Shown: positions 1 to 64,000 of the stretch, in pieces | Numbering within the stretch: the first letter of the stretch is position 1 | Layout of the letters: each line of letters begins with the position of its first letter | IMG/VR virus record: IMGVR_UViG_3300050821_001955 | DNA from: an uncultured virus (IMG/VR IMGVR_UViG_3300050821_001955) | Taxonomy: Duplodnaviria; Heunggongvirae; Uroviricota; Caudoviricetes | DNA length: 64,000 nucleotides | Reading direction: 5' to 3' (one strand) | Position numbers and translations under genes: made by a program | The notes under the pieces: generated by a model | The model's database searches: none | What the model saw: only the letters and a program-made list of their open reading frames with translations | Told to the model about the DNA's origin: nothing

Positions 1-312
1 AGTATATTTCGCTCCCCTTCCCATATTGTGTTCTCTTGTTCTTACTACTGCATCTAGAGCGATTCCGGTATAGAAAGTACCATCCCCACAACGGACGATA
101 TAGACTTGGTATTGTTTCATCGGCATAACGCTCCGCATCTAGAACATCCGCTACGCCAACCGCCATGTCCTTTATTAGCTACAGCGGTCCATTTATGCTC
201 GCATTTATTTCTATGAGCTAGTCTCTTACGAAATACTTTTACCGGCTTTCCCCGTTTCGAGTCTAAGTACACCCAAATAAACTCTTTCCCGTTCTCAAAG
301 TTTAAGGTTCTA

Positions 313-729
313 TCACTCGACATAGATAATCCTTTTCTTTAGCTTGAGAGCTTTCTTAATCGTATCTTCTGTTCCCCCGGTCCTATCTTCCGCGACGACA
401 GCTATAAGTACATCACAGTGTTGAGCTATTAGCGTATTGCGAGCGTAATTTATTTTAGCAAACGCTGCTCTAGAGTTCATCTCTAAGAGAGCTTTGTCTA
501 AGTCCTCTGACCTAGGGTAATATATTGTGATGGTAATCCCGAATTCTCTAGCTATCTTCTCCGCAAATCTGTCTCCTCCCCATTGACACCCTCCGCTAAC
601 TATTGAGTCTTTAGGTCTATACACTTTATCAAAGGCTTCACGACATAGTTGATAGTCTTGAAATGAGTTACGTCTACGGCTTCCTACTATCCCAATTACT
701 TTAGGCTTTCTCTCGATTATCTTAACCAT
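313..729 (-). CDS. SLOG-superfamily (DprA/YspA/DUF2493-like) nucleotide-binding protein
   Basis: IGIVGSR, IVSGGC..GGD, ARN.LIA..CD.LIAV and GGT.DTI motifs typical of the SLOG fold. Confidence 0.75.
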   Translation of the reverse strand: MVKIIERKPKVIGIVGSRRRNSFQDYQLCREAFDKVYRPKDSIVSGGCQWGGDRFAEKIAREFGITITIYYPRSEDLDKALLEMNSRAAFAKINYARNTLIAQHCDVLIAVVAEDRTGGTEDTIKKALKLKKRIIYVE

Positions 730-732
730 AAG

Positions 733-1551
733 CTAGGCGTCCCTTGTCCTTCTTAGATAATCCTCGTTTTGAGCCTTAGCTCGGCAGCTAGGACATACTC
801 CTGCTTCGTTTGATCTATGTATAGGATTTACTTTACATACTGAACAGAACCGATCATAAGAGCTATCCGTCACCCTCTTTAGTCCATCGCCAAACGAGAC
901 AACAGGGTCTTTAATAATCGGGATAGAATCATCCGGAGGTTCCGCGAATCCTGAGCCGGTTTGAGTAAGAGGTTCTTTAGGATCTAACCACTTGAACTTA
1001 ACTTTAGCACTAGCTAGCTCTAAGTCCGAACAACGGGTAATACTAGATAAATTCGGCCCTATTTTATCTAACGGACAAGGATCAGATAGCTTACAAGTAC
1101 ATTTACATGTAATAGGGTCTAGTACGGGAGTAAACCAAGGGTATTTAGACTTAACTATCTCTCGCTCTCCTTCCCTATCTCGATTCTCTTCTTTTGCTAA
1201 TTCTTCACTAAACTTCTCCGGATAACGGAGCTTCAACTTATTTATGTTAGCTTCCATAACGTCTGCTAGAGAGATACCGAGAGTATTACAAGCGAGAGCA
1301 ATATACCAAAGACAATCTCCTAGCTCCTCTTTGATATTCGTATCGTCTCGTTGTTGACCGTAGTAAATCCACTTCTCAATAGCTCCCGCTAGCTCTCCTA
1401 CTTCTCCGGTTAGTCCTAATACTGAGTGATTAAGCCTTATCGGTGCTCCTATAATAACTATAGGTTTGGAATTAGGATTCATTCTATTCATTGATTGTAG
1501 ATAATCACATTCTGTTCTAGCCGCTAGTCGTTGATACTCGTTAGGATTCAC
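733..1551 (-). CDS. MazG-like NTP pyrophosphohydrolase with Cys-rich C-terminal extension
   Basis: LGLTGEVGEL...IKEELGDCLWYIA...NINKLKLRYP; C-terminal CxxC pairs. Confidence 0.85.
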   Translation of the reverse strand: MNPNEYQRLAARTECDYLQSMNRMNPNSKPIVIIGAPIRLNHSVLGLTGEVGELAGAIEKWIYYGQQRDDTNIKEELGDCLWYIALACNTLGISLADVMEANINKLKLRYPEKFSEELAKEENRDREGEREIVKSKYPWFTPVLDPITCKCTCKLSDPCPLDKIGPNLSSITRCSDLELASAKVKFKWLDPKEPLTQTGSGFAEPPDDSIPIIKDPVVSFGDGLKRVTDSSYDRFCSVCKVNPIHRSNEAGVCPSCRAKAQNEDYLRRTRDA

Positions 1552-1568
1552 TATTCTCTCCCGGCGGT

Positions 1569-2045
1569 TTAGTGCTTTTGAAGATTACTGAGATTGACCT
1601 CTATGAAAGACCCTACTAAATATATCTTAGTATTAGGATCATCTACAGCCATAATTCTAGCAGTATATAAGTTTTCTATTCTACCCGGTAATTTAGCGAT
1701 AATTTTTACTTCTCCTCTTAGTCTCCAGTCATCTATTCTTACGGTAGTTCCTATGAGATCATCTTGATCTTTAGTCTTAGACTGTTCCCACTCGATCAAC
1801 TTATCAAGATAGTGTCTAGCTTTGAGTAGATCCTCTATCCCATTCTTTTTATTCCAACGGCTACAATATTTTATGACTTGAGCTTCCATATAGTTAATAC
1901 CGTTAGAGAGGATATAATTCCAATGTTCTATTCCTCCCTTGTAATGACTTCCGGCAATCTGATACTCATCCGCTTTCTTAGCTCCTTGCTCGCTCATCCG
2001 TTTCTCCCCATAGCGTGAGTAAAAACTACTGTATCTTTCAAACAT
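1569..2045 (-). CDS. DUF3310 / T7 gp1.7-like nucleotide kinase domain protein (likely start at 1997)
   Basis: QIAGSHYK...IKYCSRWNKKNGIEDLLKARHYLDKLIE. Confidence 0.75.
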   Translation of the reverse strand: MFERYSSFYSRYGEKRMSEQGAKKADEYQIAGSHYKGGIEHWNYILSNGINYMEAQVIKYCSRWNKKNGIEDLLKARHYLDKLIEWEQSKTKDQDDLIGTTVRIDDWRLRGEVKIIAKLPGRIENLYTARIMAVDDPNTKIYLVGSFIEVNLSNLQKH

Positions 2046-2257
2046 TTAGGACATTCTAGTCTAGAGGGTTTTCCTTTTACTAGATCCGTTAGCTCCATAA
2101 ATCCTATAGACTGAGAGAGGTTACAAAGGTAGTAAACGTGTCTATGTCCTCTCCATTGACAGCTAGTACATAATACTCCGCAACGATGAGTACATCCCGT
2201 ATGAATTACGTTCTTTACTTTTCTCAAGTCTAGTCTTAGAGTAGAGAAGATTCCCAT
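1994..2257 (-). CDS. Hypothetical Cys-rich protein
   Basis: ORF tightly packed in the operon; two CxxC motifs. Confidence 0.5.
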   Translation of the reverse strand: MGIFSTLRLDLRKVKNVIHTGCTHRCGVLCTSCQWRGHRHVYYLCNLSQSIGFMELTDLVKGKPSRLECPKCLKDTVVFTHAMGRNG

Positions 2258-3513
2258 TATTCTCCCTTCCTATAAACACTATTAGCTTCCCAATTCTCTT
2301 GTCGTTTCTTAATCCAATTCGTCGCGATTACACGCCAATCATCTGACATTATCTTACTGCACCAGTATAGAGCTTTTTCGTAATTCCGTTTCTTATGAAA
2401 GTAGAAAGCATCGCACATAGGTTGAGCGGTAAATCCTAAAAACGGCTCACTCCAACTACAAATAGGATCTTCATACTTCCCACTATTTTTCTCTACAAAC
2501 TCTACTACTTCCTTATCAAATATGTGAGAGTCTTTTACTAAAGGAATCGTAACTACTATATCGTTCTCATAGCTCCATCGCTTAGGTGAGAATTGATCTC
2601 TATCAGTCTCATGCTCTAGCCATACTTCCGGTTTCCATCCGGAGTTTGTTTCTATATAGACGTGCATGTTATTTGAGACTTGATTATAGGTTCCTACGTC
2701 TAGTTCTAAGGCTGTAGCTATATACTCCTGAAGGAAGGAGAATACACAATAGTTAGCTCCCAAAGCCCCCCACAATAAATCATTGGAGCGATTGAATACA
2801 GTCATATTGAGATAGCGGGGTTGCTCACTAGGAGTTCCACTACAGCTAGGACAGGGATGTTTATCTATACTAGGGATATTAGCATCCGGATAAAATCCCA
2901 ATCCTTCACAAGACTTACATTCTCCTTTCTCAATTGAAAAGCAAATATTGAGATTACAACAGACGTCACGAGAGGTATCTATCTGTATCAAGTCGTTATC
3001 TATATCCCACATGTTAAGTACGGCACGACGGGACTCCGGTTTAGCTTTGAGATGGTCTATGATAAACCTGATCTGGTCTACTGCTGGAGGACCGTTGCAA
3101 CGATAGAAATAGTCCCCCTTCTCAATCTTAGCAAACGGATTATCGTAATGGGCGTGTTCGTCACTAGGATAGTAATAACCGTTTCTCCATCTCATACCGT
3201 ATGACCCATTCAACGTCTCTCCGTCATCGGAATATTCGGCAAACTGTTTGCTATAGTAAGCTAACGGGGCTACGTCGTTTCGACCGGAGAGCATGTAGAG
3301 AGCTTCGTACATGAGACTGAAAGGATTGACGTCTCGACTCTCGTTAAATAGACACCGCTCCTTCGGGTGAGAGTAAGAGAGGATTACCGGCTCTTCAACT
3401 CTCAAGACTTCGCCATTGCGAGAGGCTTCTATCGTTACCGGGATACGTCCGCTCTGAATTCCGGACACTACGCCTACAAAAGCGTCGTTACAATTCTTGT
3501 ACTTGAGGTGCAT
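2257..3513 (-). CDS. Thymidylate synthase-like protein, probable dUMP hydroxymethylase
   Basis: YSDDG..LNGSYG.RW, SRRAVL, DVCCN (catalytic Cys), RSNDLLWGALGANY (Asn consistent with a dU substrate), NNMHVY; next to 5-hmdU-processing genes. Confidence 0.85.
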   Translation of the reverse strand: MHLKYKNCNDAFVGVVSGIQSGRIPVTIEASRNGEVLRVEEPVILSYSHPKERCLFNESRDVNPFSLMYEALYMLSGRNDVAPLAYYSKQFAEYSDDGETLNGSYGMRWRNGYYYPSDEHAHYDNPFAKIEKGDYFYRCNGPPAVDQIRFIIDHLKAKPESRRAVLNMWDIDNDLIQIDTSRDVCCNLNICFSIEKGECKSCEGLGFYPDANIPSIDKHPCPSCSGTPSEQPRYLNMTVFNRSNDLLWGALGANYCVFSFLQEYIATALELDVGTYNQVSNNMHVYIETNSGWKPEVWLEHETDRDQFSPKRWSYENDIVVTIPLVKDSHIFDKEVVEFVEKNSGKYEDPICSWSEPFLGFTAQPMCDAFYFHKKRNYEKALYWCSKIMSDDWRVIATNWIKKRQENWEANSVYRKGE

Positions 3514-3653
3514 TTGCTCGCTCCTATCTAAAGGGAAAAGGGGAAGTCTATTTTAACGTGGAATATTCTCTCAGTCTAATTCCGTTCCGGACAACGAGTT
3601 ACAAGAATCTCAAAATATTTTGGAAAATCGGTCAGAATCGGAGTGGTTTTCTC

Positions 3654-3682
3654 TAGACGAATGGTACAAGAGTCGATACTAT
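3654..3682 (+). promoter_or_regulatory. Sigma70-like promoter TAGACG-N17-TACTAT
   Basis: Exact 17-nt spacer; same -35 as the promoter at 28341; upstream of the isolated + strand gene. Confidence 0.6.
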
Positions 3683-3695
3683 TGATAATAGATCG

Positions 3696-3708
3696 GTAGT
3701 TATACTAC
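3696..3708. promoter_or_regulatory. Palindromic operator-like motif GTAGT-N3-ACTAC (copy 1, inverted)
   Basis: Reverse complement of GTAGTATAACTAC seen at 24270, 26015 and 28288. Confidence 0.65.
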
Positions 3709-3771
3709 CGGCGGGACTCCCGAGAGGGTTCCGAAAGTCCTTTGAAAATCCGAGAGATAGGAAAACGAATC

Positions 3772-4245
3772 ATGGTAAAGTCTGAAGTTGTCGATGCTGG
3801 CGGCGGAATCGGTGTTGAAGTTCCGGTTGGAGAAGCTCCGAAAAAGGCTGCTGCTAAGAAGGTTCCGGCCAAGACGTCCGCTCCGGCGAAAAAGACTCCC
3901 GCTAAGAAAACCGCTCCGGTTAAGGGTGCGGCGAAAAAGACGGCTGCTCCGAAAGAGAAAAAAGAACGAGCACCCCGCGAACCGAAATTGCTCGGAAAGC
4001 CTCAGACCGCGATTTTGACCGTTCTCGCAAAGCATCCGGACGGTTTGACCCGTACCCAAATTTCGGAAAAGACGGAAATCAAATCCGGCTTCTCCTCTCT
4101 CTTGGGTCATCTTGAGCCCGAGAAGCGTGAGCCCCAATCTTTGGCTGCTCGTGGCCTCATCAAGATCGTAACGGAGGAGGAAGGAACGGTCCATAAGATT
4201 ACCGCCGATGGTAAGAAGATTTTGGATAAGGTTTTGAAAGGCTGA
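3772..4245 (+). CDS. Histone H1-like Lys/Ala/Pro-rich protein with a C-terminal winged-helix-like domain
   Basis: PKKAAAKK/PAKK repeats followed by Q.AIL.VL...DGLTR.QI; ATG at 3772 after AGGAAA; own promoter and terminator. Confidence 0.65.
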   Translation: MVKSEVVDAGGGIGVEVPVGEAPKKAAAKKVPAKTSAPAKKTPAKKTAPVKGAAKKTAAPKEKKERAPREPKLLGKPQTAILTVLAKHPDGLTRTQISEKTEIKSGFSSLLGHLEPEKREPQSLAARGLIKIVTEEEGTVHKITADGKKILDKVLKG

Positions 4246-4263
4246 TCTACCGGACTTTCCGGA

Positions 4264-4296
4264 AACCCTAGGCGGATTACCGTCTGGGGTTTTTTA
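4264..4296 (+). terminator. Intrinsic terminator (possibly bidirectional)
   Basis: aaaccctaggcgg-atta-ccgtctggggttttttt between convergent genes. Confidence 0.75.
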
Positions 4297-5133
4297 TTTG
4301 GTCCGTTTTCCAACCGAGAGATTATCTCTAAGGTGCTCTATACTATTGGTACGGAATAGGGCTACCGATACTCCCGATTGGTCTATCACCCACTCTAGGC
4401 TCTCGCTCGCCTCTTTCCGGAGACTTCCTTGGCCCAACGAACTATAAGCGATCACCCGGACGTTTAGAGACTCGCAAAACGGAATCAAAAACTCCGTATT
4501 TCCTCTATCTTTTGTATTTAGCCTTACCTGATTAGAGACGATTTCAAATCCTCTCTCCCGAGCGAGTCTAATTGCCCTTACTAACTGACCGCCACAGAAG
4601 TTACATACTCCTACTCGGTCGATAACTTTTTGGGAAAGTAACTCTGTCATCGCATCAAGAGTCTTTTCTAAGGGAGCTAGAGGATTAGGCCAATGAATCT
4701 GATAAAGATCAATTCTCCCTAAGTTCTCTCGGCTTCTCTTTCCGGCCGAAATCGTTGCCGTTTCAGATAGGTGGTTTCTCGCTACTTTCGTAGCTATCCA
4801 AGTCTCATATCCTATCTCTTTCAAAACCTTACCGAGTTCCTTCTCAACCTTTCCAAATCCATATCCTTCCGCTGTATCGATAAGTCCTACCCCTAATCGA
4901 AGGGCTTCTTCCATAATTTGGGAATTATACTTCCATCCATAAGTACCCAAACCGAGAGAAGGTAAGTTCCAATCATTATTCGGAACAGGAGAAATTTTAG
5001 GATATTCCAACCATCGTCTAGCGGAGACTCTTAGTAAATCCGGACTTCTATATTCTTCTAAGGTTTCCCTCCACTTCTCTTCCCACATCGCCCCTCTCAT
5101 TGCATCTCTAAGTTTAGCCTCTTGAGTATTCAC
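4294..5133 (-). CDS. Aldo/keto reductase family protein
   Basis: LGLGTY, IDTAEGYG, ATKV, IDLYQIHWP, GVCNF, NQV, AYSSLGQG; D-Y-K-H tetrad present. Confidence 0.9.
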   Translation of the reverse strand: MNTQEAKLRDAMRGAMWEEKWRETLEEYRSPDLLRVSARRWLEYPKISPVPNNDWNLPSLGLGTYGWKYNSQIMEEALRLGVGLIDTAEGYGFGKVEKELGKVLKEIGYETWIATKVARNHLSETATISAGKRSRENLGRIDLYQIHWPNPLAPLEKTLDAMTELLSQKVIDRVGVCNFCGGQLVRAIRLARERGFEIVSNQVRLNTKDRGNTEFLIPFCESLNVRVIAYSSLGQGSLRKEASESLEWVIDQSGVSVALFRTNSIEHLRDNLSVGKRTK

Positions 5134-6017
5134 TTAAATTTCTCCAAAGCTTTTTTGGCTACTAATCCTGTTAATCCTAAGCCTACTCGATGACCTCCAG
5201 TAGCTACTACAATTCGGGGAGAAATTTTCTCTACTAAGAACTTATCGGCTATTGGTCGATAACCCTCAATTAGATTTATCTCCCTTACATCTTTCAATAT
5301 AGTATTCTGGACTATTCTTAGATTTGTAATAGCCGTCTCTTTTGGAGTATTCTCTGCCGTATCTCCTACTCGGTATTCTCCTATCCTTTTTCCCCATCTC
5401 CTTATAGTGTGCTTAACGTAAGGCTTTATCATTACAGATACGGGAATTTTAGACTGAGTAGTTCCTCTACTTAATATCCCTCTACCATAAAGCTTAGAGA
5501 CTCCTAACCTACATAGTCCCGAATCTTCTAAAAGCTTATCCGTAGAATATCCTCCTGCTAAAACGAGATAAGTACATGAGATACAACTTTCTCCTTCCCA
5601 TACCGACACCCGTCTAGAATCTTCTATAATATTTTCAACCTCAAACCTTTGAGAGTCTACTAATCCCGTTATAGTTTCATTAGAGTCTATGTAGATCGCT
5701 TTAGCTCCCTCTCGATAGGATCTTCCTTGAAAGCTATTTAAGAATCCTTCTTGAGTAACCTTCCCTCCTCTCTCTATTAACCAGCTAAGACTATTATCCA
5801 AATCTTCTTTAGACCAATCTGAGGGAAAATATTTCGAGAAGATAGGAGACTTATAAGAACTAGGATCGCAGATAGCAGAAGCATTTCTACTACCCGAAAG
5901 AGGATCTTTTGAGTCTAAGACTATTACTCGTTTTCCTCTCTTTTTAGCTTCATAAGCTATTCCCGCTCCCCAATAGCCTCCTCCAATTACTATCAGATCA
6001 TAAGTAAGACTTACCAT
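5130..6017 (-). CDS. FAD-dependent oxidoreductase (D-amino acid oxidase/glycine oxidase-like)
   Basis: DLIVIGGGYWG Rossmann motif, GS.NAS, LAGGY, GYRP, ATGGHRVGL. Confidence 0.85.
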   Translation of the reverse strand: MVSLTYDLIVIGGGYWGAGIAYEAKKRGKRVIVLDSKDPLSGSRNASAICDPSSYKSPIFSKYFPSDWSKEDLDNSLSWLIERGGKVTQEGFLNSFQGRSYREGAKAIYIDSNETITGLVDSQRFEVENIIEDSRRVSVWEGESCISCTYLVLAGGYSTDKLLEDSGLCRLGVSKLYGRGILSRGTTQSKIPVSVMIKPYVKHTIRRWGKRIGEYRVGDTAENTPKETAITNLRIVQNTILKDVREINLIEGYRPIADKFLVEKISPRIVVATGGHRVGLGLTGLVAKKALEKFK

Positions 6018-6799
6018 AATCCTCCTCTTTTACCCGCGGCTAGTAACTGTTGACTTGTCTTACATTTCGCGAATCGGAGAAGCCCCTTACGGAGTCCCAT
6101 AACGTCCTCTCCTAATTCGTAATGTCCTTTTAGATATGATCCGTGTTTACATAAAATAGTTTCACACTCCTGAAGGTTTATCTTCCTCTCGTAACGGGGA
6201 GGAGCGAGAGTATCTCCTAAACGCTCTAGGATCGATTCTACGGCTATCGAGACGACGTTAGAGGGAATTACCTTATCTTCCCCGTACTCGCATTTATAGA
6301 GGATCGTAGCGGCTTTAGCGGGAGAGTCGTAAACGAACGAAAACGAGTTACGGAACGAAACTCTAGAAAGATTTAACCGCTCTACCATATCGGCTACTTT
6401 GAACGCAATCCACGGACCATAGCCAACCCAAGTCTTTACGTAGTCTATTAACTCTTCAGCTGCTAAGTCATTTGCTAATAACGGAGTGAATAAAGCTTCT
6501 ATCCCTTTCCGCTCTTGAAACTCTACAGCCTTTCTCGCGTTCTCTCCTCTAAAATGTCTACGCTCATGACATCTCGGCCATTCCTTACTACTAGCCGCTA
6601 GTCTCATCGCTTTCCAATAGTCCGGTTGATCGACTATCCAAGAGGATGTTCCTGAATGATAGAAGTTAAAGAAGCAGAGAAGCCATTTACATAACTTAGG
6701 CTTTGGTAACTTAGCTTCCCATAGTGCTAGGTACAGCGGATCAAGATCATTGGTGTCTAAGAGAATCTTACCGAATTCGTAGACTGATAGCTGACTCAT
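6011..6799 (-). CDS. Amino acid:DNA transferase (aGPT-Pplase1/AADT family)
   Basis: FG..LL.TNDLDPLY, WPR.HERRHFRG, GYGPWIAFKVADM.ER and QECETILCK motifs of thymidine-hypermodification transferases. Confidence 0.85.
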   Translation of the reverse strand: MSQLSVYEFGKILLDTNDLDPLYLALWEAKLPKPKLCKWLLCFFNFYHSGTSSWIVDQPDYWKAMRLAASSKEWPRCHERRHFRGENARKAVEFQERKGIEALFTPLLANDLAAEELIDYVKTWVGYGPWIAFKVADMVERLNLSRVSFRNSFSFVYDSPAKAATILYKCEYGEDKVIPSNVVSIAVESILERLGDTLAPPRYERKINLQECETILCKHGSYLKGHYELGEDVMGLRKGLLRFAKCKTSQQLLAAGKRGGLW

Positions 6800-8214
6800 T
6801 TTTTCACGATACCTAGCTGAACTAAATCTCTCGGCACTCCTTGTCCTATCGGAATTTTAAGGTCCGCGAATCGTACCGCGTTAGCTTGACCGGCTAGTTC
6901 ATCTCCGCATCGGGGTTTACCGTCGTTTTCCGAAGCACAGTAGAGACATCCGCTAGGGGGACATTCTTCAACTTCTCTAAATAATTCATCTTCTGAGTCC
7001 CTAGTAAACATCGGGACACGATGTCCATGGCATTGTTCAGAGGTAGCAAACTTCCTCCCGATACTAACTCCTGTCTTACTTACTATCTGACCTTCTTCGT
7101 TCCTTTCATATTCATACTCGTAGCAGGTGCTATAAGTTAGTCCAAACCTCTTAGCATAAGAAGAGAATAGTCGATGAGACTTTATTCGATAGGCTTCTTG
7201 GATAGTCCGTTGTCCTCCTATGTTCTCCGTAAATAATTCTTCAAATAGTTTTCCCCTTTCTTCTCCAAATCGTTTCTTCATCTTAGCCACCATCGTAGGT
7301 GCCCAAGAATATCCGGCTTCTACAAACTTGACTATAACATGATCCGCTCCTACTTGAGCTAACTTCTTGAAAAGCTTTACTATCTGCTCGTTAGAAGTTA
7401 TTCCCGCTATGATAGGATTACATTGAATAGAAACGTAGATACCGGCTTTCTTAAGTCTACGAATATCTTCAAAATGTTCTTCTAACGGTAATGCCCCCGG
7501 AGAGAGGAATTGCCAGTCTCTAGGATCAGAAGTGTTGATAGACTTTTGAGCGTAGCTATAGGGACTCTGCTGCATAAGTTCTATCGCCCAATCCGGATAA
7601 CGGAGACGACTCAAGAAAAATATAGGGAGTCCTACCTTTACAAACTCTTCTGCCCCTTGCTGAGTATTATGATAATAATCCTCTAGAGGTAAGAATGGGT
7701 CACTGAAGCTCATAAAGTATCCAGCAGCTGCCCTTCTCATTTTTGATAGTTGCTTTTTTACTTGCTCTCCATAGTTTAGAGGGATGGTAATGAGTCCACT
7801 TCCTCTATATCCTCTAAAGCCAGAATTCACGTAGCAAAAATTACATCCAACACTACAATAACCACCCATCGGTTCCGTGAGTATTGCTTCCGAAAAACAT
7901 GGCCTTGGCCTTACTCCCGCTGGCTCATGTAGTCCCTTATACCAGCCTTGTAGTTCCTTAGCCTTATCAATCCGTATATGTTGAAAAGGCTTGAGGTATA
8001 CTAACACTTCTTTTTTATTTTCCTCCTTAGCATTACGAACCATTCCAATACTCATAGTTCGTACCTTAGTACGTCCTAAATATTCATCCTCTATTTCTTC
8101 TATTGGTCCTAATCCATCATGTGGCTCTGGTCGCATAAAATAATTGTACTGTTGGGGCGCTCCCCCTTCTTCGTCGGAATCTATTCTAGAAATCCAGTCT
8201 AATTCTGATTGCAT
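6796..8214 (-). CDS. Radical SAM enzyme in the DNA hypermodification cluster
   Basis: GYCSVGCNFCY (CxxxCxxC), SFSDPF; extra Cys cluster near the C-terminus (CPPSGCLYC). Confidence 0.85.
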   Translation of the reverse strand: MQSELDWISRIDSDEEGGAPQQYNYFMRPEPHDGLGPIEEIEDEYLGRTKVRTMSIGMVRNAKEENKKEVLVYLKPFQHIRIDKAKELQGWYKGLHEPAGVRPRPCFSEAILTEPMGGYCSVGCNFCYVNSGFRGYRGSGLITIPLNYGEQVKKQLSKMRRAAAGYFMSFSDPFLPLEDYYHNTQQGAEEFVKVGLPIFFLSRLRYPDWAIELMQQSPYSYAQKSINTSDPRDWQFLSPGALPLEEHFEDIRRLKKAGIYVSIQCNPIIAGITSNEQIVKLFKKLAQVGADHVIVKFVEAGYSWAPTMVAKMKKRFGEERGKLFEELFTENIGGQRTIQEAYRIKSHRLFSSYAKRFGLTYSTCYEYEYERNEEGQIVSKTGVSIGRKFATSEQCHGHRVPMFTRDSEDELFREVEECPPSGCLYCASENDGKPRCGDELAGQANAVRFADLKIPIGQGVPRDLVQLGIVKK

Positions 8215-8783
8215 AATAAATTATCCTTGACATGTTTCCAAGATTTATAGTGAACTATGCTCCAAATTACAGCTTGAGTTACTCCATATCGTTTACCAAG
8301 TTTACCTTGAGAGAGTATTCCCCTTTGGTATAGGTCCCTTATTTCTCTAACATTTTGTTCTGTAAGCTTAGCTAGCCAATTAGTTATCCCAACGTTTCTA
8401 GAACCATTATCCCTTCCGTGGTCTTTCCTATCCTTACAATTCTCTATATGCGTTCCCCATTTTAAGTTACATAATCGATTATCAGAAGGATTACCATTTA
8501 AATGTCTACATTCTTCTCCTTCCGGACTAGGACCAACAAACGTAATAAGTAACAGTCTATGTATTCCTCTATAATCGTGTCCGGATCTATCTAGTCTTTT
8601 CAGATTAACTGATACATATCCCTCTTCGTTTATTGTAGGATTTAATATTCTATAATAAGTACCTACGTCGTCTACTAATATATGTTCGGAGTATTTAGAA
8701 GGTTCGGTGTCTATTACTGCTCCTAACTTATTTATCCTATAACGATTGTACCCCGGTATAGGAGTAAATTGACTAACTAACAT
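8199..8783 (-). CDS. NUMOD4-HNH homing endonuclease
   Basis: PIPGYNRYRINKLG, IHRL...FVGP, CRHLNGNPSDNRLCNLKWGT. Confidence 0.9.
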   Translation of the reverse strand: MLVSQFTPIPGYNRYRINKLGAVIDTEPSKYSEHILVDDVGTYYRILNPTINEEGYVSVNLKRLDRSGHDYRGIHRLLLITFVGPSPEGEECRHLNGNPSDNRLCNLKWGTHIENCKDRKDHGRDNGSRNVGITNWLAKLTEQNVREIRDLYQRGILSQGKLGKRYGVTQAVIWSIVHYKSWKHVKDNLLCNQN

Positions 8784-9328
8784 TACTTACCCTTTATCCA
8801 TTTAAGGATGATACTAGGTGCTTGGTTAACGCTACTGCGGATAGCTATTATACCCGATTCCTTTAGCTTCAGTCTTGACCGTTCTATAACTTTTATTCTA
8901 TTTGTAGTATTAGCCGGATTAAGAGGCTTCTCATTCCCTACGCTCGCTCTCCTAGCTTCTATCTGCTTAAGACATTGACTAAGAGGGGTGATAAGGTAGA
9001 TAACTCTCAAATCCTCTAGTTGACTACACCACTTTGTATCTTCCGACAATAGAAGCCCTTCGCAAAGTATTGTCGGTTTTTTATGGCTACTTAGTATGTC
9101 TTGAATTAAGTCGTAAACGGCTTTAGCACTTCCTACGTTATCGCACCCACCGCACATACTCTCATAATGTCCTAGTACAATAACTCCTCTATACTTAGTG
9201 TTGACGTAGTAGAGAGGCTTTTTCCTTCCTTCCGTTCCGATAGGTTCCCAATGACCTAGAGTCTCCATTACCTTTTTCATAACCCAAGTTTTACCACTTC
9301 CGCTAGTTCCCCTCACATTTATTATCAT
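8783..9328 (-). CDS. P-loop nucleotide kinase associated with the thymidine hypermodification cluster
   Basis: IINVRGTSGSGKT Walker A; LGHY...CGGCD; CEGLLLS. Confidence 0.8.
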   Translation of the reverse strand: MIINVRGTSGSGKTWVMKKVMETLGHWEPIGTEGRKKPLYYVNTKYRGVIVLGHYESMCGGCDNVGSAKAVYDLIQDILSSHKKPTILCEGLLLSEDTKWCSQLEDLRVIYLITPLSQCLKQIEARRASVGNEKPLNPANTTNRIKVIERSRLKLKESGIIAIRSSVNQAPSIILKWIKGK

Positions 9329-10182
9329 TCGTCACCAAACCCGTTATACAGTTGTTTCGGCCTGCCTTCAAAGTGGAGAGTCTTAGTATACTTACTGAAC
9401 TCGCATAGGGTATTTTGTATATCAATCATTTCCATTCGATTAAATAGTTTACTAGGTAATTTCTTAGCATAGATTTTCTTAAGGTCTTGTAACTCCTCTA
9501 CAAACTGAGGCTCTTTGATATGTCCTCCGATACTTCTACCTAGTAAACGGTTCATACCCTTTTGAGATCCTGGACCTGGGGGTGCCCAGTCTTTAGCATC
9601 CTCCCAAGTACCTTCCATAGCCCATCGAAGATCTGCTACACATTGACCACTCATGAAATCCCCAAAACCGAATCGTTGTCTTAGCTCTCCCCAAGTAAGC
9701 TTCATAGAGTCCGTATGAATGATTATAGGGTTATCTACTAGCGGCTGAACAGTATAGTCCATTACCGAGCTTACTTTGTCGTCTGTTCCGCTATTCCCCC
9801 GAACCATGTAGGCGGCAGAGTAGATAGCAACTCCACTAGCTTTTAAGTCTCTCGCTATCTTCTTGATCTTCTCTAAATCCCATTTCTTTGGGAAACCTAT
9901 AGCCGTAAGAGTCTCTATCTTATTGAAGTGTCTAGCCATCGCTATAGCCGGTAGCATATTCTTATGACCAAAATTAGGAGTATACCAATTCTCTTGAAGC
10001 CATCGAGATACCTTATCGTCAGCACGAATCACGTTGCAAAAACGATAGGACTGAAAGATCAAGTCGTCTGTGTAAGGTAGCTTTTCTCCCGCTTCCTTTT
10101 TGAGTCGAATCGATTCACGTTCTCGACACCAGTACAATAGTTGCTCTATCCTAGACAGTCCCTTTACTAGCTCTACTTTCAT
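9325..10182 (-). CDS. 5-hydroxymethyluracil DNA kinase (aGPT-Pplase2 family)
   Basis: ERESIR, TDD.IFQSYRFCNV.R.DDKVS, RHFN, G.G.FMSGQ.VADL, GPGS.KG, IQNTLCEFSKY. Confidence 0.85.
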   Translation of the reverse strand: MKVELVKGLSRIEQLLYWCRERESIRLKKEAGEKLPYTDDLIFQSYRFCNVIRADDKVSRWLQENWYTPNFGHKNMLPAIAMARHFNKIETLTAIGFPKKWDLEKIKKIARDLKASGVAIYSAAYMVRGNSGTDDKVSSVMDYTVQPLVDNPIIIHTDSMKLTWGELRQRFGFGDFMSGQCVADLRWAMEGTWEDAKDWAPPGPGSQKGMNRLLGRSIGGHIKEPQFVEELQDLKKIYAKKLPSKLFNRMEMIDIQNTLCEFSKYTKTLHFEGRPKQLYNGFGDE

Positions 10183-10808
10183 ACTTTCCCTATCTTGACT
10201 AGATTTGATTTAACTACTCGCTCCGGTACGTTAGTTCCCATCGCTTCTTTCCAGTCTCTCTTAATCACGGGCTTCCAACCGTCATCTACTAAGAGTTGAT
10301 ATGTCTTAGGTCTAAGGATCTTGAGTAGGTTTGGATTCGTTACAAAGACTCTAAATATCTCCGCGAACCATTCAGCGTGGTTAGGACAGTAGTTAGTGAT
10401 TTTTGGTTCCTTAGTAGTCTCTTGTATCGCCTTACTATACTCCGACCAATATTTCCCCGTCGTGATATGCTTTACCTGTCCTCTATGTACGTCACAAGCA
10501 TGTCCTAGCTCGTGAGCTATAACTCCGAAAGGTTCCCTATCGATAGTGCTTCCTGGCCAAGTCCAATTCATAGACGTTTCTAACCCGCAAGGCCATCCGC
10601 AATGTTCTAGACAAATAGGAATCTTATTGAAACGGTAATAAGCACATACGCTAGAAAAATCCCAACTATCTTTAGGAGTAACTTCAACAGTAGGAATGGG
10701 AACATCGTTTACGTTACAAAACTCTTCCATGAGTTCTTTACCAAGTCCTAGTAGCTCTGTTTTGTCTTTAGGGAACGCTTTAGGAAGTCTAAATGCTATC
10801 CTTACCAT
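10179..10808 (-). CDS. Zincin-like HExxH metalloprotein
   Basis: IAHELGH plus downstream EWFAE third-ligand motif. Confidence 0.65.
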   Translation of the reverse strand: MVRIAFRLPKAFPKDKTELLGLGKELMEEFCNVNDVPIPTVEVTPKDSWDFSSVCAYYRFNKIPICLEHCGWPCGLETSMNWTWPGSTIDREPFGVIAHELGHACDVHRGQVKHITTGKYWSEYSKAIQETTKEPKITNYCPNHAEWFAEIFRVFVTNPNLLKILRPKTYQLLVDDGWKPVIKRDWKEAMGTNVPERVVKSNLVKIGKV

Positions 10809-10809
10809 T

Positions 10810-11037
10810 TTATACTCTCTCCCATCCTTTCTCTGCTGACTTAGCTCTATACCAAACTACTGTACTTCTCTCGTCTAATCCTATTTTAAGTACCGGATAT
10901 TCTCCCCTCTCTACCTTAAATTCTATAGATGTAATACTATCCCATTGTTCTTGAGTTAGTCCCGATTCTTCCTGAGATAAATCTAAGTGACTTAGAGTCT
11001 CATTAACCGGAACTTGATCAGGTAGGTAGTCTTTCAT
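10810..11037 (-). CDS. Hypothetical protein
   Basis: Tightly packed ORF. Confidence 0.5.
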   Translation of the reverse strand: MKDYLPDQVPVNETLSHLDLSQEESGLTQEQWDSITSIEFKVERGEYPVLKIGLDERSTVVWYRAKSAEKGWERV

Positions 11038-11726
11038 AACTCTTCTACTTTCTTAGGCGGTCTAGTACCTCTACAACGTTGACATAGAGGTAGAAAGGAA
11101 TTCTCTCCACATTTCTCACAACTTTGCATTTTCCTACCAATTCTCTTTTTCGCTCCTTCTGATATTCTTTTTCTTGTATGAGCCGATAGGGATATTTTTC
11201 CGGTCCTATAGGCTTCCTTAAGTCCCTCTGATACTTTCTTGTTCCTCTCCGGCGTTGTATTCCATCTAACTCTACCAGAGTTTTCCTTCTTAGTTAGCCA
11301 TCTACAATTTTCTTTATCATAATCTCCATCCGGGTCTTCTCGATCTAGAGAATGTTCTATTGATGGACGGTCTCCCATATCCTCTAAGAAGTTAGCAAAT
11401 ATAAGCCATCTCTCGCAAATCTTTATCCCTTTATAACATTTTTGTTTTTTATCTTCGGGTAGGTAGAAGCATCTAGCTAGCATAGCCTTCCAAGAGATAT
11501 GAGTCAGTTTATGGGCTTCTCTCAACTCTTTTGGAGTAGTGATTAAGTATTTCTTACGTTTCTTAGTACAACCACAACACTTATTTGATTCTCTATTTAG
11601 TTGAAACGTAGTTAGCTTAACCTCATTACCGCATTCACATAAACACCACCAGCTATAGCCCCTTGGCCCTTCTCCCGCTAGTCTCTTTACCTGTAACTTA
11701 CCAAATACTCTACCGATCATTACCAC
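11034..11726 (-). CDS. HNH-type homing endonuclease with NUMOD3-like repeats
   Basis: W.C.CECG, ICERW..F.NFLEDMG.RP, SLDR...DGDY.KENCRW; RKRISE. Confidence 0.85.
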   Translation of the reverse strand: MVMIGRVFGKLQVKRLAGEGPRGYSWWCLCECGNEVKLTTFQLNRESNKCCGCTKKRKKYLITTPKELREAHKLTHISWKAMLARCFYLPEDKKQKCYKGIKICERWLIFANFLEDMGDRPSIEHSLDREDPDGDYDKENCRWLTKKENSGRVRWNTTPERNKKVSEGLKEAYRTGKISLSAHTRKRISEGAKKRIGRKMQSCEKCGENSFLPLCQRCRGTRPPKKVEEL

Positions 11727-11753
11727 GATTACTCCTTAAGTAATCCTTGAAAA

Positions 11754-11812
11754 TAAGTAGGGACAGTCGCTCAAGGTCAGCGATTTTCGGTTGCAAGCCT
11801 AGTCCCTACTTA
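11754..11812 (-). ncRNA. Putative three-way-junction structured RNA upstream of the HNH gene
   Basis: 11-bp outer stem taagtagggac/gtccctactta with an internal gtcgct/agcgat stem. Confidence 0.45.
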
Positions 11813-11817
11813 ATATA

Positions 11818-13929
11818 TTAGTCTCCTTTAGCCCAGTTTTCTTTGTGACACGTAACCGCCACCTTTAGAGGTATTCCGAAATCATCTCCGGATAATTCCA
11901 TAAGAGATTGTACCTTATCAATTATAGCTACGTTCTCTTCTTCGTTATCCGGAAAGTCCACGACTATTTCATCGTGCACTTGAAGCACCATATGATGATC
12001 CGGTAGGGTTTTAAGATACTCGGATACTCTTACCATAGCTTTAGCCGTCGCCCACATGGCAGATGATTGGATATGATAATTCAAGGGTAATGTCGGTGAA
12101 ATACTACCGTAGTTACTCCTAGAGCAATAAATCGGATAACCCCTCTTAGGATTAACCGTCTTATCGGGAATTGTTTCTACATAGCCGTGTTTGTTAGCGA
12201 AGTTGATTAGACTTTGATTTAGCTTAGAGTGTTCTTTGAGTCTTTCCTTAACTGCTTTATAGCTACCCGCTCTTTTAGCCGTAGCGTCTGCTTTCGCTTC
12301 TTGTGCTCCGTAAGCAATACTGAACCCAAAGTTTTTTACCCATTGATACCACGTAGAGGCGTACTTTTTCTTAAATTCGCCTTTCTTCTCGGCTAACGGC
12401 CAAAACAAGTCCGGGTAGATAATACTAGCGTTCATCAAATGATAGCTTCCAAAAAACGGGGGATCATCCGGTTTCTCGAATAGTTCTATCATAATCCGTT
12501 CGTTAGATTCAAAAGCCGGCAATCTTAGTTCTACATTTTCGTAGTCAAGTGAGTACCAGATTCTACCAGGAGCAGGACCAAAGCAATACCTAAGCGTAAA
12601 ATCCTCTTGCTTACTTATGTTCTGACTGTTGGGGTTCGAGCTACTCCATCTCAAAGTATCTGTCCCCGTAGCGTTCAAAGACGGAAACAACCGATACCAA
12701 TCTTCCTCTCCTTCTACCGGCTTCCAAAAATTCCGATAACCCATCATGTAATTTGAAGCAGTGTCTCTTTGTCTCTTACCTCTCAATGACTTTACAAACG
12801 TTAGTTGTTTACTATTCGGAGAGAGTACCGCTGTATAGTGCTCTAGAACCTCTTTATCTAGCGACGGTTCTCCCGTCTTCTTACTCCTTGTAATCGGCTC
12901 CAGCCCTAAATACTGAGTCGTCTTAGTCACTATCCCTTCCGGACTCAGGGCTAACCCGTTCCCCTTAAATATTTCATGACTCGATACAGGAGTTACCGTA
13001 GTGTCTATCTCTTCAGTTACTCCAAAGCAAAATCCTACTAGAGATTTATTATTCCCAGATTTAGGAAGCTCTAAATCATAACCGTAGGACTTAGCGATAT
13101 TAGTACAGATTCTTCCCGCTCTCTCGGATTCCTCTTTGAACCTTACCTTTAGCTCGTCAAGTCGAGTCTTAGAGATAGTGACTCCGTATTCTTCCATCTC
13201 GTAAGCTACCGGGAGAAGCTTTAACCGCTCTCGATAAATCTCTACTAGTCCCCGTTGCTCAATAATCTCTCTTAGCCTTAAGAAGATCGGTAGAGTTACA
13301 GCCGAGTCAGCGTTGCTATACTCTTCTAAGACTCTCCACCAAGGATGATCGTCAGGGTAGTTCTTTTCCTTAGCGATAGCCCGAGGAAGCCACATATCTG
13401 CCGATGCACATTTATCCTTTACGCTAGGCATCTCAGGTAGCCCTTTTTTAGCGATTCTCCAATCTGGGAATTCACTGCGAGCCATTCTGCGAGCTTCATT
13501 ACAAGCTTTCTTAATCCTCTCTTCATAAGGTTGGATATTTACTCCAAGATGCACTAGAGCAAGAGCAGTGAGATTCTTAGGTTGATTAGAAGCTACTAGG
13601 TGAGCTTGGATAAGAGTATCTTCAATCCTACTCCAGACTTTATCCGGATGCTCTATACCTATACTTCTCTCAGCTTTTACGTCGAACTTAGAGTTTTGAT
13701 AGATCCAAGTATCATAACCGTTACAATACTCTCCTATCTCTCGTAAGTCTTCTTCTAGCCAAGTTACCTCCCTAGTTGTAGGCTCAACTTCTCCTTCCCA
13801 ATAAGCTTGCTCTCCTAGTTCATTACATGTGGTTAAGAAAAAAGCTTGAGTGCCGTGTTTGAAATCCAGTCCTGTCGTTTCAGAATCTTTTGAGAGTAGT
13901 TTAGGTTTTCTAGGGGTAATCTTTACCAA
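11818..13929 (-). CDS. polA: DNA polymerase family A with 3'-5' exonuclease domain
   Basis: DSETTG exoI, NSKFD exoII, TLRWSSSNPNSQNI, LDYENVELR motif A, KNFGFSIAYG motif B, QVHDEI motif C. Confidence 0.95.
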   Translation of the reverse strand: MVKITPRKPKLLSKDSETTGLDFKHGTQAFFLTTCNELGEQAYWEGEVEPTTREVTWLEEDLREIGEYCNGYDTWIYQNSKFDVKAERSIGIEHPDKVWSRIEDTLIQAHLVASNQPKNLTALALVHLGVNIQPYEERIKKACNEARRMARSEFPDWRIAKKGLPEMPSVKDKCASADMWLPRAIAKEKNYPDDHPWWRVLEEYSNADSAVTLPIFLRLREIIEQRGLVEIYRERLKLLPVAYEMEEYGVTISKTRLDELKVRFKEESERAGRICTNIAKSYGYDLELPKSGNNKSLVGFCFGVTEEIDTTVTPVSSHEIFKGNGLALSPEGIVTKTTQYLGLEPITRSKKTGEPSLDKEVLEHYTAVLSPNSKQLTFVKSLRGKRQRDTASNYMMGYRNFWKPVEGEEDWYRLFPSLNATGTDTLRWSSSNPNSQNISKQEDFTLRYCFGPAPGRIWYSLDYENVELRLPAFESNERIMIELFEKPDDPPFFGSYHLMNASIIYPDLFWPLAEKKGEFKKKYASTWYQWVKNFGFSIAYGAQEAKADATAKRAGSYKAVKERLKEHSKLNQSLINFANKHGYVETIPDKTVNPKRGYPIYCSRSNYGSISPTLPLNYHIQSSAMWATAKAMVRVSEYLKTLPDHHMVLQVHDEIVVDFPDNEEENVAIIDKVQSLMELSGDDFGIPLKVAVTCHKENWAKGD

Positions 13930-13935
13930 GATAAA

Positions 13936-14079
13936 CTACTTTCTATATCCCGTTCCGGAACAAATAGGACAAGTCGCGTTTCCTTTACTTTGTCTTCCGC
14001 TGCCTTGACACGCCACGCATTTGGCTCTCTTAGCTATGATCTTCTTTACCGACTTACGCGGGAGAGGAGCTTGTACCAT
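13936..14079 (-). CDS. Small DnaJ-type zinc-finger protein (47 aa, not in ORF track)
   Basis: MVQAPLPRKS...CVACQGSG...CPICSGTG; GGAG-rich RBS upstream. Confidence 0.65.
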   Translation of the reverse strand: MVQAPLPRKSVKKIIAKRAKCVACQGSGRQSKGNATCPICSGTGYRK

Positions 14080-14225
14080 TACCTTCTCCTCCTAGTAACA
14101 GAGTGATTATATATTTTCGTCTAGCTTTATTAGCCTCTCTCTTTTGTCTAAATACTCCCGGTACTTTTTTCTTCTCTCGTTTATGGGACTTACTTTTCAT
14201 ACTCTTTCCCTTTCTAATAGAGAAA

Positions 14226-14296
14226 TCTCTCCAGGTAGAGTCGAACTACCAACGGTCCCTTATAAGGAGACTGATTGACCGTTAAGCTATGGAGAG
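14226..14296 (-). tRNA. tRNA-Ile(UAU)
   Basis: Acceptor CTCTCCA/TGGAGAG, anticodon arm GTCTC-CTTATAA-GGGAC, T arm GGTAG-TTCGACT-CTACC; D arm weak. Confidence 0.75.
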
Positions 14297-14301
14297 CTAA
14301 A

Positions 14302-14571
14302 TTATTCTCGCGATTTATCAGGAGGATAGCAATCTATTACTTTAGTATGATCCCATTCATCTATACAAAAATCGCAAACTAGATTACCGCACCATCCGCA
14401 ACTTCTTACATAATCCGAAGCTTTACCACAAGTAGGACACTTTACTACTTCTCTACCAGATACACTCTCTAATCGCTTATCAAAACAGTCTTGACAGATT
14501 AGATCATTCTCTTGAGCTACGACTAGAAGATAGAGAGGGAGTTTACAATCGAAACAAAAACCTAGAGTCAT
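14302..14571 (-). CDS. Cys-rich zinc-finger protein
   Basis: Multiple CxxC motifs. Confidence 0.55.
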   Translation of the reverse strand: MTLGFCFDCKLPLYLLVVAQENDLICQDCFDKRLESVSGREVVKCPTCGKASDYVRSCGWCGNLVCDFCIDEWDHTKVIDCYPPDKSRE

Positions 14572-14592
14572 GCTAGTGTTCCTATACTTTAA

Positions 14593-14666
14593 TGAGATCG
14601 GTAAGACTTGAACTTACAACCCCTAGCATGTAAAGCTAGTGCTCTAACCAATTGAGCTACGATCCC
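14593..14666 (-). tRNA. tRNA-Val(UAC)
   Basis: GGGATCG-TAGCTCAATTGGTTAGAGC, CTAGC-TTTACAT-GCTAG, GTAAG-TTCAAGT-CTTAC. Confidence 0.9.
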
Positions 14667-14671
14667 CTAAA

Positions 14672-14780
14672 CGGTTCCGGTACGGATCGAACGTACATCT
14701 CGGGTTATCCCCAACTAGAGTATCTAGAAATCTAGTTGATCTCCCCAGCGACCTATTCCTAAATTTTAGCCTACGGAACC
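14672..14780 (-). ncRNA. tRNA-like RNA with a greatly extended anticodon arm
   Basis: Acceptor GGTTCCG/CGGAACC and T arm GTACG-TTCGATC-CGTAC; anticodon region replaced by a ~49-nt long hairpin. Confidence 0.65.
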
Positions 14781-14783
14781 AAA

Positions 14784-14870
14784 CCCGGTTTTGTTGCCCT
14801 AGCATAACCGGAAAGCTAGTTGCAACTTTCTTTGTTGAGAGGAGTCAGACTCAACTTGGAAAGATGGCAA
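14784..14870 (-). ncRNA. Putative pseudoknotted three-way-junction RNA upstream of the tRNA cluster
   Basis: Stems TTGCC/GGCAA, CTTTC/GAAAG + GTTGAG/CTCAAC, CTAGC/GCTAG; loop TCCGGTT complementary to downstream AACCGGG. Confidence 0.5.
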
Positions 14871-14879
14871 GCCTAAATA

Positions 14880-16187
14880 CTAAGTAGCTTCTTCTAATTT
14901 ATCAAAAGCTATACCCGCAAATTTCTTCCCCGTATCCAAATTCTTCACCGTACAGGTCTTAGTAGCCTCGTCAATCTTAGTGATCTCCACTTCAGTCGCT
15001 TTCTTAGCATCTTTGAATTTGTAGAGAAACACTCCTCCTACTTCCGGAACAAACTCTTGCTCTTCTTCCGCTTCCTCCTCTTCAACAGCTTCTTCTGTCT
15101 CTCCTCCTTGTTCCGAAATAGCAGTAGCGAGACTAGCCCAGCTATCCGGATAGTCGTCAAGAGAGAGTCCTGCTGCTTCCGCTAGCTCCGTAAGAGAATT
15201 AATAGATTCTTCATCTCCTTCGTCAGCTTGACTACCGAGAGTATCGTAGTCTACCGTTTCTCCTTCCTCCGTAGCTTCCTCCTCCGCTTCCGGCTTTTCG
15301 TCTTTAGCACTAGCCTCTCGAATAAGATCCGCCACTTCCGTCCAATTAGCGGCGGCATCAACTTTCTTCTTAGGAATGTTAAAGAGCTTAGCTTGAGAGT
15401 CTAACGCCCGTTGAGCCTCTTGAGTATCTTCGTCATCATCTCCGCTATCCGCCCTAGCCGCTAAGAGAGCAAATTCGTCCTCATCCGATTCTTCCGGTTC
15501 CGGAGTAGAGGGTTTTCCCTTCGTAGACGCTTTAGGAGCGGAAGTAGGGGTAGAGGTAGACTTAGGCTTCTCTTCTACCGCTTCTTCCTCTGTAGCTTCG
15601 GGAGATTCGTCCTCTACTCCACTATCCCCGGAATCCGTATACTCGCATACACCCCGCCAATCGTGATTAACTCGTGGGTTCGGGAAAGCATCGGTTTTCT
15701 CTCCCTTCCAAGTACGAAAACGAAAGAACGGTTTTGTCTCTTTAAGAGCGTTAGCCGTAGCTTCAAGATTCTCTCCGCTAAGCTCTGCTCCTTCCGCTCC
15801 TAGCTTCCGAAGTTCATCGGTCACGTACTTGACATGATCGTCTAGAGTCTTTTTCTTTCCCATCGCTTTAGGAGTATCACAAATCGGTTCCGGTCCAATC
15901 TGAGTCCGGAGTCCCTTAATCGGAATCATACTTCCGTTACCATCGGTAATTTCCTCCGGAGACATTACTACTCCGGCCGCATAGAAGAAGTATTCTCCCT
16001 TATTGTCTCCTTCCTTATAGACCGAGAATTTACAATCGACTAGCTGAGCGATACCGAAGTCGATCCCAGCCGGAAGATCGATTCCCCCCGCTAGTACAAT
16101 TTCGTCCTCTCGATGAGCTTCTACTGCCGTAGCTAATTTAGCTCCCAACTTACCGAACAATCCACTAGTAGTGCGTTTTACTGGCAT
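14880..16187 (-). CDS. Acidic protein, putative ssDNA-binding/replication accessory protein
   Basis: Beta-rich N-terminal domain and long acidic linker; located between the Sak4-like ATPase and the polymerase. Confidence 0.45.
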   Translation of the reverse strand: MPVKRTTSGLFGKLGAKLATAVEAHREDEIVLAGGIDLPAGIDFGIAQLVDCKFSVYKEGDNKGEYFFYAAGVVMSPEEITDGNGSMIPIKGLRTQIGPEPICDTPKAMGKKKTLDDHVKYVTDELRKLGAEGAELSGENLEATANALKETKPFFRFRTWKGEKTDAFPNPRVNHDWRGVCEYTDSGDSGVEDESPEATEEEAVEEKPKSTSTPTSAPKASTKGKPSTPEPEESDEDEFALLAARADSGDDDEDTQEAQRALDSQAKLFNIPKKKVDAAANWTEVADLIREASAKDEKPEAEEEATEEGETVDYDTLGSQADEGDEESINSLTELAEAAGLSLDDYPDSWASLATAISEQGGETEEAVEEEEAEEEQEFVPEVGGVFLYKFKDAKKATEVEITKIDEATKTCTVKNLDTGKKFAGIAFDKLEEAT

Positions 16188-16225
16188 CTCATTCCTCTTT
16201 GCTATTAGAAACTAGTTGACTAGAC

Positions 16226-16423
16226 CTATCCCGAATTCTTAGCTGCTTCGTTCTCTTTTTGAATCGCTTCCCATACTTCTCTACGATGTACCGGAGTATC
16301 TCTAGATGCTTCTATTCCGATACGTACCCTATCTCCTCTCACTTGAACTACTTTGACTACTATAGTCTCCTTTTCTGTTATGATTAGTATCTCTTCATCG
16401 ACCGTCCTTTGTAAGACTAAAAT
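16226..16423 (-). CDS. csrA: Carbon storage regulator CsrA homolog, ATT start (not in ORF track)
   Basis: (M)LVLQRTVDEEILI...V.VVQVRGDRVRIGIEASRDTPVHRREVW; AAGGAG 7 nt upstream of ATT. Confidence 0.9.
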   Translation of the reverse strand: MLVLQRTVDEEILIITEKETIVVKVVQVRGDRVRIGIEASRDTPVHRREVWEAIQKENEAAKNSG

Positions 16424-16470
16424 GGTATTACTCCTTTCTTTAGATTGAAGGAATCTATGATTACTTCTTT

Positions 16471-17511
16471 CTACTGTTCTCCGTTGATTAAAGCCATCAC
16501 TGATTCGTAACTAGGATTTACAAGGCAATCGGGTAGCTCTGTGCCTTTTGGTACTCTGAATTTTGTAGTAAACACGTCATGAGGAGCGGTTCTAAGACAG
16601 TACTCTACCCCGGATGCTCTCACGTTCTGAATAGTAGTTTTTCCTCCTAGAGTTATTTTATTCTGTTTCATCTTAGGACGTTTAAACGTTTGACAAATAT
16701 AGTCGCAAGCCGGATTAAGCCATCCGGTAAGAGAAGGAGTCAACGCCGCACCTACTACGGGAGTTTGAATCTCACTGTCCCCGTTTTCATCTCCCCCAAA
16801 AGTTCTTTCCTGAGCGATAAGAACAGTATTACACTCTAAGTCTAGTAGCCCGCGAAAGACCTCTTTTGACTGGGCTGTACTTTGTCCGTACTGTTGCTGA
16901 CTTGCCAAACCCCAGGACTTCTGAGTAGGTAGTTCATCTAGTCCTAGAATCTCTTTCAACGTTAGATCCTGTAGACCCGAACAATGATCTAGTATAACGG
17001 TCTTGAAATGATTCTCTTGTCTAAGAGTCTTAATAAGTTCTACCGCATCCGCTACAGAATTGATAGTGAGAGTCTTAATCCGCTTACGGTTCTCCGGAGT
17101 ATTGATTGAACGTAGCTCACCTGGATTCTTTAGACTAGAACAGATAAGAGCTAGGATCGGACTGGGCCATGTACTCCAAAATGTCGTCTTACCACTACCA
17201 CTCATACCGTAGACTAGCATCTTAATTCCATCGTCTCTGTCAAACCCCATAGGCTTAATACGAGACATAATCCCGGTACTACTTACTTTTTTAATTACAC
17301 CTTTTGGTCCCTGCTTACTAACTACAGGCATATGGTTTATCCTTGAAGATAGACTTCGGTGAGAGAAAGCGGGAGGAAATCTAGTCCCGTCGTAGTCGTA
17401 TAAAACATCTTCTACTCCAGCTTCTAACGCTGATTCAAAAGTATCGTGACGAGTATAAAGTTCATCATAGTCTGCTATTTCTTCTAGAGCATAGTCAGCC
17501 ATCTCTCCCAT
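16471..17511 (-). CDS. Sak4-like AAA ATPase / ssDNA-annealing recombinase (probable internal start at 17331)
   Basis: MLVYGMSGSGKTT Walker A, TVILDH Walker B, IAQER; adjacent to a PD-(D/E)xK nuclease. Confidence 0.75.
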   Translation of the reverse strand: MGEMADYALEEIADYDELYTRHDTFESALEAGVEDVLYDYDGTRFPPAFSHRSLSSRINHMPVVSKQGPKGVIKKVSSTGIMSRIKPMGFDRDDGIKMLVYGMSGSGKTTFWSTWPSPILALICSSLKNPGELRSINTPENRKRIKTLTINSVADAVELIKTLRQENHFKTVILDHCSGLQDLTLKEILGLDELPTQKSWGLASQQQYGQSTAQSKEVFRGLLDLECNTVLIAQERTFGGDENGDSEIQTPVVGAALTPSLTGWLNPACDYICQTFKRPKMKQNKITLGGKTTIQNVRASGVEYCLRTAPHDVFTTKFRVPKGTELPDCLVNPSYESVMALINGEQ

Positions 17512-17513
17512 AA

Positions 17514-17882
17514 CTAGTACCGATCTTCTAATCTAAGTCCAGCAGCAAGAGCATCTGCCATTTTATCTACAATCTTACCGCGTCGCTCTCCCGTAGTTGC
17601 TTTTTCTACAGCTTCCGTTATCATTTTACGAACTTCACTAAGTATTCCGCTGTCCTTACTAATTTCCGATTGTAAGATTTTATTCGCTTCAATTTTTAGA
17701 GCCTCATCAAAGGCTATCTGAAGAGGGGTTATTCCCCTATCCCAATCATTTTTACTAGGAACTAAGAGATAGCGGATAGCTTCTTTTATGAGAGTGTCTC
17801 TGTTCTCCGATGTCACTGTTTGTAATACCGCAGCACCTACCATAGCTCCCCATTGCTCTTGAGGAATAGTAATCTGAGTCAT
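17514..17882 (-). CDS. Hypothetical protein
   Basis: ORF in operon. Confidence 0.55.
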   Translation of the reverse strand: MTQITIPQEQWGAMVGAAVLQTVTSENRDTLIKEAIRYLLVPSKNDWDRGITPLQIAFDEALKIEANKILQSEISKDSGILSEVRKMITEAVEKATTGERRGKIVDKMADALAAGLRLEDRY

Positions 17883-18058
17883 AATTTCTTTCTTGTTAAA
17901 AGCCAGACATCATTAAATCAATCACTAGTCCCGCGATTCTAGTCTCTCTAAGCTTTCGAGAGTCTTTATACGTTGCTACTAAATAGCAATATTCTCTAGT
18001 AGGGCACCACCAAGGCCCACGGACTTTATCGTAAGGGAAGTAGATTAGAACGTCCATA

Positions 18059-18451
18059 CTACACCTTTACTAGCTTGAGATTAGGGGGAGGAGGAAATTT
18101 ACTAGGATCATCGTGAGAGTCTTCCGGAGCTATATCCCTCTCGGCTTCCGGAATCGCTAGGAGCTTCTTAAGATAACCTTTTAGACTCTCCCACTCTTTA
18201 GGAGTAGTCTCCCGCCATTCATGTTCTCTTTCTTTCTCATACGCTCCTGGTAGTTCCATACTATCTAGACATGCTTGTATACAATCGTCATCTATGTTAG
18301 TATCTTCAAACACAACATGGCCCGGACCAAAGTGAGTTAAGGATTCTCCTAACTCTTCTTCCGCTTCTTGAAATATCTTAGCTACCGCTTCTGGTACTCC
18401 CCAATAACAATACCAACACATGTTATTTAAGCTCCGAGAATAGAGTATCAC
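18059..18451 (-). CDS. Hypothetical protein
   Basis: CWYC, GPGHVVFED motif. Confidence 0.5.
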   Translation of the reverse strand: MILYSRSLNNMCWYCYWGVPEAVAKIFQEAEEELGESLTHFGPGHVVFEDTNIDDDCIQACLDSMELPGAYEKEREHEWRETTPKEWESLKGYLKKLLAIPEAERDIAPEDSHDDPSKFPPPPNLKLVKV

Positions 18452-19631
18452 GTCGAACGAGTCCTACAGTACTCCCAGTGAGTAGATACTCATCAATAGG
18501 GGTAGAGACATTCTCTGCGAGCGGATTGTATATGCCAAACGGAGTACGGTAGTGACGGAGTCTATGATTAGGAAATACTACTTCTCTTTCTCCGTAACAA
18601 AAGGTATTTTCTTCTTTCCTAAAACACCATTCCCACCATTCGTAGTCGTCTAGTAAGTTGTCTAAGCAAGGGTTCATAAACTCTGTCTTAAACTTACTAA
18701 CATCGCTAATCATCAAGTCAACGTTCCATCTCATGAAGAAGTAGGCCGGATCTTCTCGGATGTACTCCGCTAGCCGGTTATAGAATTCTTGCTTAGTCTC
18801 TGGGGGGATATTCTTAGACCCCTTCTTTTGTACTATTGAGCCTTTTCCACCGCTGAGGGGTCTGCGTATGCAATTATATCTCACTTGATTAAACGGTACT
18901 CCATCCGATTCCTTACTCAATGGACCGTTTTCTTTGATATATTCCTCTAAAGCTACTACGTAGAACATCACTTGAAGATCGAACAGCAAGTTCCTTTGAA
19001 TCATTGCTTCGTTTAGGTCACCCTTACTTTTGTTCTCCATGAGTACAATTCGAGAGCGTTTCTTATCCGTAACTAAATCGACACTATCCATTTTACCGCG
19101 TAGATAAGCTGTTCGACCGGACGGAAGTACGTAGGGTATACAGAACATCTTCTCTTGGAGTAGCGGAGTACGTTTAGTAATATCTGGATGCTTTTTCCAA
19201 AAGTCAACGTAGAGGGGGAACTGTAATCTACAAACGTTCATCCACTTCTCTATCTCTTCTTGTTGGAGCATGTATTTTCGGCAGAGTCCTCTACAAGCAT
19301 CTACTAGAGGCTTTTCCCAATCTTCTCCTCTAGCAAAATGCTCCTCGCAGATATGCCAGAGCGAACCATAGTCCATACTTTTGTTAAAGCGTTCTTCCTC
19401 TCCTAGTCCTTCTACAACGTTAATTCGGAACCGCTCTTTACAAACGATGTATCCGCTCAATAGAGATTGAGTTATTCCTCCGTTAGGGGTATTAGAGCAA
19501 GGGCCATCCCATAGTGGATGAGTACGAGATTTATTCGTTACCTCTTTGAGCTTAGAAGCTAGTCCGGCTTTTTTCGTAATGACTTTAGGCATCTTATTCC
19601 TTTCCGTGAAATAAAAACGCCGATTACTCAA
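18423..19631 (-). CDS. PD-(D/E)xK exonuclease (RecB/Cas4-like; likely start 19592)
   Basis: GS.WH, LRGKMDSV, LMENKSK, Q..FY motifs. Confidence 0.8.
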   Translation of the reverse strand: MSNRRFYFTERNKMPKVITKKAGLASKLKEVTNKSRTHPLWDGPCSNTPNGGITQSLLSGYIVCKERFRINVVEGLGEEERFNKSMDYGSLWHICEEHFARGEDWEKPLVDACRGLCRKYMLQQEEIEKWMNVCRLQFPLYVDFWKKHPDITKRTPLLQEKMFCIPYVLPSGRTAYLRGKMDSVDLVTDKKRSRIVLMENKSKGDLNEAMIQRNLLFDLQVMFYVVALEEYIKENGPLSKESDGVPFNQVRYNCIRRPLSGGKGSIVQKKGSKNIPPETKQEFYNRLAEYIREDPAYFFMRWNVDLMISDVSKFKTEFMNPCLDNLLDDYEWWEWCFRKEENTFCYGEREVVFPNHRLRHYRTPFGIYNPLAENVSTPIDEYLLTGSTVGLVRRDTLFSELK

Positions 19632-19664
19632 AAATCCGTTTCAAATAATCGGCTAGGTTACTAA

Positions 19665-19817
19665 CTACTCTTCATCCTCTTCGCTGTCTTCGTCCATGTC
19701 CTCGTCATCCTCAAATTCGTCATCATCGAACTCATCATCCATATCTTCAAAATCTTCGTCGTCCGATCCGTCATAATAATCGTCAGGAGGGTCTGGTACA
19801 ACATCTCCGCTAGACAT
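19665..19817 (-). CDS. 50-aa hyperacidic protein (not in ORF track)
   Basis: MSSGDVVPDPPDDYYDGSDDEDFEDMDDEFDDDEFEDDEDMDEDSEEDEE; AAGGAG RBS. Confidence 0.65.
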   Translation of the reverse strand: MSSGDVVPDPPDDYYDGSDDEDFEDMDDEFDDDEFEDDEDMDEDSEEDEE

Positions 19818-19859
19818 AGTTGCTCCTTAGAGGTTAGAAAAGGGAAAGAACTATTATAC

Positions 19860-20027
19860 CTACTTACTAGACGTAATTTCTATAAGAGTAGCTAGCTTTC
19901 TACATCCGCAACATCGGTTATCTAAGGGAAGATACCAATGGATAGCGTTACAACGTTTGCACTTCCACTTTCGCGGATTAGAGAGACTTGTCTTAGGAGT
20001 TAGTTTTGGTTTAGGAGCTTGGACCAC
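19860..20027 (-). CDS. Small zinc-ribbon protein, GTG start (not in ORF track)
   Basis: MVQAPKPKL...WKCKRC...RCCGC. Confidence 0.5.
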   Translation of the reverse strand: MVQAPKPKLTPKTSLSNPRKWKCKRCNAIHWYLPLDNRCCGCRKLATLIEITSSK

Positions 20028-20034
20028 GGTACAC

Positions 20035-20592
20035 CTAGAATGGGACTAGCTCATCTACACTATCACGTAGAGTAACTACGTTCTTTTGGTACATAAGACC
20101 CCTCTGAGTCACATCGGCTTGAAGAATCGCTGACGGATGAATTATGGAAACGTACTTATATTTTCCGTCAAAATCCTCTAGGGATGTAGAGACGTTTTGT
20201 TCTGAGAGCTTACCAACGGCTACTACAAGCTGAGGCTGAGCTATCTCTACAAACTCTTTAAGCCTAGGAGCACAAGCCTTAATATAAGCCGGGTCAATTC
20301 CCTTGGACTTATCTCCTTTGTACTCTATTGGGAAGCAAGAGATAATGTTAGTAAAAGCTAGTCTCCAATCTTTAGGAATCGACTGAGCTATCATTCTATC
20401 TAGCATATGACCCGCTGGACCTTGAAATGGTTTACCTATTACGTCCTCTGAAGCTCCCGGTGATTCTCCGCAAAACAAAATATCGCAAGGAAGCTTACCA
20501 CGAGCCAAGACGACTTTTTGCCTAGTCTTGAATAGCTCGCATCTCTCGCAGTCATGCCATCTAGCTACGTGGAGTTGGTATTGAGAGGGCAT
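20035..20592 (-). CDS. Uracil-DNA glycosylase family 4-like protein
   Basis: CERCEL, GESPG..ED..GKPF.GPAG, TNIISCFP, C, HPS. Confidence 0.9.
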   Translation of the reverse strand: MPSQYQLHVARWHDCERCELFKTRQKVVLARGKLPCDILFCGESPGASEDVIGKPFQGPAGHMLDRMIAQSIPKDWRLAFTNIISCFPIEYKGDKSKGIDPAYIKACAPRLKEFVEIAQPQLVVAVGKLSEQNVSTSLEDFDGKYKYVSIIHPSAILQADVTQRGLMYQKNVVTLRDSVDELVPF

Positions 20593-20594
20593 CG

Positions 20595-20885
20595 CTAGTA
20601 TCCAATCTCGTTACAAATAACTTGATAGTCTGCTACGACGGATTTAGCGATACTAATAGCATCTTGTAGCTTTTGTTGAAGAGCTTCTCCCGTTTCTCCT
20701 CCCGGATAGATACCGATTCGAGAGAGTTGTTCTACCGCTACTTCCGCGTGAACTAGACACTCAAAGAAACGATGGACGGTTCTTTTAGAATCGACTACGC
20801 TAGGAACCTTTTTAGACACGACGGGTTCGGGAGGAATTGGTTCAGACTTAACTACTGTCTTTTTCTTAGTGACTACTTTCGGCAT
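20595..20885 (-). CDS. Hypothetical protein
   Basis: ORF with RBS. Confidence 0.55.
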   Translation of the reverse strand: MPKVVTKKKTVVKSEPIPPEPVVSKKVPSVVDSKRTVHRFFECLVHAEVAVEQLSRIGIYPGGETGEALQQKLQDAISIAKSVVADYQVICNEIGY

Positions 20886-20895
20886 TCCGTGCTCC

Positions 20896-21405
20896 TTAAG
20901 TGTTTAGAGGATTAAAAGGTCCGGTAGTATAACTATTATAGTTCTCTTTTTGAGGCATAGGAATCGTAGCGGGTTTTTTGTCTACTTCCGTATCGAAGAA
21001 TTCGATTACTGTAGGATGAATCCGAACACTACCTAGAAACTTTCCTTTTCCCTCTCGATTCTGCCTCCTTTGTTCTTCCGTCTCTCTATCCTTATCGGAT
21101 ATTTCTCTAAACCCTAAACCTTTCGGATACATAGTGCCCTTAGTATCTAGCTCTTGTATGATGATATGACTAGACGCTAGTGCTAGTAGCCCGTCTATCA
21201 ATCTCCCTTCGGACGGATTTATGTAGTAAAGTCTTTTACAAGAACACCCTAAGAGAATTGTACTAGCTTTATCATCTTGGACTACTACTAAGGTATGTCT
21301 ATTATAGTCTCTCTTCCAACAGATTATATAAGTAACGTGAAGAGTTACTCTAACGCATCCCCAAAGTAGTCTAGTACAAGCTCCTAAGAATTGAAAGAAA
21401 GTCAT
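20896..21405 (-). CDS. Hypothetical protein
   Basis: ORF coupled to neighbours. Confidence 0.5.
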   Translation of the reverse strand: MTFFQFLGACTRLLWGCVRVTLHVTYIICWKRDYNRHTLVVVQDDKASTILLGCSCKRLYYINPSEGRLIDGLLALASSHIIIQELDTKGTMYPKGLGFREISDKDRETEEQRRQNREGKGKFLGSVRIHPTVIEFFDTEVDKKPATIPMPQKENYNSYTTGPFNPLNT

Positions 21406-21938
21406 TTTCCTCCTCCGTATTTGAGTCTACAATAGAACGCTAAAAGAAGAGCATCGCAGACCGCTAGTTGCCTACCTTTGTATCCAATAGTCTTATCTTT
21501 CCATAAGTCAAGAGTAGGGAATAGAGCTTGAGCTTTTTCTCGTAGTTGGTTCTTTCCGTCCGCTTTATTCATATCTTTACGTTTGTTAAATATCCCTAGG
21601 GATTTCATCCACTCCTGGGGTGAGGCGTCCATAAAAGGAGTTTGAGAAGCGGTAAGACACCCCCTTAAAAAACCTACTCCACGCCCAAAGGTAAACCCGG
21701 ATTGAGCGGATTGTTGAGGCATACTATGCACCCGCTCTAGTACCGCGAATCTATTTTGAGGTAAGTGTTCAAACCATTGCCATATGTCTAGTTCCGTCTC
21801 CGGCATCGGTTGGTAATGGGCTCTACCGTTTAGAATATAAGTTAGTCCGCCTTTTTGGCCTGGATCTATGCCTAAAAATGCTACGCCTATCTCTTCCTCT
21901 CTTACATCTAGTCTTTTTTGAGTTATGATCTTAGGCAC
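21402..21938 (-). CDS. RuvC-like Holliday junction resolvase
   Basis: LGIDPG, LERV, FTFG, PQEW, DALLLA. Confidence 0.85.
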   Translation of the reverse strand: MPKIITQKRLDVREEEIGVAFLGIDPGQKGGLTYILNGRAHYQPMPETELDIWQWFEHLPQNRFAVLERVHSMPQQSAQSGFTFGRGVGFLRGCLTASQTPFMDASPQEWMKSLGIFNKRKDMNKADGKNQLREKAQALFPTLDLWKDKTIGYKGRQLAVCDALLLAFYCRLKYGGGK

Positions 21939-22419
21939 TTTTCCTCCGTGTCTTCTTCGCTTTAGTAGCGATTACGGTAATCCATCCTTCTCCGGTTTGT
22001 ATAGAGACTTTGTAACCGTTCTCACTAGCCCAATTTCTACACTGTTGGCTTACTCCGTGGTCTTGACAGGTATAGTCCTTACCCCGGACTAGTTTGAACT
22101 TACCTTTCTCAAACCAGGTTTTCCAAGCGTATGGCTTTTTCTTTTTGATAGACATTTAGTTCTCCGATAGATCGCTCCTTTCCATGAAGCTAGGAATTAG
22201 TTTACGCGAGTCTCTAATATAACCGCTCTCGGATCGTATAACTAGCGACCATCTTTTTCAAACCCTTGTCGTTTCTTAAAGATCAAGTAGAGTCCTGTTC
22301 TTTCCGGAGTTACTATTACATTTACGTACTCATACCCCTCACTATATATCACATTTATTTCCCTCTCATAGTTACTAGCTCCGTTACAAGATTGATGCAT
22401 CTCAACTACTTTGTAAGGA

Positions 22420-23220
22420 CTATCCATTACTTATCCCTCCTACCTCTAAAAACATATCTGCTAACTCAAAGGCTTTTTCTACTAGCCATCTACGATTGTA
22501 AGTCTCGTCAAAGATACCGAATTTTATGATGAGTGCGGCTAAATTGCTCTTAGCTATCTCCTCTCGCTTAGTAAGAGGGGATTCGGTACTTAGATACATA
22601 GGAGCGGTAGGAAACGGTTGAGAAGAGACTACAGTACGTCTATGACCTTTCATATATTCTTCTAGATCATTCTCCTCTTTTACCTTTCTCCCCGTTTGTA
22701 GATTCACCGTATCAATAGTCTCTTTTTCTCCTTCCGCATTAGCTACTACAAACTTCTCCGGACGTTTATTGCTTTGAGGACATACGAGGTAATTTTCTTC
22801 TGCTTTATGATGTAGATAGAACAACCCTTCTCTGTCTAAGGAGATTAGTCGATTACATAGATTACAAACTAGTTCTTTCGGATAAGAAGCCTTTTCGTTA
22901 GTATGTAGATCGTCTAGTATCTCTTTTAGATATTCTCCCCAAATCTCTACAAAACCGCATAGAGAGTAGCCGATGTCTTGATAGAATTGTACTACTAGCT
23001 CTGTTTCTACATCCCCTCTTTGACAAGCTATAAGTAGCTCATTAAAATCAATCCTATCTCCTACCCATCTAGCAAACTTAGTCTGTTTAAATCGAAATAC
23101 ACTAGTGTCTTCTTCTCCCATATCCTCCTCAAATAGAGCATCTGGAAAAGCCTCTACTATATTCCAATAATAATTCTCTACAAGTCTTGGATCGTTTCTC
23201 GGTAGGTCTTTAAGCATCAT
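22420..23220 (-). CDS. Hypothetical multidomain protein
   Basis: ORF; FYQ.IGYSLCGF and LT.RE..A....A...A...AD segments. Confidence 0.55.
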   Translation of the reverse strand: MMLKDLPRNDPRLVENYYWNIVEAFPDALFEEDMGEEDTSVFRFKQTKFARWVGDRIDFNELLIACQRGDVETELVVQFYQDIGYSLCGFVEIWGEYLKEILDDLHTNEKASYPKELVCNLCNRLISLDREGLFYLHHKAEENYLVCPQSNKRPEKFVVANAEGEKETIDTVNLQTGRKVKEENDLEEYMKGHRRTVVSSQPFPTAPMYLSTESPLTKREEIAKSNLAALIIKFGIFDETYNRRWLVEKAFELADMFLEVGGISNG

Positions 23221-24269
23221 CTTCCTTTCTCAATCTCTTAAGTCCGGTAGCTAAGCATTGAGCTACATTAAACATTCTAGACTCCGCTGCTTTCTGTTCC
23301 ATCTCCTCTAAGTATCTCTCAAGTAGTTCCGGAGGTAAGGCTATCTGCTCTCTTGAATAACCTCTACCGCTATAAGTAGGTACTATTCCCATGGCTCGCT
23401 CCTAATCTCTATACAATCTGTTAATGTCTTTTCCAAATGAAAAGTTAAACTCCCTACCTAGCCAATAGACTCTAAATCCTTTCATATTCCAATGAGGGTC
23501 ATAATAAGTTCTATGAACTCTCGGAATAATACGATAAATACAGTATCCCCCGTCACAGAACACCCGAAAGTAAGTAGCCCAAATAATCCTCTTACCATGA
23601 AGAAAGTTAAATGGTCTCATGTTCTACCCAATAGCTAGGGTGTTCTCGGTTTAGTACCTTCAACTCTTCAATAGTCTTCTCTACCGTTCCCGCCGTTTTA
23701 AAGTCGTCACAATAGAAAATACCGTTCCAACAAGTAGCGGTTAGACACTTAGAACAAACAGTAACGGTCTTTTGTTTAGTCTCAACCATTTTAGTCCCAT
23801 AACCCTTCGTGCGATTCCTCTTTAAACCACTTGTCTGCTAACTCTTTTTCCTTCTTACTCATAAAGGAGTAGACGTCTCTCACCCTTTTATGTCTCTCAT
23901 CTACTAGTAGTTGTCTAACCTTAATACTAGATCCCCAAGACCAGGTAATAGGAGCTAGCAACTCTTTAAGAGATTTTGTTCTACTCATCTTTCAAAGCCT
24001 CCTTAGCTATCTCCGTAATCTTTTGAACGATGTCGTATCTCGCCATCTCCCTATCCGCTAACATCTCATCGAGTACGTTAGCGATTACTGCGTACCCTTC
24101 CTCTAGCTTCTTAATCCTTTGCCAGAACTCAAACTCAACATTATTAGGTATCTCATTTATAGGAGTAGCTACCTTTCCATACCGTAAGAGAGTATGAGTA
24201 CCATCTGGATTCTCTAGAATAGTGTATTTCATTTAGTCTCCTTTTTCGTTAGAGTCTCTCGATACGTAA

Positions 24270-24282
24270 GTAGTATAACTAC
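24270..24282. promoter_or_regulatory. Palindromic motif GTAGTATAACTAC (copy 2)
   Basis: Exact intergenic repeat. Confidence 0.65.
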
Positions 24283-24706
24283 TTCGGAAGCTCTCCGATA
24301 GAAGCTCCCGGTACGGTTTCCTGAGAAGAAATCTATAAGCCAATTTCTCTATCAAATAAATCCCACTCATTCGCTATCTCTGCTAGTTCTTTAGCACACT
24401 GGTCTAAGATTCTATGTTGTCCTTCGTTGAGGTTTATACCGCAGTGCTTTAGGAAATTGTTTATTTCAGGAGAATCTTGCTTAAGCATTTTGAGGACTTT
24501 GGCTAGATTTCGTAGAGACTCAGAAGTTATGGGTTGTTCTTCATATCTACTATCACTTACTTGACAACTACGGGCTACAGCCCTTCTCGTTGCTATAGAG
24601 AGCAGAGCGATTAACCTTTCATCTAGTATGTAGGTCATAGCTATCCTTTCAGTTAGAGTTCCTATGTACGTACTTTCTCCGCGAAACGTAAAAATAGTCT
24701 GGACGC

Positions 24707-25228
24707 CTATACGAAAGTAAGAAGAGAACCGCACTGCTCGCAAACGGTCCAACGTTGAGAAACTGCGCATCCGCAAGTACAGCGTTGTCTAGCTCTGGAA
24801 CCGTCCGGGTTACGTACTCTACCTTTCGGGAGTACAACTATGGGTCTACTTGGCTCTGGCTTACGCTTTTGAGGGGGAGGCTTTTTTACGGGGATAACCG
24901 GAGGCATTTTCTCAATAGCCTCTCGAATGATAGAGAGTATCTCCGAACGGCTATCAGTCTTTATCATCCTTTCCGCTATGTAAAGGGCGACATCTAACGA
25001 GTGTCCTTTTTCGGAGAACAACCTGTCTCCTCTAGGTATTTGAACTATTAAGCGTTTAGTACCTACCCAATATTCAATATACTTTCCTTGTATCTCCGTT
25101 CTTAGCTGTACTTGCTTTATCTCAGGTTGATAAAACCATTCCAACCCTACTTTCTCTGCTACTACCCTACATTCGTTTAGTTCTCTCTCAAGCTTCTCTC
25201 GTTTTGTCTCTACTCTCTCCTTTTCCAT
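24707..25228 (-). CDS. Hypothetical protein with C-terminal zinc ribbon
   Basis: CTCG...CEQCG; AAGGAA RBS; first gene of the leftward block. Confidence 0.6.
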   Translation of the reverse strand: MEKERVETKREKLERELNECRVVAEKVGLEWFYQPEIKQVQLRTEIQGKYIEYWVGTKRLIVQIPRGDRLFSEKGHSLDVALYIAERMIKTDSRSEILSIIREAIEKMPPVIPVKKPPPQKRKPEPSRPIVVLPKGRVRNPDGSRARQRCTCGCAVSQRWTVCEQCGSLLTFV

Positions 25229-26014
25229 AGTTAGTTCCTTTACAGTAAGTTTCTATTGAGTAGTCGCCTATACTCTCTCCTATTTTCCCTTAACCCCTCT
25301 ACTCTCTTTTTACACTTACTCTCTATTGTATATAGGAGTTATTAAGCTCTTTAGAGGTATAGTAGGTATATATTACCTCGCAAATAACATAGCCCCCCTC
25401 CCCCGTCACTCAAAATTAAAGAGGACAGTTGGATAAGGCTAGTATTGCGAGGTAAGGTTGATTCAAAGATCGTTACCTCGGTCCTGCTGTTCCGGTCAAC
25501 CACCTAAGTGCTTACCGAACATATCCCCCAATGAGAATCTAGTTCATAACTCATTTTCGTAGGCCGTCTCAAACGGGTCACTACAGTTATGACTAAGTTT
25601 CCCCTATCAATGGAGAGCGGGAAAAGGACTTTTCCCTAACATAGCGAGAGCTATCGTAACCGATCCTAAAATAAAAAGCTAGACCCCCCTATCTTAAATC
25701 CTTTCGTTCGGATATTATTTATTTCGGACGTGGCTTCGATTTCCCTTGGAGCCTGCCTCTTGAACCCGCTTCCCCCCTGACATAGCAATCATAAGTGGGA
25801 GCGGGTTCTTTCTTTTCTTTTTTCTCGTAAAGAGCCTCTCTACCGCGTTCTCTCCGAAAGACGATCGATTCCCCGTCTTTACCCGTTCCGACGCTTCCTA
25901 AGCGATCGTAGAGCGTTTTAGAGGGGTTAAACGACGGTCTTTACCGGAGTCTCCGAAGTATTTCGAGAAAATCTTAGAATTCCGGTTCCGTTCCCTTCCG
26001 CTCCGATTCTCTCG

Positions 26015-26027
26015 GTAGTATAACTAC
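26015..26027. promoter_or_regulatory. Palindromic motif GTAGTATAACTAC (copy 3) overlapping a putative -10 TATAAC
   Basis: Exact repeat upstream of the first rightward gene. Confidence 0.65.
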
Positions 26028-26078
26028 GAAAATCGTTCGTATAACTATCGTGTTTCTCAAATACAAGGAGAGCGAGCA

Positions 26079-26351
26079 ATGGAACAGAGGATTTGGAAGT
26101 TTGAATTAGAGATAGCAGATATACAACGAATAGATATGCCAGAGGGAGCTAAGATTCTAAGCATTCAGTTACAAAATGGTAGGCTCTGTCTTTGGGCTTT
26201 AGTAGCTCGCTTTGCTTCTCCTGAAATACGGGAGATTGAAATTATAGGAACGGGAAATCCTATAATGCCTCTTGAGGATGGATTGAAACGAGAGTTTATT
26301 GGGACCGTACAACAAGGCCAGTTCGTTTGGCATATCTTTGAACTCAAATAG
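26079..26351 (+). CDS. Conserved phage protein
   Basis: IWKF.L...MP.GA.ILS.Q.Q...LWA.V...GTG...IGTVQ...VWH.FE pattern common in phage genomes. Confidence 0.65.
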   Translation: MEQRIWKFELEIADIQRIDMPEGAKILSIQLQNGRLCLWALVARFASPEIREIEIIGTGNPIMPLEDGLKREFIGTVQQGQFVWHIFELK

Positions 26352-26353
26352 TA

Positions 26354-26629
26354 GTGATAGACGTTTCTAGTAGTTCCAGTATTCAAGGAGCGTGTACTGT
26401 GGTAAGATCATGTAGGCTATCGTCCGAAGTTTCCGAGTCGTTTGAGTCCGAGTATAGAAGAGAAAGGAGACACCCGTTTGATGAGATGATAAACTTAGAA
26501 GGTATCGATCTAAAACACAACGAACGAAAAGCACGTCGAAAAAAGCAACTCGCTAACTCTTCTCCCCCTCCCCCGATTCCCATCCCCTACGTCCCTAAAG
26601 CTCTGCCATCTCGCGGGCGTCTGCTCTAA
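26354..26629 (+). CDS. Hypothetical protein
   Basis: ORF in rightward operon. Confidence 0.45.
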   Translation: MIDVSSSSSIQGACTVVRSCRLSSEVSESFESEYRRERRHPFDEMINLEGIDLKHNERKARRKKQLANSSPPPPIPIPYVPKALPSRGRLL

Positions 26630-26688
26630 TTCTTAGAGTAGCTTTCAGTTTTTAATTCGATCAAATACTCTATAGATAGGAACTCATC

Positions 26689-28188
26689 ATGGTAAAAGTC
26701 CAAGCTTCAAAGCCTACTAAAAAGACTCCCCCTAAGAAAGTAGTTCTCTCCTCTACAACGGTAGAAGCTCAGAACGGTAGAGAAATGCTCTACCCAGAAA
26801 TACGAGTAGACCTAAGAACCGGGGATAACGCTCTGACAGTTCAAGAGGCTAAGGATCTACTCGGTTGGTCGGAAGGTCCGGGAGACTCTAAAACCGGATG
26901 TCTATTGAAAGATCGCTACGGGAAAGCGATATGGTGTCTCAATAATATTCCGAACCGTCCGCTTACGATGGGAGACGTAGAGACTCTAGTACAAGAGCAT
27001 CTTAGACGCAGATGGGTCTTCAACTTTGAAACTATCATTGTAGGTAAATCGGGACGTATATTGAACGGCCAGCACTCCCTTATCTCTCTCATACTCGCTA
27101 GCCAGGACTGGGAGAAAGATAAGGACAAGTACGAAGGAGTTTGGGACGTAGAACCGACTATGGAAAAGTTGATTGGATTCGGATGCTCGGAAGATTCTAA
27201 GACGATTAATACTATGGACACTTGTAAAGCACGTACTTTCGCTCACGTAGTCTTTATGTCTCCGTTTCTCGAAAAGGTAAAAGGCACAGCTAAGCGTAAC
27301 AAGATCGCTAAGGTCTGTGAGTATGCTCTCCGTCTCTTATGGGAGAGGACCGGAACCGGGAACGAGATTAAGAAGCGTACTCACGCTGAGTCTTTCGCTT
27401 TCTTAGAGAATCATCCCCGTCTTATTCAATGTGTTCTCCACGTGATAGAAGAGAACGGAGAAGGTACGGAGAAAGACGCTAAGGGAAATCCGATTGATAA
27501 GAACAAGATCAGCCGTTATCTCGCTCTAGGTAGTGCGGCCGGGATGATGTATCTCATGGGTTCGGGAGCTACGGAGATAGAAGCTTACAAAGCGAACCCG
27601 CGTGAAGAGTCTCTCGATTGGGAGCTATGGGAACAAGCTCAAGACTTTTTCGTTGAGATTGCTAGCGGATCTAAGAAGGTATCCGGACTCGATAAGACGG
27701 TGAAAGAGCTTCTCTCCTCTCGCGGTAGCCTCTCCCTCTCGGAACGCAAAGCCTTACTAGCAAAATCATGGATACAGTATCTCGAATCGGGAGAGGTTGG
27801 ACCGATTAAGCTCAAATTCGCGGAGAATGAGTACGGAGCGAGCGTACTTAGCGAAACACCCCTTGTCGGCGGAATAGATTGCGGATCGGGTAAGGATGAT
27901 GCTGTTCCCCCGTCGCCTAAAGAAATTGCCGAACGTGCTGAGGCGATAAGAGCGGAGAAGGAAGCTAAGGCTAAGAGCAAACCGGCAAAGGGGAAGAAGG
28001 GTAAACCCGCTATCGGAGATAAGGTGTGGATCGATGATCCCGATGAAGGAGGCTACTGGTTTGGAACTATTATTGAATTTTATGACGCTAGAGGAAAGTC
28101 TGTAGCTAAAATAGATACCGGGGACGGAGTGTTTGACGCCCCCGTTGCGAATCTGCTCCTCACGAAGCCAGACGACATCGACGAGTAG
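26689..28188 (+). CDS. ParB/Srx-like N-terminal domain protein with C-terminal SH3/Tudor-like domain
   Basis: NRPL...W.FNFETII....G.ILNGQH.L; C-terminal IGDKVWI...YWFGTI. Confidence 0.6.
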   Translation: MVKVQASKPTKKTPPKKVVLSSTTVEAQNGREMLYPEIRVDLRTGDNALTVQEAKDLLGWSEGPGDSKTGCLLKDRYGKAIWCLNNIPNRPLTMGDVETLVQEHLRRRWVFNFETIIVGKSGRILNGQHSLISLILASQDWEKDKDKYEGVWDVEPTMEKLIGFGCSEDSKTINTMDTCKARTFAHVVFMSPFLEKVKGTAKRNKIAKVCEYALRLLWERTGTGNEIKKRTHAESFAFLENHPRLIQCVLHVIEENGEGTEKDAKGNPIDKNKISRYLALGSAAGMMYLMGSGATEIEAYKANPREESLDWELWEQAQDFFVEIASGSKKVSGLDKTVKELLSSRGSLSLSERKALLAKSWIQYLESGEVGPIKLKFAENEYGASVLSETPLVGGIDCGSGKDDAVPPSPKEIAERAEAIRAEKEAKAKSKPAKGKKGKPAIGDKVWIDDPDEGGYWFGTIIEFYDARGKSVAKIDTGDGVFDAPVANLLLTKPDDIDE

Positions 28189-28212
28189 ACTCCTCTCCCG
28201 TTCGTGTCGATT

Positions 28213-28247
28213 ACCCGCCCGGTCCTTCCGGAGCGGGTTTTCTTTTT
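28213..28247 (+). terminator. Intrinsic terminator
   Basis: acccgcccgg-tcctt-ccggagcgggt followed by a T-tract. Confidence 0.7.
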
Positions 28248-28287
28248 GAAAAATCCGAACGGAATTCCAAAATAGTTGTAACCTGTT

Positions 28288-28300
28288 GTAGTATAACTAC
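28288..28300. promoter_or_regulatory. Palindromic motif GTAGTATAACTAC (copy 4)
   Basis: Exact repeat about 40 nt upstream of the strong promoter. Confidence 0.65.
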
Positions 28301-28340
28301 TTGTATCGACCCTGCGAAGCCCTTTTTTCCCCTATTAGCG

Positions 28341-28369
28341 TAGACGGCTGCGGAAACGGACGATATAAT
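28341..28369 (+). promoter_or_regulatory. Sigma70-like promoter TAGACG-N17-TATAAT
   Basis: Consensus -10, 17-nt spacer. Confidence 0.75.
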
Positions 28370-28717
28370 AGAGGAGTAAGGAAGAGAAAAGGACGATTGA
28401 TCGAAAACGTCCGAAGCGGTAAATGAAATCGATCCGAGAGATTCCGAGCGAAAGTTGGGTCCGGTTCGGGAAACGTAACCCGCCTCTTTGAAAATTCGAG
28501 AATCGGAGAAAAGGACTTCTCCCCTACGCCAACTCCGGAGTGAACCGCGAGTCCGAGTGAAACACCCCTCACCGTAGGAAGCCAAAACTCAAGGGAAGAG
28601 GTAAGAGTCTTCTCCTTCTTTCCCGCTCCTCACTCTTGGTACGCGGAAGTAACGATGAAAGACGGCTACGTTGTTAAGGTCAAGTGACGATCTTCAATAC
28701 TCATCCGGAGACGAAAA

Positions 28718-29044
28718 ATGTTTAAAATGGGAGACAAAGTCAAGGCTACAACAAAGATTCAAAGCGATGACCGGACTAACGGAGTAGACGACGGCTCCCC
28801 GGTCGTAAAGAAAGGAACCGAAGGACTCGTGTTAGGAAAATCGGAAGACATGGTACGAAGCGATTGTCAGATGAAAGACCCTACTACTCCTTCTTGGCTC
28901 GTTCGGTTCAGACTCGGTAAGTACGAGACTTACGACTACGATTGTACGGCTGACGAGATTGAACTCATTCGGGGAACTAAACCGAAAGGACCGGAAGACG
29001 GTTCCCCCGGTCCCAAGTCTCTTAGCAACCTCTTCAAGTTCTAG
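28718..29044 (+). CDS. Small SH3-like hypothetical protein
   Basis: FKMGDKVKA..KGTEG.V...LVRF. Confidence 0.55.
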   Translation: MFKMGDKVKATTKIQSDDRTNGVDDGSPVVKKGTEGLVLGKSEDMVRSDCQMKDPTTPSWLVRFRLGKYETYDYDCTADEIELIRGTKPKGPEDGSPGPKSLSNLFKF

Positions 29045-29120
29045 ACGATCTTGAATACTCTTCCGGAACGTCCGGAGGAGACTTGACGACCGACAAACCT
29101 TTAGATAGAGGAGCGAGCAA

Positions 29121-29294
29121 ATGGATAAGAGTGAAATGGTAGAGAAAATTTTCCAAACTTTACTTGGGTCTACTTTTGAAAATTGGCACAAAGGTACTTT
29201 TGAAGACTTTGTACTAGGGGAAGAAGGATGTAAGACAAAAGAGCAAATTAAGAAAGACATCAGCCGTCTATTCAATCTTGAGGAGCGAGCATGA
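29121..29294 (+). CDS. Small hypothetical protein (57 aa, not in ORF track)
   Basis: MDKSEMVEKIF...; GAGGAGCGAGC leader; ATGA overlap with next gene. Confidence 0.55.
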   Translation: MDKSEMVEKIFQTLLGSTFENWHKGTFEDFVLGEEGCKTKEQIKKDISRLFNLEERA

Positions 29295-29569
29295 GAACGT
29301 TTAGAGTCAAACGAGTCGAGAACGGTAAGACTCGATACAAAGTCTACCGTTACTTCAATCGAAAGAAAGAGGGAGCAAGTCATATACTCTCCGCTAACTC
29401 CGATGACTTCTATTGCGATGAAGGAGACTTTTGGAAAGCGAGAGAATCGGTTGAACGTTACTGTCTCGATGTTTATAAGCACAATTTCGTAGTTGTCGCG
29501 GTACTTAACTCGATCGGTAGTGTAGACCGGGCTGACGTATCTGGAGCAGAACTAAGAGGTAAGAAATGA
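29291..29569 (+). CDS. Hypothetical protein
   Basis: RBS and coupling. Confidence 0.55.
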   Translation: MRTFRVKRVENGKTRYKVYRYFNRKKEGASHILSANSDDFYCDEGDFWKARESVERYCLDVYKHNFVVVAVLNSIGSVDRADVSGAELRGKK

Positions 29570-29634
29570 ACGGACACTCAAGAGTTTCGCTAATAACAGG
29601 GTCATTTAGACCTTCGCACTGTTTTAACGCAATA

Positions 29635-29686
29635 GGTCGAAACGCTCTCCGGAGCGTCTTGTCGTTATTCGGCAACTGATGAGACC
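29635..29686 (+). ncRNA. Type II hammerhead ribozyme 1
   Basis: GGTC-GAAA-CGCTC(tccg)GAGCG-TC^-TTGTCG(ttatt)CGGCAA-CTGATGA-GACC: complete core and three stems. Confidence 0.9.
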
Positions 29687-29702
29687 AAGTAAAGGAGAAG
29701 AG

Positions 29703-29936
29703 ATGAACGCGAGTAAAGAGAACGCTCGGAAGATGAAAGAAAATCTTGATTGGCTTTACGGAGAGATTCAACACGCTACAGGATCGAAAGCTGCTAACCG
29801 TTGTGAAGAGTTGAAACTAGAGCTTTTGAATTTTCTCGTTGCGGCGGAAAAGAAACTCCCGTCCGAAGCATCTTACGAACGAGAGAAACAACTACGGGCA
29901 ATAGGTAAGAATCCGGTCAGCGGAATTCCTTTGTAG
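29703..29936 (+). CDS. Small helical hypothetical protein between the two hammerheads
   Basis: ATG 29703 after AAGGAG; MNASKENARKMKENLDWL... Confidence 0.6.
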   Translation: MNASKENARKMKENLDWLYGEIQHATGSKAANRCEELKLELLNFLVAAEKKLPSEASYEREKQLRAIGKNPVSGIPL

Positions 29937-29988
29937 GACGAAACCGGCTTAGGCCGGTCACCGATTAGTAGATCGGTCTGAAGAGTCC
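29936..29988 (+). ncRNA. Type II hammerhead ribozyme 2
   Basis: GGAC-GAAA-CCGGC(ttag)GCCGG-TC^-ACCGAT(tagtag)ATCGGT-CTGAAGA-GTCC. Confidence 0.9.
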
Positions 29989-30007
29989 CGAATATAAGGA
30001 GCGAGCT

Positions 30008-31966
30008 ATGACTAATTTACGGATAGATTTGAAAGACCTCACGGATGATGAGATGTTTAAGTTAGCTCTCAAAGCTTATCTACTCCGAGTCGATCCGCGT
30101 AAGAGATGGAGTAAGTCCGAGATAAAGGAACACGCGAGAGTAGCGGTTATTCGGATCGTGTCGGATTTACTAGAACGAGAGTTAGAGATCAATTTGAGAG
30201 AGGAGTAGCTATGAAAGTAGGTACAAGTTTCAAGGGTCAATAACCGGGAAGATTACAACCGAGATAACTAGATCCATTAGAGATATGGACTACGATCAAG
30301 AAATTGAAGTTGAGTACATCGCCTATCCGGAAGAAAAGCAGACTTACTACCAACCCGGTTGGCCCGCTTATGCTGAGATTCAAAAAGTAACGACGGCAGA
30401 GAGAGTAGATATAGAGCTAACTACAAAACAAGAGGAGAGAATCGAGAGGCTATGTTTAGAAGATGCTTATGAACAAACTCAACATCCGGAATACGAATAG
30501 GAGAAGTAATGGGTAAAGAACAATTTAGCACTAGCCCGGAAGACCAAGACATTTTATGGTTTGCTTTTGAGAGATACGCGGGGGAAGAAGGAATTAGTTT
30601 AGACCATAGAGATGATTGGGTTGCTTGGTGGTTATGTTTTAAAGCAGGAGCAGAAGCTCAAGATCAAGAATGGCAAGCTATAAACACTAGGAGAAAGAAA
30701 TAATGGTTTCAATACTCAAAAGACCTAAGAGTCTCCGGAGTGTAGTAGACGAGCTAGGAGAGGTCAAAGCAAGGATAGCGGAGTTAGAGGCGAGAGAACA
30801 GGAGCTAAAGGAAGTTATCGTAAAGACCGGAGTATCAGAAGCGGAGGGGAAGTTGTTCCGTTGTACTGTCACGAGATTCGACGTTAACAAGCTAGACGCG
30901 AAAGTTCTCGTATCGTTACTTCCGAAGTCCGCTAAGACTTTGAAGTTGATAGCTGAAGCATCGTCACTAGAGCCCAGGACCGTTGTAAAAGTAACCTCTC
31001 GTTAAGGAGAAGAGAATGGAAGAAATTTATCTAGGACCAACCGTTGAAGAAGCCGCTAATTCCGAGATACGAAAAATCAATATTCAAATTGAGGAACTAC
31101 GGATGAGACTCCGGTTAGCCAAAGACAGAGCGAGAGTCTACGCGGGAAGTAAGATGCTTGAATCGGAAAGACTCGCTACGAGAGCAGAAGCTTTTCAAAT
31201 GGTTCCGTTAGAGGACGTAGAGGAGGAAGTATGAACAAGAGTGATTTAGATACCATATCCGCTATCTCGCGACGGAACGCGAGTAGGCTATTGAAGCGTA
31301 AGGAAAACAAGGTCAAGACAAGGAACGGACGGACGGTTAAGAGGGCATCCCCGATTGACGATGTCTCAGATCTGTTAGAGATTCTCGATAAGTTGAGGAT
31401 CCAAGAGGCCGCTAGAAAACTTCCGAAAGGAGCGTAGTATGGTATTTTCCGATTGCGGGAGAGTACACCCTCAAGACTATTGTAGTTGCGACGTTTGTGA
31501 GAGAGTTAGGAACGAGAAGAAAGACTACACCATCTGCGATAAGTGTCCTAGCTGTGAGCGAGAGTACGAATGGGATAACTCTCTTTGTAGCTACATCGGC
31601 TGCTTAGAAGTTCCTACCGTGACGCCTGATGATACGGAGAGGGAGATTACTCTCCATCTCTGCCCTCATGATAAGTGCGTCATCGCTATAACTGTTACGG
31701 ACGATCTGGGAAGTAGCGTCTATATCCCTTCTACAAAGTCAGTATAAATCACTGACAAGCTAAAGCAAGGAGCTATAATGCTGATCCTTCAACCGAGTAA
31801 GAGACCAGAGAAGAGTACATTTCTCTATCGGTTCTTCTTACCCTATGACGCTACAGACAAACCTTTCCGGACTTACCGCGTCAAAGCTAGAACCGCGAAA
31901 GAAGCATACGAGATACTACGGAGAGAACACCCTAACGCAGAACGAGTTACATTAGTAGTCAAGTAA
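30008..31966 (+). other. Run of eight small early-type hypothetical genes (30008, 30285, 30509, 30703, 31016, 31231, 31439, 31778)
   Basis: Short co-oriented ORFs, mostly with AGGAG-type RBS and tight packing. Confidence 0.6.
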
Positions 31967-32111
31967 CCAAACCCGAGAGAGAGAGAGAACTATGAAAACC
32001 AAAACAGCTACTTTGAAACGTATGACCGCTTCCGAGAGACTTAAGGAGCTATCCGCTTTCATCGGTCTTTGTCTAGCTTCCCTTGAAGAACTAGATTCAA
32101 AGGAAAGTTAA

Positions 32112-32696
32112 ATGCCTAAAGGAATTTATAAAAGAAAATCAGTGAAGCAAATGTTTGAAGAGAGAACTGATAAAGAAAATGGGCCTATAGTTAGAAAAGA
32201 ATTAGGAAGATGTTGGATGTGGAAAGGAGGAAAATGTTATGGTTATGGACAATTTCATGTTATCGGTCAACATAGAGCCCACAGAGTAAGTTGGATACTC
32301 CACTGCGGGGAAATACCTAATGACCTGCTAGTCTTACATAAATGTGACAATCGGGCTTGTGTAAATCCTAAACATTTGTGGTTAGGTACTCATCAAGACA
32401 ATCAAACTGATAAAGTAGAAAAAGGGAGACAGGCTAAAGGGGATAGAAGTGGGTCTAGGCTTCATCCGGAAAGACGTTCTAGAGGTCAGAAACATAGTGA
32501 AGCGGTAAAAAGAAACACTCCTAGAGGAGAAAGGCATCACGGAGCTAAATTAACAAATAAGGATGTAATAGAAATTCGTCATATTTATAAAATAGGAGTA
32601 GTTACTATCATGGAATTAGCTATCAGGTATAGGTTACATCCAGATTCTATCAAAAATGTAGTCTATAGGAGGACTTGGAAACACATCCTCCCCTAA
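32112..32696 (+). CDS. HNH homing endonuclease
   Basis: CWMWKG, GYG.F, AHRVSW, VLHKCDNRACVNPKHL.LGT..DN. Confidence 0.9.
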   Translation: MPKGIYKRKSVKQMFEERTDKENGPIVRKELGRCWMWKGGKCYGYGQFHVIGQHRAHRVSWILHCGEIPNDLLVLHKCDNRACVNPKHLWLGTHQDNQTDKVEKGRQAKGDRSGSRLHPERRSRGQKHSEAVKRNTPRGERHHGAKLTNKDVIEIRHIYKIGVVTIMELAIRYRLHPDSIKNVVYRRTWKHILP

Positions 32697-32850
32697 AACG
32701 CTCTTGCTTTAGCTTGACGTTCCTAAACGCTCTAGGACTTCGATAGGCGAGCGAGAGCGAAAGTACGGAGGGGGAATCGGATTTCGGAAAGGAACGCTTA
32801 GAAGACCCGTTTAAACTCGTTTACGACGGTCTAAAAAAGGAGAAAGAGAA

Positions 32851-33147
32851 ATGGAAGTAGAGCACGAAAAACTCGTACCGATTGAAGGAAATACTTACGC
32901 GGTGAAAGAGGAACTAAAGAAGATCGGAGCGAGATGGTTTAAAGAACTCAAGCAGTGGAGGATTCCTATCTCCAAAATCGAAGAAGCGAATGAGATCGTA
33001 AAGAACGGAGCTAAATCCGCTCCGACTCAAAAACGGTTTCACTATCGAAAATGCCAAGTTTGTGGAGCAGAGGCCGGACGGTATTTTCCGATCTATGCTT
33101 CCGGAGAATGTCGAGACTGTTATGAAGAAAGGAAAATGGGTTACTAA
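32851..33147 (+). CDS. Hypothetical protein with zinc ribbon
   Basis: GNTY.VKEELK..GARW...K.W; CQVC/CRDC. Confidence 0.6.
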   Translation: MEVEHEKLVPIEGNTYAVKEELKKIGARWFKELKQWRIPISKIEEANEIVKNGAKSAPTQKRFHYRKCQVCGAEAGRYFPIYASGECRDCYEERKMGY

Positions 33148-33403
33148 TATGATAGTATATACTCTTTTTAGTACAACGATGGGTAGTTGCGGACATAGGC
33201 ACCGATCTATTTTGACGGCTGCTAGGTGTCAAGCTAAGACTACTCGTCTCTTTCGCAAGAGAGGAGACGGATCATACTCGGACCGTACTCTCCAAATCAT
33301 AGATGATAAGGGACTTAGCGGTACTCGAAAACCGTCTGAAGAAGAGTATCTAGTTTTTATTGAACTTTGTAACACCCTCAACTAGACTTAGAAAGAGCGA
33401 GCA

Positions 33404-34135
33404 ATGCAGAATATCTTAGAAGTCTTGGATCATTATCTCGGAAATCTAATGGACTCTCACGAGACGTTAGAAGAGAAGCTAGCTAAAACGGAACAGAGTC
33501 TACTCGACTTCCAAAAAGCTCAAGCTAACGATTCGACTAAGTTAGAGCGAGAGTATCAAGAACTCAAAGAGGAGAATAAAAGACTCGACTCGGAACGGTT
33601 AGTGAGCGATAACAAGAATCTTCAAAACGAGCTAGCGAGACTCTTAAACGACAATAACGCTCTTGTTATAACTGCGTCTAAGCTACGTAATGAAGTAAGA
33701 GAGCTTAAGGAGGAGAATGAAAGGATCGGAGAATCTTGGGAGAATCAAGATGTCGTAAAGCTTAGAAGAGAAAACGACCAAATTGGAGAGAACTTAGAAA
33801 CGGTAGCTAGCTCTCTCCGCGAAAAGACTCAACTTGTTAAGTGTCTAGAATCCGAAATACAAGCGAGAGACACGGAAATAACTAGATTGAGAGTCGAGAA
33901 TGAAAGACTAGAGATTTCTTGGGACTCTCAAAATCTCGAAAGGATGAACGGAGTTATTAAGAAGCTAGCGGAAGAAAAACTACAACTAACCGGAGATGTA
34001 GGCGAGAGGGACCGAAAGATTCATATGCTTAAGCTTGAATTAGCCGGACTTACTAAAACGCATGAAGAGTTAGTAGGAAAAATAACTTCTCCCGGTTCTA
34101 TGTTGAATCCCGATCAAGGTTGGCACGATCAATAA
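33404..34135 (+). CDS. Coiled-coil protein
   Basis: Heptad-rich E/K/L composition with internal ENER..SW repeat. Confidence 0.6.
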   Translation: MQNILEVLDHYLGNLMDSHETLEEKLAKTEQSLLDFQKAQANDSTKLEREYQELKEENKRLDSERLVSDNKNLQNELARLLNDNNALVITASKLRNEVRELKEENERIGESWENQDVVKLRRENDQIGENLETVASSLREKTQLVKCLESEIQARDTEITRLRVENERLEISWDSQNLERMNGVIKKLAEEKLQLTGDVGERDRKIHMLKLELAGLTKTHEELVGKITSPGSMLNPDQGWHDQ

Positions 34136-34143
34136 GTTATTTT

Positions 34144-34175
34144 GCCCTCTCCCTAACCGGAGGGGGCTTCTTTTT
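34144..34175 (+). terminator. Intrinsic terminator at the early/late convergence
   Basis: gccctctcc-ctaacc-ggagggggc-ttcttttt. Confidence 0.75.
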
Positions 34176-34191
34176 GCATTGGTAGAGAACG

Positions 34192-34989
34192 CTATTGTCT
34201 ATCTAGGCGTCCCATGAGCTTATAACCGCTAGGAACTATTCCCGGTCCCTCTACTTTTTCCTGAAAGGAATCTACTCGTCTTTGACCGCTACCCCAACCC
34301 TTGTAATCTAAATAGTCGAGCATCTTTTGTCTATTAGCTTCCTGCCCCTCTATCACTTCTCCATCGATCCTCTCCGTAGCACGTCCGAACCAGTTAGCGT
34401 CTCGTTTTCCTAAATGTAATACATAGAACGGAAGCCGAACCTTGTTGGACAAATCCCACCTATTTTCAAAATATCCATCCCCTCCACCTGCATGATTAAA
34501 CTCTTCTGCGTACCAAGGTAGCTCTCGAATCGTCGGATCACTAGCATAGAACAATTGAAAATAACCTGGCCACGCTCTATCGTTACTTATCGGGAGACTC
34601 TCCCAATTAAGATCCTCTCGCCATTGCTTAGGGTCTGCTAAGATTCTCCGTCTAGGTCCGTAAAGCTTTCCCATCGTACAAGAATCTAGTTCCATCTTAT
34701 CGGGGAATAGGGTGTCCGCATCGAATATACAAATCCAACCATCCCTTCCTAGCTCTTCAAACCCCTCATTCATTGCTAAGCCCTTATTGAACTTAGCCCC
34801 AAACCGGGTAAAGGCATCTGTAAAGAAACATCGAGCGTTTGGAACCTTAGCAACTACCTGTTGAGTTCTTATATCTTCCGGAGTTGTTACAACCACTACT
34901 TCAGTCAAATGCCGGGCATTACGATGTAACGTTATAGCTAATAAATCATCATAATTAACACACACTACTATACCTTTGATTCCTATCAT
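34192..34989 (-). CDS. GT-A fold glycosyltransferase
   Basis: VCVNYDD.L, FNKG.A.N.G, FDAD DxD motif, GYFQLF. Confidence 0.75.
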   Translation of the reverse strand: MIGIKGIVVCVNYDDLLAITLHRNARHLTEVVVVTTPEDIRTQQVVAKVPNARCFFTDAFTRFGAKFNKGLAMNEGFEELGRDGWICIFDADTLFPDKMELDSCTMGKLYGPRRRILADPKQWREDLNWESLPISNDRAWPGYFQLFYASDPTIRELPWYAEEFNHAGGGDGYFENRWDLSNKVRLPFYVLHLGKRDANWFGRATERIDGEVIEGQEANRQKMLDYLDYKGWGSGQRRVDSFQEKVEGPGIVPSGYKLMGRLDRQ

Positions 34990-35759
34990 TTCTTAGCCTT
35001 TACATAATAGAAAGATTCTCGTTCGATATACTTCCGAGTAACAAACTTCTCTATAGTGAATCCCGCTAGCTCGATAGCTTTCCTAAGAGAAGCCTCTTTA
35101 AAGAACCATAGATGATCGGGATTAACCGGGTCACCGTCATCCGGTACTAAGAGATAGAGTAGTCCGCTAGGTACTAATAGCTTATACATCTTCTCTAAAG
35201 CTTTTGGAGCGTTATTCATATGCTCTAAACTATGAGCCGAGAGGATTATGTCACAGCGGTATCCTTCTTCAAATTCGTGAGTCTCAAAGTTCTCTTTGAT
35301 TACGTCTACATTGAATAGGTTTCTAGTAGCTTCTACCGCCCATCTATTATCGTCTATTCCTATGTACCAATATCCTTGTTGAATAATCTCCGGAGCGTAG
35401 CGACTTAACCCACAACCCACTTCTAAAGCTCTAGAACGATCATAACCTTTCTGCCCTTCTCCTATCTCTCCAAGAGCTTCCGTAAGCTGGTCTATTGCTT
35501 GCTTACAATTAGGTACTCCGTTCTCTATTGCGCCTAGACTCTTGTAATACTCTATCGGTAGCCCGCTCCTAGCTACTTGAGACATCTTAGCATGAGTAAA
35601 ACAAGTATGGACCCTATAAGCTGCTCCTGTAGGCTCATGGATAGCGTTTTGACATCCGCACTTATATCTAGTAGTTACCATTTGCCTATTCTCCTGTATT
35701 CCTAATCCAGTCCGCTCCAGGTATTCCGCTCTTGTAAATATACCAACTAGCCGGAACAT
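34986..35759 (-). CDS. Class I SAM-dependent methyltransferase
   Basis: LEVGCG, GID, HSLEH, LVPSGLLYLLVP. Confidence 0.85.
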   Translation of the reverse strand: MFRLVGIFTRAEYLERTGLGIQENRQMVTTRYKCGCQNAIHEPTGAAYRVHTCFTHAKMSQVARSGLPIEYYKSLGAIENGVPNCKQAIDQLTEALGEIGEGQKGYDRSRALEVGCGLSRYAPEIIQQGYWYIGIDDNRWAVEATRNLFNVDVIKENFETHEFEEGYRCDIILSAHSLEHMNNAPKALEKMYKLLVPSGLLYLLVPDDGDPVNPDHLWFFKEASLRKAIELAGFTIEKFVTRKYIERESFYYVKAKK

Positions 35760-36276
35760 CTTGAGTAATATAGACGGTGAGCTTATTAGCTTCCGAGAAC
35801 TGGGTAACTGCGGCCGTTACTCCCGGATGGTCTTTATCGAAGTCATGTCCCGCTAGTATCCCGCTCTTACCTACGAATTCCCACCATAGAGTCATATCGG
35901 CTATTACGGAGTCTTTATCATGAGCCCCATCTATATAGATGAACTTGAACTTACGAGACTCTAGGAAACCTATCTCTGCGTTCTTAATCTTCTCCGCTAC
36001 GTCTCTCGAATCCCCCCGAATAAGCTTAGCGATTCTCGCGTAGCGTTCGTAGCGACTAACGGCTATAAGATAATCGGCGTTACGGTCCCAAGGCATTTCC
36101 GGATAAGGCTCATAAGCGTCTATCCCTAAGTAGTTGAACCCTTGCCATCGACTAAGGAAGCATTGAGAGAACTCAGCCCGATCTACTCCTACTTCGATAG
36201 CAGTCCATAGCTTCCTCCAATTACAAAGTAGATTGAAGTCATCTCGATGCCATATTTCGGGGCTAGGTAGAATCAT
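35686..36276 (-). CDS. Class I SAM methyltransferase (Methyltransf_24-like)
   Basis: IEVGV, GID.Y, RGDS, FIYIDGAH, GILAGHD. Confidence 0.85.
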   Translation of the reverse strand: MILPSPEIWHRDDFNLLCNWRKLWTAIEVGVDRAEFSQCFLSRWQGFNYLGIDAYEPYPEMPWDRNADYLIAVSRYERYARIAKLIRGDSRDVAEKIKNAEIGFLESRKFKFIYIDGAHDKDSVIADMTLWWEFVGKSGILAGHDFDKDHPGVTAAVTQFSEANKLTVYITQDVPASWYIYKSGIPGADWIRNTGE

Positions 36277-36636
36277 TTATTTACCTGAATCGGAATGCCA
36301 AATTACTTCATTATTAGTAATATTGTAATGACTCTTACATCCACTCATTACTCGTACTGAAGGAGAGAGGGTAATAGTAGTAAACTCGTTAGAGATTCCT
36401 CCGGGAGCTACGTCTATTTTCCATTGTGGTTCTTTACTAGTTGATCTGTCTGGAGGACGATTTAAGTGCCCTCCGTCGCAACCGCAAGGACAGTAGTAAA
36501 AACACCCCTCAATATGTTCTCCTTCTCCATAAGTAGCGATTCCGCTACGAGAGTCATCATTCTCTACTAAAGTAAAAGCATCATCAGCCGTTTTAACATG
36601 CCCTAAGTATCTAAGCTTATTGATACGTTCACTCAT
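36277..36636 (-). CDS. DUF6527-like protein
   Basis: CPCGC...W....TLSPSV....CKSHY.I. Confidence 0.65.
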   Translation of the reverse strand: MSERINKLRYLGHVKTADDAFTLVENDDSRSGIATYGEGEHIEGCFYYCPCGCDGGHLNRPPDRSTSKEPQWKIDVAPGGISNEFTTITLSPSVRVMSGCKSHYNITNNEVIWHSDSGK

Positions 36637-37109
36637 ACTATCACCCTCTCTCTAGGGGTCATTAAAGCATCTTGCTCTGTCCAACCATTCTTAATTCGTC
36701 TCATAATCACTCTTCTAGTGAGTCCGGTTCCTTCTAACCTTTCGCACCATTGTTTTAATGTAAGTGTGAGTCCGTTAGCTGTTAGCCAAGTGTTACTCCT
36801 ACGATTATTAGCTTGATCTTTTCTAGTAGCCCATCTAACATTACCTGGCTCATAATTTCCATTATTTTCTATTCTCTCTAAGGTATGTTTTATAGTAGGT
36901 CTTTTTCCTACATGGTCTAAGAATAGTTGAAAAGACTTTAACCAAGGAGGGTAGATAGTTATTCCCCGTCCCCCGTAGTAAGGATAGAGAGCATTATCGG
37001 GATTTAGGCACCTAACTTTCATTAGAGTCCAAGAAGTATGTTCCGGAGTTCCACAAGCTCCGTGTTTAAATGCTATCTTATTTCCCTTTTTAACTCTACC
37101 CGAATTCAT
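36633..37109 (-). CDS. HNH-type homing endonuclease (short form)
   Basis: MK.RC.NP....YGGRGI, TLERI.NNGNYEPGNVRWAT. Confidence 0.85.
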   Translation of the reverse strand: MNSGRVKKGNKIAFKHGACGTPEHTSWTLMKVRCLNPDNALYPYYGGRGITIYPPWLKSFQLFLDHVGKRPTIKHTLERIENNGNYEPGNVRWATRKDQANNRRSNTWLTANGLTLTLKQWCERLEGTGLTRRVIMRRIKNGWTEQDALMTPRERVIV

Positions 37110-38053
37110 TTAAACACCCCATTCTCCAAGTAGTCAGTTCCCCGTACTAGAGCTTTTTCTTTCACTTCTGAACGGAGAGTTACTAGCTGTACTTCTCTCC
37201 CCTTTGTCTTAGGTTTGTAGATATTCTCGTGGGTCTTAGAGACTTGTTCGATAGTTCCCGTTATCGCTAGCTCTCCTTTGCCTTTAAGGGGAAAGCCGCA
37301 ACTGAAGCAATGGTACTTAACTTGCTCTTGGAAAGCGTCCATGCTCTTATCCCACCAACCAGGTTCGATCTTAACTCCTAGGTCTGGGTAGTCCGGTTCA
37401 TTCTGATGGAGCATAGATTGAGCTCCCGCTATCTCACAAAAGTATCCTCTTAGCTCCCCCCTAAACGAGCATATCATCGCCGACCAATATTGATTCACAT
37501 CACACTTCCCTATCAAATCCCATATCTCGCTCTCATCCTCTATCACGTCTTTCATCGCTACGTAGACCGGAGAATGTCTGGAGTCTTGAGTAAGTCCTTT
37601 TAGCTCTCCTCTACATTCTGGCCAATCCCTAGCGAATTCATCGTATGCTTCTTGATCTAAATGAACGTTGAGATTAGAGACTTTAGGATTAAAGGTTATC
37701 CGACAATGATCCGCTTTACCTCTAGGATGATTACACCAAAGTCCTCTTTGCTCGTAAGGTATCCTAGCTCGCATTATCTTACAGAGCTCATCGAATTGAG
37801 GGTGCATCGCGGGGTTGCCGCCGAACATTCCGACTACTCCCCAATAGTCCGAAAGACTAGCACAAGCTACGTCGAATTGCTCTGGAGTAATCATAACAGA
37901 TTTTCCGCCTAGGTTACTACCTTGAGTACAACCAAAGCAACTCTTGTCGCATGACCTTATTATGTGAATTTGAAGAACACCTTGTCTCCATATAGAAGGT
38001 CTTTTATCTCTAGGACTTTTCATCTTAGGGAGAGTAGTTTCAAGAGTTTCCAT
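37106..38053 (-). CDS. Radical SAM protein
   Basis: CDKSCFGC, FGGNP..HP; additional Cys residues. Confidence 0.85.
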   Translation of the reverse strand: METLETTLPKMKSPRDKRPSIWRQGVLQIHIIRSCDKSCFGCTQGSNLGGKSVMITPEQFDVACASLSDYWGVVGMFGGNPAMHPQFDELCKIMRARIPYEQRGLWCNHPRGKADHCRITFNPKVSNLNVHLDQEAYDEFARDWPECRGELKGLTQDSRHSPVYVAMKDVIEDESEIWDLIGKCDVNQYWSAMICSFRGELRGYFCEIAGAQSMLHQNEPDYPDLGVKIEPGWWDKSMDAFQEQVKYHCFSCGFPLKGKGELAITGTIEQVSKTHENIYKPKTKGREVQLVTLRSEVKEKALVRGTDYLENGVFK

Positions 38054-38163
38054 TATTGTTTCCTAACTACGGGAACTTCATAATAGTCGGTATTTAAATC
38101 GCTAGCTGACTTACCTTCCGTGACTAAGTAGTAGAACCAATCGCTAACGGAGCTACACCATTG
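38053..38163 (-). pseudogene. Orphaned former 3' end of the upstream glycosyltransferase gene
   Basis: Translates QWCSSVSDWFYYLVTEGKSASDLNTDYYEVPVVRKQ*, paralogous to the C-terminus of 38800..39831. Confidence 0.8.
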
Positions 38164-38170
38164 AAATATA

Positions 38171-38800
38171 CTATCTTACTTTAACAGGAGTAGTGAGTGA
38201 TTTTACTATACTCCAATGATTTAACCTATATGCTAATGTTTCATAAGATATTTGTAGCTTATCTGCCCATTCAGCTACAGTTAGAGTAAACCCATTATAA
38301 GTGACATACCTATTATTTCTCCTATTATTGTTCTGTTCTTTGTGAGTAGCCCATCTTATATTATCTGGTTTATAATCTCCATCATTATCTGGCCAACGAT
38401 CCAGACTATGTTTTTTAGATGGACGATCCCCTACATCTTCTAAAAATAGCTTGAAATCTTTCCATCTTTCACAAACTTTAATACCCCTACCTCCATAGCT
38501 ATCCCAATTAGGGTCATTGGGATTAGTACATCTATCCCACATACTTCCCCAGGATGCTCTTAACTCATGGTAAAATAATCCATCCGTAGTATTTCTTTCT
38601 ATTAGAAGCTCTCTAGCTAGACAACCACAACTCCTAGTACCTCCGCTACGTAAATTACTACCAGTTGTAACCTTTGTATTACCGCAAATACAATGACATA
38701 GCCAGAGTATCCTATTATTTGAATTCCTTCCGGATATTCCTATTACGGTTAGTCTATCGAATTTATCCCCTATATGAATTTTACATTTACGACCTACCAT
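38171..38800 (-). CDS. HNH-type homing endonuclease
   Basis: WLCHCICG, SCGC, YGGRGIKVCERW, SLDR..NDGDY.PDNIRWAT. Confidence 0.9.
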   Translation of the reverse strand: MVGRKCKIHIGDKFDRLTVIGISGRNSNNRILWLCHCICGNTKVTTGSNLRSGGTRSCGCLARELLIERNTTDGLFYHELRASWGSMWDRCTNPNDPNWDSYGGRGIKVCERWKDFKLFLEDVGDRPSKKHSLDRWPDNDGDYKPDNIRWATHKEQNNNRRNNRYVTYNGFTLTVAEWADKLQISYETLAYRLNHWSIVKSLTTPVKVR

Positions 38801-39831
38801 TATTTAGCGTATCCTTTAGTGGATTTAAAATAGTTGGTATTTAGACTACTATCTGTTGCCCCCTCTGTTACAAGATAGTAAAATAGATCGCTCAAACTAC
38901 TACACCATTGTCTTTGTTCCGCCCATAGTCTGACTTTCTGACTAGCTTGAGCTATTTCGGTTCCTTGTAGCTCTTTACATACCTTTACTAAGTCATAAGG
39001 ATCTACTATGTACCAATTGGTTATCTTGTTTGTTCTACCTTGAGATTTAGTAGCCTGAATACTAGCGAGTCTCGGAATATCCTTCCATACGTCTCCGTCC
39101 GTAATAATCGTAGGAACTCCGCAAGCTGCGGCTTCCATAGGCTCTAAAGCTAGTCCGTCCGTATAGTGAGGACAGATTAAAACGTCTCCGTCACGGTATA
39201 GCTCCACGTTAGACGATAGCTCTCCCGAGAGGAGGTATTTAGATCCTAGGAACGTATCGACTTGGCTACGAACGATTACGGGCATCTCCGGCCAGATCCT
39301 AAGAGATTCCTTAAGAGTTTCTAGCCCCTTTCGTCCTTTAAATCCCCCGTTCCCGTTAAGGAATAGGAAGCGGTTACATAACGTTCTCGGAACGTAGCGG
39401 AACTTAGCGAGATCAATCGGCCAAGGGAATTTAACGCAATTGAAAGTAGAGCTAAACAGATCGTAGCTATATTGATTAGGACAGATAACCAAGTCAAGTT
39501 GATTAGTCCAACTACCTAGTTCCGTAGGGAACCACTCTTGCATCGGAATACAGACTAGTCTTTTCTTCTCCTCTTTCGCTATCTCGATGAGATTGTCATA
39601 GTAAGGAGTCTCTACAAATAAGAGACAATCGACAGACTTAACAAATTCTCGAATCTTAGGAGTATCGTAAGCCGGACAATATGTTTCTTCTACTCCTAGA
39701 ATTATCTCTTGGTTCAAAGGCTTCCTATGAGGCTTTATCAACCACTTATCTACTCTCCCATACTTAGCGATTTGTCTATTGACTTCTCCTAGTCCCGTAT
39801 TACAGTTGTATCCGACCAGACCTATCTTCAT
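38800..39831 (-). CDS. GT-B (family 4-like) glycosyltransferase
   Basis: TGLG, RKG, DGLALEPMEAAACGVPTI. Confidence 0.85.
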   Translation of the reverse strand: MKIGLVGYNCNTGLGEVNRQIAKYGRVDKWLIKPHRKPLNQEIILGVEETYCPAYDTPKIREFVKSVDCLLFVETPYYDNLIEIAKEEKKRLVCIPMQEWFPTELGSWTNQLDLVICPNQYSYDLFSSTFNCVKFPWPIDLAKFRYVPRTLCNRFLFLNGNGGFKGRKGLETLKESLRIWPEMPVIVRSQVDTFLGSKYLLSGELSSNVELYRDGDVLICPHYTDGLALEPMEAAACGVPTIITDGDVWKDIPRLASIQATKSQGRTNKITNWYIVDPYDLVKVCKELQGTEIAQASQKVRLWAEQRQWCSSLSDLFYYLVTEGATDSSLNTNYFKSTKGYAK

Positions 39832-40009
39832 GATTTCTCCTAGAGACTCAAGTTATCCATATCTAAGTCAAATTGTATCCTAGCAAATCCGATAGGACAT
39901 TTCCTAGCGAATCTAGCTAAATAACTGAAGAACCATTGATTTATAAACTTATCTCCAGCTTCATCCCGCTCATCCTCAGACATTCTCCAAAACCATTTAG
40001 AGTGTTCGT

Positions 40010-40213
40010 TCATTCTATAATCCTTTCTAAATACTCTTTTGCTTTCGATAACTTTCCACTCATAACGCGAGTAGCCCAAGCTCCTAATGCGTTGAGCTTC
40101 TCTTTCCGCTCTTGACATCCGCAAGGTGCTCCTAAGTACCGTTCGATTCGCTCGTGAGTTATACCTACTAAGGATAACGCTTTTTCGATCTTGTCGCCTA
40201 GTCCTTGGAGCAT
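40010..40213 (-). CDS. Small conserved phage protein
   Basis: GLGD.IEK...GI...CGC.ERKEKLN. Confidence 0.65.
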   Translation of the reverse strand: MLQGLGDKIEKALSLVGITHERIERYLGAPCGCQERKEKLNALGAWATRVMSGKLSKAKEYLERIIE

Positions 40214-40221
40214 CTTTAGAC

Positions 40222-40944
40222 CTATAGAAGCGAAAGAGCATCGAAAGTTTCTCCGGCAAATGAGGTAGCAGTGTTATTTTCGTCGTTGATATTTCCTATC
40301 GTACTCTCAATTCCTATATGCTGTACTAGGGTAGGATTATGAACGTACTCCGTATATCCTGCGTTTCGTAGAGAAGTTACTATTCCCCCGTCGATACTCT
40401 TAAACCCATTCTTAGTGCATTGAGGACGGACTACGAGATACTGTTGTTGGAGGAGAGTCGTAACCGCTTCTCTATCAAATACTAAGGCTAGTGCTCCCTT
40501 ACCCATCTGATTAGACTGATACCAACCCGCTGTCTTACCTCCGTTAGGAGCGTTCATCTGGTTACAAGGAAAGGTATAGAGATTCCAATAGCTTTTCTCC
40601 GGATACGTACACCGCTCTAGATACTGTCTAAGGTTCTTATAGGTGATAAAGTCATCTTGAAAGATAGCGTATCGATCCGCTAGCCCTCCTCCGCGTTGAG
40701 AGTTCTCATCACACTCTCTTAGATATAGTTCATAGAGACTTAGTACCCAATGACTAGCCGTACGGATAGCCGGATAGCGAGTAGTGATCGGGAGTCCGAA
40801 CTTATGGTAAGGTTCGGGAGACTCTATACCGTCTACGAATAGTCTAGGAGAGTTGAATCCGGCTTGTCTTAGAGATTCGAGAGTTTTAGGAAGTGTAGTA
40901 TCTAGTCTACTAGGAACTGTAGTGACTCCATACGCCCATTTCAT
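40222..40944 (-). CDS. GT-A fold glycosyltransferase-like protein
   Basis: VTTVPSR, IFQDD, GALAL, IDG, HNPTLVQHIG. Confidence 0.7.
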   Translation of the reverse strand: MKWAYGVTTVPSRLDTTLPKTLESLRQAGFNSPRLFVDGIESPEPYHKFGLPITTRYPAIRTASHWVLSLYELYLRECDENSQRGGGLADRYAIFQDDFITYKNLRQYLERCTYPEKSYWNLYTFPCNQMNAPNGGKTAGWYQSNQMGKGALALVFDREAVTTLLQQQYLVVRPQCTKNGFKSIDGGIVTSLRNAGYTEYVHNPTLVQHIGIESTIGNINDENNTATSFAGETFDALSLL

Positions 40945-40998
40945 CTTTTTCTCCCTATCTTTATTCTCAAACTTTTAGTATAAGCTAAGCTAATAAAG

Positions 40999-41095
40999 CC
41001 AACGTCTCTAGTATGCAACAACTAAGTCACATTGCTCGTAGGAGATCACGGTAGATGAAGGTCACGACTCTTCACCTATCGACTAGAGACGTTGG
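40999..41095. ncRNA. Long intergenic stem-loop, putative structured RNA
   Basis: 14-bp perfect outer stem ccaacgtctctagt/actagagacgttgg with internal hairpins. Confidence 0.45.
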
Positions 41096-41097
41096 AG

Positions 41098-43161
41098 TTA
41101 AACGTGTATAGGATTATAACCGGCAGCTGCTTCGGTTTGTACTCTTAGTCCTACTATGTAAATGTTATCTACGTCTTGAACCGCTACTCCCGATACCGCT
41201 CCCCATTCTATAAGACTAGGATTTATAGCCGTAGGAACGGCTTTTAAACCGTCTCGGAAATTAGTAGTCCAAGCTACTACCATATCTAGTCCGGAACCTC
41301 CGCTACCCGTCCCACTCCCAGTTCCCGAGCCGGTGCCAGATCCTGTTCCGCTTCCCGCTCTCTCGTATTTTCTACATACTCCTTGTCCCGCACTAAAGAT
41401 ACTACCTTCCAAGTCCATAGCTACACAAAGAGATTGGATGTCCTTTCCTTTCCATAGTTGCTTAGGGGGAATATCTTCACTATAGAGTAATGGACCTTTA
41501 TTAAAAGTGTTGAATGGAATACCAGTTCCTAAAACTCCTACTACGAATCCTCCGTTAGGATTTTTAGCTATACAAGAAGCTCCCGGAGGAGTTAGGAACC
41601 AGGGTTTAGGATCTGGAGTAGGAAACCCATCACTAGGATCTATGTCTTGTATCGTCCAAGGAGGAGCATAGCTACAAGCTAAACCAAAAGCCTGACCGTT
41701 AAATTCAGTAGGTAGATAGCAGAGGACACCTACCTCTATTTGGGAAACAGCGGTAGGAAGTAAGGGAGAGGGAGGAGAGCTTATATAAGTAGGGTCATAA
41801 CCAGGGATAGAAAAGCTAGGAGTTATCAAACCGTAGGCTAGTCCGGTAGAAATATAGTTAGGTACGGAGGGAAGATTAAGATCATTCCAAGTCCCAAAAG
41901 AAATTAGTTTAGTAGCTATAAATTGATACTGTGCTAGACATAATACATAAGGAACGGTAGGAGTTCCTAATGTATTAGAAGTACCTGTTCCTGTTCCTGA
42001 GTGAGCAGCGGTAATAGGTACAAAAGAGTAAATAACTTCAAAAGTTCCTCCCATAAGATTTAAAAGTTGTCCCATTATAGGAAGAGATAGAATAGCGTTC
42101 TTAATCGTTAAAGCATTATCATTACCGTCCGCTATTGAATGAACTTCTTTTAGAGTAACTATGTCCGTAGTTTGCCCCCAAAAGGTAAATTGAACTGTAC
42201 CCTTGGTGTATGGGCCAGTGTAGAGTCTAAAAAACCCTTCTTCAGTTGCATACGTATGCCCTGTCCAAGTAAATGGATTCTGCATAATAGGGAGAGTAAA
42301 TCCCCCATACTGAGTTTGGTTAAATCTAGACGGTCCTGATAGGGTTAAAAATCCTTGAATAGTATCGGGTAAGGATCGGCCTACCGTAGTAATTCCGGTA
42401 CTAGAACCAAAAGCCGTTCCTACCCCATAAGTCTGCCCCGTCTGAGTCGGTCCTATAAGTTGGCCGGCGAACGGCTCTTGTCTAGTAAGTAGGTTTAGAT
42501 TATTATCATACTGACAGATGTTAGCGTAATGATCTTTATTCTCTAATTGAGGATTATGATGTCCCCCGTAGGAATCGAGAGTAGTTAAAACTCCTTCACT
42601 ATCAAAACCTATCCAATAAGGAGTTCTCGCTTGTCCGCTATCCGAACTACTTCCCGTACCTGTACCTGACCCGGAACCTACCGGAGGATTGATAATCTCT
42701 AAGCTAGCTAGAATCTCTCCATCCGGACTAAACTTTATGATATGATTAAATCCGCTACCATCGTTATTAGAAGCAACATAGATATTAAGATCCTCTCCTA
42801 TACAAAAACAGATAGGAGTTCCTTGAGTAGGTTGATTGAATATGTAGTTCCAAAGCTCAGTTCCGGTTTCGCTATCGTACTTGATAAGAGACTTAGTAAT
42901 AGTTTCAAATGGAACGTTTAGAGAGGTAATCCCTTGGAGTAGAACTACTGGATTATCATCTCCTCCTACTAGAACACTAGCTCTAACATCACTCACTATT
43001 TTAGGGAGATTGCCGCTCTGTATAGCGTTAGAGTTTACTTGACTATCGCTCTTCCATTTTACCTTACCATTACGGTCTAGCTTTTGAATAGTGATATATT
43101 GAGGAGCTATTCCCCCTCTCCATCCCCAAGGAGGTAGACAACAGGTATTAAGGTTAGTCAT
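41098..43161 (-). CDS. Putative tail tip / receptor-binding protein (beta-propeller-like)
   Basis: Repeated K.D..G...W blade-like motifs and GSGTG linkers; downstream of the tape measure. Confidence 0.55.
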   Translation of the reverse strand: MTNLNTCCLPPWGWRGGIAPQYITIQKLDRNGKVKWKSDSQVNSNAIQSGNLPKIVSDVRASVLVGGDDNPVVLLQGITSLNVPFETITKSLIKYDSETGTELWNYIFNQPTQGTPICFCIGEDLNIYVASNNDGSGFNHIIKFSPDGEILASLEIINPPVGSGSGTGTGSSSDSGQARTPYWIGFDSEGVLTTLDSYGGHHNPQLENKDHYANICQYDNNLNLLTRQEPFAGQLIGPTQTGQTYGVGTAFGSSTGITTVGRSLPDTIQGFLTLSGPSRFNQTQYGGFTLPIMQNPFTWTGHTYATEEGFFRLYTGPYTKGTVQFTFWGQTTDIVTLKEVHSIADGNDNALTIKNAILSLPIMGQLLNLMGGTFEVIYSFVPITAAHSGTGTGTSNTLGTPTVPYVLCLAQYQFIATKLISFGTWNDLNLPSVPNYISTGLAYGLITPSFSIPGYDPTYISSPPSPLLPTAVSQIEVGVLCYLPTEFNGQAFGLACSYAPPWTIQDIDPSDGFPTPDPKPWFLTPPGASCIAKNPNGGFVVGVLGTGIPFNTFNKGPLLYSEDIPPKQLWKGKDIQSLCVAMDLEGSIFSAGQGVCRKYERAGSGTGSGTGSGTGSGTGSGGSGLDMVVAWTTNFRDGLKAVPTAINPSLIEWGAVSGVAVQDVDNIYIVGLRVQTEAAAGYNPIHV

Positions 43162-43163
43162 CT

Positions 43164-44192
43164 CTAGCCTCCGCTCGTACCGAGTTGAGCGTAGCTAAGA
43201 ATAACTCCAATACCTGTTCCTCCAGTTAAACTTTGATCTTGAGTTCCGGTTCCGGTTCCTGTATATTGCCAGTCTCCTAGCGGGAGAGGAATAAACATCT
43301 TAGCGAATTGTCCTACAAACTCTAGCTGCATCGTAGCGTTAGGAAATGGACCCCCGGTGACTATTACGTTAACACTAGTTCCCGTACCGGGAATAATTGC
43401 TTCGATCTTTTGTCTTACGACAGTAGCTGTATCGTTATAAACGAATGTAATATACGCGGGGGGTAGAGTAGGCAACGAGAGGAGGATAGAGAAGCTACCA
43501 AGCGTAGGATTCCCTAGCACCGTGATCTGGATTATAGTGTTCTTAGGAGCACATCCGGAAGCCGTAGCGACTAGCCAATCTCCAAACTTACTACGAAGTA
43601 CCGTTACCCAACCTCTAGAAACAGGATTAGGAGAGATGTTAAATACGTTCTTGGTTAGATTATCTACTAGTCTTAGGTGGGGATTTCCGTTAACATCGTA
43701 AACGATTTGATAGATTAGAGCCGTAGTCATTCCAGGTATAGCTGCTCCACTAATATTAGCAATACCAGGAGCACTACCTACTACGAGAGGATAGTTAGTC
43801 CCTCCGTTGACTGGTGGATTCTTTACCTTAGTAATCACTCCTTGAGAGTTTACGGTAATCTGGACTATCGCGTTATTATCTCCTCCTACCACGAAGATAT
43901 TGCTAATACCGGGAGAATAGCCCATCCCTCCCGTAGCAAGACTAACCGTAGTAATAACTCCTTGAGTATTCACTACTGTATTGATAGTACCTCCTGTACC
44001 TAGTGCTCCGTCTATCGTTCCCGGTAGATCAGCTGTTAATTGAGCTACGTAAACTTCCGGACTAGGGGCAGTATGAGGAGGAATACTATCTGTATGTCTA
44101 GCGGGGGTATCTATCCTATCACTTCTCATCCGATCTAAGAACTGTTGTAAGAGAGCTACAGTATTCTCTTTTAGCACTACGTACTTAGCCAC
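43164..44192 (-). CDS. Putative minor tail protein
   Basis: Position; Gly/Val/Thr-rich. Confidence 0.55.
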   Translation of the reverse strand: MAKYVVLKENTVALLQQFLDRMRSDRIDTPARHTDSIPPHTAPSPEVYVAQLTADLPGTIDGALGTGGTINTVVNTQGVITTVSLATGGMGYSPGISNIFVVGGDNNAIVQITVNSQGVITKVKNPPVNGGTNYPLVVGSAPGIANISGAAIPGMTTALIYQIVYDVNGNPHLRLVDNLTKNVFNISPNPVSRGWVTVLRSKFGDWLVATASGCAPKNTIIQITVLGNPTLGSFSILLSLPTLPPAYITFVYNDTATVVRQKIEAIIPGTGTSVNVIVTGGPFPNATMQLEFVGQFAKMFIPLPLGDWQYTGTGTGTQDQSLTGGTGIGVILSYAQLGTSGG

Positions 44193-44203
44193 TAGAAGAC
44201 TCC

Positions 44204-44803
44204 TTAAGCGGGGTACGCGGTGATAGTATACTTAGCCGAGCCCTTACGACATCGGATTCTATAGCTCGTTATGTCTATTGGAGAGATAGGAAGAGACTCT
44301 TTAGGGAGAATGTATTGGAAAGGAATAACTAGTAAGCTAGATTCTGTATTGAGTTCTATACCTATCTCAATTACTCTAGCTTTGATCTCTTCTAAGGCTT
44401 CCGGAGTAAGATTAACATCTGTATGCCCTCCTTCATCGTTACTAATGACTAGGAGGCTTACTTTATCCTCTAGCCATCCCGTATCAATAGGTTGCCATTC
44501 TTCCTTAGCCTTAGATTTCCCTTTATGACAAAGGCGAGTATAAGGTTGTTCTTCAGTCTCTAAGTCTCTACTAAATTGGAAGACCGTAGAGGTAGGTTGA
44601 TCCGCGTGTCGTCTATGACAGACTTGACCGGTTACTACTACAGCATCTTTGGTAATGAGATTTAGAGGAGGGATGCTAGTATCTACTATCTCGGTAGTAT
44701 TCTCATAGTCTTCTACGGGTTTAGAAGCAAGTTGAGGAGTCTCGGAAGGATCTATTATGTCGCTAGCGGGAATGTCCGCTTCTTCCCAATCGTCTGTACT
44801 CAT
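44204..44803 (-). CDS. Hypothetical tail-region protein
   Basis: ORF in tail operon. Confidence 0.5.
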   Translation of the reverse strand: MSTDDWEEADIPASDIIDPSETPQLASKPVEDYENTTEIVDTSIPPLNLITKDAVVVTGQVCHRRHADQPTSTVFQFSRDLETEEQPYTRLCHKGKSKAKEEWQPIDTGWLEDKVSLLVISNDEGGHTDVNLTPEALEEIKARVIEIGIELNTESSLLVIPFQYILPKESLPISPIDITSYRIRCRKGSAKYTITAYPA

Positions 44804-44822
44804 GATATTTGCCTATCATTTT

Positions 44823-46112
44823 TTAAAAGCTAGTTGGTAAACCTAACTGAAGAAAGTCTACTTCATTATAGTATTGAACATAGCGAGTAGCGGGAGTAGG
44901 AGGAGGAATAAAAGAGTTACCCGAACCTGCTGTAACTTGATTAGATGAGGGACTCTTAGAAGGTACTCCAACACTTACTCCACTAGGTAATCCTCCTCCG
45001 TCTAGAAGTACCGTAGCGAGTTCTCCTTGTCGGTCTTTGTACCTATCGAAGTGAGTAGGGTTAGTAGGATCTGGTAATTGTCCGTTGATCTTATCGAGAA
45101 TCCAATCAACTCCTTTAGTAGCTAATCCACTAGGACTGCTAGAGATTGGATAACCCGTACCTCCTGATAGGACTTTAACTACCGAAGCCACCTTACCCGT
45201 AGAATCTACTTTCACTTGTACTAAAGCATCATTATTACCTCCTACGACGTTAATCGTAATTGTAGCTCCCTTAGTATATCCGCTTCCGTTAGCTCCTACG
45301 CTGGCTGTCGTAATATTTCCCGAGCTATTGATTACTACATTAAGGGTAGCTCCGGTTCCGGAAGTCCCCCAATGTCCGTGTAATACTTTAGTACCGTGAT
45401 CTACTATTGTTCTATCAAAAGTTTCAGTATTTATATCAAATTCAAACTCTCTCGTATAGTAGAAGGAACAGATACCATAAGCCTTACGTTGCCAAGTAGC
45501 ACTAGAGAGCTTAACGCATCTAGCCGGCACTCCCCAGATCGGAAACTGATTAAGACAGTCTAGGTAACTCCCGAATAAGGCTAAGTCTAGAGAGCTAACG
45601 TTTTGAGAGAGTTTAACAGTAGGTCGATTACCATCCCACTCGTTTTGCGGTCCTTGAAATAACTCAAAGCTAGAGCTAGTGATCGGATTACCAAACCGGT
45701 CATAGAATCCGGGTTTAGTGTACTTAACAAAGCTTCCGCTAGCTTCTTGAGGCTGTAGTAGCGGATCGGTAATCGGAACCGTGAGGCAGAGATTAAGAGG
45801 CTTAGTAGAGAACTTCATCTCTACTTCCCAGAATCGGTTCTTATCTCCTTTCTTCTCTTGGGCTATACTTATCTTCATATTAGGGTAACAGAACGCCCAT
45901 TGATCCGTATCGTTACCTAGTTGATAAGGAGCACCCATCTGAGGTAGGCCGGGAGTAAGACTCACTACTCCAGGACCGTCCATCGGGTCAGTAGTCTTTA
46001 CCATAAAGGTAGCGGAGTAGTTCCGATAAGTCATCTCATCTATGTCGAGAGACCAACTTATAGGAGCGAGTCCCGTACCTAACCCTAGAGGATTTACGAG
46101 TTGTCCAGTCAT
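44823..46112 (-). CDS. Putative distal tail / minor tail protein
   Basis: Immediately downstream of the tape measure. Confidence 0.6.
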   Translation of the reverse strand: MTGQLVNPLGLGTGLAPISWSLDIDEMTYRNYSATFMVKTTDPMDGPGVVSLTPGLPQMGAPYQLGNDTDQWAFCYPNMKISIAQEKKGDKNRFWEVEMKFSTKPLNLCLTVPITDPLLQPQEASGSFVKYTKPGFYDRFGNPITSSSFELFQGPQNEWDGNRPTVKLSQNVSSLDLALFGSYLDCLNQFPIWGVPARCVKLSSATWQRKAYGICSFYYTREFEFDINTETFDRTIVDHGTKVLHGHWGTSGTGATLNVVINSSGNITTASVGANGSGYTKGATITINVVGGNNDALVQVKVDSTGKVASVVKVLSGGTGYPISSSPSGLATKGVDWILDKINGQLPDPTNPTHFDRYKDRQGELATVLLDGGGLPSGVSVGVPSKSPSSNQVTAGSGNSFIPPPTPATRYVQYYNEVDFLQLGLPTSF

Positions 46113-48952
46113 TATACTAGATTGTCCTCAAAGACCTGGAACGGATCTTTTCCTAATTGTTGTCCGGATAGTATCACTAGCTTATCAATACCTAGTTTTA
46201 TACTAGCTAGAGTTTCATTAGCATCTGCTCCGCTACCAGGTTGACTTACATCTCCCGGTTCTCCCGCTTGTCTTTGTTGGGGCTGGGCGTTAAATATATC
46301 CGAGATACCTGTAGGAGTCCGACCTAGATTTCCTATCTTGGGTAGATTCCATCTCTTTTTACCTCTCCCCGTAAGTTGCTGTACGGCTGGAGTGCCTCCT
46401 CCTGGGAGAGAACCGTCTGGAGCTAATCCGGGGATAGAAGCTCCTCCTTGCTGATTACCTACTTTAAGTCCTGCTTGATATTCTTGCATCATATTAAATG
46501 CTTCTAGACTTCCCGCTAATACCGCATCTACTCCTTTAACTGAAAAATCCAGTTTATGATCTTTATCTAGCTCCTTATCTACATCTTTAATAGCCTTATT
46601 GTAGGTGGCTAGATCAATCTTATTCTTGTCTAGTAACTCTTTAAGCTTTTCGTGCTCTTCTCTCGCTTTTTCTATAGGACTCTTATACTTATCAGTTATT
46701 TGCTTTCCTTCCTCAGTAAGCTTCAAATCCTTTTCTTGAGCTTCTTTGATCTTTAACCACTTCTGGACCTCTTCTAATTGAGAATCCGTAGCTCCCTTGA
46801 TCTTAAGCTTAAATATCTCTGCCGCTTCTCCAGTTAATCCAAAAAGCATCACTTGTTCTTTTAGAGAGTTGGTAAGCTCTGTAATAGACTTAGTAAGTTC
46901 CGCTGTTCTCTCTAGTTGTTTAGTCTGGTCTCTTAGACTTTTATTCAAAGCTATGACTTCCGCATCTACTCCGGCTAAAGCCGCATTATAGGAGATTAGA
47001 TCCTTAGCCCCACTCTGTACGAATTTAATATGTTTTTGCATCTCCTTATTTTGATCTACTAGATCGTCTGTAGCTTTTTTACGTGCTTCTAAGAATTGTT
47101 GGTTTTTCTTAGTAACATCGTAGAGAACCATCTCAGCTGCCGAGACTCCTTCTAGAGCCCATTTCTCTCTTTGAGCGGCATCTGCTCCTATTTCTAAGAC
47201 TCGGATCTGATTCTCTAGTTCTTCCGTCATCTTATCAATTTCACCTAGAGCTTTATCACGGAGTTCTCCCGGCTTTAACTTGTCTAGTTCTTTTTGTAGA
47301 GCAGCTGCTCTCTCTTTTGAATTAGCTAGTCCCGCTTCCATTTCTTTAAGATTCTCTTTTGCTACATTTAGTTGATTACTACCAAAAGCAGCTGCCCAGT
47401 AGGTATTTAATCCCTTAATCTTTTCTTCAGCCGATTTGACTTGTCTATTCTGATCTTCTACCGCTTTTGAAGCCACTTTCATTTCATCTTCAAAATATTG
47501 TTTTCTTTGATCCTTTCCTATAAGATTACTACCCGTCTCTATAAGTTTAGTAGTCTCCTTAGTATGTTGTACTTTTACCTGATTAGTATAAAGTTGTCCC
47601 TCTTTTAATGATGCGTTAAGCTTATCATACCCTAGAGCAGCATCCCAAGCAGCTTTGCCTAAGCTATACGTCTCAGATACAGCAGACTTTATCCACCCCC
47701 AAACGGTTCCAGTAATCGATACTGCTTTATTAAACAGCCATACAACAGCAGTTACTCCTCCGAAGTATTCTATAAGTTTGTATATTCCTATTCCCAAAGC
47801 TATAGCCCCCGCTGCTATAATAACAAATGGGAGAGCATACATAGCAGCCGATAGTAACCAAGTAGCAGCTGTCCAAGCTATAGTAGGAATTATTGCTAGT
47901 GTAGCCGTAGTTACATAACCTGTTAAAGCCGTAGAACTAGCAAATCCTAACGAAGTTGCAAGAGTAGCTAGAGAGGAAGCTAACAAACTAGAAGTCACTA
48001 AAAATCCTCCTAGAGCTACCATTACTGTGCCAATAGCTGTTACGAGTAGCATAACTCCTGCTATAACCTTCTTAGTAACAGGATCCATATTAGCAAAAAT
48101 AGCTGTAAACTGTATCATAGTCGCTATACCAAGTTTAAGGATAGGGATAAATTCTTCCCCTATCTGACGAAACATGATATTGACGCTATCTTTAAAGGTA
48201 GAGACTAGTCCTAGGAAAGAAGTCGATTGACGTTCCATAAGATTAGCAAATCGTCCTCCCTCTTTAGACATACTTTCAAATATGTCCTTAACTCCTTGAA
48301 AAGTAATCCTACCGGAACTAAGCATATCTTGAGCCGCAGTGGTAGTAATCTTATAATGCTTAGCTATGTCCTCTAGCGAGAGAATGCCTCTAGTAGATAA
48401 TTGTCGGAAGTCTTGAGTTAGCAGATGTCCTACCCCCCGGATCTGATTGAATATTAGAGCAACCATTCCAAATTGTGTACTAGTACCTGCCGCAGCGTTA
48501 CCAATAAGCTTTAGAGTCTTCATTAACTCATCACCCCGTTCTCCAAAGGTAATAAGTCCTCTAGCGGCTTGTTCTATTTCAGGCATCTCGAAAGGAGTTT
48601 CGGCCGCAAACTTAGTAAGATCTGCTAGAGTCTTTCGAGTCTCTTTAGCACTACCTAACATAGTCTCAAAAGCAATGGTAGTCTGCTCAAATTTACCTGC
48701 CGACTGAGCAGCTTTATGGACCATCGTCCCAAATACCCCAGCGACCAAACCTCCTACAATAGCTAGTTGTCCTCCTAATCCGGCTAAACTGATATTTGCT
48801 TTATTTACAGTATCCTCTATATTCTTAACCGCATTTCCTACGTTCTTAGAAACAAGATTAGTAGCTTGTTCGGCATCTTTAAGCATATTCTGATAGCTAG
48901 ATCCGTCTCCGGTAAGTCTAACTATCATATCTCCAATAACCGTATCACTCAT
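46112..48952 (-). CDS. Tail tape measure protein
   Basis: FE.MLGSA...L..FAAETPFE.PEI tape-measure domain, hydrophobic core, coiled coils. Confidence 0.92.
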   Translation of the reverse strand: MSDTVIGDMIVRLTGDGSSYQNMLKDAEQATNLVSKNVGNAVKNIEDTVNKANISLAGLGGQLAIVGGLVAGVFGTMVHKAAQSAGKFEQTTIAFETMLGSAKETRKTLADLTKFAAETPFEMPEIEQAARGLITFGERGDELMKTLKLIGNAAAGTSTQFGMVALIFNQIRGVGHLLTQDFRQLSTRGILSLEDIAKHYKITTTAAQDMLSSGRITFQGVKDIFESMSKEGGRFANLMERQSTSFLGLVSTFKDSVNIMFRQIGEEFIPILKLGIATMIQFTAIFANMDPVTKKVIAGVMLLVTAIGTVMVALGGFLVTSSLLASSLATLATSLGFASSTALTGYVTTATLAIIPTIAWTAATWLLSAAMYALPFVIIAAGAIALGIGIYKLIEYFGGVTAVVWLFNKAVSITGTVWGWIKSAVSETYSLGKAAWDAALGYDKLNASLKEGQLYTNQVKVQHTKETTKLIETGSNLIGKDQRKQYFEDEMKVASKAVEDQNRQVKSAEEKIKGLNTYWAAAFGSNQLNVAKENLKEMEAGLANSKERAAALQKELDKLKPGELRDKALGEIDKMTEELENQIRVLEIGADAAQREKWALEGVSAAEMVLYDVTKKNQQFLEARKKATDDLVDQNKEMQKHIKFVQSGAKDLISYNAALAGVDAEVIALNKSLRDQTKQLERTAELTKSITELTNSLKEQVMLFGLTGEAAEIFKLKIKGATDSQLEEVQKWLKIKEAQEKDLKLTEEGKQITDKYKSPIEKAREEHEKLKELLDKNKIDLATYNKAIKDVDKELDKDHKLDFSVKGVDAVLAGSLEAFNMMQEYQAGLKVGNQQGGASIPGLAPDGSLPGGGTPAVQQLTGRGKKRWNLPKIGNLGRTPTGISDIFNAQPQQRQAGEPGDVSQPGSGADANETLASIKLGIDKLVILSGQQLGKDPFQVFEDNLV

Positions 48953-49341
48953 ATTGATTCGTCCGTTAGTTCATTGAGATTTTCTTGTTCTTCTTGACTT
49001 TGTTCTAAACTTAGTCCTACTAGAGGTAGCCAATAAGCTTTAGACTTTCTATCTGCTTCTTCTCTAGTTTGCTCTATAGATTTAGCTGAACTAAATTTGA
49101 GTCTTGCCTTTTCGATAGTGATACTATTAGGATTTTTAGCTAAGAGTTGACGAACTACTGTAATTAAAGCCATAGTATAATAGTCAGATCTACTAGGAGC
49201 GTTCCATTGTTCCTCTAGCCAAGCGAGACGAGTTAGGTATTCCCGATAGGTCATACGTCTTTTGAGTTCGTCTAACGTATCGGGAATATTCCATTCTCTA
49301 GCTATCCTTAGCCATCCGTCGTCTCGCTTTGCTCGTTTTTT
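48949..49341 (-). CDS. Tail assembly chaperone, -1 frameshift extension (gpT-like)
   Basis: -1 frame is open from slippery A AAA AAC (49335-49341) through RAKRDDGWLRIAREW... into MTYREYL... Confidence 0.8.
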   Translation of the reverse strand, partial: KKRAKRDDGWLRIAREWNIPDTLDELKRRMTYREYLTRLAWLEEQWNAPSRSDYYTMALITVVRQLLAKNPNSITIEKARLKFSSAKSIEQTREEADRKSKAYWLPLVGLSLEQSQEEQENLNELTDESI

Positions 49342-49766
49342 GCGGGAGTCCCATTTTCAATAAGTTCGGCTCTTTGCTTATTAAGCTCTACTATTTGCTT
49401 ATCAATATCTTCTACCGTAGTAGGTTGATCGATTTCACTAATCTCTTTAGCTTTAGCAAATAGAGCACTCATAGTCTTAGAAGAGAACTTACGAATGTCT
49501 GTAGCTTTAACAGGTTTAGTCTTATCTGCTTTTCCGTCCGATCCTGCTTCAAAAAGACACAGGGAGACAAGAAAAGGCTCTACATCTCCCATCCCTTTAA
49601 CACTTTGAGGCTTACCTCCCGGCCCTAGTTGAATATTCTCTAGCTTCCGATTAGCGAATTTAACTGCTACGTCTCCAGTAGCTTCGCAGAGAACATAGTC
49701 AATACCTCTCACGGAAACAGGAACTTCAATAGGGTCTTTATCCTCAAATACTAACTTTTCGACCAT
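49308..49766 (-). CDS. Tail assembly chaperone (gpG-like)
   Basis: Between tail tube and tape measure; PAKN slippery site near the end. Confidence 0.8.
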   Translation of the reverse strand: MVEKLVFEDKDPIEVPVSVRGIDYVLCEATGDVAVKFANRKLENIQLGPGGKPQSVKGMGDVEPFLVSLCLFEAGSDGKADKTKPVKATDIRKFSSKTMSALFAKAKEISEIDQPTTVEDIDKQIVELNKQRAELIENGTPAKNEQSETTDG

Positions 49767-49888
49767 TTTCGTCTATCCTTCTCTAAACGCTCTAGGATAG
49801 GTCTAGAAACGCCTATCTCGATTAAAACGGCCTATCTACCGTATTTAGAAACGAACGCTCTAGAGCGAATCTAGAGCGTTTAAGAGAA

Positions 49889-50374
49889 TTAAGTATCGCT
49901 ACCCGCAGCGGCAAATACTGGGGCTGCTTCACTTCCGTCGCTAGGATCAGTATTAGTAGGAACTATCTCAATCTCAGCTGTTGGGAAGGTTCCTTCTACT
50001 AAGGCAGCGGGAGTAAACATCCTCAAAAATCCGTAGAACGCGAGAGTCGATCCGCTAGGAAAGTGAACTGTCCAAGAGCATTCTTTGTTGAGAAGACTAC
50101 CAGTAATAGCCGTAGTCAAGCTGTCGTTATACCCAGCTGTAACTTTAACCGGAGTCAAAGTAACTAATGCCCTAGGAGCAAATTGCTTCCATATGGTATT
50201 AAACATCGTAGTAGTATCGATCATCTCTCCCCCGTCCGCTCCGGGAGGAGTAACTTCACGTTCCCAAAACGCTACAGTCGGTACTAGACTGTTAGCGATG
50301 AGAGTCTTATAACCATCCTTCATCCTTTGCTTAGAAGGAGTACCACGAGCCGTTACGACTGGAGGCGAACCCAT
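49889..50374 (-). CDS. Major tail tube protein
   Basis: VTPPG.DGGE.IDTTT, W...FP.GST..F.GF; synteny. Confidence 0.75.
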   Translation of the reverse strand: MGSPPVVTARGTPSKQRMKDGYKTLIANSLVPTVAFWEREVTPPGADGGEMIDTTTMFNTIWKQFAPRALVTLTPVKVTAGYNDSLTTAITGSLLNKECSWTVHFPSGSTLAFYGFLRMFTPAALVEGTFPTAEIEIVPTNTDPSDGSEAAPVFAAAGSDT

Positions 50375-50388
50375 ATTATTTCCTTTTC

Positions 50389-50841
50389 TTAAAGTTGGTA
50401 AAGAGTAGCTAGAGCATTTAACGTAAACAAGTATCTTTTGGTTGCGCCTACCTCCGTACCTAGACTTAGTATCCCGCTAGTCCTAGAGAAAGATTCTACA
50501 AAGTAAGTGGATGAACCGATAACCACGATGACTCGATAGATTCCTTCATCAATAGCCGTGAGAATCGAATTGAGCTTGTTATAGCCGAGTTCTGAATTAC
50601 TAGCATCCGAACGTACTCGAATTTGTATCCCATAGTGAACCGCCATTTCTCCGTCGATAGAGCTACGTCCTTCATCCTTATCCGTCGTGTTGTAAACCGT
50701 GATTACGTTATCAGGAGGATCTTGTTCCCGTCCTACCGAGATAGGCCAAGCTTGGTTTAATGAAGGTAGAGTCCCTAGTCCTAGATTTACTAGGAGATGC
50801 CGAGTTATATCTGCTGGCGAGTTAGAGAGTCGTCCGCTAAT
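50389..50841 (-). CDS. Tail terminator / head-tail completion-like protein, probable ATT start
   Basis: Frame open upstream of the listed ATG: (M)SGRLSNSPADITRHLL...DPPDNVITVYNT...GIQIRVR; no ATG/GTG/TTG before the next stop. Confidence 0.65.
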   Translation of the reverse strand: MSGRLSNSPADITRHLLVNLGLGTLPSLNQAWPISVGREQDPPDNVITVYNTTDKDEGRSSIDGEMAVHYGIQIRVRSDASNSELGYNKLNSILTAIDEGIYRVIVVIGSSTYFVESFSRTSGILSLGTEVGATKRYLFTLNALATLYQL

Positions 50842-50843
50842 GA

Positions 50844-51368
50844 TTAGAATCCTGTTCCTGATCCGCTACCCGTTCTACGTCCGGAAAGATCAAAAGCTAC
50901 CATTACAATAAACCCGATACTATATTCATTTCCTACTACTGGGGTAATCCGAAAGATAATCTGCTCCCATATCGGATTAGGAAAATTCACTAGAGGGATA
51001 AGAGGAAAATCAATCGGAGGAAGAGTAGCTGAGAAGTTATAGCCTATCGTATCTAGATTCCAACCTAAATCTGTCTTAGGGCTATTCAAGATCGTAGGGT
51101 TGACTGGTAAGACTCTCCCGTAAGTGATATTCTTTAAGACTCCTGTAGGAATATTAGGGAGTAGACTAGCGGCGTTTAGAGGAAGAGCACCGAATTGAGA
51201 TTGATAAAGATTCCTAGACATCGGAACTTCCCAAACGTCATAACTAATACTCGCGACTTCCGTTTGATCTATAAGAACGTCTCCCGCTCCCGTTATCTGA
51301 CGTAAGAACGTGGGAGAGGATCTTTCTAGTACGGTTCCGAATACATAATTAACACTCACGTAACACAC
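50844..51368 (-). CDS. Hypothetical virion protein
   Basis: ORF in late operon. Confidence 0.5.
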   Translation of the reverse strand: MCYVSVNYVFGTVLERSSPTFLRQITGAGDVLIDQTEVASISYDVWEVPMSRNLYQSQFGALPLNAASLLPNIPTGVLKNITYGRVLPVNPTILNSPKTDLGWNLDTIGYNFSATLPPIDFPLIPLVNFPNPIWEQIIFRITPVVGNEYSIGFIVMVAFDLSGRRTGSGSGTGF

Positions 51369-52003
51369 TCCTCACAAGTAACCGGAACTAAACCTAGTCC
51401 TTGACCTGGTAGATAAACCATTCCCGGATCTAGAGGAGGTACGCTAGGATCTTGTTGAGTTATTATTTGTCCGGGAGAATAAATCATTCCTACATCGACA
51501 TTCGGGTTATAGGCTACGATTCCTAAGCAATCACAATAAGGTCCAAATACAAATACGTGAGGAGAAAAAGGAGTAGACCGAAGTCCTAGAGTTAGTTTTA
51601 TATCTCCGCTTAAAGGGACTCCTACACTTATATTCGGATGTAATCCTAATCCTAGTCCTACGTTTCCTCTAAGAGGTATTACAAGTTTAGTTGTCCCAGA
51701 CTCGGCTAAGCTATATCCTATGTTTCCTTGTAAGTGCTTAGCTACTGCCGCGTTTCCTGATTCTCCTAAGAGTAGTCCTATGTTTCCTACAAGCCCCACA
51801 GCTACATGAAGATTTCCGGATTCTCCTAAACTTAGACCTATGTTAGCAGCTAAGACGATTGTTAAAGGTTCGGGGTAGAGATTAGCTAGTTGAGCCCTTG
51901 TAAGAGAGTTATTTACATAGCTACCCGGATCAGGTAATATCCGAGCAAAAGGCTTACAAAAACCTAGAGCAGATCCTCTCTTATTAAGGGTATCTATTGC
52001 CAT
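51356..52003 (-). CDS. Hypothetical virion protein with ~20-aa internal repeats
   Basis: Repeats of GNIGL.L.ESG. Confidence 0.55.
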   Translation of the reverse strand: MAIDTLNKRGSALGFCKPFARILPDPGSYVNNSLTRAQLANLYPEPLTIVLAANIGLSLGESGNLHVAVGLVGNIGLLLGESGNAAVAKHLQGNIGYSLAESGTTKLVIPLRGNVGLGLGLHPNISVGVPLSGDIKLTLGLRSTPFSPHVFVFGPYCDCLGIVAYNPNVDVGMIYSPGQIITQQDPSVPPLDPGMVYLPGQGLGLVPVTCEECVT

Positions 52004-52027
52004 AGTAAGTTAGCTTGATTTACTCTA

Positions 52028-52426
52028 TTAGCTCAACGTATTAGTCAAAGCACCGATAGCGAAACTAGGAGTATTGTTATTAGCAATCGCTTGAGGAGTA
52101 GTCAAAGATCCGTAAGCTAAAAGATTCCCACTAGTAGAAGCATCAAATAAGCAAACTGTAACGATGGTTCCCCAACTCCCGGTACTCGTAGGAAAGTTAA
52201 GAGCAGTAGCATTACTATTTTGTCCGTTACCCGTTCCAGCTACACTCCAGCTTCCCGTAGTCGTTGCCACTCTCGTATAAGAGTTACCGCTAGGTTCGGC
52301 TAATGTAGCTCCTCTAGGTCCAGGGTCAGCCGTAGAGAGTCCTAGATAGAGAGTAGGAGGAGAGAAGGTAGCTCCCGTAAAGAACCAATCGAGAATCTTC
52401 TTAGCTAAGTAATAAGCAGCGGTCAT
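52028..52426 (-). CDS. Small minor tail / fibre-type protein
   Basis: LYLGLSTADP...EPSGNSY.R...WGTI....LFDASTSGNLL pattern common in phage minor tail proteins. Confidence 0.7.
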   Translation of the reverse strand: MTAAYYLAKKILDWFFTGATFSPPTLYLGLSTADPGPRGATLAEPSGNSYTRVATTTGSWSVAGTGNGQNSNATALNFPTSTGSWGTIVTVCLFDASTSGNLLAYGSLTTPQAIANNNTPSFAIGALTNTLS

Positions 52427-52762
52427 TACCCCTCCAAACCGGCGAATTGAGAGATTTCTCCCTCTAGTTGAACTACTTTAGGAGTAGGGAGTTCTCCTTT
52501 AATTACAGCCCTAGTTACATTCTCTAGTATTTCGGGAGTCACTAAGATTCCTAGATCATTAAGTACAGTTTCTAGAGGGCTAATCCGATCTATGATTCTA
52601 GTAACATAGTTCATCTCTTTGAGAGTTTGTAACTCTCCTTCGCTAAGCGGAGGCTCATCCTTATAAGGGATTCTAATAACCGGACAGTTAGTAAAAAAGC
52701 CTAGAGGGTAAATATTATCCCCAGATTTGATTAGTACCATAGTAGCTCCAATTAGATACATT

Positions 52763-53440
52763 CTAGGTCATCTTGTTACGAGTGAACGTAGTTGAGTCAT
52801 CGCTAACCGATTGAGATCCTACGGGAGTAGAGCTATCATCCTTAAAGAGAGTTAAGGTACTTCCGGTCTGAGTTATCTTATTCCTAGCGAGTTCATAGAG
52901 AAGATTCAAGGCTTGTAGTACCGTAGCCGTAGCTCCCGGAACCGCACTAAGATCGCTAAGAGCCGTAGCTAAATCATTAGTAGTAGTTCCTGTTAGAGCA
53001 TTGCTATGAGTAGGATTATCTATAGCCGCCCAATCAATACCCACATATCCTGCTGCTCCCGCAGAGTTAGTTCCTAACGTTTGTACTAGATTAGCGTCAA
53101 CTTGTCCTAGAGGAATGATAAAGTTCTTACCTAGACTTCCCGTACAAGCTACTGTAATAACTACAAAATCTACTCCACTAGCAAAAGCCGCATCAGGTAC
53201 TCCTAACTCATACATCCCATTATTATCTTCTATAAACCCCCCACTAGACCAGGTTCCTAAAGTCCCAGCACTAAGGGTAATAGCTACAGCACTGGAAGCT
53301 CCTTGACGTCGATACTTAGCAGTAACGGCTGAATAAGTCTTTCCGGTTAATGCCGTACCGTCTGTAGAAGACCTAAGCTCTACCGGGAGAGGGACACTAG
53401 TAGATCCTGCCTTAATCCCTCCCGCATACTTATTACTCAT
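52763..53440 (-). CDS. Putative virion structural protein
   Basis: Ser/Thr/Gly-rich; GGFIE...G.YEL.VPDAAFA.G. Confidence 0.55.
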   Translation of the reverse strand: MSNKYAGGIKAGSTSVPLPVELRSSTDGTALTGKTYSAVTAKYRRQGASSAVAITLSAGTLGTWSSGGFIEDNNGMYELGVPDAAFASGVDFVVITVACTGSLGKNFIIPLGQVDANLVQTLGTNSAGAAGYVGIDWAAIDNPTHSNALTGTTTNDLATALSDLSAVPGATATVLQALNLLYELARNKITQTGSTLTLFKDDSSTPVGSQSVSDDSTTFTRNKMT

Positions 53441-55596
53441 AACGCTAGACCTTTATTTAGAAGATATAAGCCGGATTTACTCATAGCGTAAGAGGGCTTA
53501 TACCTAGTTCGGAAGCTGCCGGGAAGTAGAGTAGTAATTCCATTGATCCAATCCGGTGCTCCTATTTCGGAAGTCACCGTAGCTACTATGGGAGGAAGAT
53601 CTGAAATAAAGTAGGTATAAACAAGATAAAGAGCATAAACGAAGGTCTGATCTCCTTTACTATTATCCATCCTCAAAGTAATAGTAAGTCCGTTACATTG
53701 AGTTCCTGTAAGAGATAATCCGCCCCAATTCTTATCTTGCCAAGATAGACTTTGAACTCCGAACGATTGAAAACTAGAAGGAGAACCTCCTACGGGAGTA
53801 TAAGCAAATTGTACGTCCGTACCGGCATCCATTACAGCATAAGCCCACAGATCTATCGTGGAGATACTCTCTGATCCTGTAAAGGGACTATCCATAACTA
53901 TATTACAATCGTAGGTACTTGCATCCGGTCCTATAGCATAGATATAGAGAGCATTTGTAGGCGGAGCAGTAGGCTCAGTTACAGTAGCTTTAATTAAATG
54001 ACTAGCATAGGTTCCGGTAGCATCAGGAGAGCCATTGTTGTATTTAATCCAAACCGTATTAGCTACCGTTCCATCGCTAGACGGATCAGACCGCATAGAG
54101 AAAGGCATTAAGATCCTCCTATCACGGATAGGAAGACTTGGTACTGTCTCTCTTTTTCCGCTAGCTTAACTTCTTTAGTATGTCCTCCTACGTAATCAGC
54201 GTGAAAGTAAGAAGCCCTAAGAGCCTTTTGTATATTTCCCGTAGCGAGAGCAGAGATAGCGTCATCTCTTACCCCTATCTGCGTATCTCCAACATAACTC
54301 ATAAGAGGGTCTAGGAGTATAGTGCAGATCCTTAGACTAGTCTCTATATCTAGAATTCCCGGTTGGGAAAGAGTCCAGATTCGATCCTCTTTAGAGTGTA
54401 CTTCGTGAGAGTTAACATCCGTAGCTAAGACTTCTTTAGAAGTCATAACCGTTCTACCCGCGAATATCTGCTCTAACCGTTCTCTAGTGTAACTAGAACA
54501 AAGCTTGGGGAGAGCTAATACATTATCTATAGTAATAGGAGTCATGAGGAGGCTACTCCTATAGCGGGTTGAATAGAACAAGTACCGTAGCCTACGGCAA
54601 GAGAAACGATGTCTCCATTCGCTAGAGTAGCTCTGATTCCGTAGTTGAAATCGTCTCCTTGAGGTAATGCTAGAGTCTGAGCCGCACTTAGTTCTATGTA
54701 AACTGCTTGGCTAGAACCACTAGGAACTGAGATTACTCCTGCCGCTACTAGTATCTGAACATTATCGTTACTCGGATCGTAAATGTAGAGACTTACCGAG
54801 CCTCCTGTAAGATCGGGCCACAATCCTCCTCCTGTAGCGGTTATCGCTCGTCCGTCTACGTTCTTGTAGCTGTCCCCGATCACTAGACTTATTAAGCCAT
54901 TAGTAATACCCGGAGATAGTACATTAACATTTACGTCTCCGGCTATGAGGGTACTTAGCACAGTCTGTACGATAGTAGAGAGACTATCTCCTCCTTGTAG
55001 ATCAGTTATTCTATGGACGCTAGTATCTTCTGTCATCGTAACGAATCCTACCGGGAGCATCGTAGCTCCGATATGGATAAAAGCTTGATAGACTCCTACT
55101 AGACCCGTAGTAGTTGCTTGATAGAGTCCCTTTCGGCTCGTATCTTCTACTAATGAGAGTCCTGAGACTACCGGAGAGACGGTGTTTAACGCTCCTAGCG
55201 GATACAGATCTAGCGTCATCGTCAACCCAGACGTATTTATATATTCGATGATAGAAGTAGGGAGAGGCATAGTTAGTCAATAGCCTGAGTAACTAAAGGA
55301 TTAGCAAGTTTTTCTAAGTTCTGTCCCCAAGCGGAAGTCGCTACAGCACTACCTTCCCAAAAAGCTAGAAAGACATTGAGAGATCCAATAGCGTTAGAAA
55401 TATCTCCCGGTGCGGCTTGAGTCCCTACTACTAGTCCATTAGAGACAGAAGCACCGCTAAGAGAATTCCAACCCGGATCAGTTACACCATTGTAATTACT
55501 AAACTCCTTAGCAGCTACATAAGCTGCTTTAAGTTGATTAGCAAGAGCTACTACCGCTTGAGCGGATTGACTAATTTGAGACGCGGTTAAAGCCAT
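53437..55596 (-). other. Four hypothetical late genes (53437-54108, 54108-54581, 54542-55270, 55273-55596)
   Basis: Co-oriented coupled ORFs with structural-protein-like composition. Confidence 0.5.
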
Positions 55597-55652
55597 AGTC
55601 TAAATTCCTAAGTGTCTTACTTTCCTTTACGAGTCACGATTTTTGGCCCGCA

Positions 55653-56324
55653 TTACCAAGTAATAGAAAATTTTCCTACTGCCCCGTTACCACTAGCTCC
55701 ATGTCTAGAAGCTCCACCCCCTCCTCCTCCCGGTACGGTTCCGTCTCCTCCGTTTCCCGCAGAAGCTACTCCGCCAGCACCACCTGCTCCTCCGTTTCCC
55801 CCGGCCCCGCCATTACCTCCGGTATTACTACTAGAGCCTATCCCATTAACACCAGGTGTTTCAGATGTACCGCCAGTACCTCCCGTACCTCCTAAGCCTC
55901 CCGATGCAGTTCCTGACCCTCCCGTTCCAACGGCTTTTCCCCCGTTCGCAGTCATAGCGGGAGACGTTACCGTAGCATTTCCTCCCGCTTGTCCGTCCGT
56001 AGCCGTAGAACTAGCAGGTCTAGAAGCTCCACCAGATGGAACTGTATAAGTAATAGTAGTTCCATTAGGTATGCTAACTCCAGTTTTCTTTACATATTCT
56101 CCACCGCCGCCACCGCCACTACCGTCACTCGCATTACCATCTCCTGCTCCTCCGCTAGCCCCTGCTGCCCAAATTTCTATAGTCGCTGTAATAGTCTGTC
56201 CTGTAGTATTAGTCCAAGTCTTACCGCTCCCTGCCGTTGTATCTGAGAAAGAACCATGAGATACTCCAACGGAATGATACCATCCCCAGCCCACTAAGAT
56301 GAGTATTGGAATTAAGAAGATCAT
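55653..56324 (-). CDS. Glycine-rich tail-fibre-associated protein
   Basis: IWAAGASGG, GGGGGGEY, PGGGGGGA, GAVGK..ITW; hydrophobic N-terminus. Confidence 0.7.
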   Translation of the reverse strand: MIFLIPILILVGWGWYHSVGVSHGSFSDTTAGSGKTWTNTTGQTITATIEIWAAGASGGAGDGNASDGSGGGGGGEYVKKTGVSIPNGTTITYTVPSGGASRPASSTATDGQAGGNATVTSPAMTANGGKAVGTGGSGTASGGLGGTGGTGGTSETPGVNGIGSSSNTGGNGGAGGNGGAGGAGGVASAGNGGDGTVPGGGGGGASRHGASGNGAVGKFSITW

Positions 56325-59300
56325 GCGAATGCCGCTAATCCCGTTACGTGGATATTCGTTCCATCCGGACTATACCAGCTTAAAGTATCTACTGCATTAG
56401 CAGCCGTAGACGTTACAAACTTAGTTCCTCCTGCGAATAGATAGTGACTACTCCAAGTTATTACCGGAGGAGTGCCAGAAGCCGGTTGAGTAATAGTTAT
56501 AAATCCACTAGCCCCGGCTACTAAGTTAGTCGGATTAGATAGGGTATAGTTTTGAGCTTGAGTAGGAGCTAGAGTAACGTTCCATCCGGAAGCCATATTC
56601 CAAGATACAGTAGTTCCAGGGGTAAGGGCTTGTACCGTAGTAGAGAGTAGAGTACCTCCCCAAGAGGGAAGAGTAACAGAAGTATTAGCGGTTACGGTAA
56701 GAGTTGTAGTAAACGCTCCTGAAAACGTAACGCTACCTCCTATTGTTATTGTAGAAGCTCCGTTATTAACTCCCGTACCCCCGTAAGTAGCTCCTACTAC
56801 CGTTCCTTGCCAGACCCCAGTTCCAATAGTCCCTATAGAGGTAAGACTACTAAGGGTAGCTACAGCACTATTAACTAATGTTCCAGAAGTAGGGAGAGTA
56901 ACGTTAGTGGACGCAGTTGTAGTTAAGGTGAGAGCGAAATTACCGGAAGTCGTAAAGGTATTTGCTAGTGAAAGGTTATTAGCGGTTATATTACCCGCAA
57001 ACGTAGCTAGTTTTGTACTATCTATCGTTAGAGCCGTAGCGAGAGCATTAACCGATGATCCGGTAGTTCCCGCTGGAGCTACTTGTACTATAAATGAGCC
57101 ACCTATTCCCGTTCCAGTACCTTGCGAACACTTAAATGTAAAGTTAGCTCCCGCAGCATTAGACGTAGCAGTTACTACACTCTGACAAGATATATTCTGG
57201 GCTACTGGTGCCGCAGCATCTACATTACCTAGTTGAAAAGTAGCTGCCGCTTTACGAGTTAGCATCGTATCAAAAGTAGCCGCAAGATTACCAGCCGTCC
57301 AACCAAAAACGGCAGAACTCCACATCCGTATAGACCCATCAGAACTTACTACTTCAAACGCATTATTTCCTAGAACCGTAATGCCCGTGGAAGTTAATGC
57401 CGTACAAGACATCGTTCCAGTTATAACTAATCCGGCTGTTCCATAGGTACAATTCGCCGGAAGCATCGGATGATTATCCCAAACTCCCGCAGCCGATCCA
57501 ATATTCGTTACAATAACTAATCCATAGCCGCCAGCGGGAACAGTACAAACCGCCCCGGACGCATTATCTACAACCGTCAACGCTCCCGTACTGTTATTAT
57601 TAAACTCGAAAGTCTGATAGAGAGAGAGGGTAGTAGCGTCCGGAAGCTTAAACGTCTGTGTATTAGTCCCCGTTAATAACTGTACTCTTGTAGAGGCTAC
57701 CGTAAGAGTTGTAGTACCCGCAGCGGACGTTACAGAAGTACATGCACTAATAGCATTATTAAAAGCGGAGTTACCGTTGCTATCCCGATAGGCTACAGTA
57801 CTAGCAGTAGCAGCAGCCGTTAGAGAAATAGCCGTAGCATTAGCAAGACTTCCCGTAGAATTACCTACTACACTATTAGCCGCTACCTGCTGAAACTTAG
57901 CGTAAGTCACCGCGTTAGCCGCTATCGTTGTAGCAAAGGAACCTGTTCCCGTTCCAGTAACGTCATTAGTCAAAGTTATCGTTTGATCCCCGGTATTACT
58001 CCCGGATACACTAGCACTAGCCCCTATCGTGAGAGTATTAGATCCGTTATTTACTCCAGTCCCTCCGTAAGTAGCTCCTATTAGAGTACCGTGCCACGTT
58101 CCGGACGTAATCGTACCTATCGTTGCTATATCTGTTCCTACTAGCTTAGAAGCTGCTATAGATCCTGATAGCATCGCGTTAGTAACTGCTCCGGCTGCGA
58201 TAGTCGTAGCAAAGCTTCCCGTACCGCTTCCGGTTACGTTGCCTGTTAGCGTTATCGTCTGGTCCCCCGTATTACTTCCCGAAACGCTAGCGGAAGCTCC
58301 GATAGTTAAAGTGTTTGATCCGTTGTTAACTCCCGTTCCCCCATAAGTAGGTCCAATAACCGAAGCATTCCAAGTTCCCGTTACTAGAGTACCTACCGCT
58401 GTTACTTGAGTCTGACTAGCTAATACGCTGAATGTACTTCCGGAGAGTCCTAGCCCAGTCCCGTTTACATAGGTTCCCGGTCCAGCCACTTGAGTAAACG
58501 AGATAGCCGTAGTTCCTACCGTTATCGATCCGCCGGTTATCATCGTCCAAGTTGTACCGGCTAAAGTTGATCCGCTAGTAACGAATACCGTATCTCCCGC
58601 AGCTATCTCCGCTGTAGAGTTAAAGTCTGTACTACGAGTTAGTACATAAACCGTTCCGGACGTACCTACTATTGTTACTGTAAAGATACCATTATTAGCG
58701 GCAGTAGCTTCGTGATCTACTAAAATCCTATCCCCAACGCTAGGAGTTGATCCGTCTATCGTAAGGATTCCATTGACTACTCCAGTTAGAGTAGCTCCTA
58801 CACCGCTAGATCCGTTATTGTAAATATTAGTAGGAAGGGCAGCTGTTGTTGAGTATTTACAAGCAGTCTTAGTAGTAGAGTTAGCTAGGAGAGTATTGAT
58901 AGCCGTAGTAACATAAGCAGTAGAAGCAGCGAGCGTACTATTATCAGAAGTTGCCTGGGTCCCTACTATCGGATTAGTAAGAGTAGCTCCGGAAGCTAAG
59001 ACAATATTACCGCTGCCCGTTGTACTTGTACTAAGATCCGTAACGGCTAATTGACCTACTGTAACTGCTCCTCCCGAGCTAGTCTGTTTAAGAACTTGAG
59101 ACGTACCTCCCGTAGCACTAAGATCGGAGTTAGTCCCTCCGTAAGCTAATCCAACTTTAGTTCCCTGCCAAGTTCCGGTTCCTATAGTTCCTACCGTCGT
59201 TAAAGAGGACGTTACTACATTAGAAGCGAGAGTAGTCCCGGTTAGAGTTCCAGCAGCAGCTGTAACGGTTATGCTAGCTGATCCGTCAAACGCTACTCCA

Positions 59301-59935
59301 TTGATATTTCTAGCAGTCTGTAAAATAGTAGCGGTTCCGGCATTTCCACTTATATTAGTCTGATCTCCCGTATTAGTCCCCGATGTATTTCCTATGACTA
59401 CTAGTTCCGCGTCCGTAACATATCTCTTATTACTTGAATCTGCTATATCAGCCGTAGTAAGAGTTACATTACTCGAAAGAGCATGTCCGTTTACAGTAGT
59501 TGTCTTAGGAACCAATCCACTAAGGTCTTGATCTCCTGTATTCGATCCGCTAAGATTTGCCCCCGAAATATTTCCACTAGCTACTATACTTGTAGGAGTG
59601 ATAGCCCCTAAAGTCAAAGTAATCGCGGGAGTAGTTGTAGGATTAGCTACTATCCCAGAAACCCCGTTAGCCGTTACTATTGAAAGAGTAGTTACCGTCC
59701 CACTCCCACTACTCGCAGCTGCCCAAGAGAGATTATGACTTCCGTCCGTAGTTAGAACATACCCACCTGATCCATCTACAGACGGAAGTACGTAATCAAT
59801 ACTACCAGCTACTGCTTGAGGCTTAAATCCTACACTTCCGGATGTAGAACCGTAGAGTCTAAAACCCCAGCCATTGACTAGAGGTCTTACAAACCCTACC
59901 ACCGCATCGATTATAAATCCGGGAAACAAGGACAT
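56321..59935 (-). CDS. Long tail fibre / adhesin-like protein
   Basis: 1204 aa T/G/S/A-rich; repeats of TYGGTGVNNG and SGSNTGDQ; GDRILV..E...NNGIF..LTRSTD fibre domain. Confidence 0.8.
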   Translation of the reverse strand: MSLFPGFIIDAVVGFVRPLVNGWGFRLYGSTSGSVGFKPQAVAGSIDYVLPSVDGSGGYVLTTDGSHNLSWAAASSGSGTVTTLSIVTANGVSGIVANPTTTPAITLTLGAITPTSIVASGNISGANLSGSNTGDQDLSGLVPKTTTVNGHALSSNVTLTTADIADSSNKRYVTDAELVVIGNTSGTNTGDQTNISGNAGTATILQTARNINGVAFDGSASITVTAAAGTLTGTTLASNVVTSSLTTVGTIGTGTWQGTKVGLAYGGTNSDLSATGGTSQVLKQTSSGGAVTVGQLAVTDLSTSTTGSGNIVLASGATLTNPIVGTQATSDNSTLAASTAYVTTAINTLLANSTTKTACKYSTTAALPTNIYNNGSSGVGATLTGVVNGILTIDGSTPSVGDRILVDHEATAANNGIFTVTIVGTSGTVYVLTRSTDFNSTAEIAAGDTVFVTSGSTLAGTTWTMITGGSITVGTTAISFTQVAGPGTYVNGTGLGLSGSTFSVLASQTQVTAVGTLVTGTWNASVIGPTYGGTGVNNGSNTLTIGASASVSGSNTGDQTITLTGNVTGSGTGSFATTIAAGAVTNAMLSGSIAASKLVGTDIATIGTITSGTWHGTLIGATYGGTGVNNGSNTLTIGASASVSGSNTGDQTITLTNDVTGTGTGSFATTIAANAVTYAKFQQVAANSVVGNSTGSLANATAISLTAAATASTVAYRDSNGNSAFNNAISACTSVTSAAGTTTLTVASTRVQLLTGTNTQTFKLPDATTLSLYQTFEFNNNSTGALTVVDNASGAVCTVPAGGYGLVIVTNIGSAAGVWDNHPMLPANCTYGTAGLVITGTMSCTALTSTGITVLGNNAFEVVSSDGSIRMWSSAVFGWTAGNLAATFDTMLTRKAAATFQLGNVDAAAPVAQNISCQSVVTATSNAAGANFTFKCSQGTGTGIGGSFIVQVAPAGTTGSSVNALATALTIDSTKLATFAGNITANNLSLANTFTTSGNFALTLTTTASTNVTLPTSGTLVNSAVATLSSLTSIGTIGTGVWQGTVVGATYGGTGVNNGASTITIGGSVTFSGAFTTTLTVTANTSVTLPSWGGTLLSTTVQALTPGTTVSWNMASGWNVTLAPTQAQNYTLSNPTNLVAGASGFITITQPASGTPPVITWSSHYLFAGGTKFVTSTAANAVDTLSWYSPDGTNIHVTGLAAFA

Positions 59936-60144
59936 TTAAATACCTATGACTTCTACTAAGGACAAGTACATCTTAACCAACCATCCTACTACTGTTAAGA
60001 TTCTCATAGTCGATCCTTCTATTTAAGGGAACTGGCTCTAGTGTTTACTGAGCGGGATAGGCGGACCACCGTTCAACACTAGAAACCAGCCTCCCGAGAG
60101 AGACTCAAAGATTCTCTCAAACTAAAGTAAGAGAGACAAGCGAA

Positions 60145-60615
60145 CTAAGCCGGAGGGGCTGGAGTAGGTTCCGGAGTAGGAACAGGAGGAGTATCGGGAA
60201 TTTGAACTACTGTCCCGAGAACTGCGGTAATAGCTCCAGCCGGAGCAGGAGGAGTAAGGTCAGGGACAGTATAGTCAAAAGTAGTAGGGGCACTAGATTC
60301 AAACGCTCCATTCTCAACAACATTGATATGAAACGTATCTCCGCTCTTGACTTGAGGAACGTTAAAACTACCTTGGGTGGGAGCGATACTTTGAACAGGC
60401 TGAACAACGTTGTTAATCGAGAGATTAACGGTTTGACCTACGATACCAGGAGTAGGAGTCCAATTAAACGTAAGAGGAGCTACGTACATAGTCTTTACCC
60501 ACCTAGCCTTTCCTATCTTGACTTGGATCACTTTGACGGGGTTGACTCCATAGTAGAGTTCATACCACCACCGTCCGAACAGTCGCCACTTCACATTAAC
60601 TAGTTTCTCACCCAT
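60145..60615 (-). CDS. Hypothetical protein (FN3-like, Pro-rich tail)
   Basis: Beta-rich with PTPEPTP tail. Confidence 0.45.
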   Translation of the reverse strand: MGEKLVNVKWRLFGRWWYELYYGVNPVKVIQVKIGKARWVKTMYVAPLTFNWTPTPGIVGQTVNLSINNVVQPVQSIAPTQGSFNVPQVKSGDTFHINVVENGAFESSAPTTFDYTVPDLTPPAPAGAITAVLGTVVQIPDTPPVPTPEPTPAPPA

Positions 60616-60636
60616 GATTTGCCTATCATAATTGAG

Positions 60637-61047
60637 CTACTCCGGGATATTATTTTCTTGACACACCGCTGAATACTGTTGAGGAGTAGCTTCGCGAGTC
60701 TGATCTAGAGCCGCAATAGCTACGTCCCTAGCGGCGTTCCTACGTACTCGTTGTCCTTGACCCCTAAGATGTCGGAGAGTTTGAGTAGTAGCCGGACCTA
60801 AAACAATAGGATCATACTGACCGTTATCATAGTGCTCGTCAATAAAGTCCGTAGCACTTTGAGTAGCAGCGGGAGGAGTAGGAGTTACCGGGGTTTTCTT
60901 ACAAGCGGAGAACAGAGTCATAAGCGTAGGGAACAGAGTAGTAAAGATCGTAATCAGTGTAGTCGGATCAAATACCCCGTAAGTATTAGGAGCACTCGCT
61001 TGGAGTTTTTGAGCCGCTAGAGTAGCTTGATTGTTAGTTTCATTCAT
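60637..61047 (-). CDS. Hypothetical protein with hydrophobic helix
   Basis: FDPTTLITIFTTLFPTLMTLFSAC. Confidence 0.5.
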   Translation of the reverse strand: MNETNNQATLAAQKLQASAPNTYGVFDPTTLITIFTTLFPTLMTLFSACKKTPVTPTPPAATQSATDFIDEHYDNGQYDPIVLGPATTQTLRHLRGQGQRVRRNAARDVAIAALDQTREATPQQYSAVCQENNIPE

Positions 61048-61370
61048 TATTTCTCTCCCTTATTCTTGTTTTCTTGGGCTGTTCTATACATATTTAAGTA
61101 GTAAAAGTTAAACGCTGAGTCCCTATCCTTAGTCTTCATAGCTTCTATTTCTCCTATAGTCATCTTTCTCCACTTATCTTCAAACTCCCATACCATTCGA
61201 TAGTAGTCTCGTTCTGCTTCCTTATAGAAGATCCAACGCTTATTCCAATACTCATCTCTATCCTTTGGATCTAAAGGAGGGGCGGAGCTAGCGTATCCTA
61301 CCCCTAAACAAACTAACGCTGTAGCTAGAAGACTAACAAAGGTAATAGATCCTTCCGGGAATCTTTTCAT
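61047..61370 (-). CDS. Hypothetical secreted/membrane protein
   Basis: N-terminal hydrophobic segment. Confidence 0.5.
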   Translation of the reverse strand: MKRFPEGSITFVSLLATALVCLGVGYASSAPPLDPKDRDEYWNKRWIFYKEAERDYYRMVWEFEDKWRKMTIGEIEAMKTKDRDSAFNFYYLNMYRTAQENKNKGEK

Positions 61371-61377
61371 ATATCAC

Positions 61378-62043
61378 CTATCTAGGTCCGTGAATAGTGT
61401 GCCATCGGTCGTGTTCGTAAACCATTTGAGAGTAACTCATTCCACTAGTATTTATTCCATGAGAGCTTTCAAGATGTCTCTTAAGACTACTAGGAGTATT
61501 ATCAGGCCAAGTATATCTAGGTACAGGCAATCTTGCGTTAGCTTGAGATAGGCTCTGACTATCTCTTGTCTGTACGATCTGTTTTGGCTTAGCTTCTTTC
61601 GGTAGTAGGCTCTTCTCAGTAGCTTCATATTTGTTAAGGAAGTAGTCTACTCCTAGCCAACCTTCTTCTTTCCTCCAATCCCCTTTAGAGTCTTGCCAAA
61701 GTAGGAAAGGAGTTCCCGTAGCTTCTTTCGGTAGATCGGTTCTAAAGACTACATTGAACTTATCTTTGATCCTAGGGTCTTGACAATCCTTATACCCTTT
61801 TATACAGTTCTTACAACTACCGTGTCCTGCGGCTAGTTGTTTCTCTGTTTCTTTCGAGTAGAACCTTATACAAGGCTTTTTCGGAAGTAGCGGAGGAGCT
61901 ACGTGTTTCTGATCTTCAATATGCTCGAAATGAGGTAGCTCTCCTTTTTCTATCTTGTACTCATAAATCGTTTCGGGTAGCGGAGACACCTGTACTTTGA
62001 ACTCTATGTCTCCTACAAATAGAGCTAGTAATAAAAGGTACAT
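61378..62043 (-). CDS. Secreted thioredoxin-like protein with His-rich C-terminal motif
   Basis: Signal-like N-terminus, CKNC, TP motif, RYTWP..L..HL...H...HD.WH. Confidence 0.5.
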   Translation of the reverse strand: MYLLLLALFVGDIEFKVQVSPLPETIYEYKIEKGELPHFEHIEDQKHVAPPLLPKKPCIRFYSKETEKQLAAGHGSCKNCIKGYKDCQDPRIKDKFNVVFRTDLPKEATGTPFLLWQDSKGDWRKEEGWLGVDYFLNKYEATEKSLLPKEAKPKQIVQTRDSQSLSQANARLPVPRYTWPDNTPSSLKRHLESSHGINTSGMSYSQMVYEHDRWHTIHGPR

Positions 62044-62828
62044 TAAGCAGCTACCGTAGAGAGAGGACAGACAGCGTCGTCAGCTAGTATTTTTGTACCC
62101 TGCAAGACACTAAAGCCTTGAGATCCAAATCCATCGCCCCAGCTATTTCTGAACCGAATCGCGATAGCTCCGTTAAGCCAAACCGCATCGCAAAATACTA
62201 CTTCGTGACCCCACCAATTAAGTCCTACCGCTACGGGGATGTTTCGGAGCAGACAAGAGATCATCTGGTTAGTATTCTTAGGTACTAGCTCATACCAACC
62301 TACGATCCGATAATCAAGGGCAGCTTGAACGTTAGCCGGAGTATGGTACTTACTACTAATCGCGTTAACAGGCCAAAGAGATTCCGGAACAATACCGTTA
62401 TCAACGATATACTTAAGAGCAGCTTCCCCCCAACCTCCTACGTTCTTATAGCCGGTAATCGGTCCCCCTACGCTAGCTGCCGAGAGCTTAACCATAGGCT
62501 CATTTTGTATAACCCTAAGCATCTCTACTGTACCCGTCGGAGCATTACACCAACAGTAGTTAGTTTGTTGCTGGTTCTTACTAGGAAGATTAGCTTGAAG
62601 AACTAAGTCCGAGATACGATTTTTAAGTTGTTCTTTTTCGGCTATCCTAGCTTGCCATTCCGATTGAGGAATAAGTAGTTCATCGGGAAACGGAGTAGTA
62701 GTAGCCATCCGTCCGTAAGGGGTAGTCCTAGCTCCCGCCATATACCCAGTACTCATCCCATCCGGAGTAACGATACTAGGAGTATCATCGTCAATAACAA
62801 TTTCGTTATCGAATAATTCGCTAGTCAT
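62043..62828 (-). CDS. Papain-like (C1) cysteine peptidase
   Basis: QQQTNYCW (catalytic Cys), WWGHEV (His), RNSWG (Asn). Confidence 0.85.
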   Translation of the reverse strand: MTSELFDNEIVIDDDTPSIVTPDGMSTGYMAGARTTPYGRMATTTPFPDELLIPQSEWQARIAEKEQLKNRISDLVLQANLPSKNQQQTNYCWCNAPTGTVEMLRVIQNEPMVKLSAASVGGPITGYKNVGGWGEAALKYIVDNGIVPESLWPVNAISSKYHTPANVQAALDYRIVGWYELVPKNTNQMISCLLRNIPVAVGLNWWGHEVVFCDAVWLNGAIAIRFRNSWGDGFGSQGFSVLQGTKILADDAVCPLSTVAA

Positions 62829-63682
62829 TATTGACCTCCTTGTTGCTTAAGGAAATTAAGCGTATCTGTCTCGGTATTTGGGAGAGGATAAACCTTAGCT
62901 GCTCCGTTTACGGAAATCACTAGTTGAGGACTAGTTCCTACTAACAACGGCCCCATTTGAGACTTAGTAGCATTCCATAGAGCTACCATAGTAGGAGATT
63001 CCTTAGTCCCTACTTCTAAAGTTGGAGCCCACATACGCCATTCCGGTCTTCCGTCCGCTCCTTTAACACAATGAGAGTTTAGATAGTCTCGAATACTAGT
63101 AGAGTAGATTGTATTTAATTGATCTCTAGTATTATTCGCCATCGGATCAAATACGATTATGACTCTAAATCCGGTAGGAGTTACTACGTTGGGAGTAGGT
63201 GGAACTACCGGGGTAGGATTAACCGGATTAACTGGTGTAGGGTTAATCGGAATAGGGACTGGAGCAGGAGCAGGTAGCAAACCATGCTTAGTCTCTACTC
63301 CTTGTAAGAGAGTTTGGAGCTTAGTAAGTAGGGTTAGTGCTCCGTTCTTTTGAGTTTCCGATTGAGTAAACTCTTGATCTATAGCCGCTATTAAGCTAGC
63401 TAAGTCTGTAACCGGAATAGGTACAGGAGCAGGAGGATTAACTGGAACCGGAGGTATGACCGGTGTAGGATTAACAGGGACTACGGGAACCGGAGCAGGA
63501 GGTACTACCGGAACTACCGTAGTGTTAGGAGACGGAATAGGTTGAGGGGGAACTACTATTACATCTGTCGGGTTGGGAGCGGGAGTTGGTCCGGGTGCGG
63601 GAAAATAGTGACCTATCGCTGTTCCCGCGAATAGTAAGAGAGCAGCTATAAAAGCTCTCCAACCTGTTAAGTTATTTTGCAT
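62828..63682 (-). CDS. Secreted Pro/Val-rich protein
   Basis: Signal-like N-terminus, PVPVNP repeats, globular C-terminal domain. Confidence 0.6.
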   Translation of the reverse strand: MQNNLTGWRAFIAALLLFAGTAIGHYFPAPGPTPAPNPTDVIVVPPQPIPSPNTTVVPVVPPAPVPVVPVNPTPVIPPVPVNPPAPVPIPVTDLASLIAAIDQEFTQSETQKNGALTLLTKLQTLLQGVETKHGLLPAPAPVPIPINPTPVNPVNPTPVVPPTPNVVTPTGFRVIIVFDPMANNTRDQLNTIYSTSIRDYLNSHCVKGADGRPEWRMWAPTLEVGTKESPTMVALWNATKSQMGPLLVGTSPQLVISVNGAAKVYPLPNTETDTLNFLKQQGGQ

Positions 63683-64000
63683 TTTGTTACCTATCTAGTT
63701 AGAAGCCTATCTTACCTATCAAACTAAACTACTATTTCACCTTCTCTAATTTGCCTAGCCCTATCGTGATATTTCCACATAGGACATTTAGTAGAAATCC
63801 ATTCCTTACAAGTACATCCTTCCATAACTACTTTACTAGGATTTTTCTTAGCATTAATAAAAAAGAATTCTCTATCTTCTTCATTAAATTTCCTACACTT
63901 TAAAGGAGCGGAAGCAAAGCTAGTCTCCCGGATTAGTTCTCCTTTTTCCGGATCTTCTAACATGTTTCCGTCTTTGTTAAGTTTATAGTATTGAATCTCT

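Follow-up and report, generated by a model that had tools for sequence, protein, structure and literature searches.

A putative thymidine hypermodification operon from an uncultured virus of the Caudoviricetes, with a flavoenzyme and an aldo-keto reductase in place of a PLP decarboxylase

Gene content of the operon

The window, i.e. the whole stretch of DNA that was analyzed, comprises 64,000 nucleotides from an uncultured virus of the Caudoviricetes (IMG/VR record IMGVR_UViG_3300050821_001955). Seven co-oriented ORFs occupy positions 4294–10182 of the minus strand (9325–10182, 8783–9328, 8199–8783, 6796–8214, 6011–6799, 5130–6017 and 4294–5133). According to the ORF listing of the window, adjacent pairs overlap by 1 to 16 bases. 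An earlier interpretation made without database searches (the sequence-only reading) had described seven overlapping genes with exactly these limits. The enzyme set proposed there, a thymidine hypermodification set with kinase, radical SAM (rSAM) enzyme, transferase, flavin enzyme and aldo-keto reductase (AKR), is borne out by Pfam and PHROGs profile matches.

The gene at 9325–10182 encodes a helical protein of family PF18723 (HMUDK_hel, 7.7e-44; phrog_2396, 3.5e-50), which is 26% identical to gp55 of phage M6. It had been labeled as the 5-hmdU DNA kinase. In the M6 work of Lee et al. (2021, PMC8989533), the kinase shown experimentally is the P-loop protein gp54, and gp55 is dispensable for GlyT formation in vitro. 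The PF18723 protein is thus probably accessory in role, and the kinase label passes to the gp54-type P-loop protein encoded at 8783–9328 (phrog_800, 6.4e-16), which is likely the 5-hmdU DNA kinase. This protein has only weak Pfam AAA matches, which fall below cut-off (E about 0.003), and no direct Pfam match to PF18748. In each of four related loci (L005, L007, L012 and L021), however, one shared place is matched by both this protein and M6 gp54.

The gene for an HNH homing-type endonuclease (8199–8783; HNH_3, 1.1e-10; phrog_59, 8e-32) separates the kinase gene from the rSAM gene and is an insertion that varies among loci. It is missing from this junction in L031 and L007, in both of which the kinase gene is directly followed by the rSAM gene, and L027 has a 39% identical copy here. 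The remaining genes encode the rSAM enzyme (6796–8214; phrog_9252, 3.9e-188), an amino acid:DNA transferase (AADT, clade 2 aGPT-Pplase; 6011–6799; PF18724 ADDT, 1.2e-10; phrog_6364, 8e-51), a flavoenzyme of 295 residues (5130–6017; PF01266 DAO, 1.2e-17) and, as the last gene, the AKR (4294–5133; PF00248 Aldo_ket_red, 9.6e-36).

A hairpin of 15 pairs, 7 of them G-C, is located directly after the AKR stop codon (4261–4294), between the AKR gene and a convergent plus-strand gene (3742–4245). Since the AKR gene is the last one ahead of this long hairpin, it is assigned to the transcription unit of the operon. As a single site, the hairpin is probably a two-way terminator; taken together, the terminator-like sites of the region show no enrichment (5 found against 8.2 expected). 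Neither the hairpin nor the plus-strand gene had been noted in the sequence-only reading. At the other end, a co-oriented ORF of 209 residues (10179–10808, minus strand) overlaps the next gene by four bases. Its zincin-like Pfam matches are weak and below cut-off (Peptidase_M90, 3.6e-4; ATLF, 5e-4), the PHROG search gave no match and no counterpart was found in the related loci examined.

A thymidylate-synthase-family gene is present at 2257–3513 of the minus strand (PF00303, 2.6e-16; phrog_5131, 1.2e-85); the sequence-only reading had placed a dUMP hydroxymethylase-like gene near the operon. The product of the gene shares 32% identity with the M6 region annotated as gp58 and 33–45% with counterparts in L027, L028 and L031. 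It is likely a dUMP hydroxymethylase that supplies 5-hmdU. The claimed absence of a PLP decarboxylase and a GNAT also holds: neither a PLP enzyme nor a GNAT was detected among the 77 window ORFs scanned against Pfam or in the 2.6 kb before the window start, read from an identical fragment (L025). The contig is 74,928 bases long, and the 64-kb window and these 2.6 kb together cover all of it but about 8 kb.

Radical SAM enzyme and amino acid:DNA transferase

In the M6 pathway to 5-NedU, as outlined by Lee et al. (2021, PMC8989533), gp51 is the AADT, gp52 a PLP decarboxylase, gp53 an rSAM isomerase and gp54 the kinase, accompanied by gp55. The PaMx11 pathway to 5-AcNmdU comprises the AADT gp46, the FAD-dependent N-alpha-GlyT oxidase/lyase gp47 (NGTO) and the acetyltransferase gp48, according to PMC8989533 and PMC11472151 (PDB entries 8z2o and 8z79). 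The sequence-only reading had described the M6, PaMx11 and ViI pathways in agreement with Lee et al. Homologues of M6 gp51, gp53, gp54 and gp55 are present in the window, as is the neighboring thymidylate-synthase-like gene. The gene order, on the other hand, differs, the HNH gene is inserted and a gp52-type PLP decarboxylase is replaced by the flavoenzyme and the AKR. Thus, the end product cannot be 5-NedU formed by the M6 route.

The rSAM enzyme shares 57.4% identity with M6 gp53 across 96% of its length. Residues 120–127 form the motif CSVGCNFC (CTVGCAFC in M6), and six further cysteines are conserved in 24–25 of the 25 family members, while the Pfam Radical_SAM match (6e-4) is below cut-off. 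Judged by these similarities, the enzyme is an orthologue of the glycinyl-thymine isomerase gp53. The AADT is 33–35% identical to M6 gp51 and PaMx11 gp46. All 32 family members have each of the residues Glu213, Thr214, Cys217, Trp130 and Lys134. Motif comparison suggests that the first three are the counterparts of Glu243, Thr244 and Cys247 (the catalytic cysteine) of gp46 and the last two those of its glycine-binding Trp146 and Lys150, and the window AADT is probably glycine-specific. The early steps of the pathway can therefore be deduced from homology to experimentally reconstituted enzymes.

Flavoenzyme

The flavoenzyme is a short FAD-dependent amine oxidase and a homologue of the DNA-acting PaMx11 gp47. 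The best solved match of its family profile is 8z2o/8z79 (E = 1.6e-20). The predicted model (pLDDT 96.6) has a GR2-type fold of about 290 residues like gp47, and 8z79_A is the top Foldseek match (TM 0.76/0.78). Arg254 aligns with the carboxylate-binding Arg242 of gp47, and Pro199 and Tyr200 align with Pro179 and Tyr180, which form the DNA wedge. Among 20 flavoenzymes compared, the arginine is kept in all and the Pro-Tyr wedge in 18. With gp47 as the best structural match and both features retained, the enzyme is expected to act on DNA-borne bases.

The next-best structural matches are the FAD amine oxidases glycine oxidase ThiO, sarcosine oxidase and MnmC1 of the DAO/GR2 group (7cyx, 1ryi, 1ng3, 1el5), which share the dehydrogenation of a C–N bond beside a carboxylate. 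They exceed the window enzyme in length by about 80 residues and have free amino acids or tRNA as substrates, whereas the window enzyme groups with the DNA-acting phage enzymes.

Differences from gp47 include the low identity (22%) and the replacement of Lys268 by Arg and of the base-stacking Trp51 by Ser (Ser54 in the window enzyme). Among the enzymes compared, gp47 and all 11 flavoenzymes from loci without rSAM or AKR (12 of 12 in total) retain Trp51, and all eight from rSAM/AKR loci, which represent two independent lineages, have lost it. As the loss is confined to exactly the rSAM/AKR-linked enzymes, the substrate most likely differs from that of gp47. The window enzyme falls in a clade tied to rSAM and AKR; the L073 enzyme, also of the rSAM/AKR type and without Trp51, groups with gp47 (support 100/100). 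A clade-A-like flavoenzyme gene in the 1.4-kb L036 is followed by an unrelated ORF. No relative of the family was found in a scan of 185,579 species genomes.

Aldo-keto reductase

The best solved relative of the AKR is 5dan (5e-28). Like bacterial AKRs that carry the annotation 2,5-diketo-D-gluconate reductase (Thermotoga maritima 5dan/6kik; DkgA/DkgB), the phage enzyme has the tetrad Asp86, Tyr91, Lys116 and His147 and the barrel; the NCBIfam DkgB match (3e-15) is far below cut-off. None of the 18 subfamily members has a substitution in the tetrad or in Arg119, His121, Arg133 or Ser134. The predicted model (pLDDT 90.5) shows a complete eight-stranded barrel preceded by helices at 3–18 and 31–41. 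With an invariant tetrad and a complete barrel in the model, the AKR appears to be a functional carbonyl reductase.

In contrast to bacterial AKRs, the phage subfamily has a conserved N-terminal two-helix extension of about 55 residues (55 in the window AKR) and the motif K-V-x-R-[ND]-H after the catalytic lysine. The motif contains the subfamily-specific Arg119, three residues past this lysine, which would fit a carboxylate-bearing substrate. The C-terminal helix region is shortened in the members from thymidine clusters, and the proteins are mostly basic (13 of 18 have a pI of at least 8.3). The subfamily is phage-only, being found solely in viral contigs next to or near rSAM genes. A literature search retrieved no paper tying an AKR to phage DNA hypermodification.

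Distribution of the flavoenzyme and AKR genes

Adjacent flavoenzyme and AKR genes are present in seven other viral or metagenomic lineages (L027, L028, L029/L008, L030, L031, L032/L033 and L073), in both gene orders. Their AKRs are 35–54% identical to the window AKR. The sequence-only reading had named a lack of co-conservation between AKR and AADT clusters as evidence against its proposal; the opposite was found, as rSAM and AADT accompany the pair in six of the seven lineages. In the seventh, L030, no AADT or rSAM gene lies within its 7.3 kb. No PLP decarboxylase or acetyltransferase match was obtained in the 8-kb flanks on either side of the pair in any of these lineages.

Of 19 viral loci retrieved with the rSAM enzyme as bait, 14 have a PLP homologue, one has the flavoenzyme and AKR, three have neither and one ends just after the rSAM gene. 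Both modules together were found in no locus compared. Synteny between L007 and the window extends from DNA polymerase through MazG, but L007 has a PLP enzyme (PF00291, 9e-13) and an ORF of 186 residues at the place of the flavoenzyme and AKR. In the rSAM tree, PLP-type loci are interspersed with flavoenzyme/AKR-type loci, which occupy at least three separate positions. The PLP decarboxylase and the flavoenzyme–AKR pair are thus alternatives that exclude each other, each combined with the same rSAM orthologue.

A second context of the AKR subfamily is found in 12 other viral contigs. There, the AKR gene lies between two SPL-like rSAM genes, directly before one of 469 codons and two genes after one of 356 codons. 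Relationship of both to the M6 type is indicated by hhalign with a probability of 95–96%. These AKRs share the N-terminal extension and the invariant residues with those of the thymidine clusters, and no flavoenzyme, AADT, kinase or thymidylate synthase homologue was detected in the 12 contigs. In general, the AKR is therefore independent of a flavoenzyme product, which weakens an exclusive coupling of the two enzymes.

Proposed pathway and alternatives

The cluster is interpreted as an operon of the 5-hmdU type for post-replicative hypermodification of thymidine, in which the tailoring module is new, and a probability of about 0.45 is assigned to the following pathway. By homology, the thymidylate-synthase-like enzyme would form 5-hmdUMP, which is incorporated into DNA, and the P-loop kinase would phosphorylate 5-hmdU in DNA. 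The AADT would exchange the phosphate for glycine to give N-alpha-GlyT, and the rSAM enzyme would isomerize this to C-alpha-GlyT, i.e. 5-(2-amino-2-carboxyethyl)-dU. Gene context and active-site features suggest the late steps. The flavoenzyme would flip out the base and oxidize the C-alpha–N bond of C-alpha-GlyT, a primary amino acid; hydrolysis of the imino acid would yield the alpha-keto acid 5-(2-carboxy-2-oxoethyl)-dU. NAD(P)H-dependent reduction of the ketone by the AKR would then give an alpha-hydroxy acid, 5-(2-carboxy-2-hydroxyethyl)-dU. The expected nucleoside masses, calculated from the reported 315 u of GlyT, are 315, 314 and 316 u.

The interpretation given in the sequence-only reading is thus supported; oxidative deamination of C-alpha-GlyT followed by carbonyl reduction is what we infer for its late part. 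Because a flavin oxidase and an AKR are found where known relatives have a decarboxylase, the product is probably a DNA base not previously described. Most likely, it is 5-(2-carboxy-2-hydroxyethyl)uracil, formed via the keto acid. Replacement of the M6 PLP decarboxylase by these two enzymes would result in an anionic instead of a cationic side chain. Most known thymidine hypermodifications add amines, which counts against the hydroxy acid. Also on the negative side are the second AKR context, the L030 pair with neither an AADT nor an rSAM gene and the L036 flavoenzyme gene with its unrelated neighbor; moreover, a PLP enzyme may be encoded outside the covered parts of the window contig and of the related loci.

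The second AKR context raises the possibility, itself rather unlikely, that the partner of the AKR is the rSAM enzyme. The AKR would reduce a carbonyl or imine from rSAM chemistry (e.g. released dehydroglycine or an oxidized adduct), and the flavoenzyme product, a keto acid or another compound, would either end the pathway or be processed in some other way. AKR and SPL-like rSAM genes co-occur in both contexts, including the 12 flavoenzyme-free contigs, and the invariant residues are common to all 18 AKRs. However, none of the 14 PLP-type loci has an AKR match, despite the same rSAM orthologue (up to 69% identity), and in thymidine clusters the AKR gene always adjoins the flavoenzyme gene and never the rSAM gene. 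Furthermore, the isomerase mechanism proposed for gp53, as drawn in Lee et al. (2021, PMC8989533), yields no carbonyl. A PaMx11-like scheme has a low probability. Here, the flavoenzyme would convert N-alpha-GlyT to 5-aminomethyl-dU and glyoxylate, and the AKR would detoxify glyoxylate or another free carbonyl. Since the rSAM enzyme would compete for N-alpha-GlyT, the DNA would carry a mixture of known bases. The full-length homology to gp47, the conserved carboxylate-binding arginine and the position of the L073 enzyme in the gp47 lineage are consistent with this scheme. Glyoxylate would be expected as well in the 35 flavoenzyme-baited loci without an rSAM match, but none has an AKR match, and no AKR is annotated in 10.8 kb of PaMx11. 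PaMx11 also differs in having an acetyltransferase, which the window lacks, and the window in having an rSAM gene and an AKR gene after the flavoenzyme gene. The twofold loss of Trp51, restricted to rSAM/AKR-linked enzymes, argues against the same substrate, and the strict link between the flavoenzyme clade and rSAM would be left without a reason.

A product beyond or beside the hydroxy acid is similarly improbable. The keto acid would lose CO2 and the AKR would reduce the aldehyde to 5-(2-hydroxyethyl)-dU, or the hydroxy acid would be modified further, e.g. by methylation. An alcohol was the alternative product in the sequence-only reading, and aldehydes are common AKR substrates. CO2 might be lost through an unseen enzyme or through H2O2, which the oxidase makes (scheme in PMC11472151). 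As to methylation, L073 has Methyltransf_11 and MT-A70 genes near the cluster and an MTase-fold protein precedes the AKR in the second context, but the window operon contains no methyltransferase. H2O2 converts an alpha-keto acid to the shorter carboxylic acid, so this route yields no aldehyde; such a decarboxylation could, on the other hand, drain the keto acid intermediate, which counts against the hydroxy-acid pathway. Neither the window nor the 8-kb flanks of the seven related lineages yielded a decarboxylase, and Arg119 near the catalytic lysine would suit a substrate that retains its carboxylate. It is highly improbable that the flavoenzyme and AKR are auxiliary metabolic enzymes for free host metabolites whose genes lie in the operon only fortuitously. 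The families of both enzymes are very large and consist of small-molecule enzymes, and the L030 pair lies beside a Peptidase_M19-family gene with no AADT or rSAM gene in view. Against this stand the recurrence of the pair in seven lineages and two gene orders (with rSAM and AADT in six), a DNA-bound base-flipping enzyme as the closest solved relative of the flavoenzyme, the lack of its relatives in the scanned species genomes and the overlapping gene ends throughout the operon.

Neighboring genes

The plus-strand gene at 3742–4245 encodes a protein with a Lys/Ala-rich, histone H1-like N-terminus and a winged-helix-like C-terminus. Its profile matches are below cut-off (NCBIfam histone H1-like, 5.2e-7; weak EarA/HTH). 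ORFs with 44–50% identity are present at the corresponding place in L027, L028 and L031 on the strand opposite to the operon, and L007 has a weak full-length counterpart. A DUF3310 protein is encoded at 1569–2045 of the minus strand (PF11753, 2.3e-11; phrog_236, 3e-20). Its PHROG relatives are labeled nucleotide kinase, and M6, Bhz59, L005 and L017 each have a homologue in the vicinity of the cluster. The minus-strand gene at 733–1551 encodes a MazG-like nucleotide pyrophosphohydrolase (PF03819, 4.2e-14; phrog_229, 4e-37), which may clear a competing canonical nucleotide. L007, L028 and L031 have homologues with 34–55% identity on the downstream side of the cluster.

Gene content and setting of the operon

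The DNA is of phage character and encodes a tape measure protein, a DNA polymerase of family A and many HNH proteins. Seven open reading frames run on the minus strand from position 10182 down to 4294, and their neighbouring ends overlap by 1–16 bases. Family matches in Pfam and PHROGs confirm the gene set that the sequence-only reading had assigned to this operon. The products are a PF18723 helical protein (9325–10182; Pfam), a P-loop kinase (8783–9328; phrog_800, 6.4e-16), an HNH endonuclease (8199–8783; family match), a radical SAM (rSAM) enzyme (6796–8214; phrog_9252, 3.9e-188), an amino acid:DNA transferase (AADT; 6011–6799; PF18724, 1.2e-10), a DAO-family flavoenzyme (5130–6017; family match) and an aldo-keto reductase (AKR; 4294–5133; PF00248, 9.6e-36). 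The kinase gave no direct PF18748 match in the Pfam scan. It and gp54 of Pseudomonas phage M6 both match one and the same gene in the compared loci L007, L005, L012 and L021, and by this homology it is predicted to be a P-loop 5-hmdU DNA kinase of the gp54 type. With this kinase and a PF18724 AADT, the cluster most likely belongs to the 5-hmdU-derived, post-replicative type of thymidine hypermodification (Lee 2018/2021).

A TS-family gene is located at 2257–3513 (PF00303, 2.6e-16; phrog_5131, 1.2e-85; 32% identity to the M6 gp58 region). Its sequence alone fits a hydroxymethylase and a methylase alike. A DUF3310 gene (1569–2045) and a MazG gene (733–1551) are also present. The stop codon of the AKR gene is followed by a hairpin of 15 pairs (4261–4294), and the AKR and TS genes are kept apart by a conserved plus-strand gene (3742–4245) that runs against the operon. 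Therefore, the AKR gene closes the operon. The product of the opposite-strand gene has a histone H1-like N-terminus rich in Lys and Ala and a winged-helix-like C-terminus. The gene is found at the same spot in the flavoenzyme loci L027, L028 and L031. A weak counterpart is present in L007, which is a PLP-type locus, so the gene has no tie to the flavoenzyme/AKR module. Two minus-strand reading frames (3700–4194 and 4107–4313) were rejected as the gene between AKR and TS; it is the plus frame that is conserved in L027, L028 and L031.

Early steps of the pathway

In M6, according to Lee et al. 2021 (PMC8989533), gp54 (kinase) and gp51 (AADT) generate N-alpha-GlyT (315 u), gp53 (rSAM) turns it into C-alpha-GlyT and gp52 (PLP) then decarboxylates the product. 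In Pseudomonas phage PaMx11 the FAD enzyme gp47 splits N-alpha-GlyT into 5-NmdU and glyoxylate, followed by acetylation by gp48 (PMC8989533; Wen et al. 2024, PMC11472151).

The rSAM enzyme of the operon is 57.4% identical to gp53 across 96% of the protein. Its cluster motif CSVGCNFC (residues 120–127) has the CxxxCxxC spacing of the M6-type isomerase. Each of the AADT residues E213/T214/C217 and W130/K134 is kept in all 32 relatives. By motif these residues correspond to the catalytic E243/T244/C247 and the glycine-binding W146/K150 of PaMx11 gp46, and the AADT is predicted to be a PF18724 transferase with a catalytic Cys. Between them, the identity to gp53 and the matching AADT residues make the predicted early steps as far as C-alpha-GlyT well supported by homology. 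Six C-terminal cysteines of the rSAM enzyme (C364, C395, C418, C423, C426 and C436) are kept in 24–25 of 25 family members, which suggests a putative auxiliary Fe-S cluster. No mention of such a cluster was found in the available text of Lee et al. 2021 (PMC8989533).

The window has an orthologue of the rSAM isomerase of the M6 5-NedU pathway, but there is no gp52-type PLP decarboxylase beside the rSAM gene. It also differs from the PaMx11 5-AcNmdU pathway, as no gp48-type GNAT follows the flavoenzyme. The sequence-only reading had seen neither a PLP enzyme nor an acetyltransferase, and the Pfam scan agrees: none is present among the 77 window ORFs, PALP and other PLP families included. M6 gp52 has no tblastn match (E <= 1e-4) in the window fragments and seven related flavoenzyme+AKR lineages, and the gp48 GNAT has none in the window fragments or any flavoenzyme+AKR locus. 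The search covered the 64-kb window and 2.6 kb more of a 74.9-kb contig, about 8 kb of which lie outside. These 2.6 kb past the window start come from another assembly (L025, a fragment identical to the window), and the only two genes they add are of GIY-YIG and primase-like type.

Co-conservation of flavoenzyme and AKR

Co-conservation of the AKR with AADT clusters, on which the sequence-only reading depended, was tested with three independent baits, namely the rSAM protein, a flavoenzyme profile and an AKR alignment. The rSAM protein retrieved 19 loci from viral contigs. A gp52-type PLP gene is present in 14 of them (tblastn, E <= 1e-4), flavoenzyme and AKR are present in one (L008), and neither module is found in three loci of one phage (L016, L017 and L022). 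Locus L011 stops just past the rSAM gene.

The flavoenzyme profile (43 homologues, built from 70 protein clusters) retrieved 47 loci from metagenome and viral contigs. An AKR and/or rSAM match is present in 12; two of these are the window itself and three are duplicates. The distinct loci are L027, L028, L029 (identical with L008), L030, L031, L032 and L033, with L032 and L033 near-identical to each other. The other 35 loci have no AKR and no rSAM match, and in 14 of them an AADT is located directly upstream, as in PaMx11. With the AKR alignment, 16 loci were found in viral contigs: L031, L028 and L029 were recovered, 12 loci represent a different context (context 2, see below) and one locus, L073, is new. 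This high-G+C lineage has the Pfam-confirmed order AADT-AKR-flavoenzyme-rSAM. An alignment-based scan was needed here; a viral scan with a single AKR protein gave only the distant and unrelated locus L003.

Flavoenzyme and AKR adjoin in seven lineages besides the window, and the co-conservation thus holds. Two gene orders are observed (rSAM-AADT-flavoenzyme-AKR and AADT-(X)-AKR-flavoenzyme-rSAM), and no PLP or acetyltransferase match was obtained in these seven lineages. There are two exceptions. A marine scaffold (L030:27–4239) has the flavoenzyme-AKR pair with no AADT or rSAM gene in 7.3 kb and is flanked by DUF7192 and Peptidase_M19 genes. In L036 (1.4 kb), a flavoenzyme resembling those tied to rSAM and AKR is followed by an unrelated ORF. 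Just downstream of the four-gene block of L073 lie a Methyltransf_11 gene (12055–12666) and an MT-A70 gene (14480–15049); the hydroxy acid proposed below might be methylated in this lineage.

The 5.9-kb region has no megablast match among GenBank phages. A tblastn search of the same phages with the AKR returned 22 records, all of them below 32% identity and short of 80% coverage of the protein. They are mostly unannotated fragments or host-like contigs, and none is located in a hypermodification cluster. The context-2 AKR likewise has no real match among GenBank phages. An AKR of this kind was found neither there nor in the literature searched, and no cultured phage among the GenBank phages has the flavoenzyme+AKR pair. 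For the flavoenzyme, tblastn against GenBank phages found only Microbacterium phages Kozie and MO526 (27–30% identity). The MO526 relative (L088:4911–5702) has hypothetical genes as neighbours, and neither an AKR nor an rSAM gene is annotated in the region. A flavoenzyme-profile scan of prokaryotes, with each species represented by one genome, detected no relative. The gene set, its co-conservation and its novelty relative to print are established.

Alternative modules behind one rSAM orthologue

L007 is syntenic with the window over the polymerase, the PF18723 gene, the kinase, rSAM (69%), AADT (56%), TS (42%) and MazG (34% identity). Between the AADT and the opposite-strand gene, a PLP enzyme (PF00291, 9e-13) and a 186-aa ORF replace flavoenzyme and AKR. 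In the rSAM tree (quick maximum-likelihood, 23 sequences, SH-aLRT support only, midpoint root, truncated L027 and L028 omitted) the flavoenzyme/AKR-type loci occupy at least three places amid PLP-type loci. The window and L031 fall within the starred clade together with L004, L007, L009–L011 and L018; L008 and L033 are separate, and L073 is nested with L013, L015 and L016. Thus, alternative downstream modules serve the same rSAM orthologue, and it is mainly for this reason that flavoenzyme and AKR are placed after the rSAM step.

The flavoenzyme

The best solved match of the flavoenzyme family profile is gp47 (NGTO) of PaMx11, over the full length (E 1.6e-20). The AlphaFold model (pLDDT 96.6) is most similar to 8z79_A (TM 0.76/0.78, 22% identity), with glycine and sarcosine oxidases ranking behind. 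In a tree of 29 sequences the rSAM/AKR-linked enzymes form one clade (clade A, support 91/99), which contains one long-branched, probably mis-extracted row. The L073 enzyme is an exception and groups with gp47 (support 100/100). The fold of the window enzyme is homologous to that of gp47 (TM 0.76–0.78), but the two fall into separate clades, and the window enzyme has another residue in place of the base-stacking Trp51.

According to Wen et al. 2024 (PMC11472151), Arg242 of gp47 is proposed to hold the substrate carboxylate, and in the crystal of gp47 with DNA the flipped base is stacked against Trp51. Twenty sequences were compared in gp47 numbering: eight from rSAM/AKR loci, gp47 itself and 11 from the 35 other loci, the latter picked for long matches before the columns were viewed. 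Arg242 is kept in all 20 and the Pro179-Tyr180 wedge in 18. Position 51 is Trp in gp47 and in 11 of 11 enzymes from loci without rSAM/AKR, whereas it is Ser, Ala or Thr in seven clade-A enzymes and Pro in L073. Trp51 is lost twice independently, each time in the rSAM/AKR context, which argues for a changed substrate geometry in the rSAM/AKR-linked enzymes. We infer that the loss is tied to the oxidisable C-alpha, which is one bond nearer to the ring in C-alpha-GlyT than in N-alpha-GlyT. The Trp51 change offers a concrete handle on the proposed substrate switch of the oxidase. Complex prediction of flavoenzyme with AKR gave a score of 0.00 and is neutral on binding.

The aldo-keto reductase

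The AKR subfamily keeps the tetrad D86/Y91/K116/H147 unchanged in all 18 members. The model (pLDDT 90.5) has eight strands and a two-helix extension (residues 3–18 and 31–41). Sequence and model together place the Asp-Tyr-Lys-His tetrad of the superfamily on a predicted (beta/alpha)8 barrel. The tetrad His marks carbonyl reductases, not double-bond reductases. R119, H121, R133 and S134 are also invariant across the 18 members, as is R22 of the N-terminal extension. N178, Q202, S231 and Q235 are invariant as well and are presumably the usual cofactor-contact residues of AKRs (putative NAD(P)H binding); the position of the usual C-terminal Arg is occupied by His267. Among solved structures, a Thermotoga AKR (5dan, 5e-28) is the nearest relative. 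A pI of at least 8.3 is calculated for 13 of the 18 members, which is unusually high among AKRs and would suit nucleic-acid binding.

Context 2 is a syntenic block in the replication module of 12 viral contigs (L075, L076 and L078–L087; 31–44% G+C). In L075 (4716–14163) the gene order is PAPS-reductase-like, an unknown 224-aa protein, rSAM (356 aa), an MTase-fold protein (239 aa), AKR, rSAM (469 aa), two unknown proteins (282 and 253 aa) and the sliding clamp. Each of the two rSAM enzymes is a relative of the M6-type family (hhalign 95–96%). Homologues of the flavoenzyme, the AADT, the kinase, the PLP enzyme and TS were not found in the 12 contigs. When the four unknown proteins were compared by hhalign with the alignments for AADT, PF18723, P-loop, PLP, flavoenzyme and AKR, the probabilities did not exceed 1.6%. 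The block looks like an uncharacterised DNA modification system. Since the AKR is located between two rSAM genes, its subfamily is tied to SPL-like rSAM enzymes generally, and this tie supports a role on DNA. In L080 (9926–11773), L082 and L086 one rSAM gene encodes 615 aa and has a weak intein-splicing match (PF14890, 5e-4) below the cut-off; the preceding ORF belongs to the same rSAM cluster. This gene may contain an intein or be split.

Proposed product and alternatives

By oxidative deamination, the flavoenzyme would convert C-alpha-GlyT (315 u) into a keto acid (314 u), which the NAD(P)H-dependent AKR would reduce to an alpha-hydroxy-acid thymine (316 u). This is the most economical reading of the product, with a probability of roughly 0.45. 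Slightly more tentative is the fuller proposal that the AKR, of a phage-only subfamily, is an in-DNA base carbonyl reductase which, together with a re-tooled gp47-like oxidase, converts C-alpha-GlyT into the anionic 5-(2-carboxy-2-hydroxyethyl)uracil, and that its subfamily also marks a second, uncharacterised system of DNA modification in 12 or more viral contigs, namely that of context 2.

Context 2 has no flavoenzyme, so the carbonyl reduced by the AKR need not be flavoenzyme-derived. The AKR subfamily flanked by two rSAM genes in those 12 contigs favours an rSAM-coupled role for the AKR, which nevertheless appears unlikely. One supposed function of flavoenzyme and AKR, that of passing electrons from NADPH through flavin to the rSAM cluster, was rejected, because the flavoenzyme keeps the substrate carboxylate Arg and the DNA wedge of gp47, because the same rSAM enzyme operates in PLP-type loci that lack the pair, and because the flavoenzyme is missing from context 2. 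A gp47-like action of the flavoenzyme combined with scavenging of the by-product is improbable, and further or different tailoring is equally so.

Thymidine hypermodifications shield phage DNA against nucleases, restriction enzymes among them, and new enzymology on DNA has come with each new one. The literature recognises four tailoring classes, namely rSAM isomerases, PLP decarboxylases, flavin lyases and acetyltransferases, and a 2026 paper has only the same four. If the hydroxy-acid reading is true, the NAD(P)H-dependent AKR would be a fifth class and the first AKR shown to work on nucleic acid. Oxidative deamination of a C-linked amino acid would be a new use of a flavin enzyme, and the hydroxy-acid side chain would carry a charge opposite to that of the known amine-bearing bases. 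DNA-modifying enzymes of this kind are of practical interest for enzymatic labelling and modified-base sequencing.

Other gene clusters

A third variant of the rSAM-type cluster, without PLP enzyme, flavoenzyme and AKR, is present in L017 (9311–14292; same phage as L016 and L022). It includes two PF18748 kinases, an AADT, an HNH gene and a 2OG-Fe(II) oxygenase (PF13640, 1.1e-11) and may point to yet another thymine derivative. Five HNH genes are present in the window (8199–8783, 11034–11726, 32112–32696, 36633–37109 and 38171–38800), several of which interrupt enzyme clusters. The one in the operon has a counterpart in L027 and none in L031 or L007. A second enzyme cluster of the window (34192–39831, minus), beside the tail genes, comprises a GT2-like gene, two methyltransferases, DUF6527, a 315-aa radical SAM protein and a GT1 glycosyltransferase, and is broken by the HNH genes at 36633–37109 and 38171–38800.
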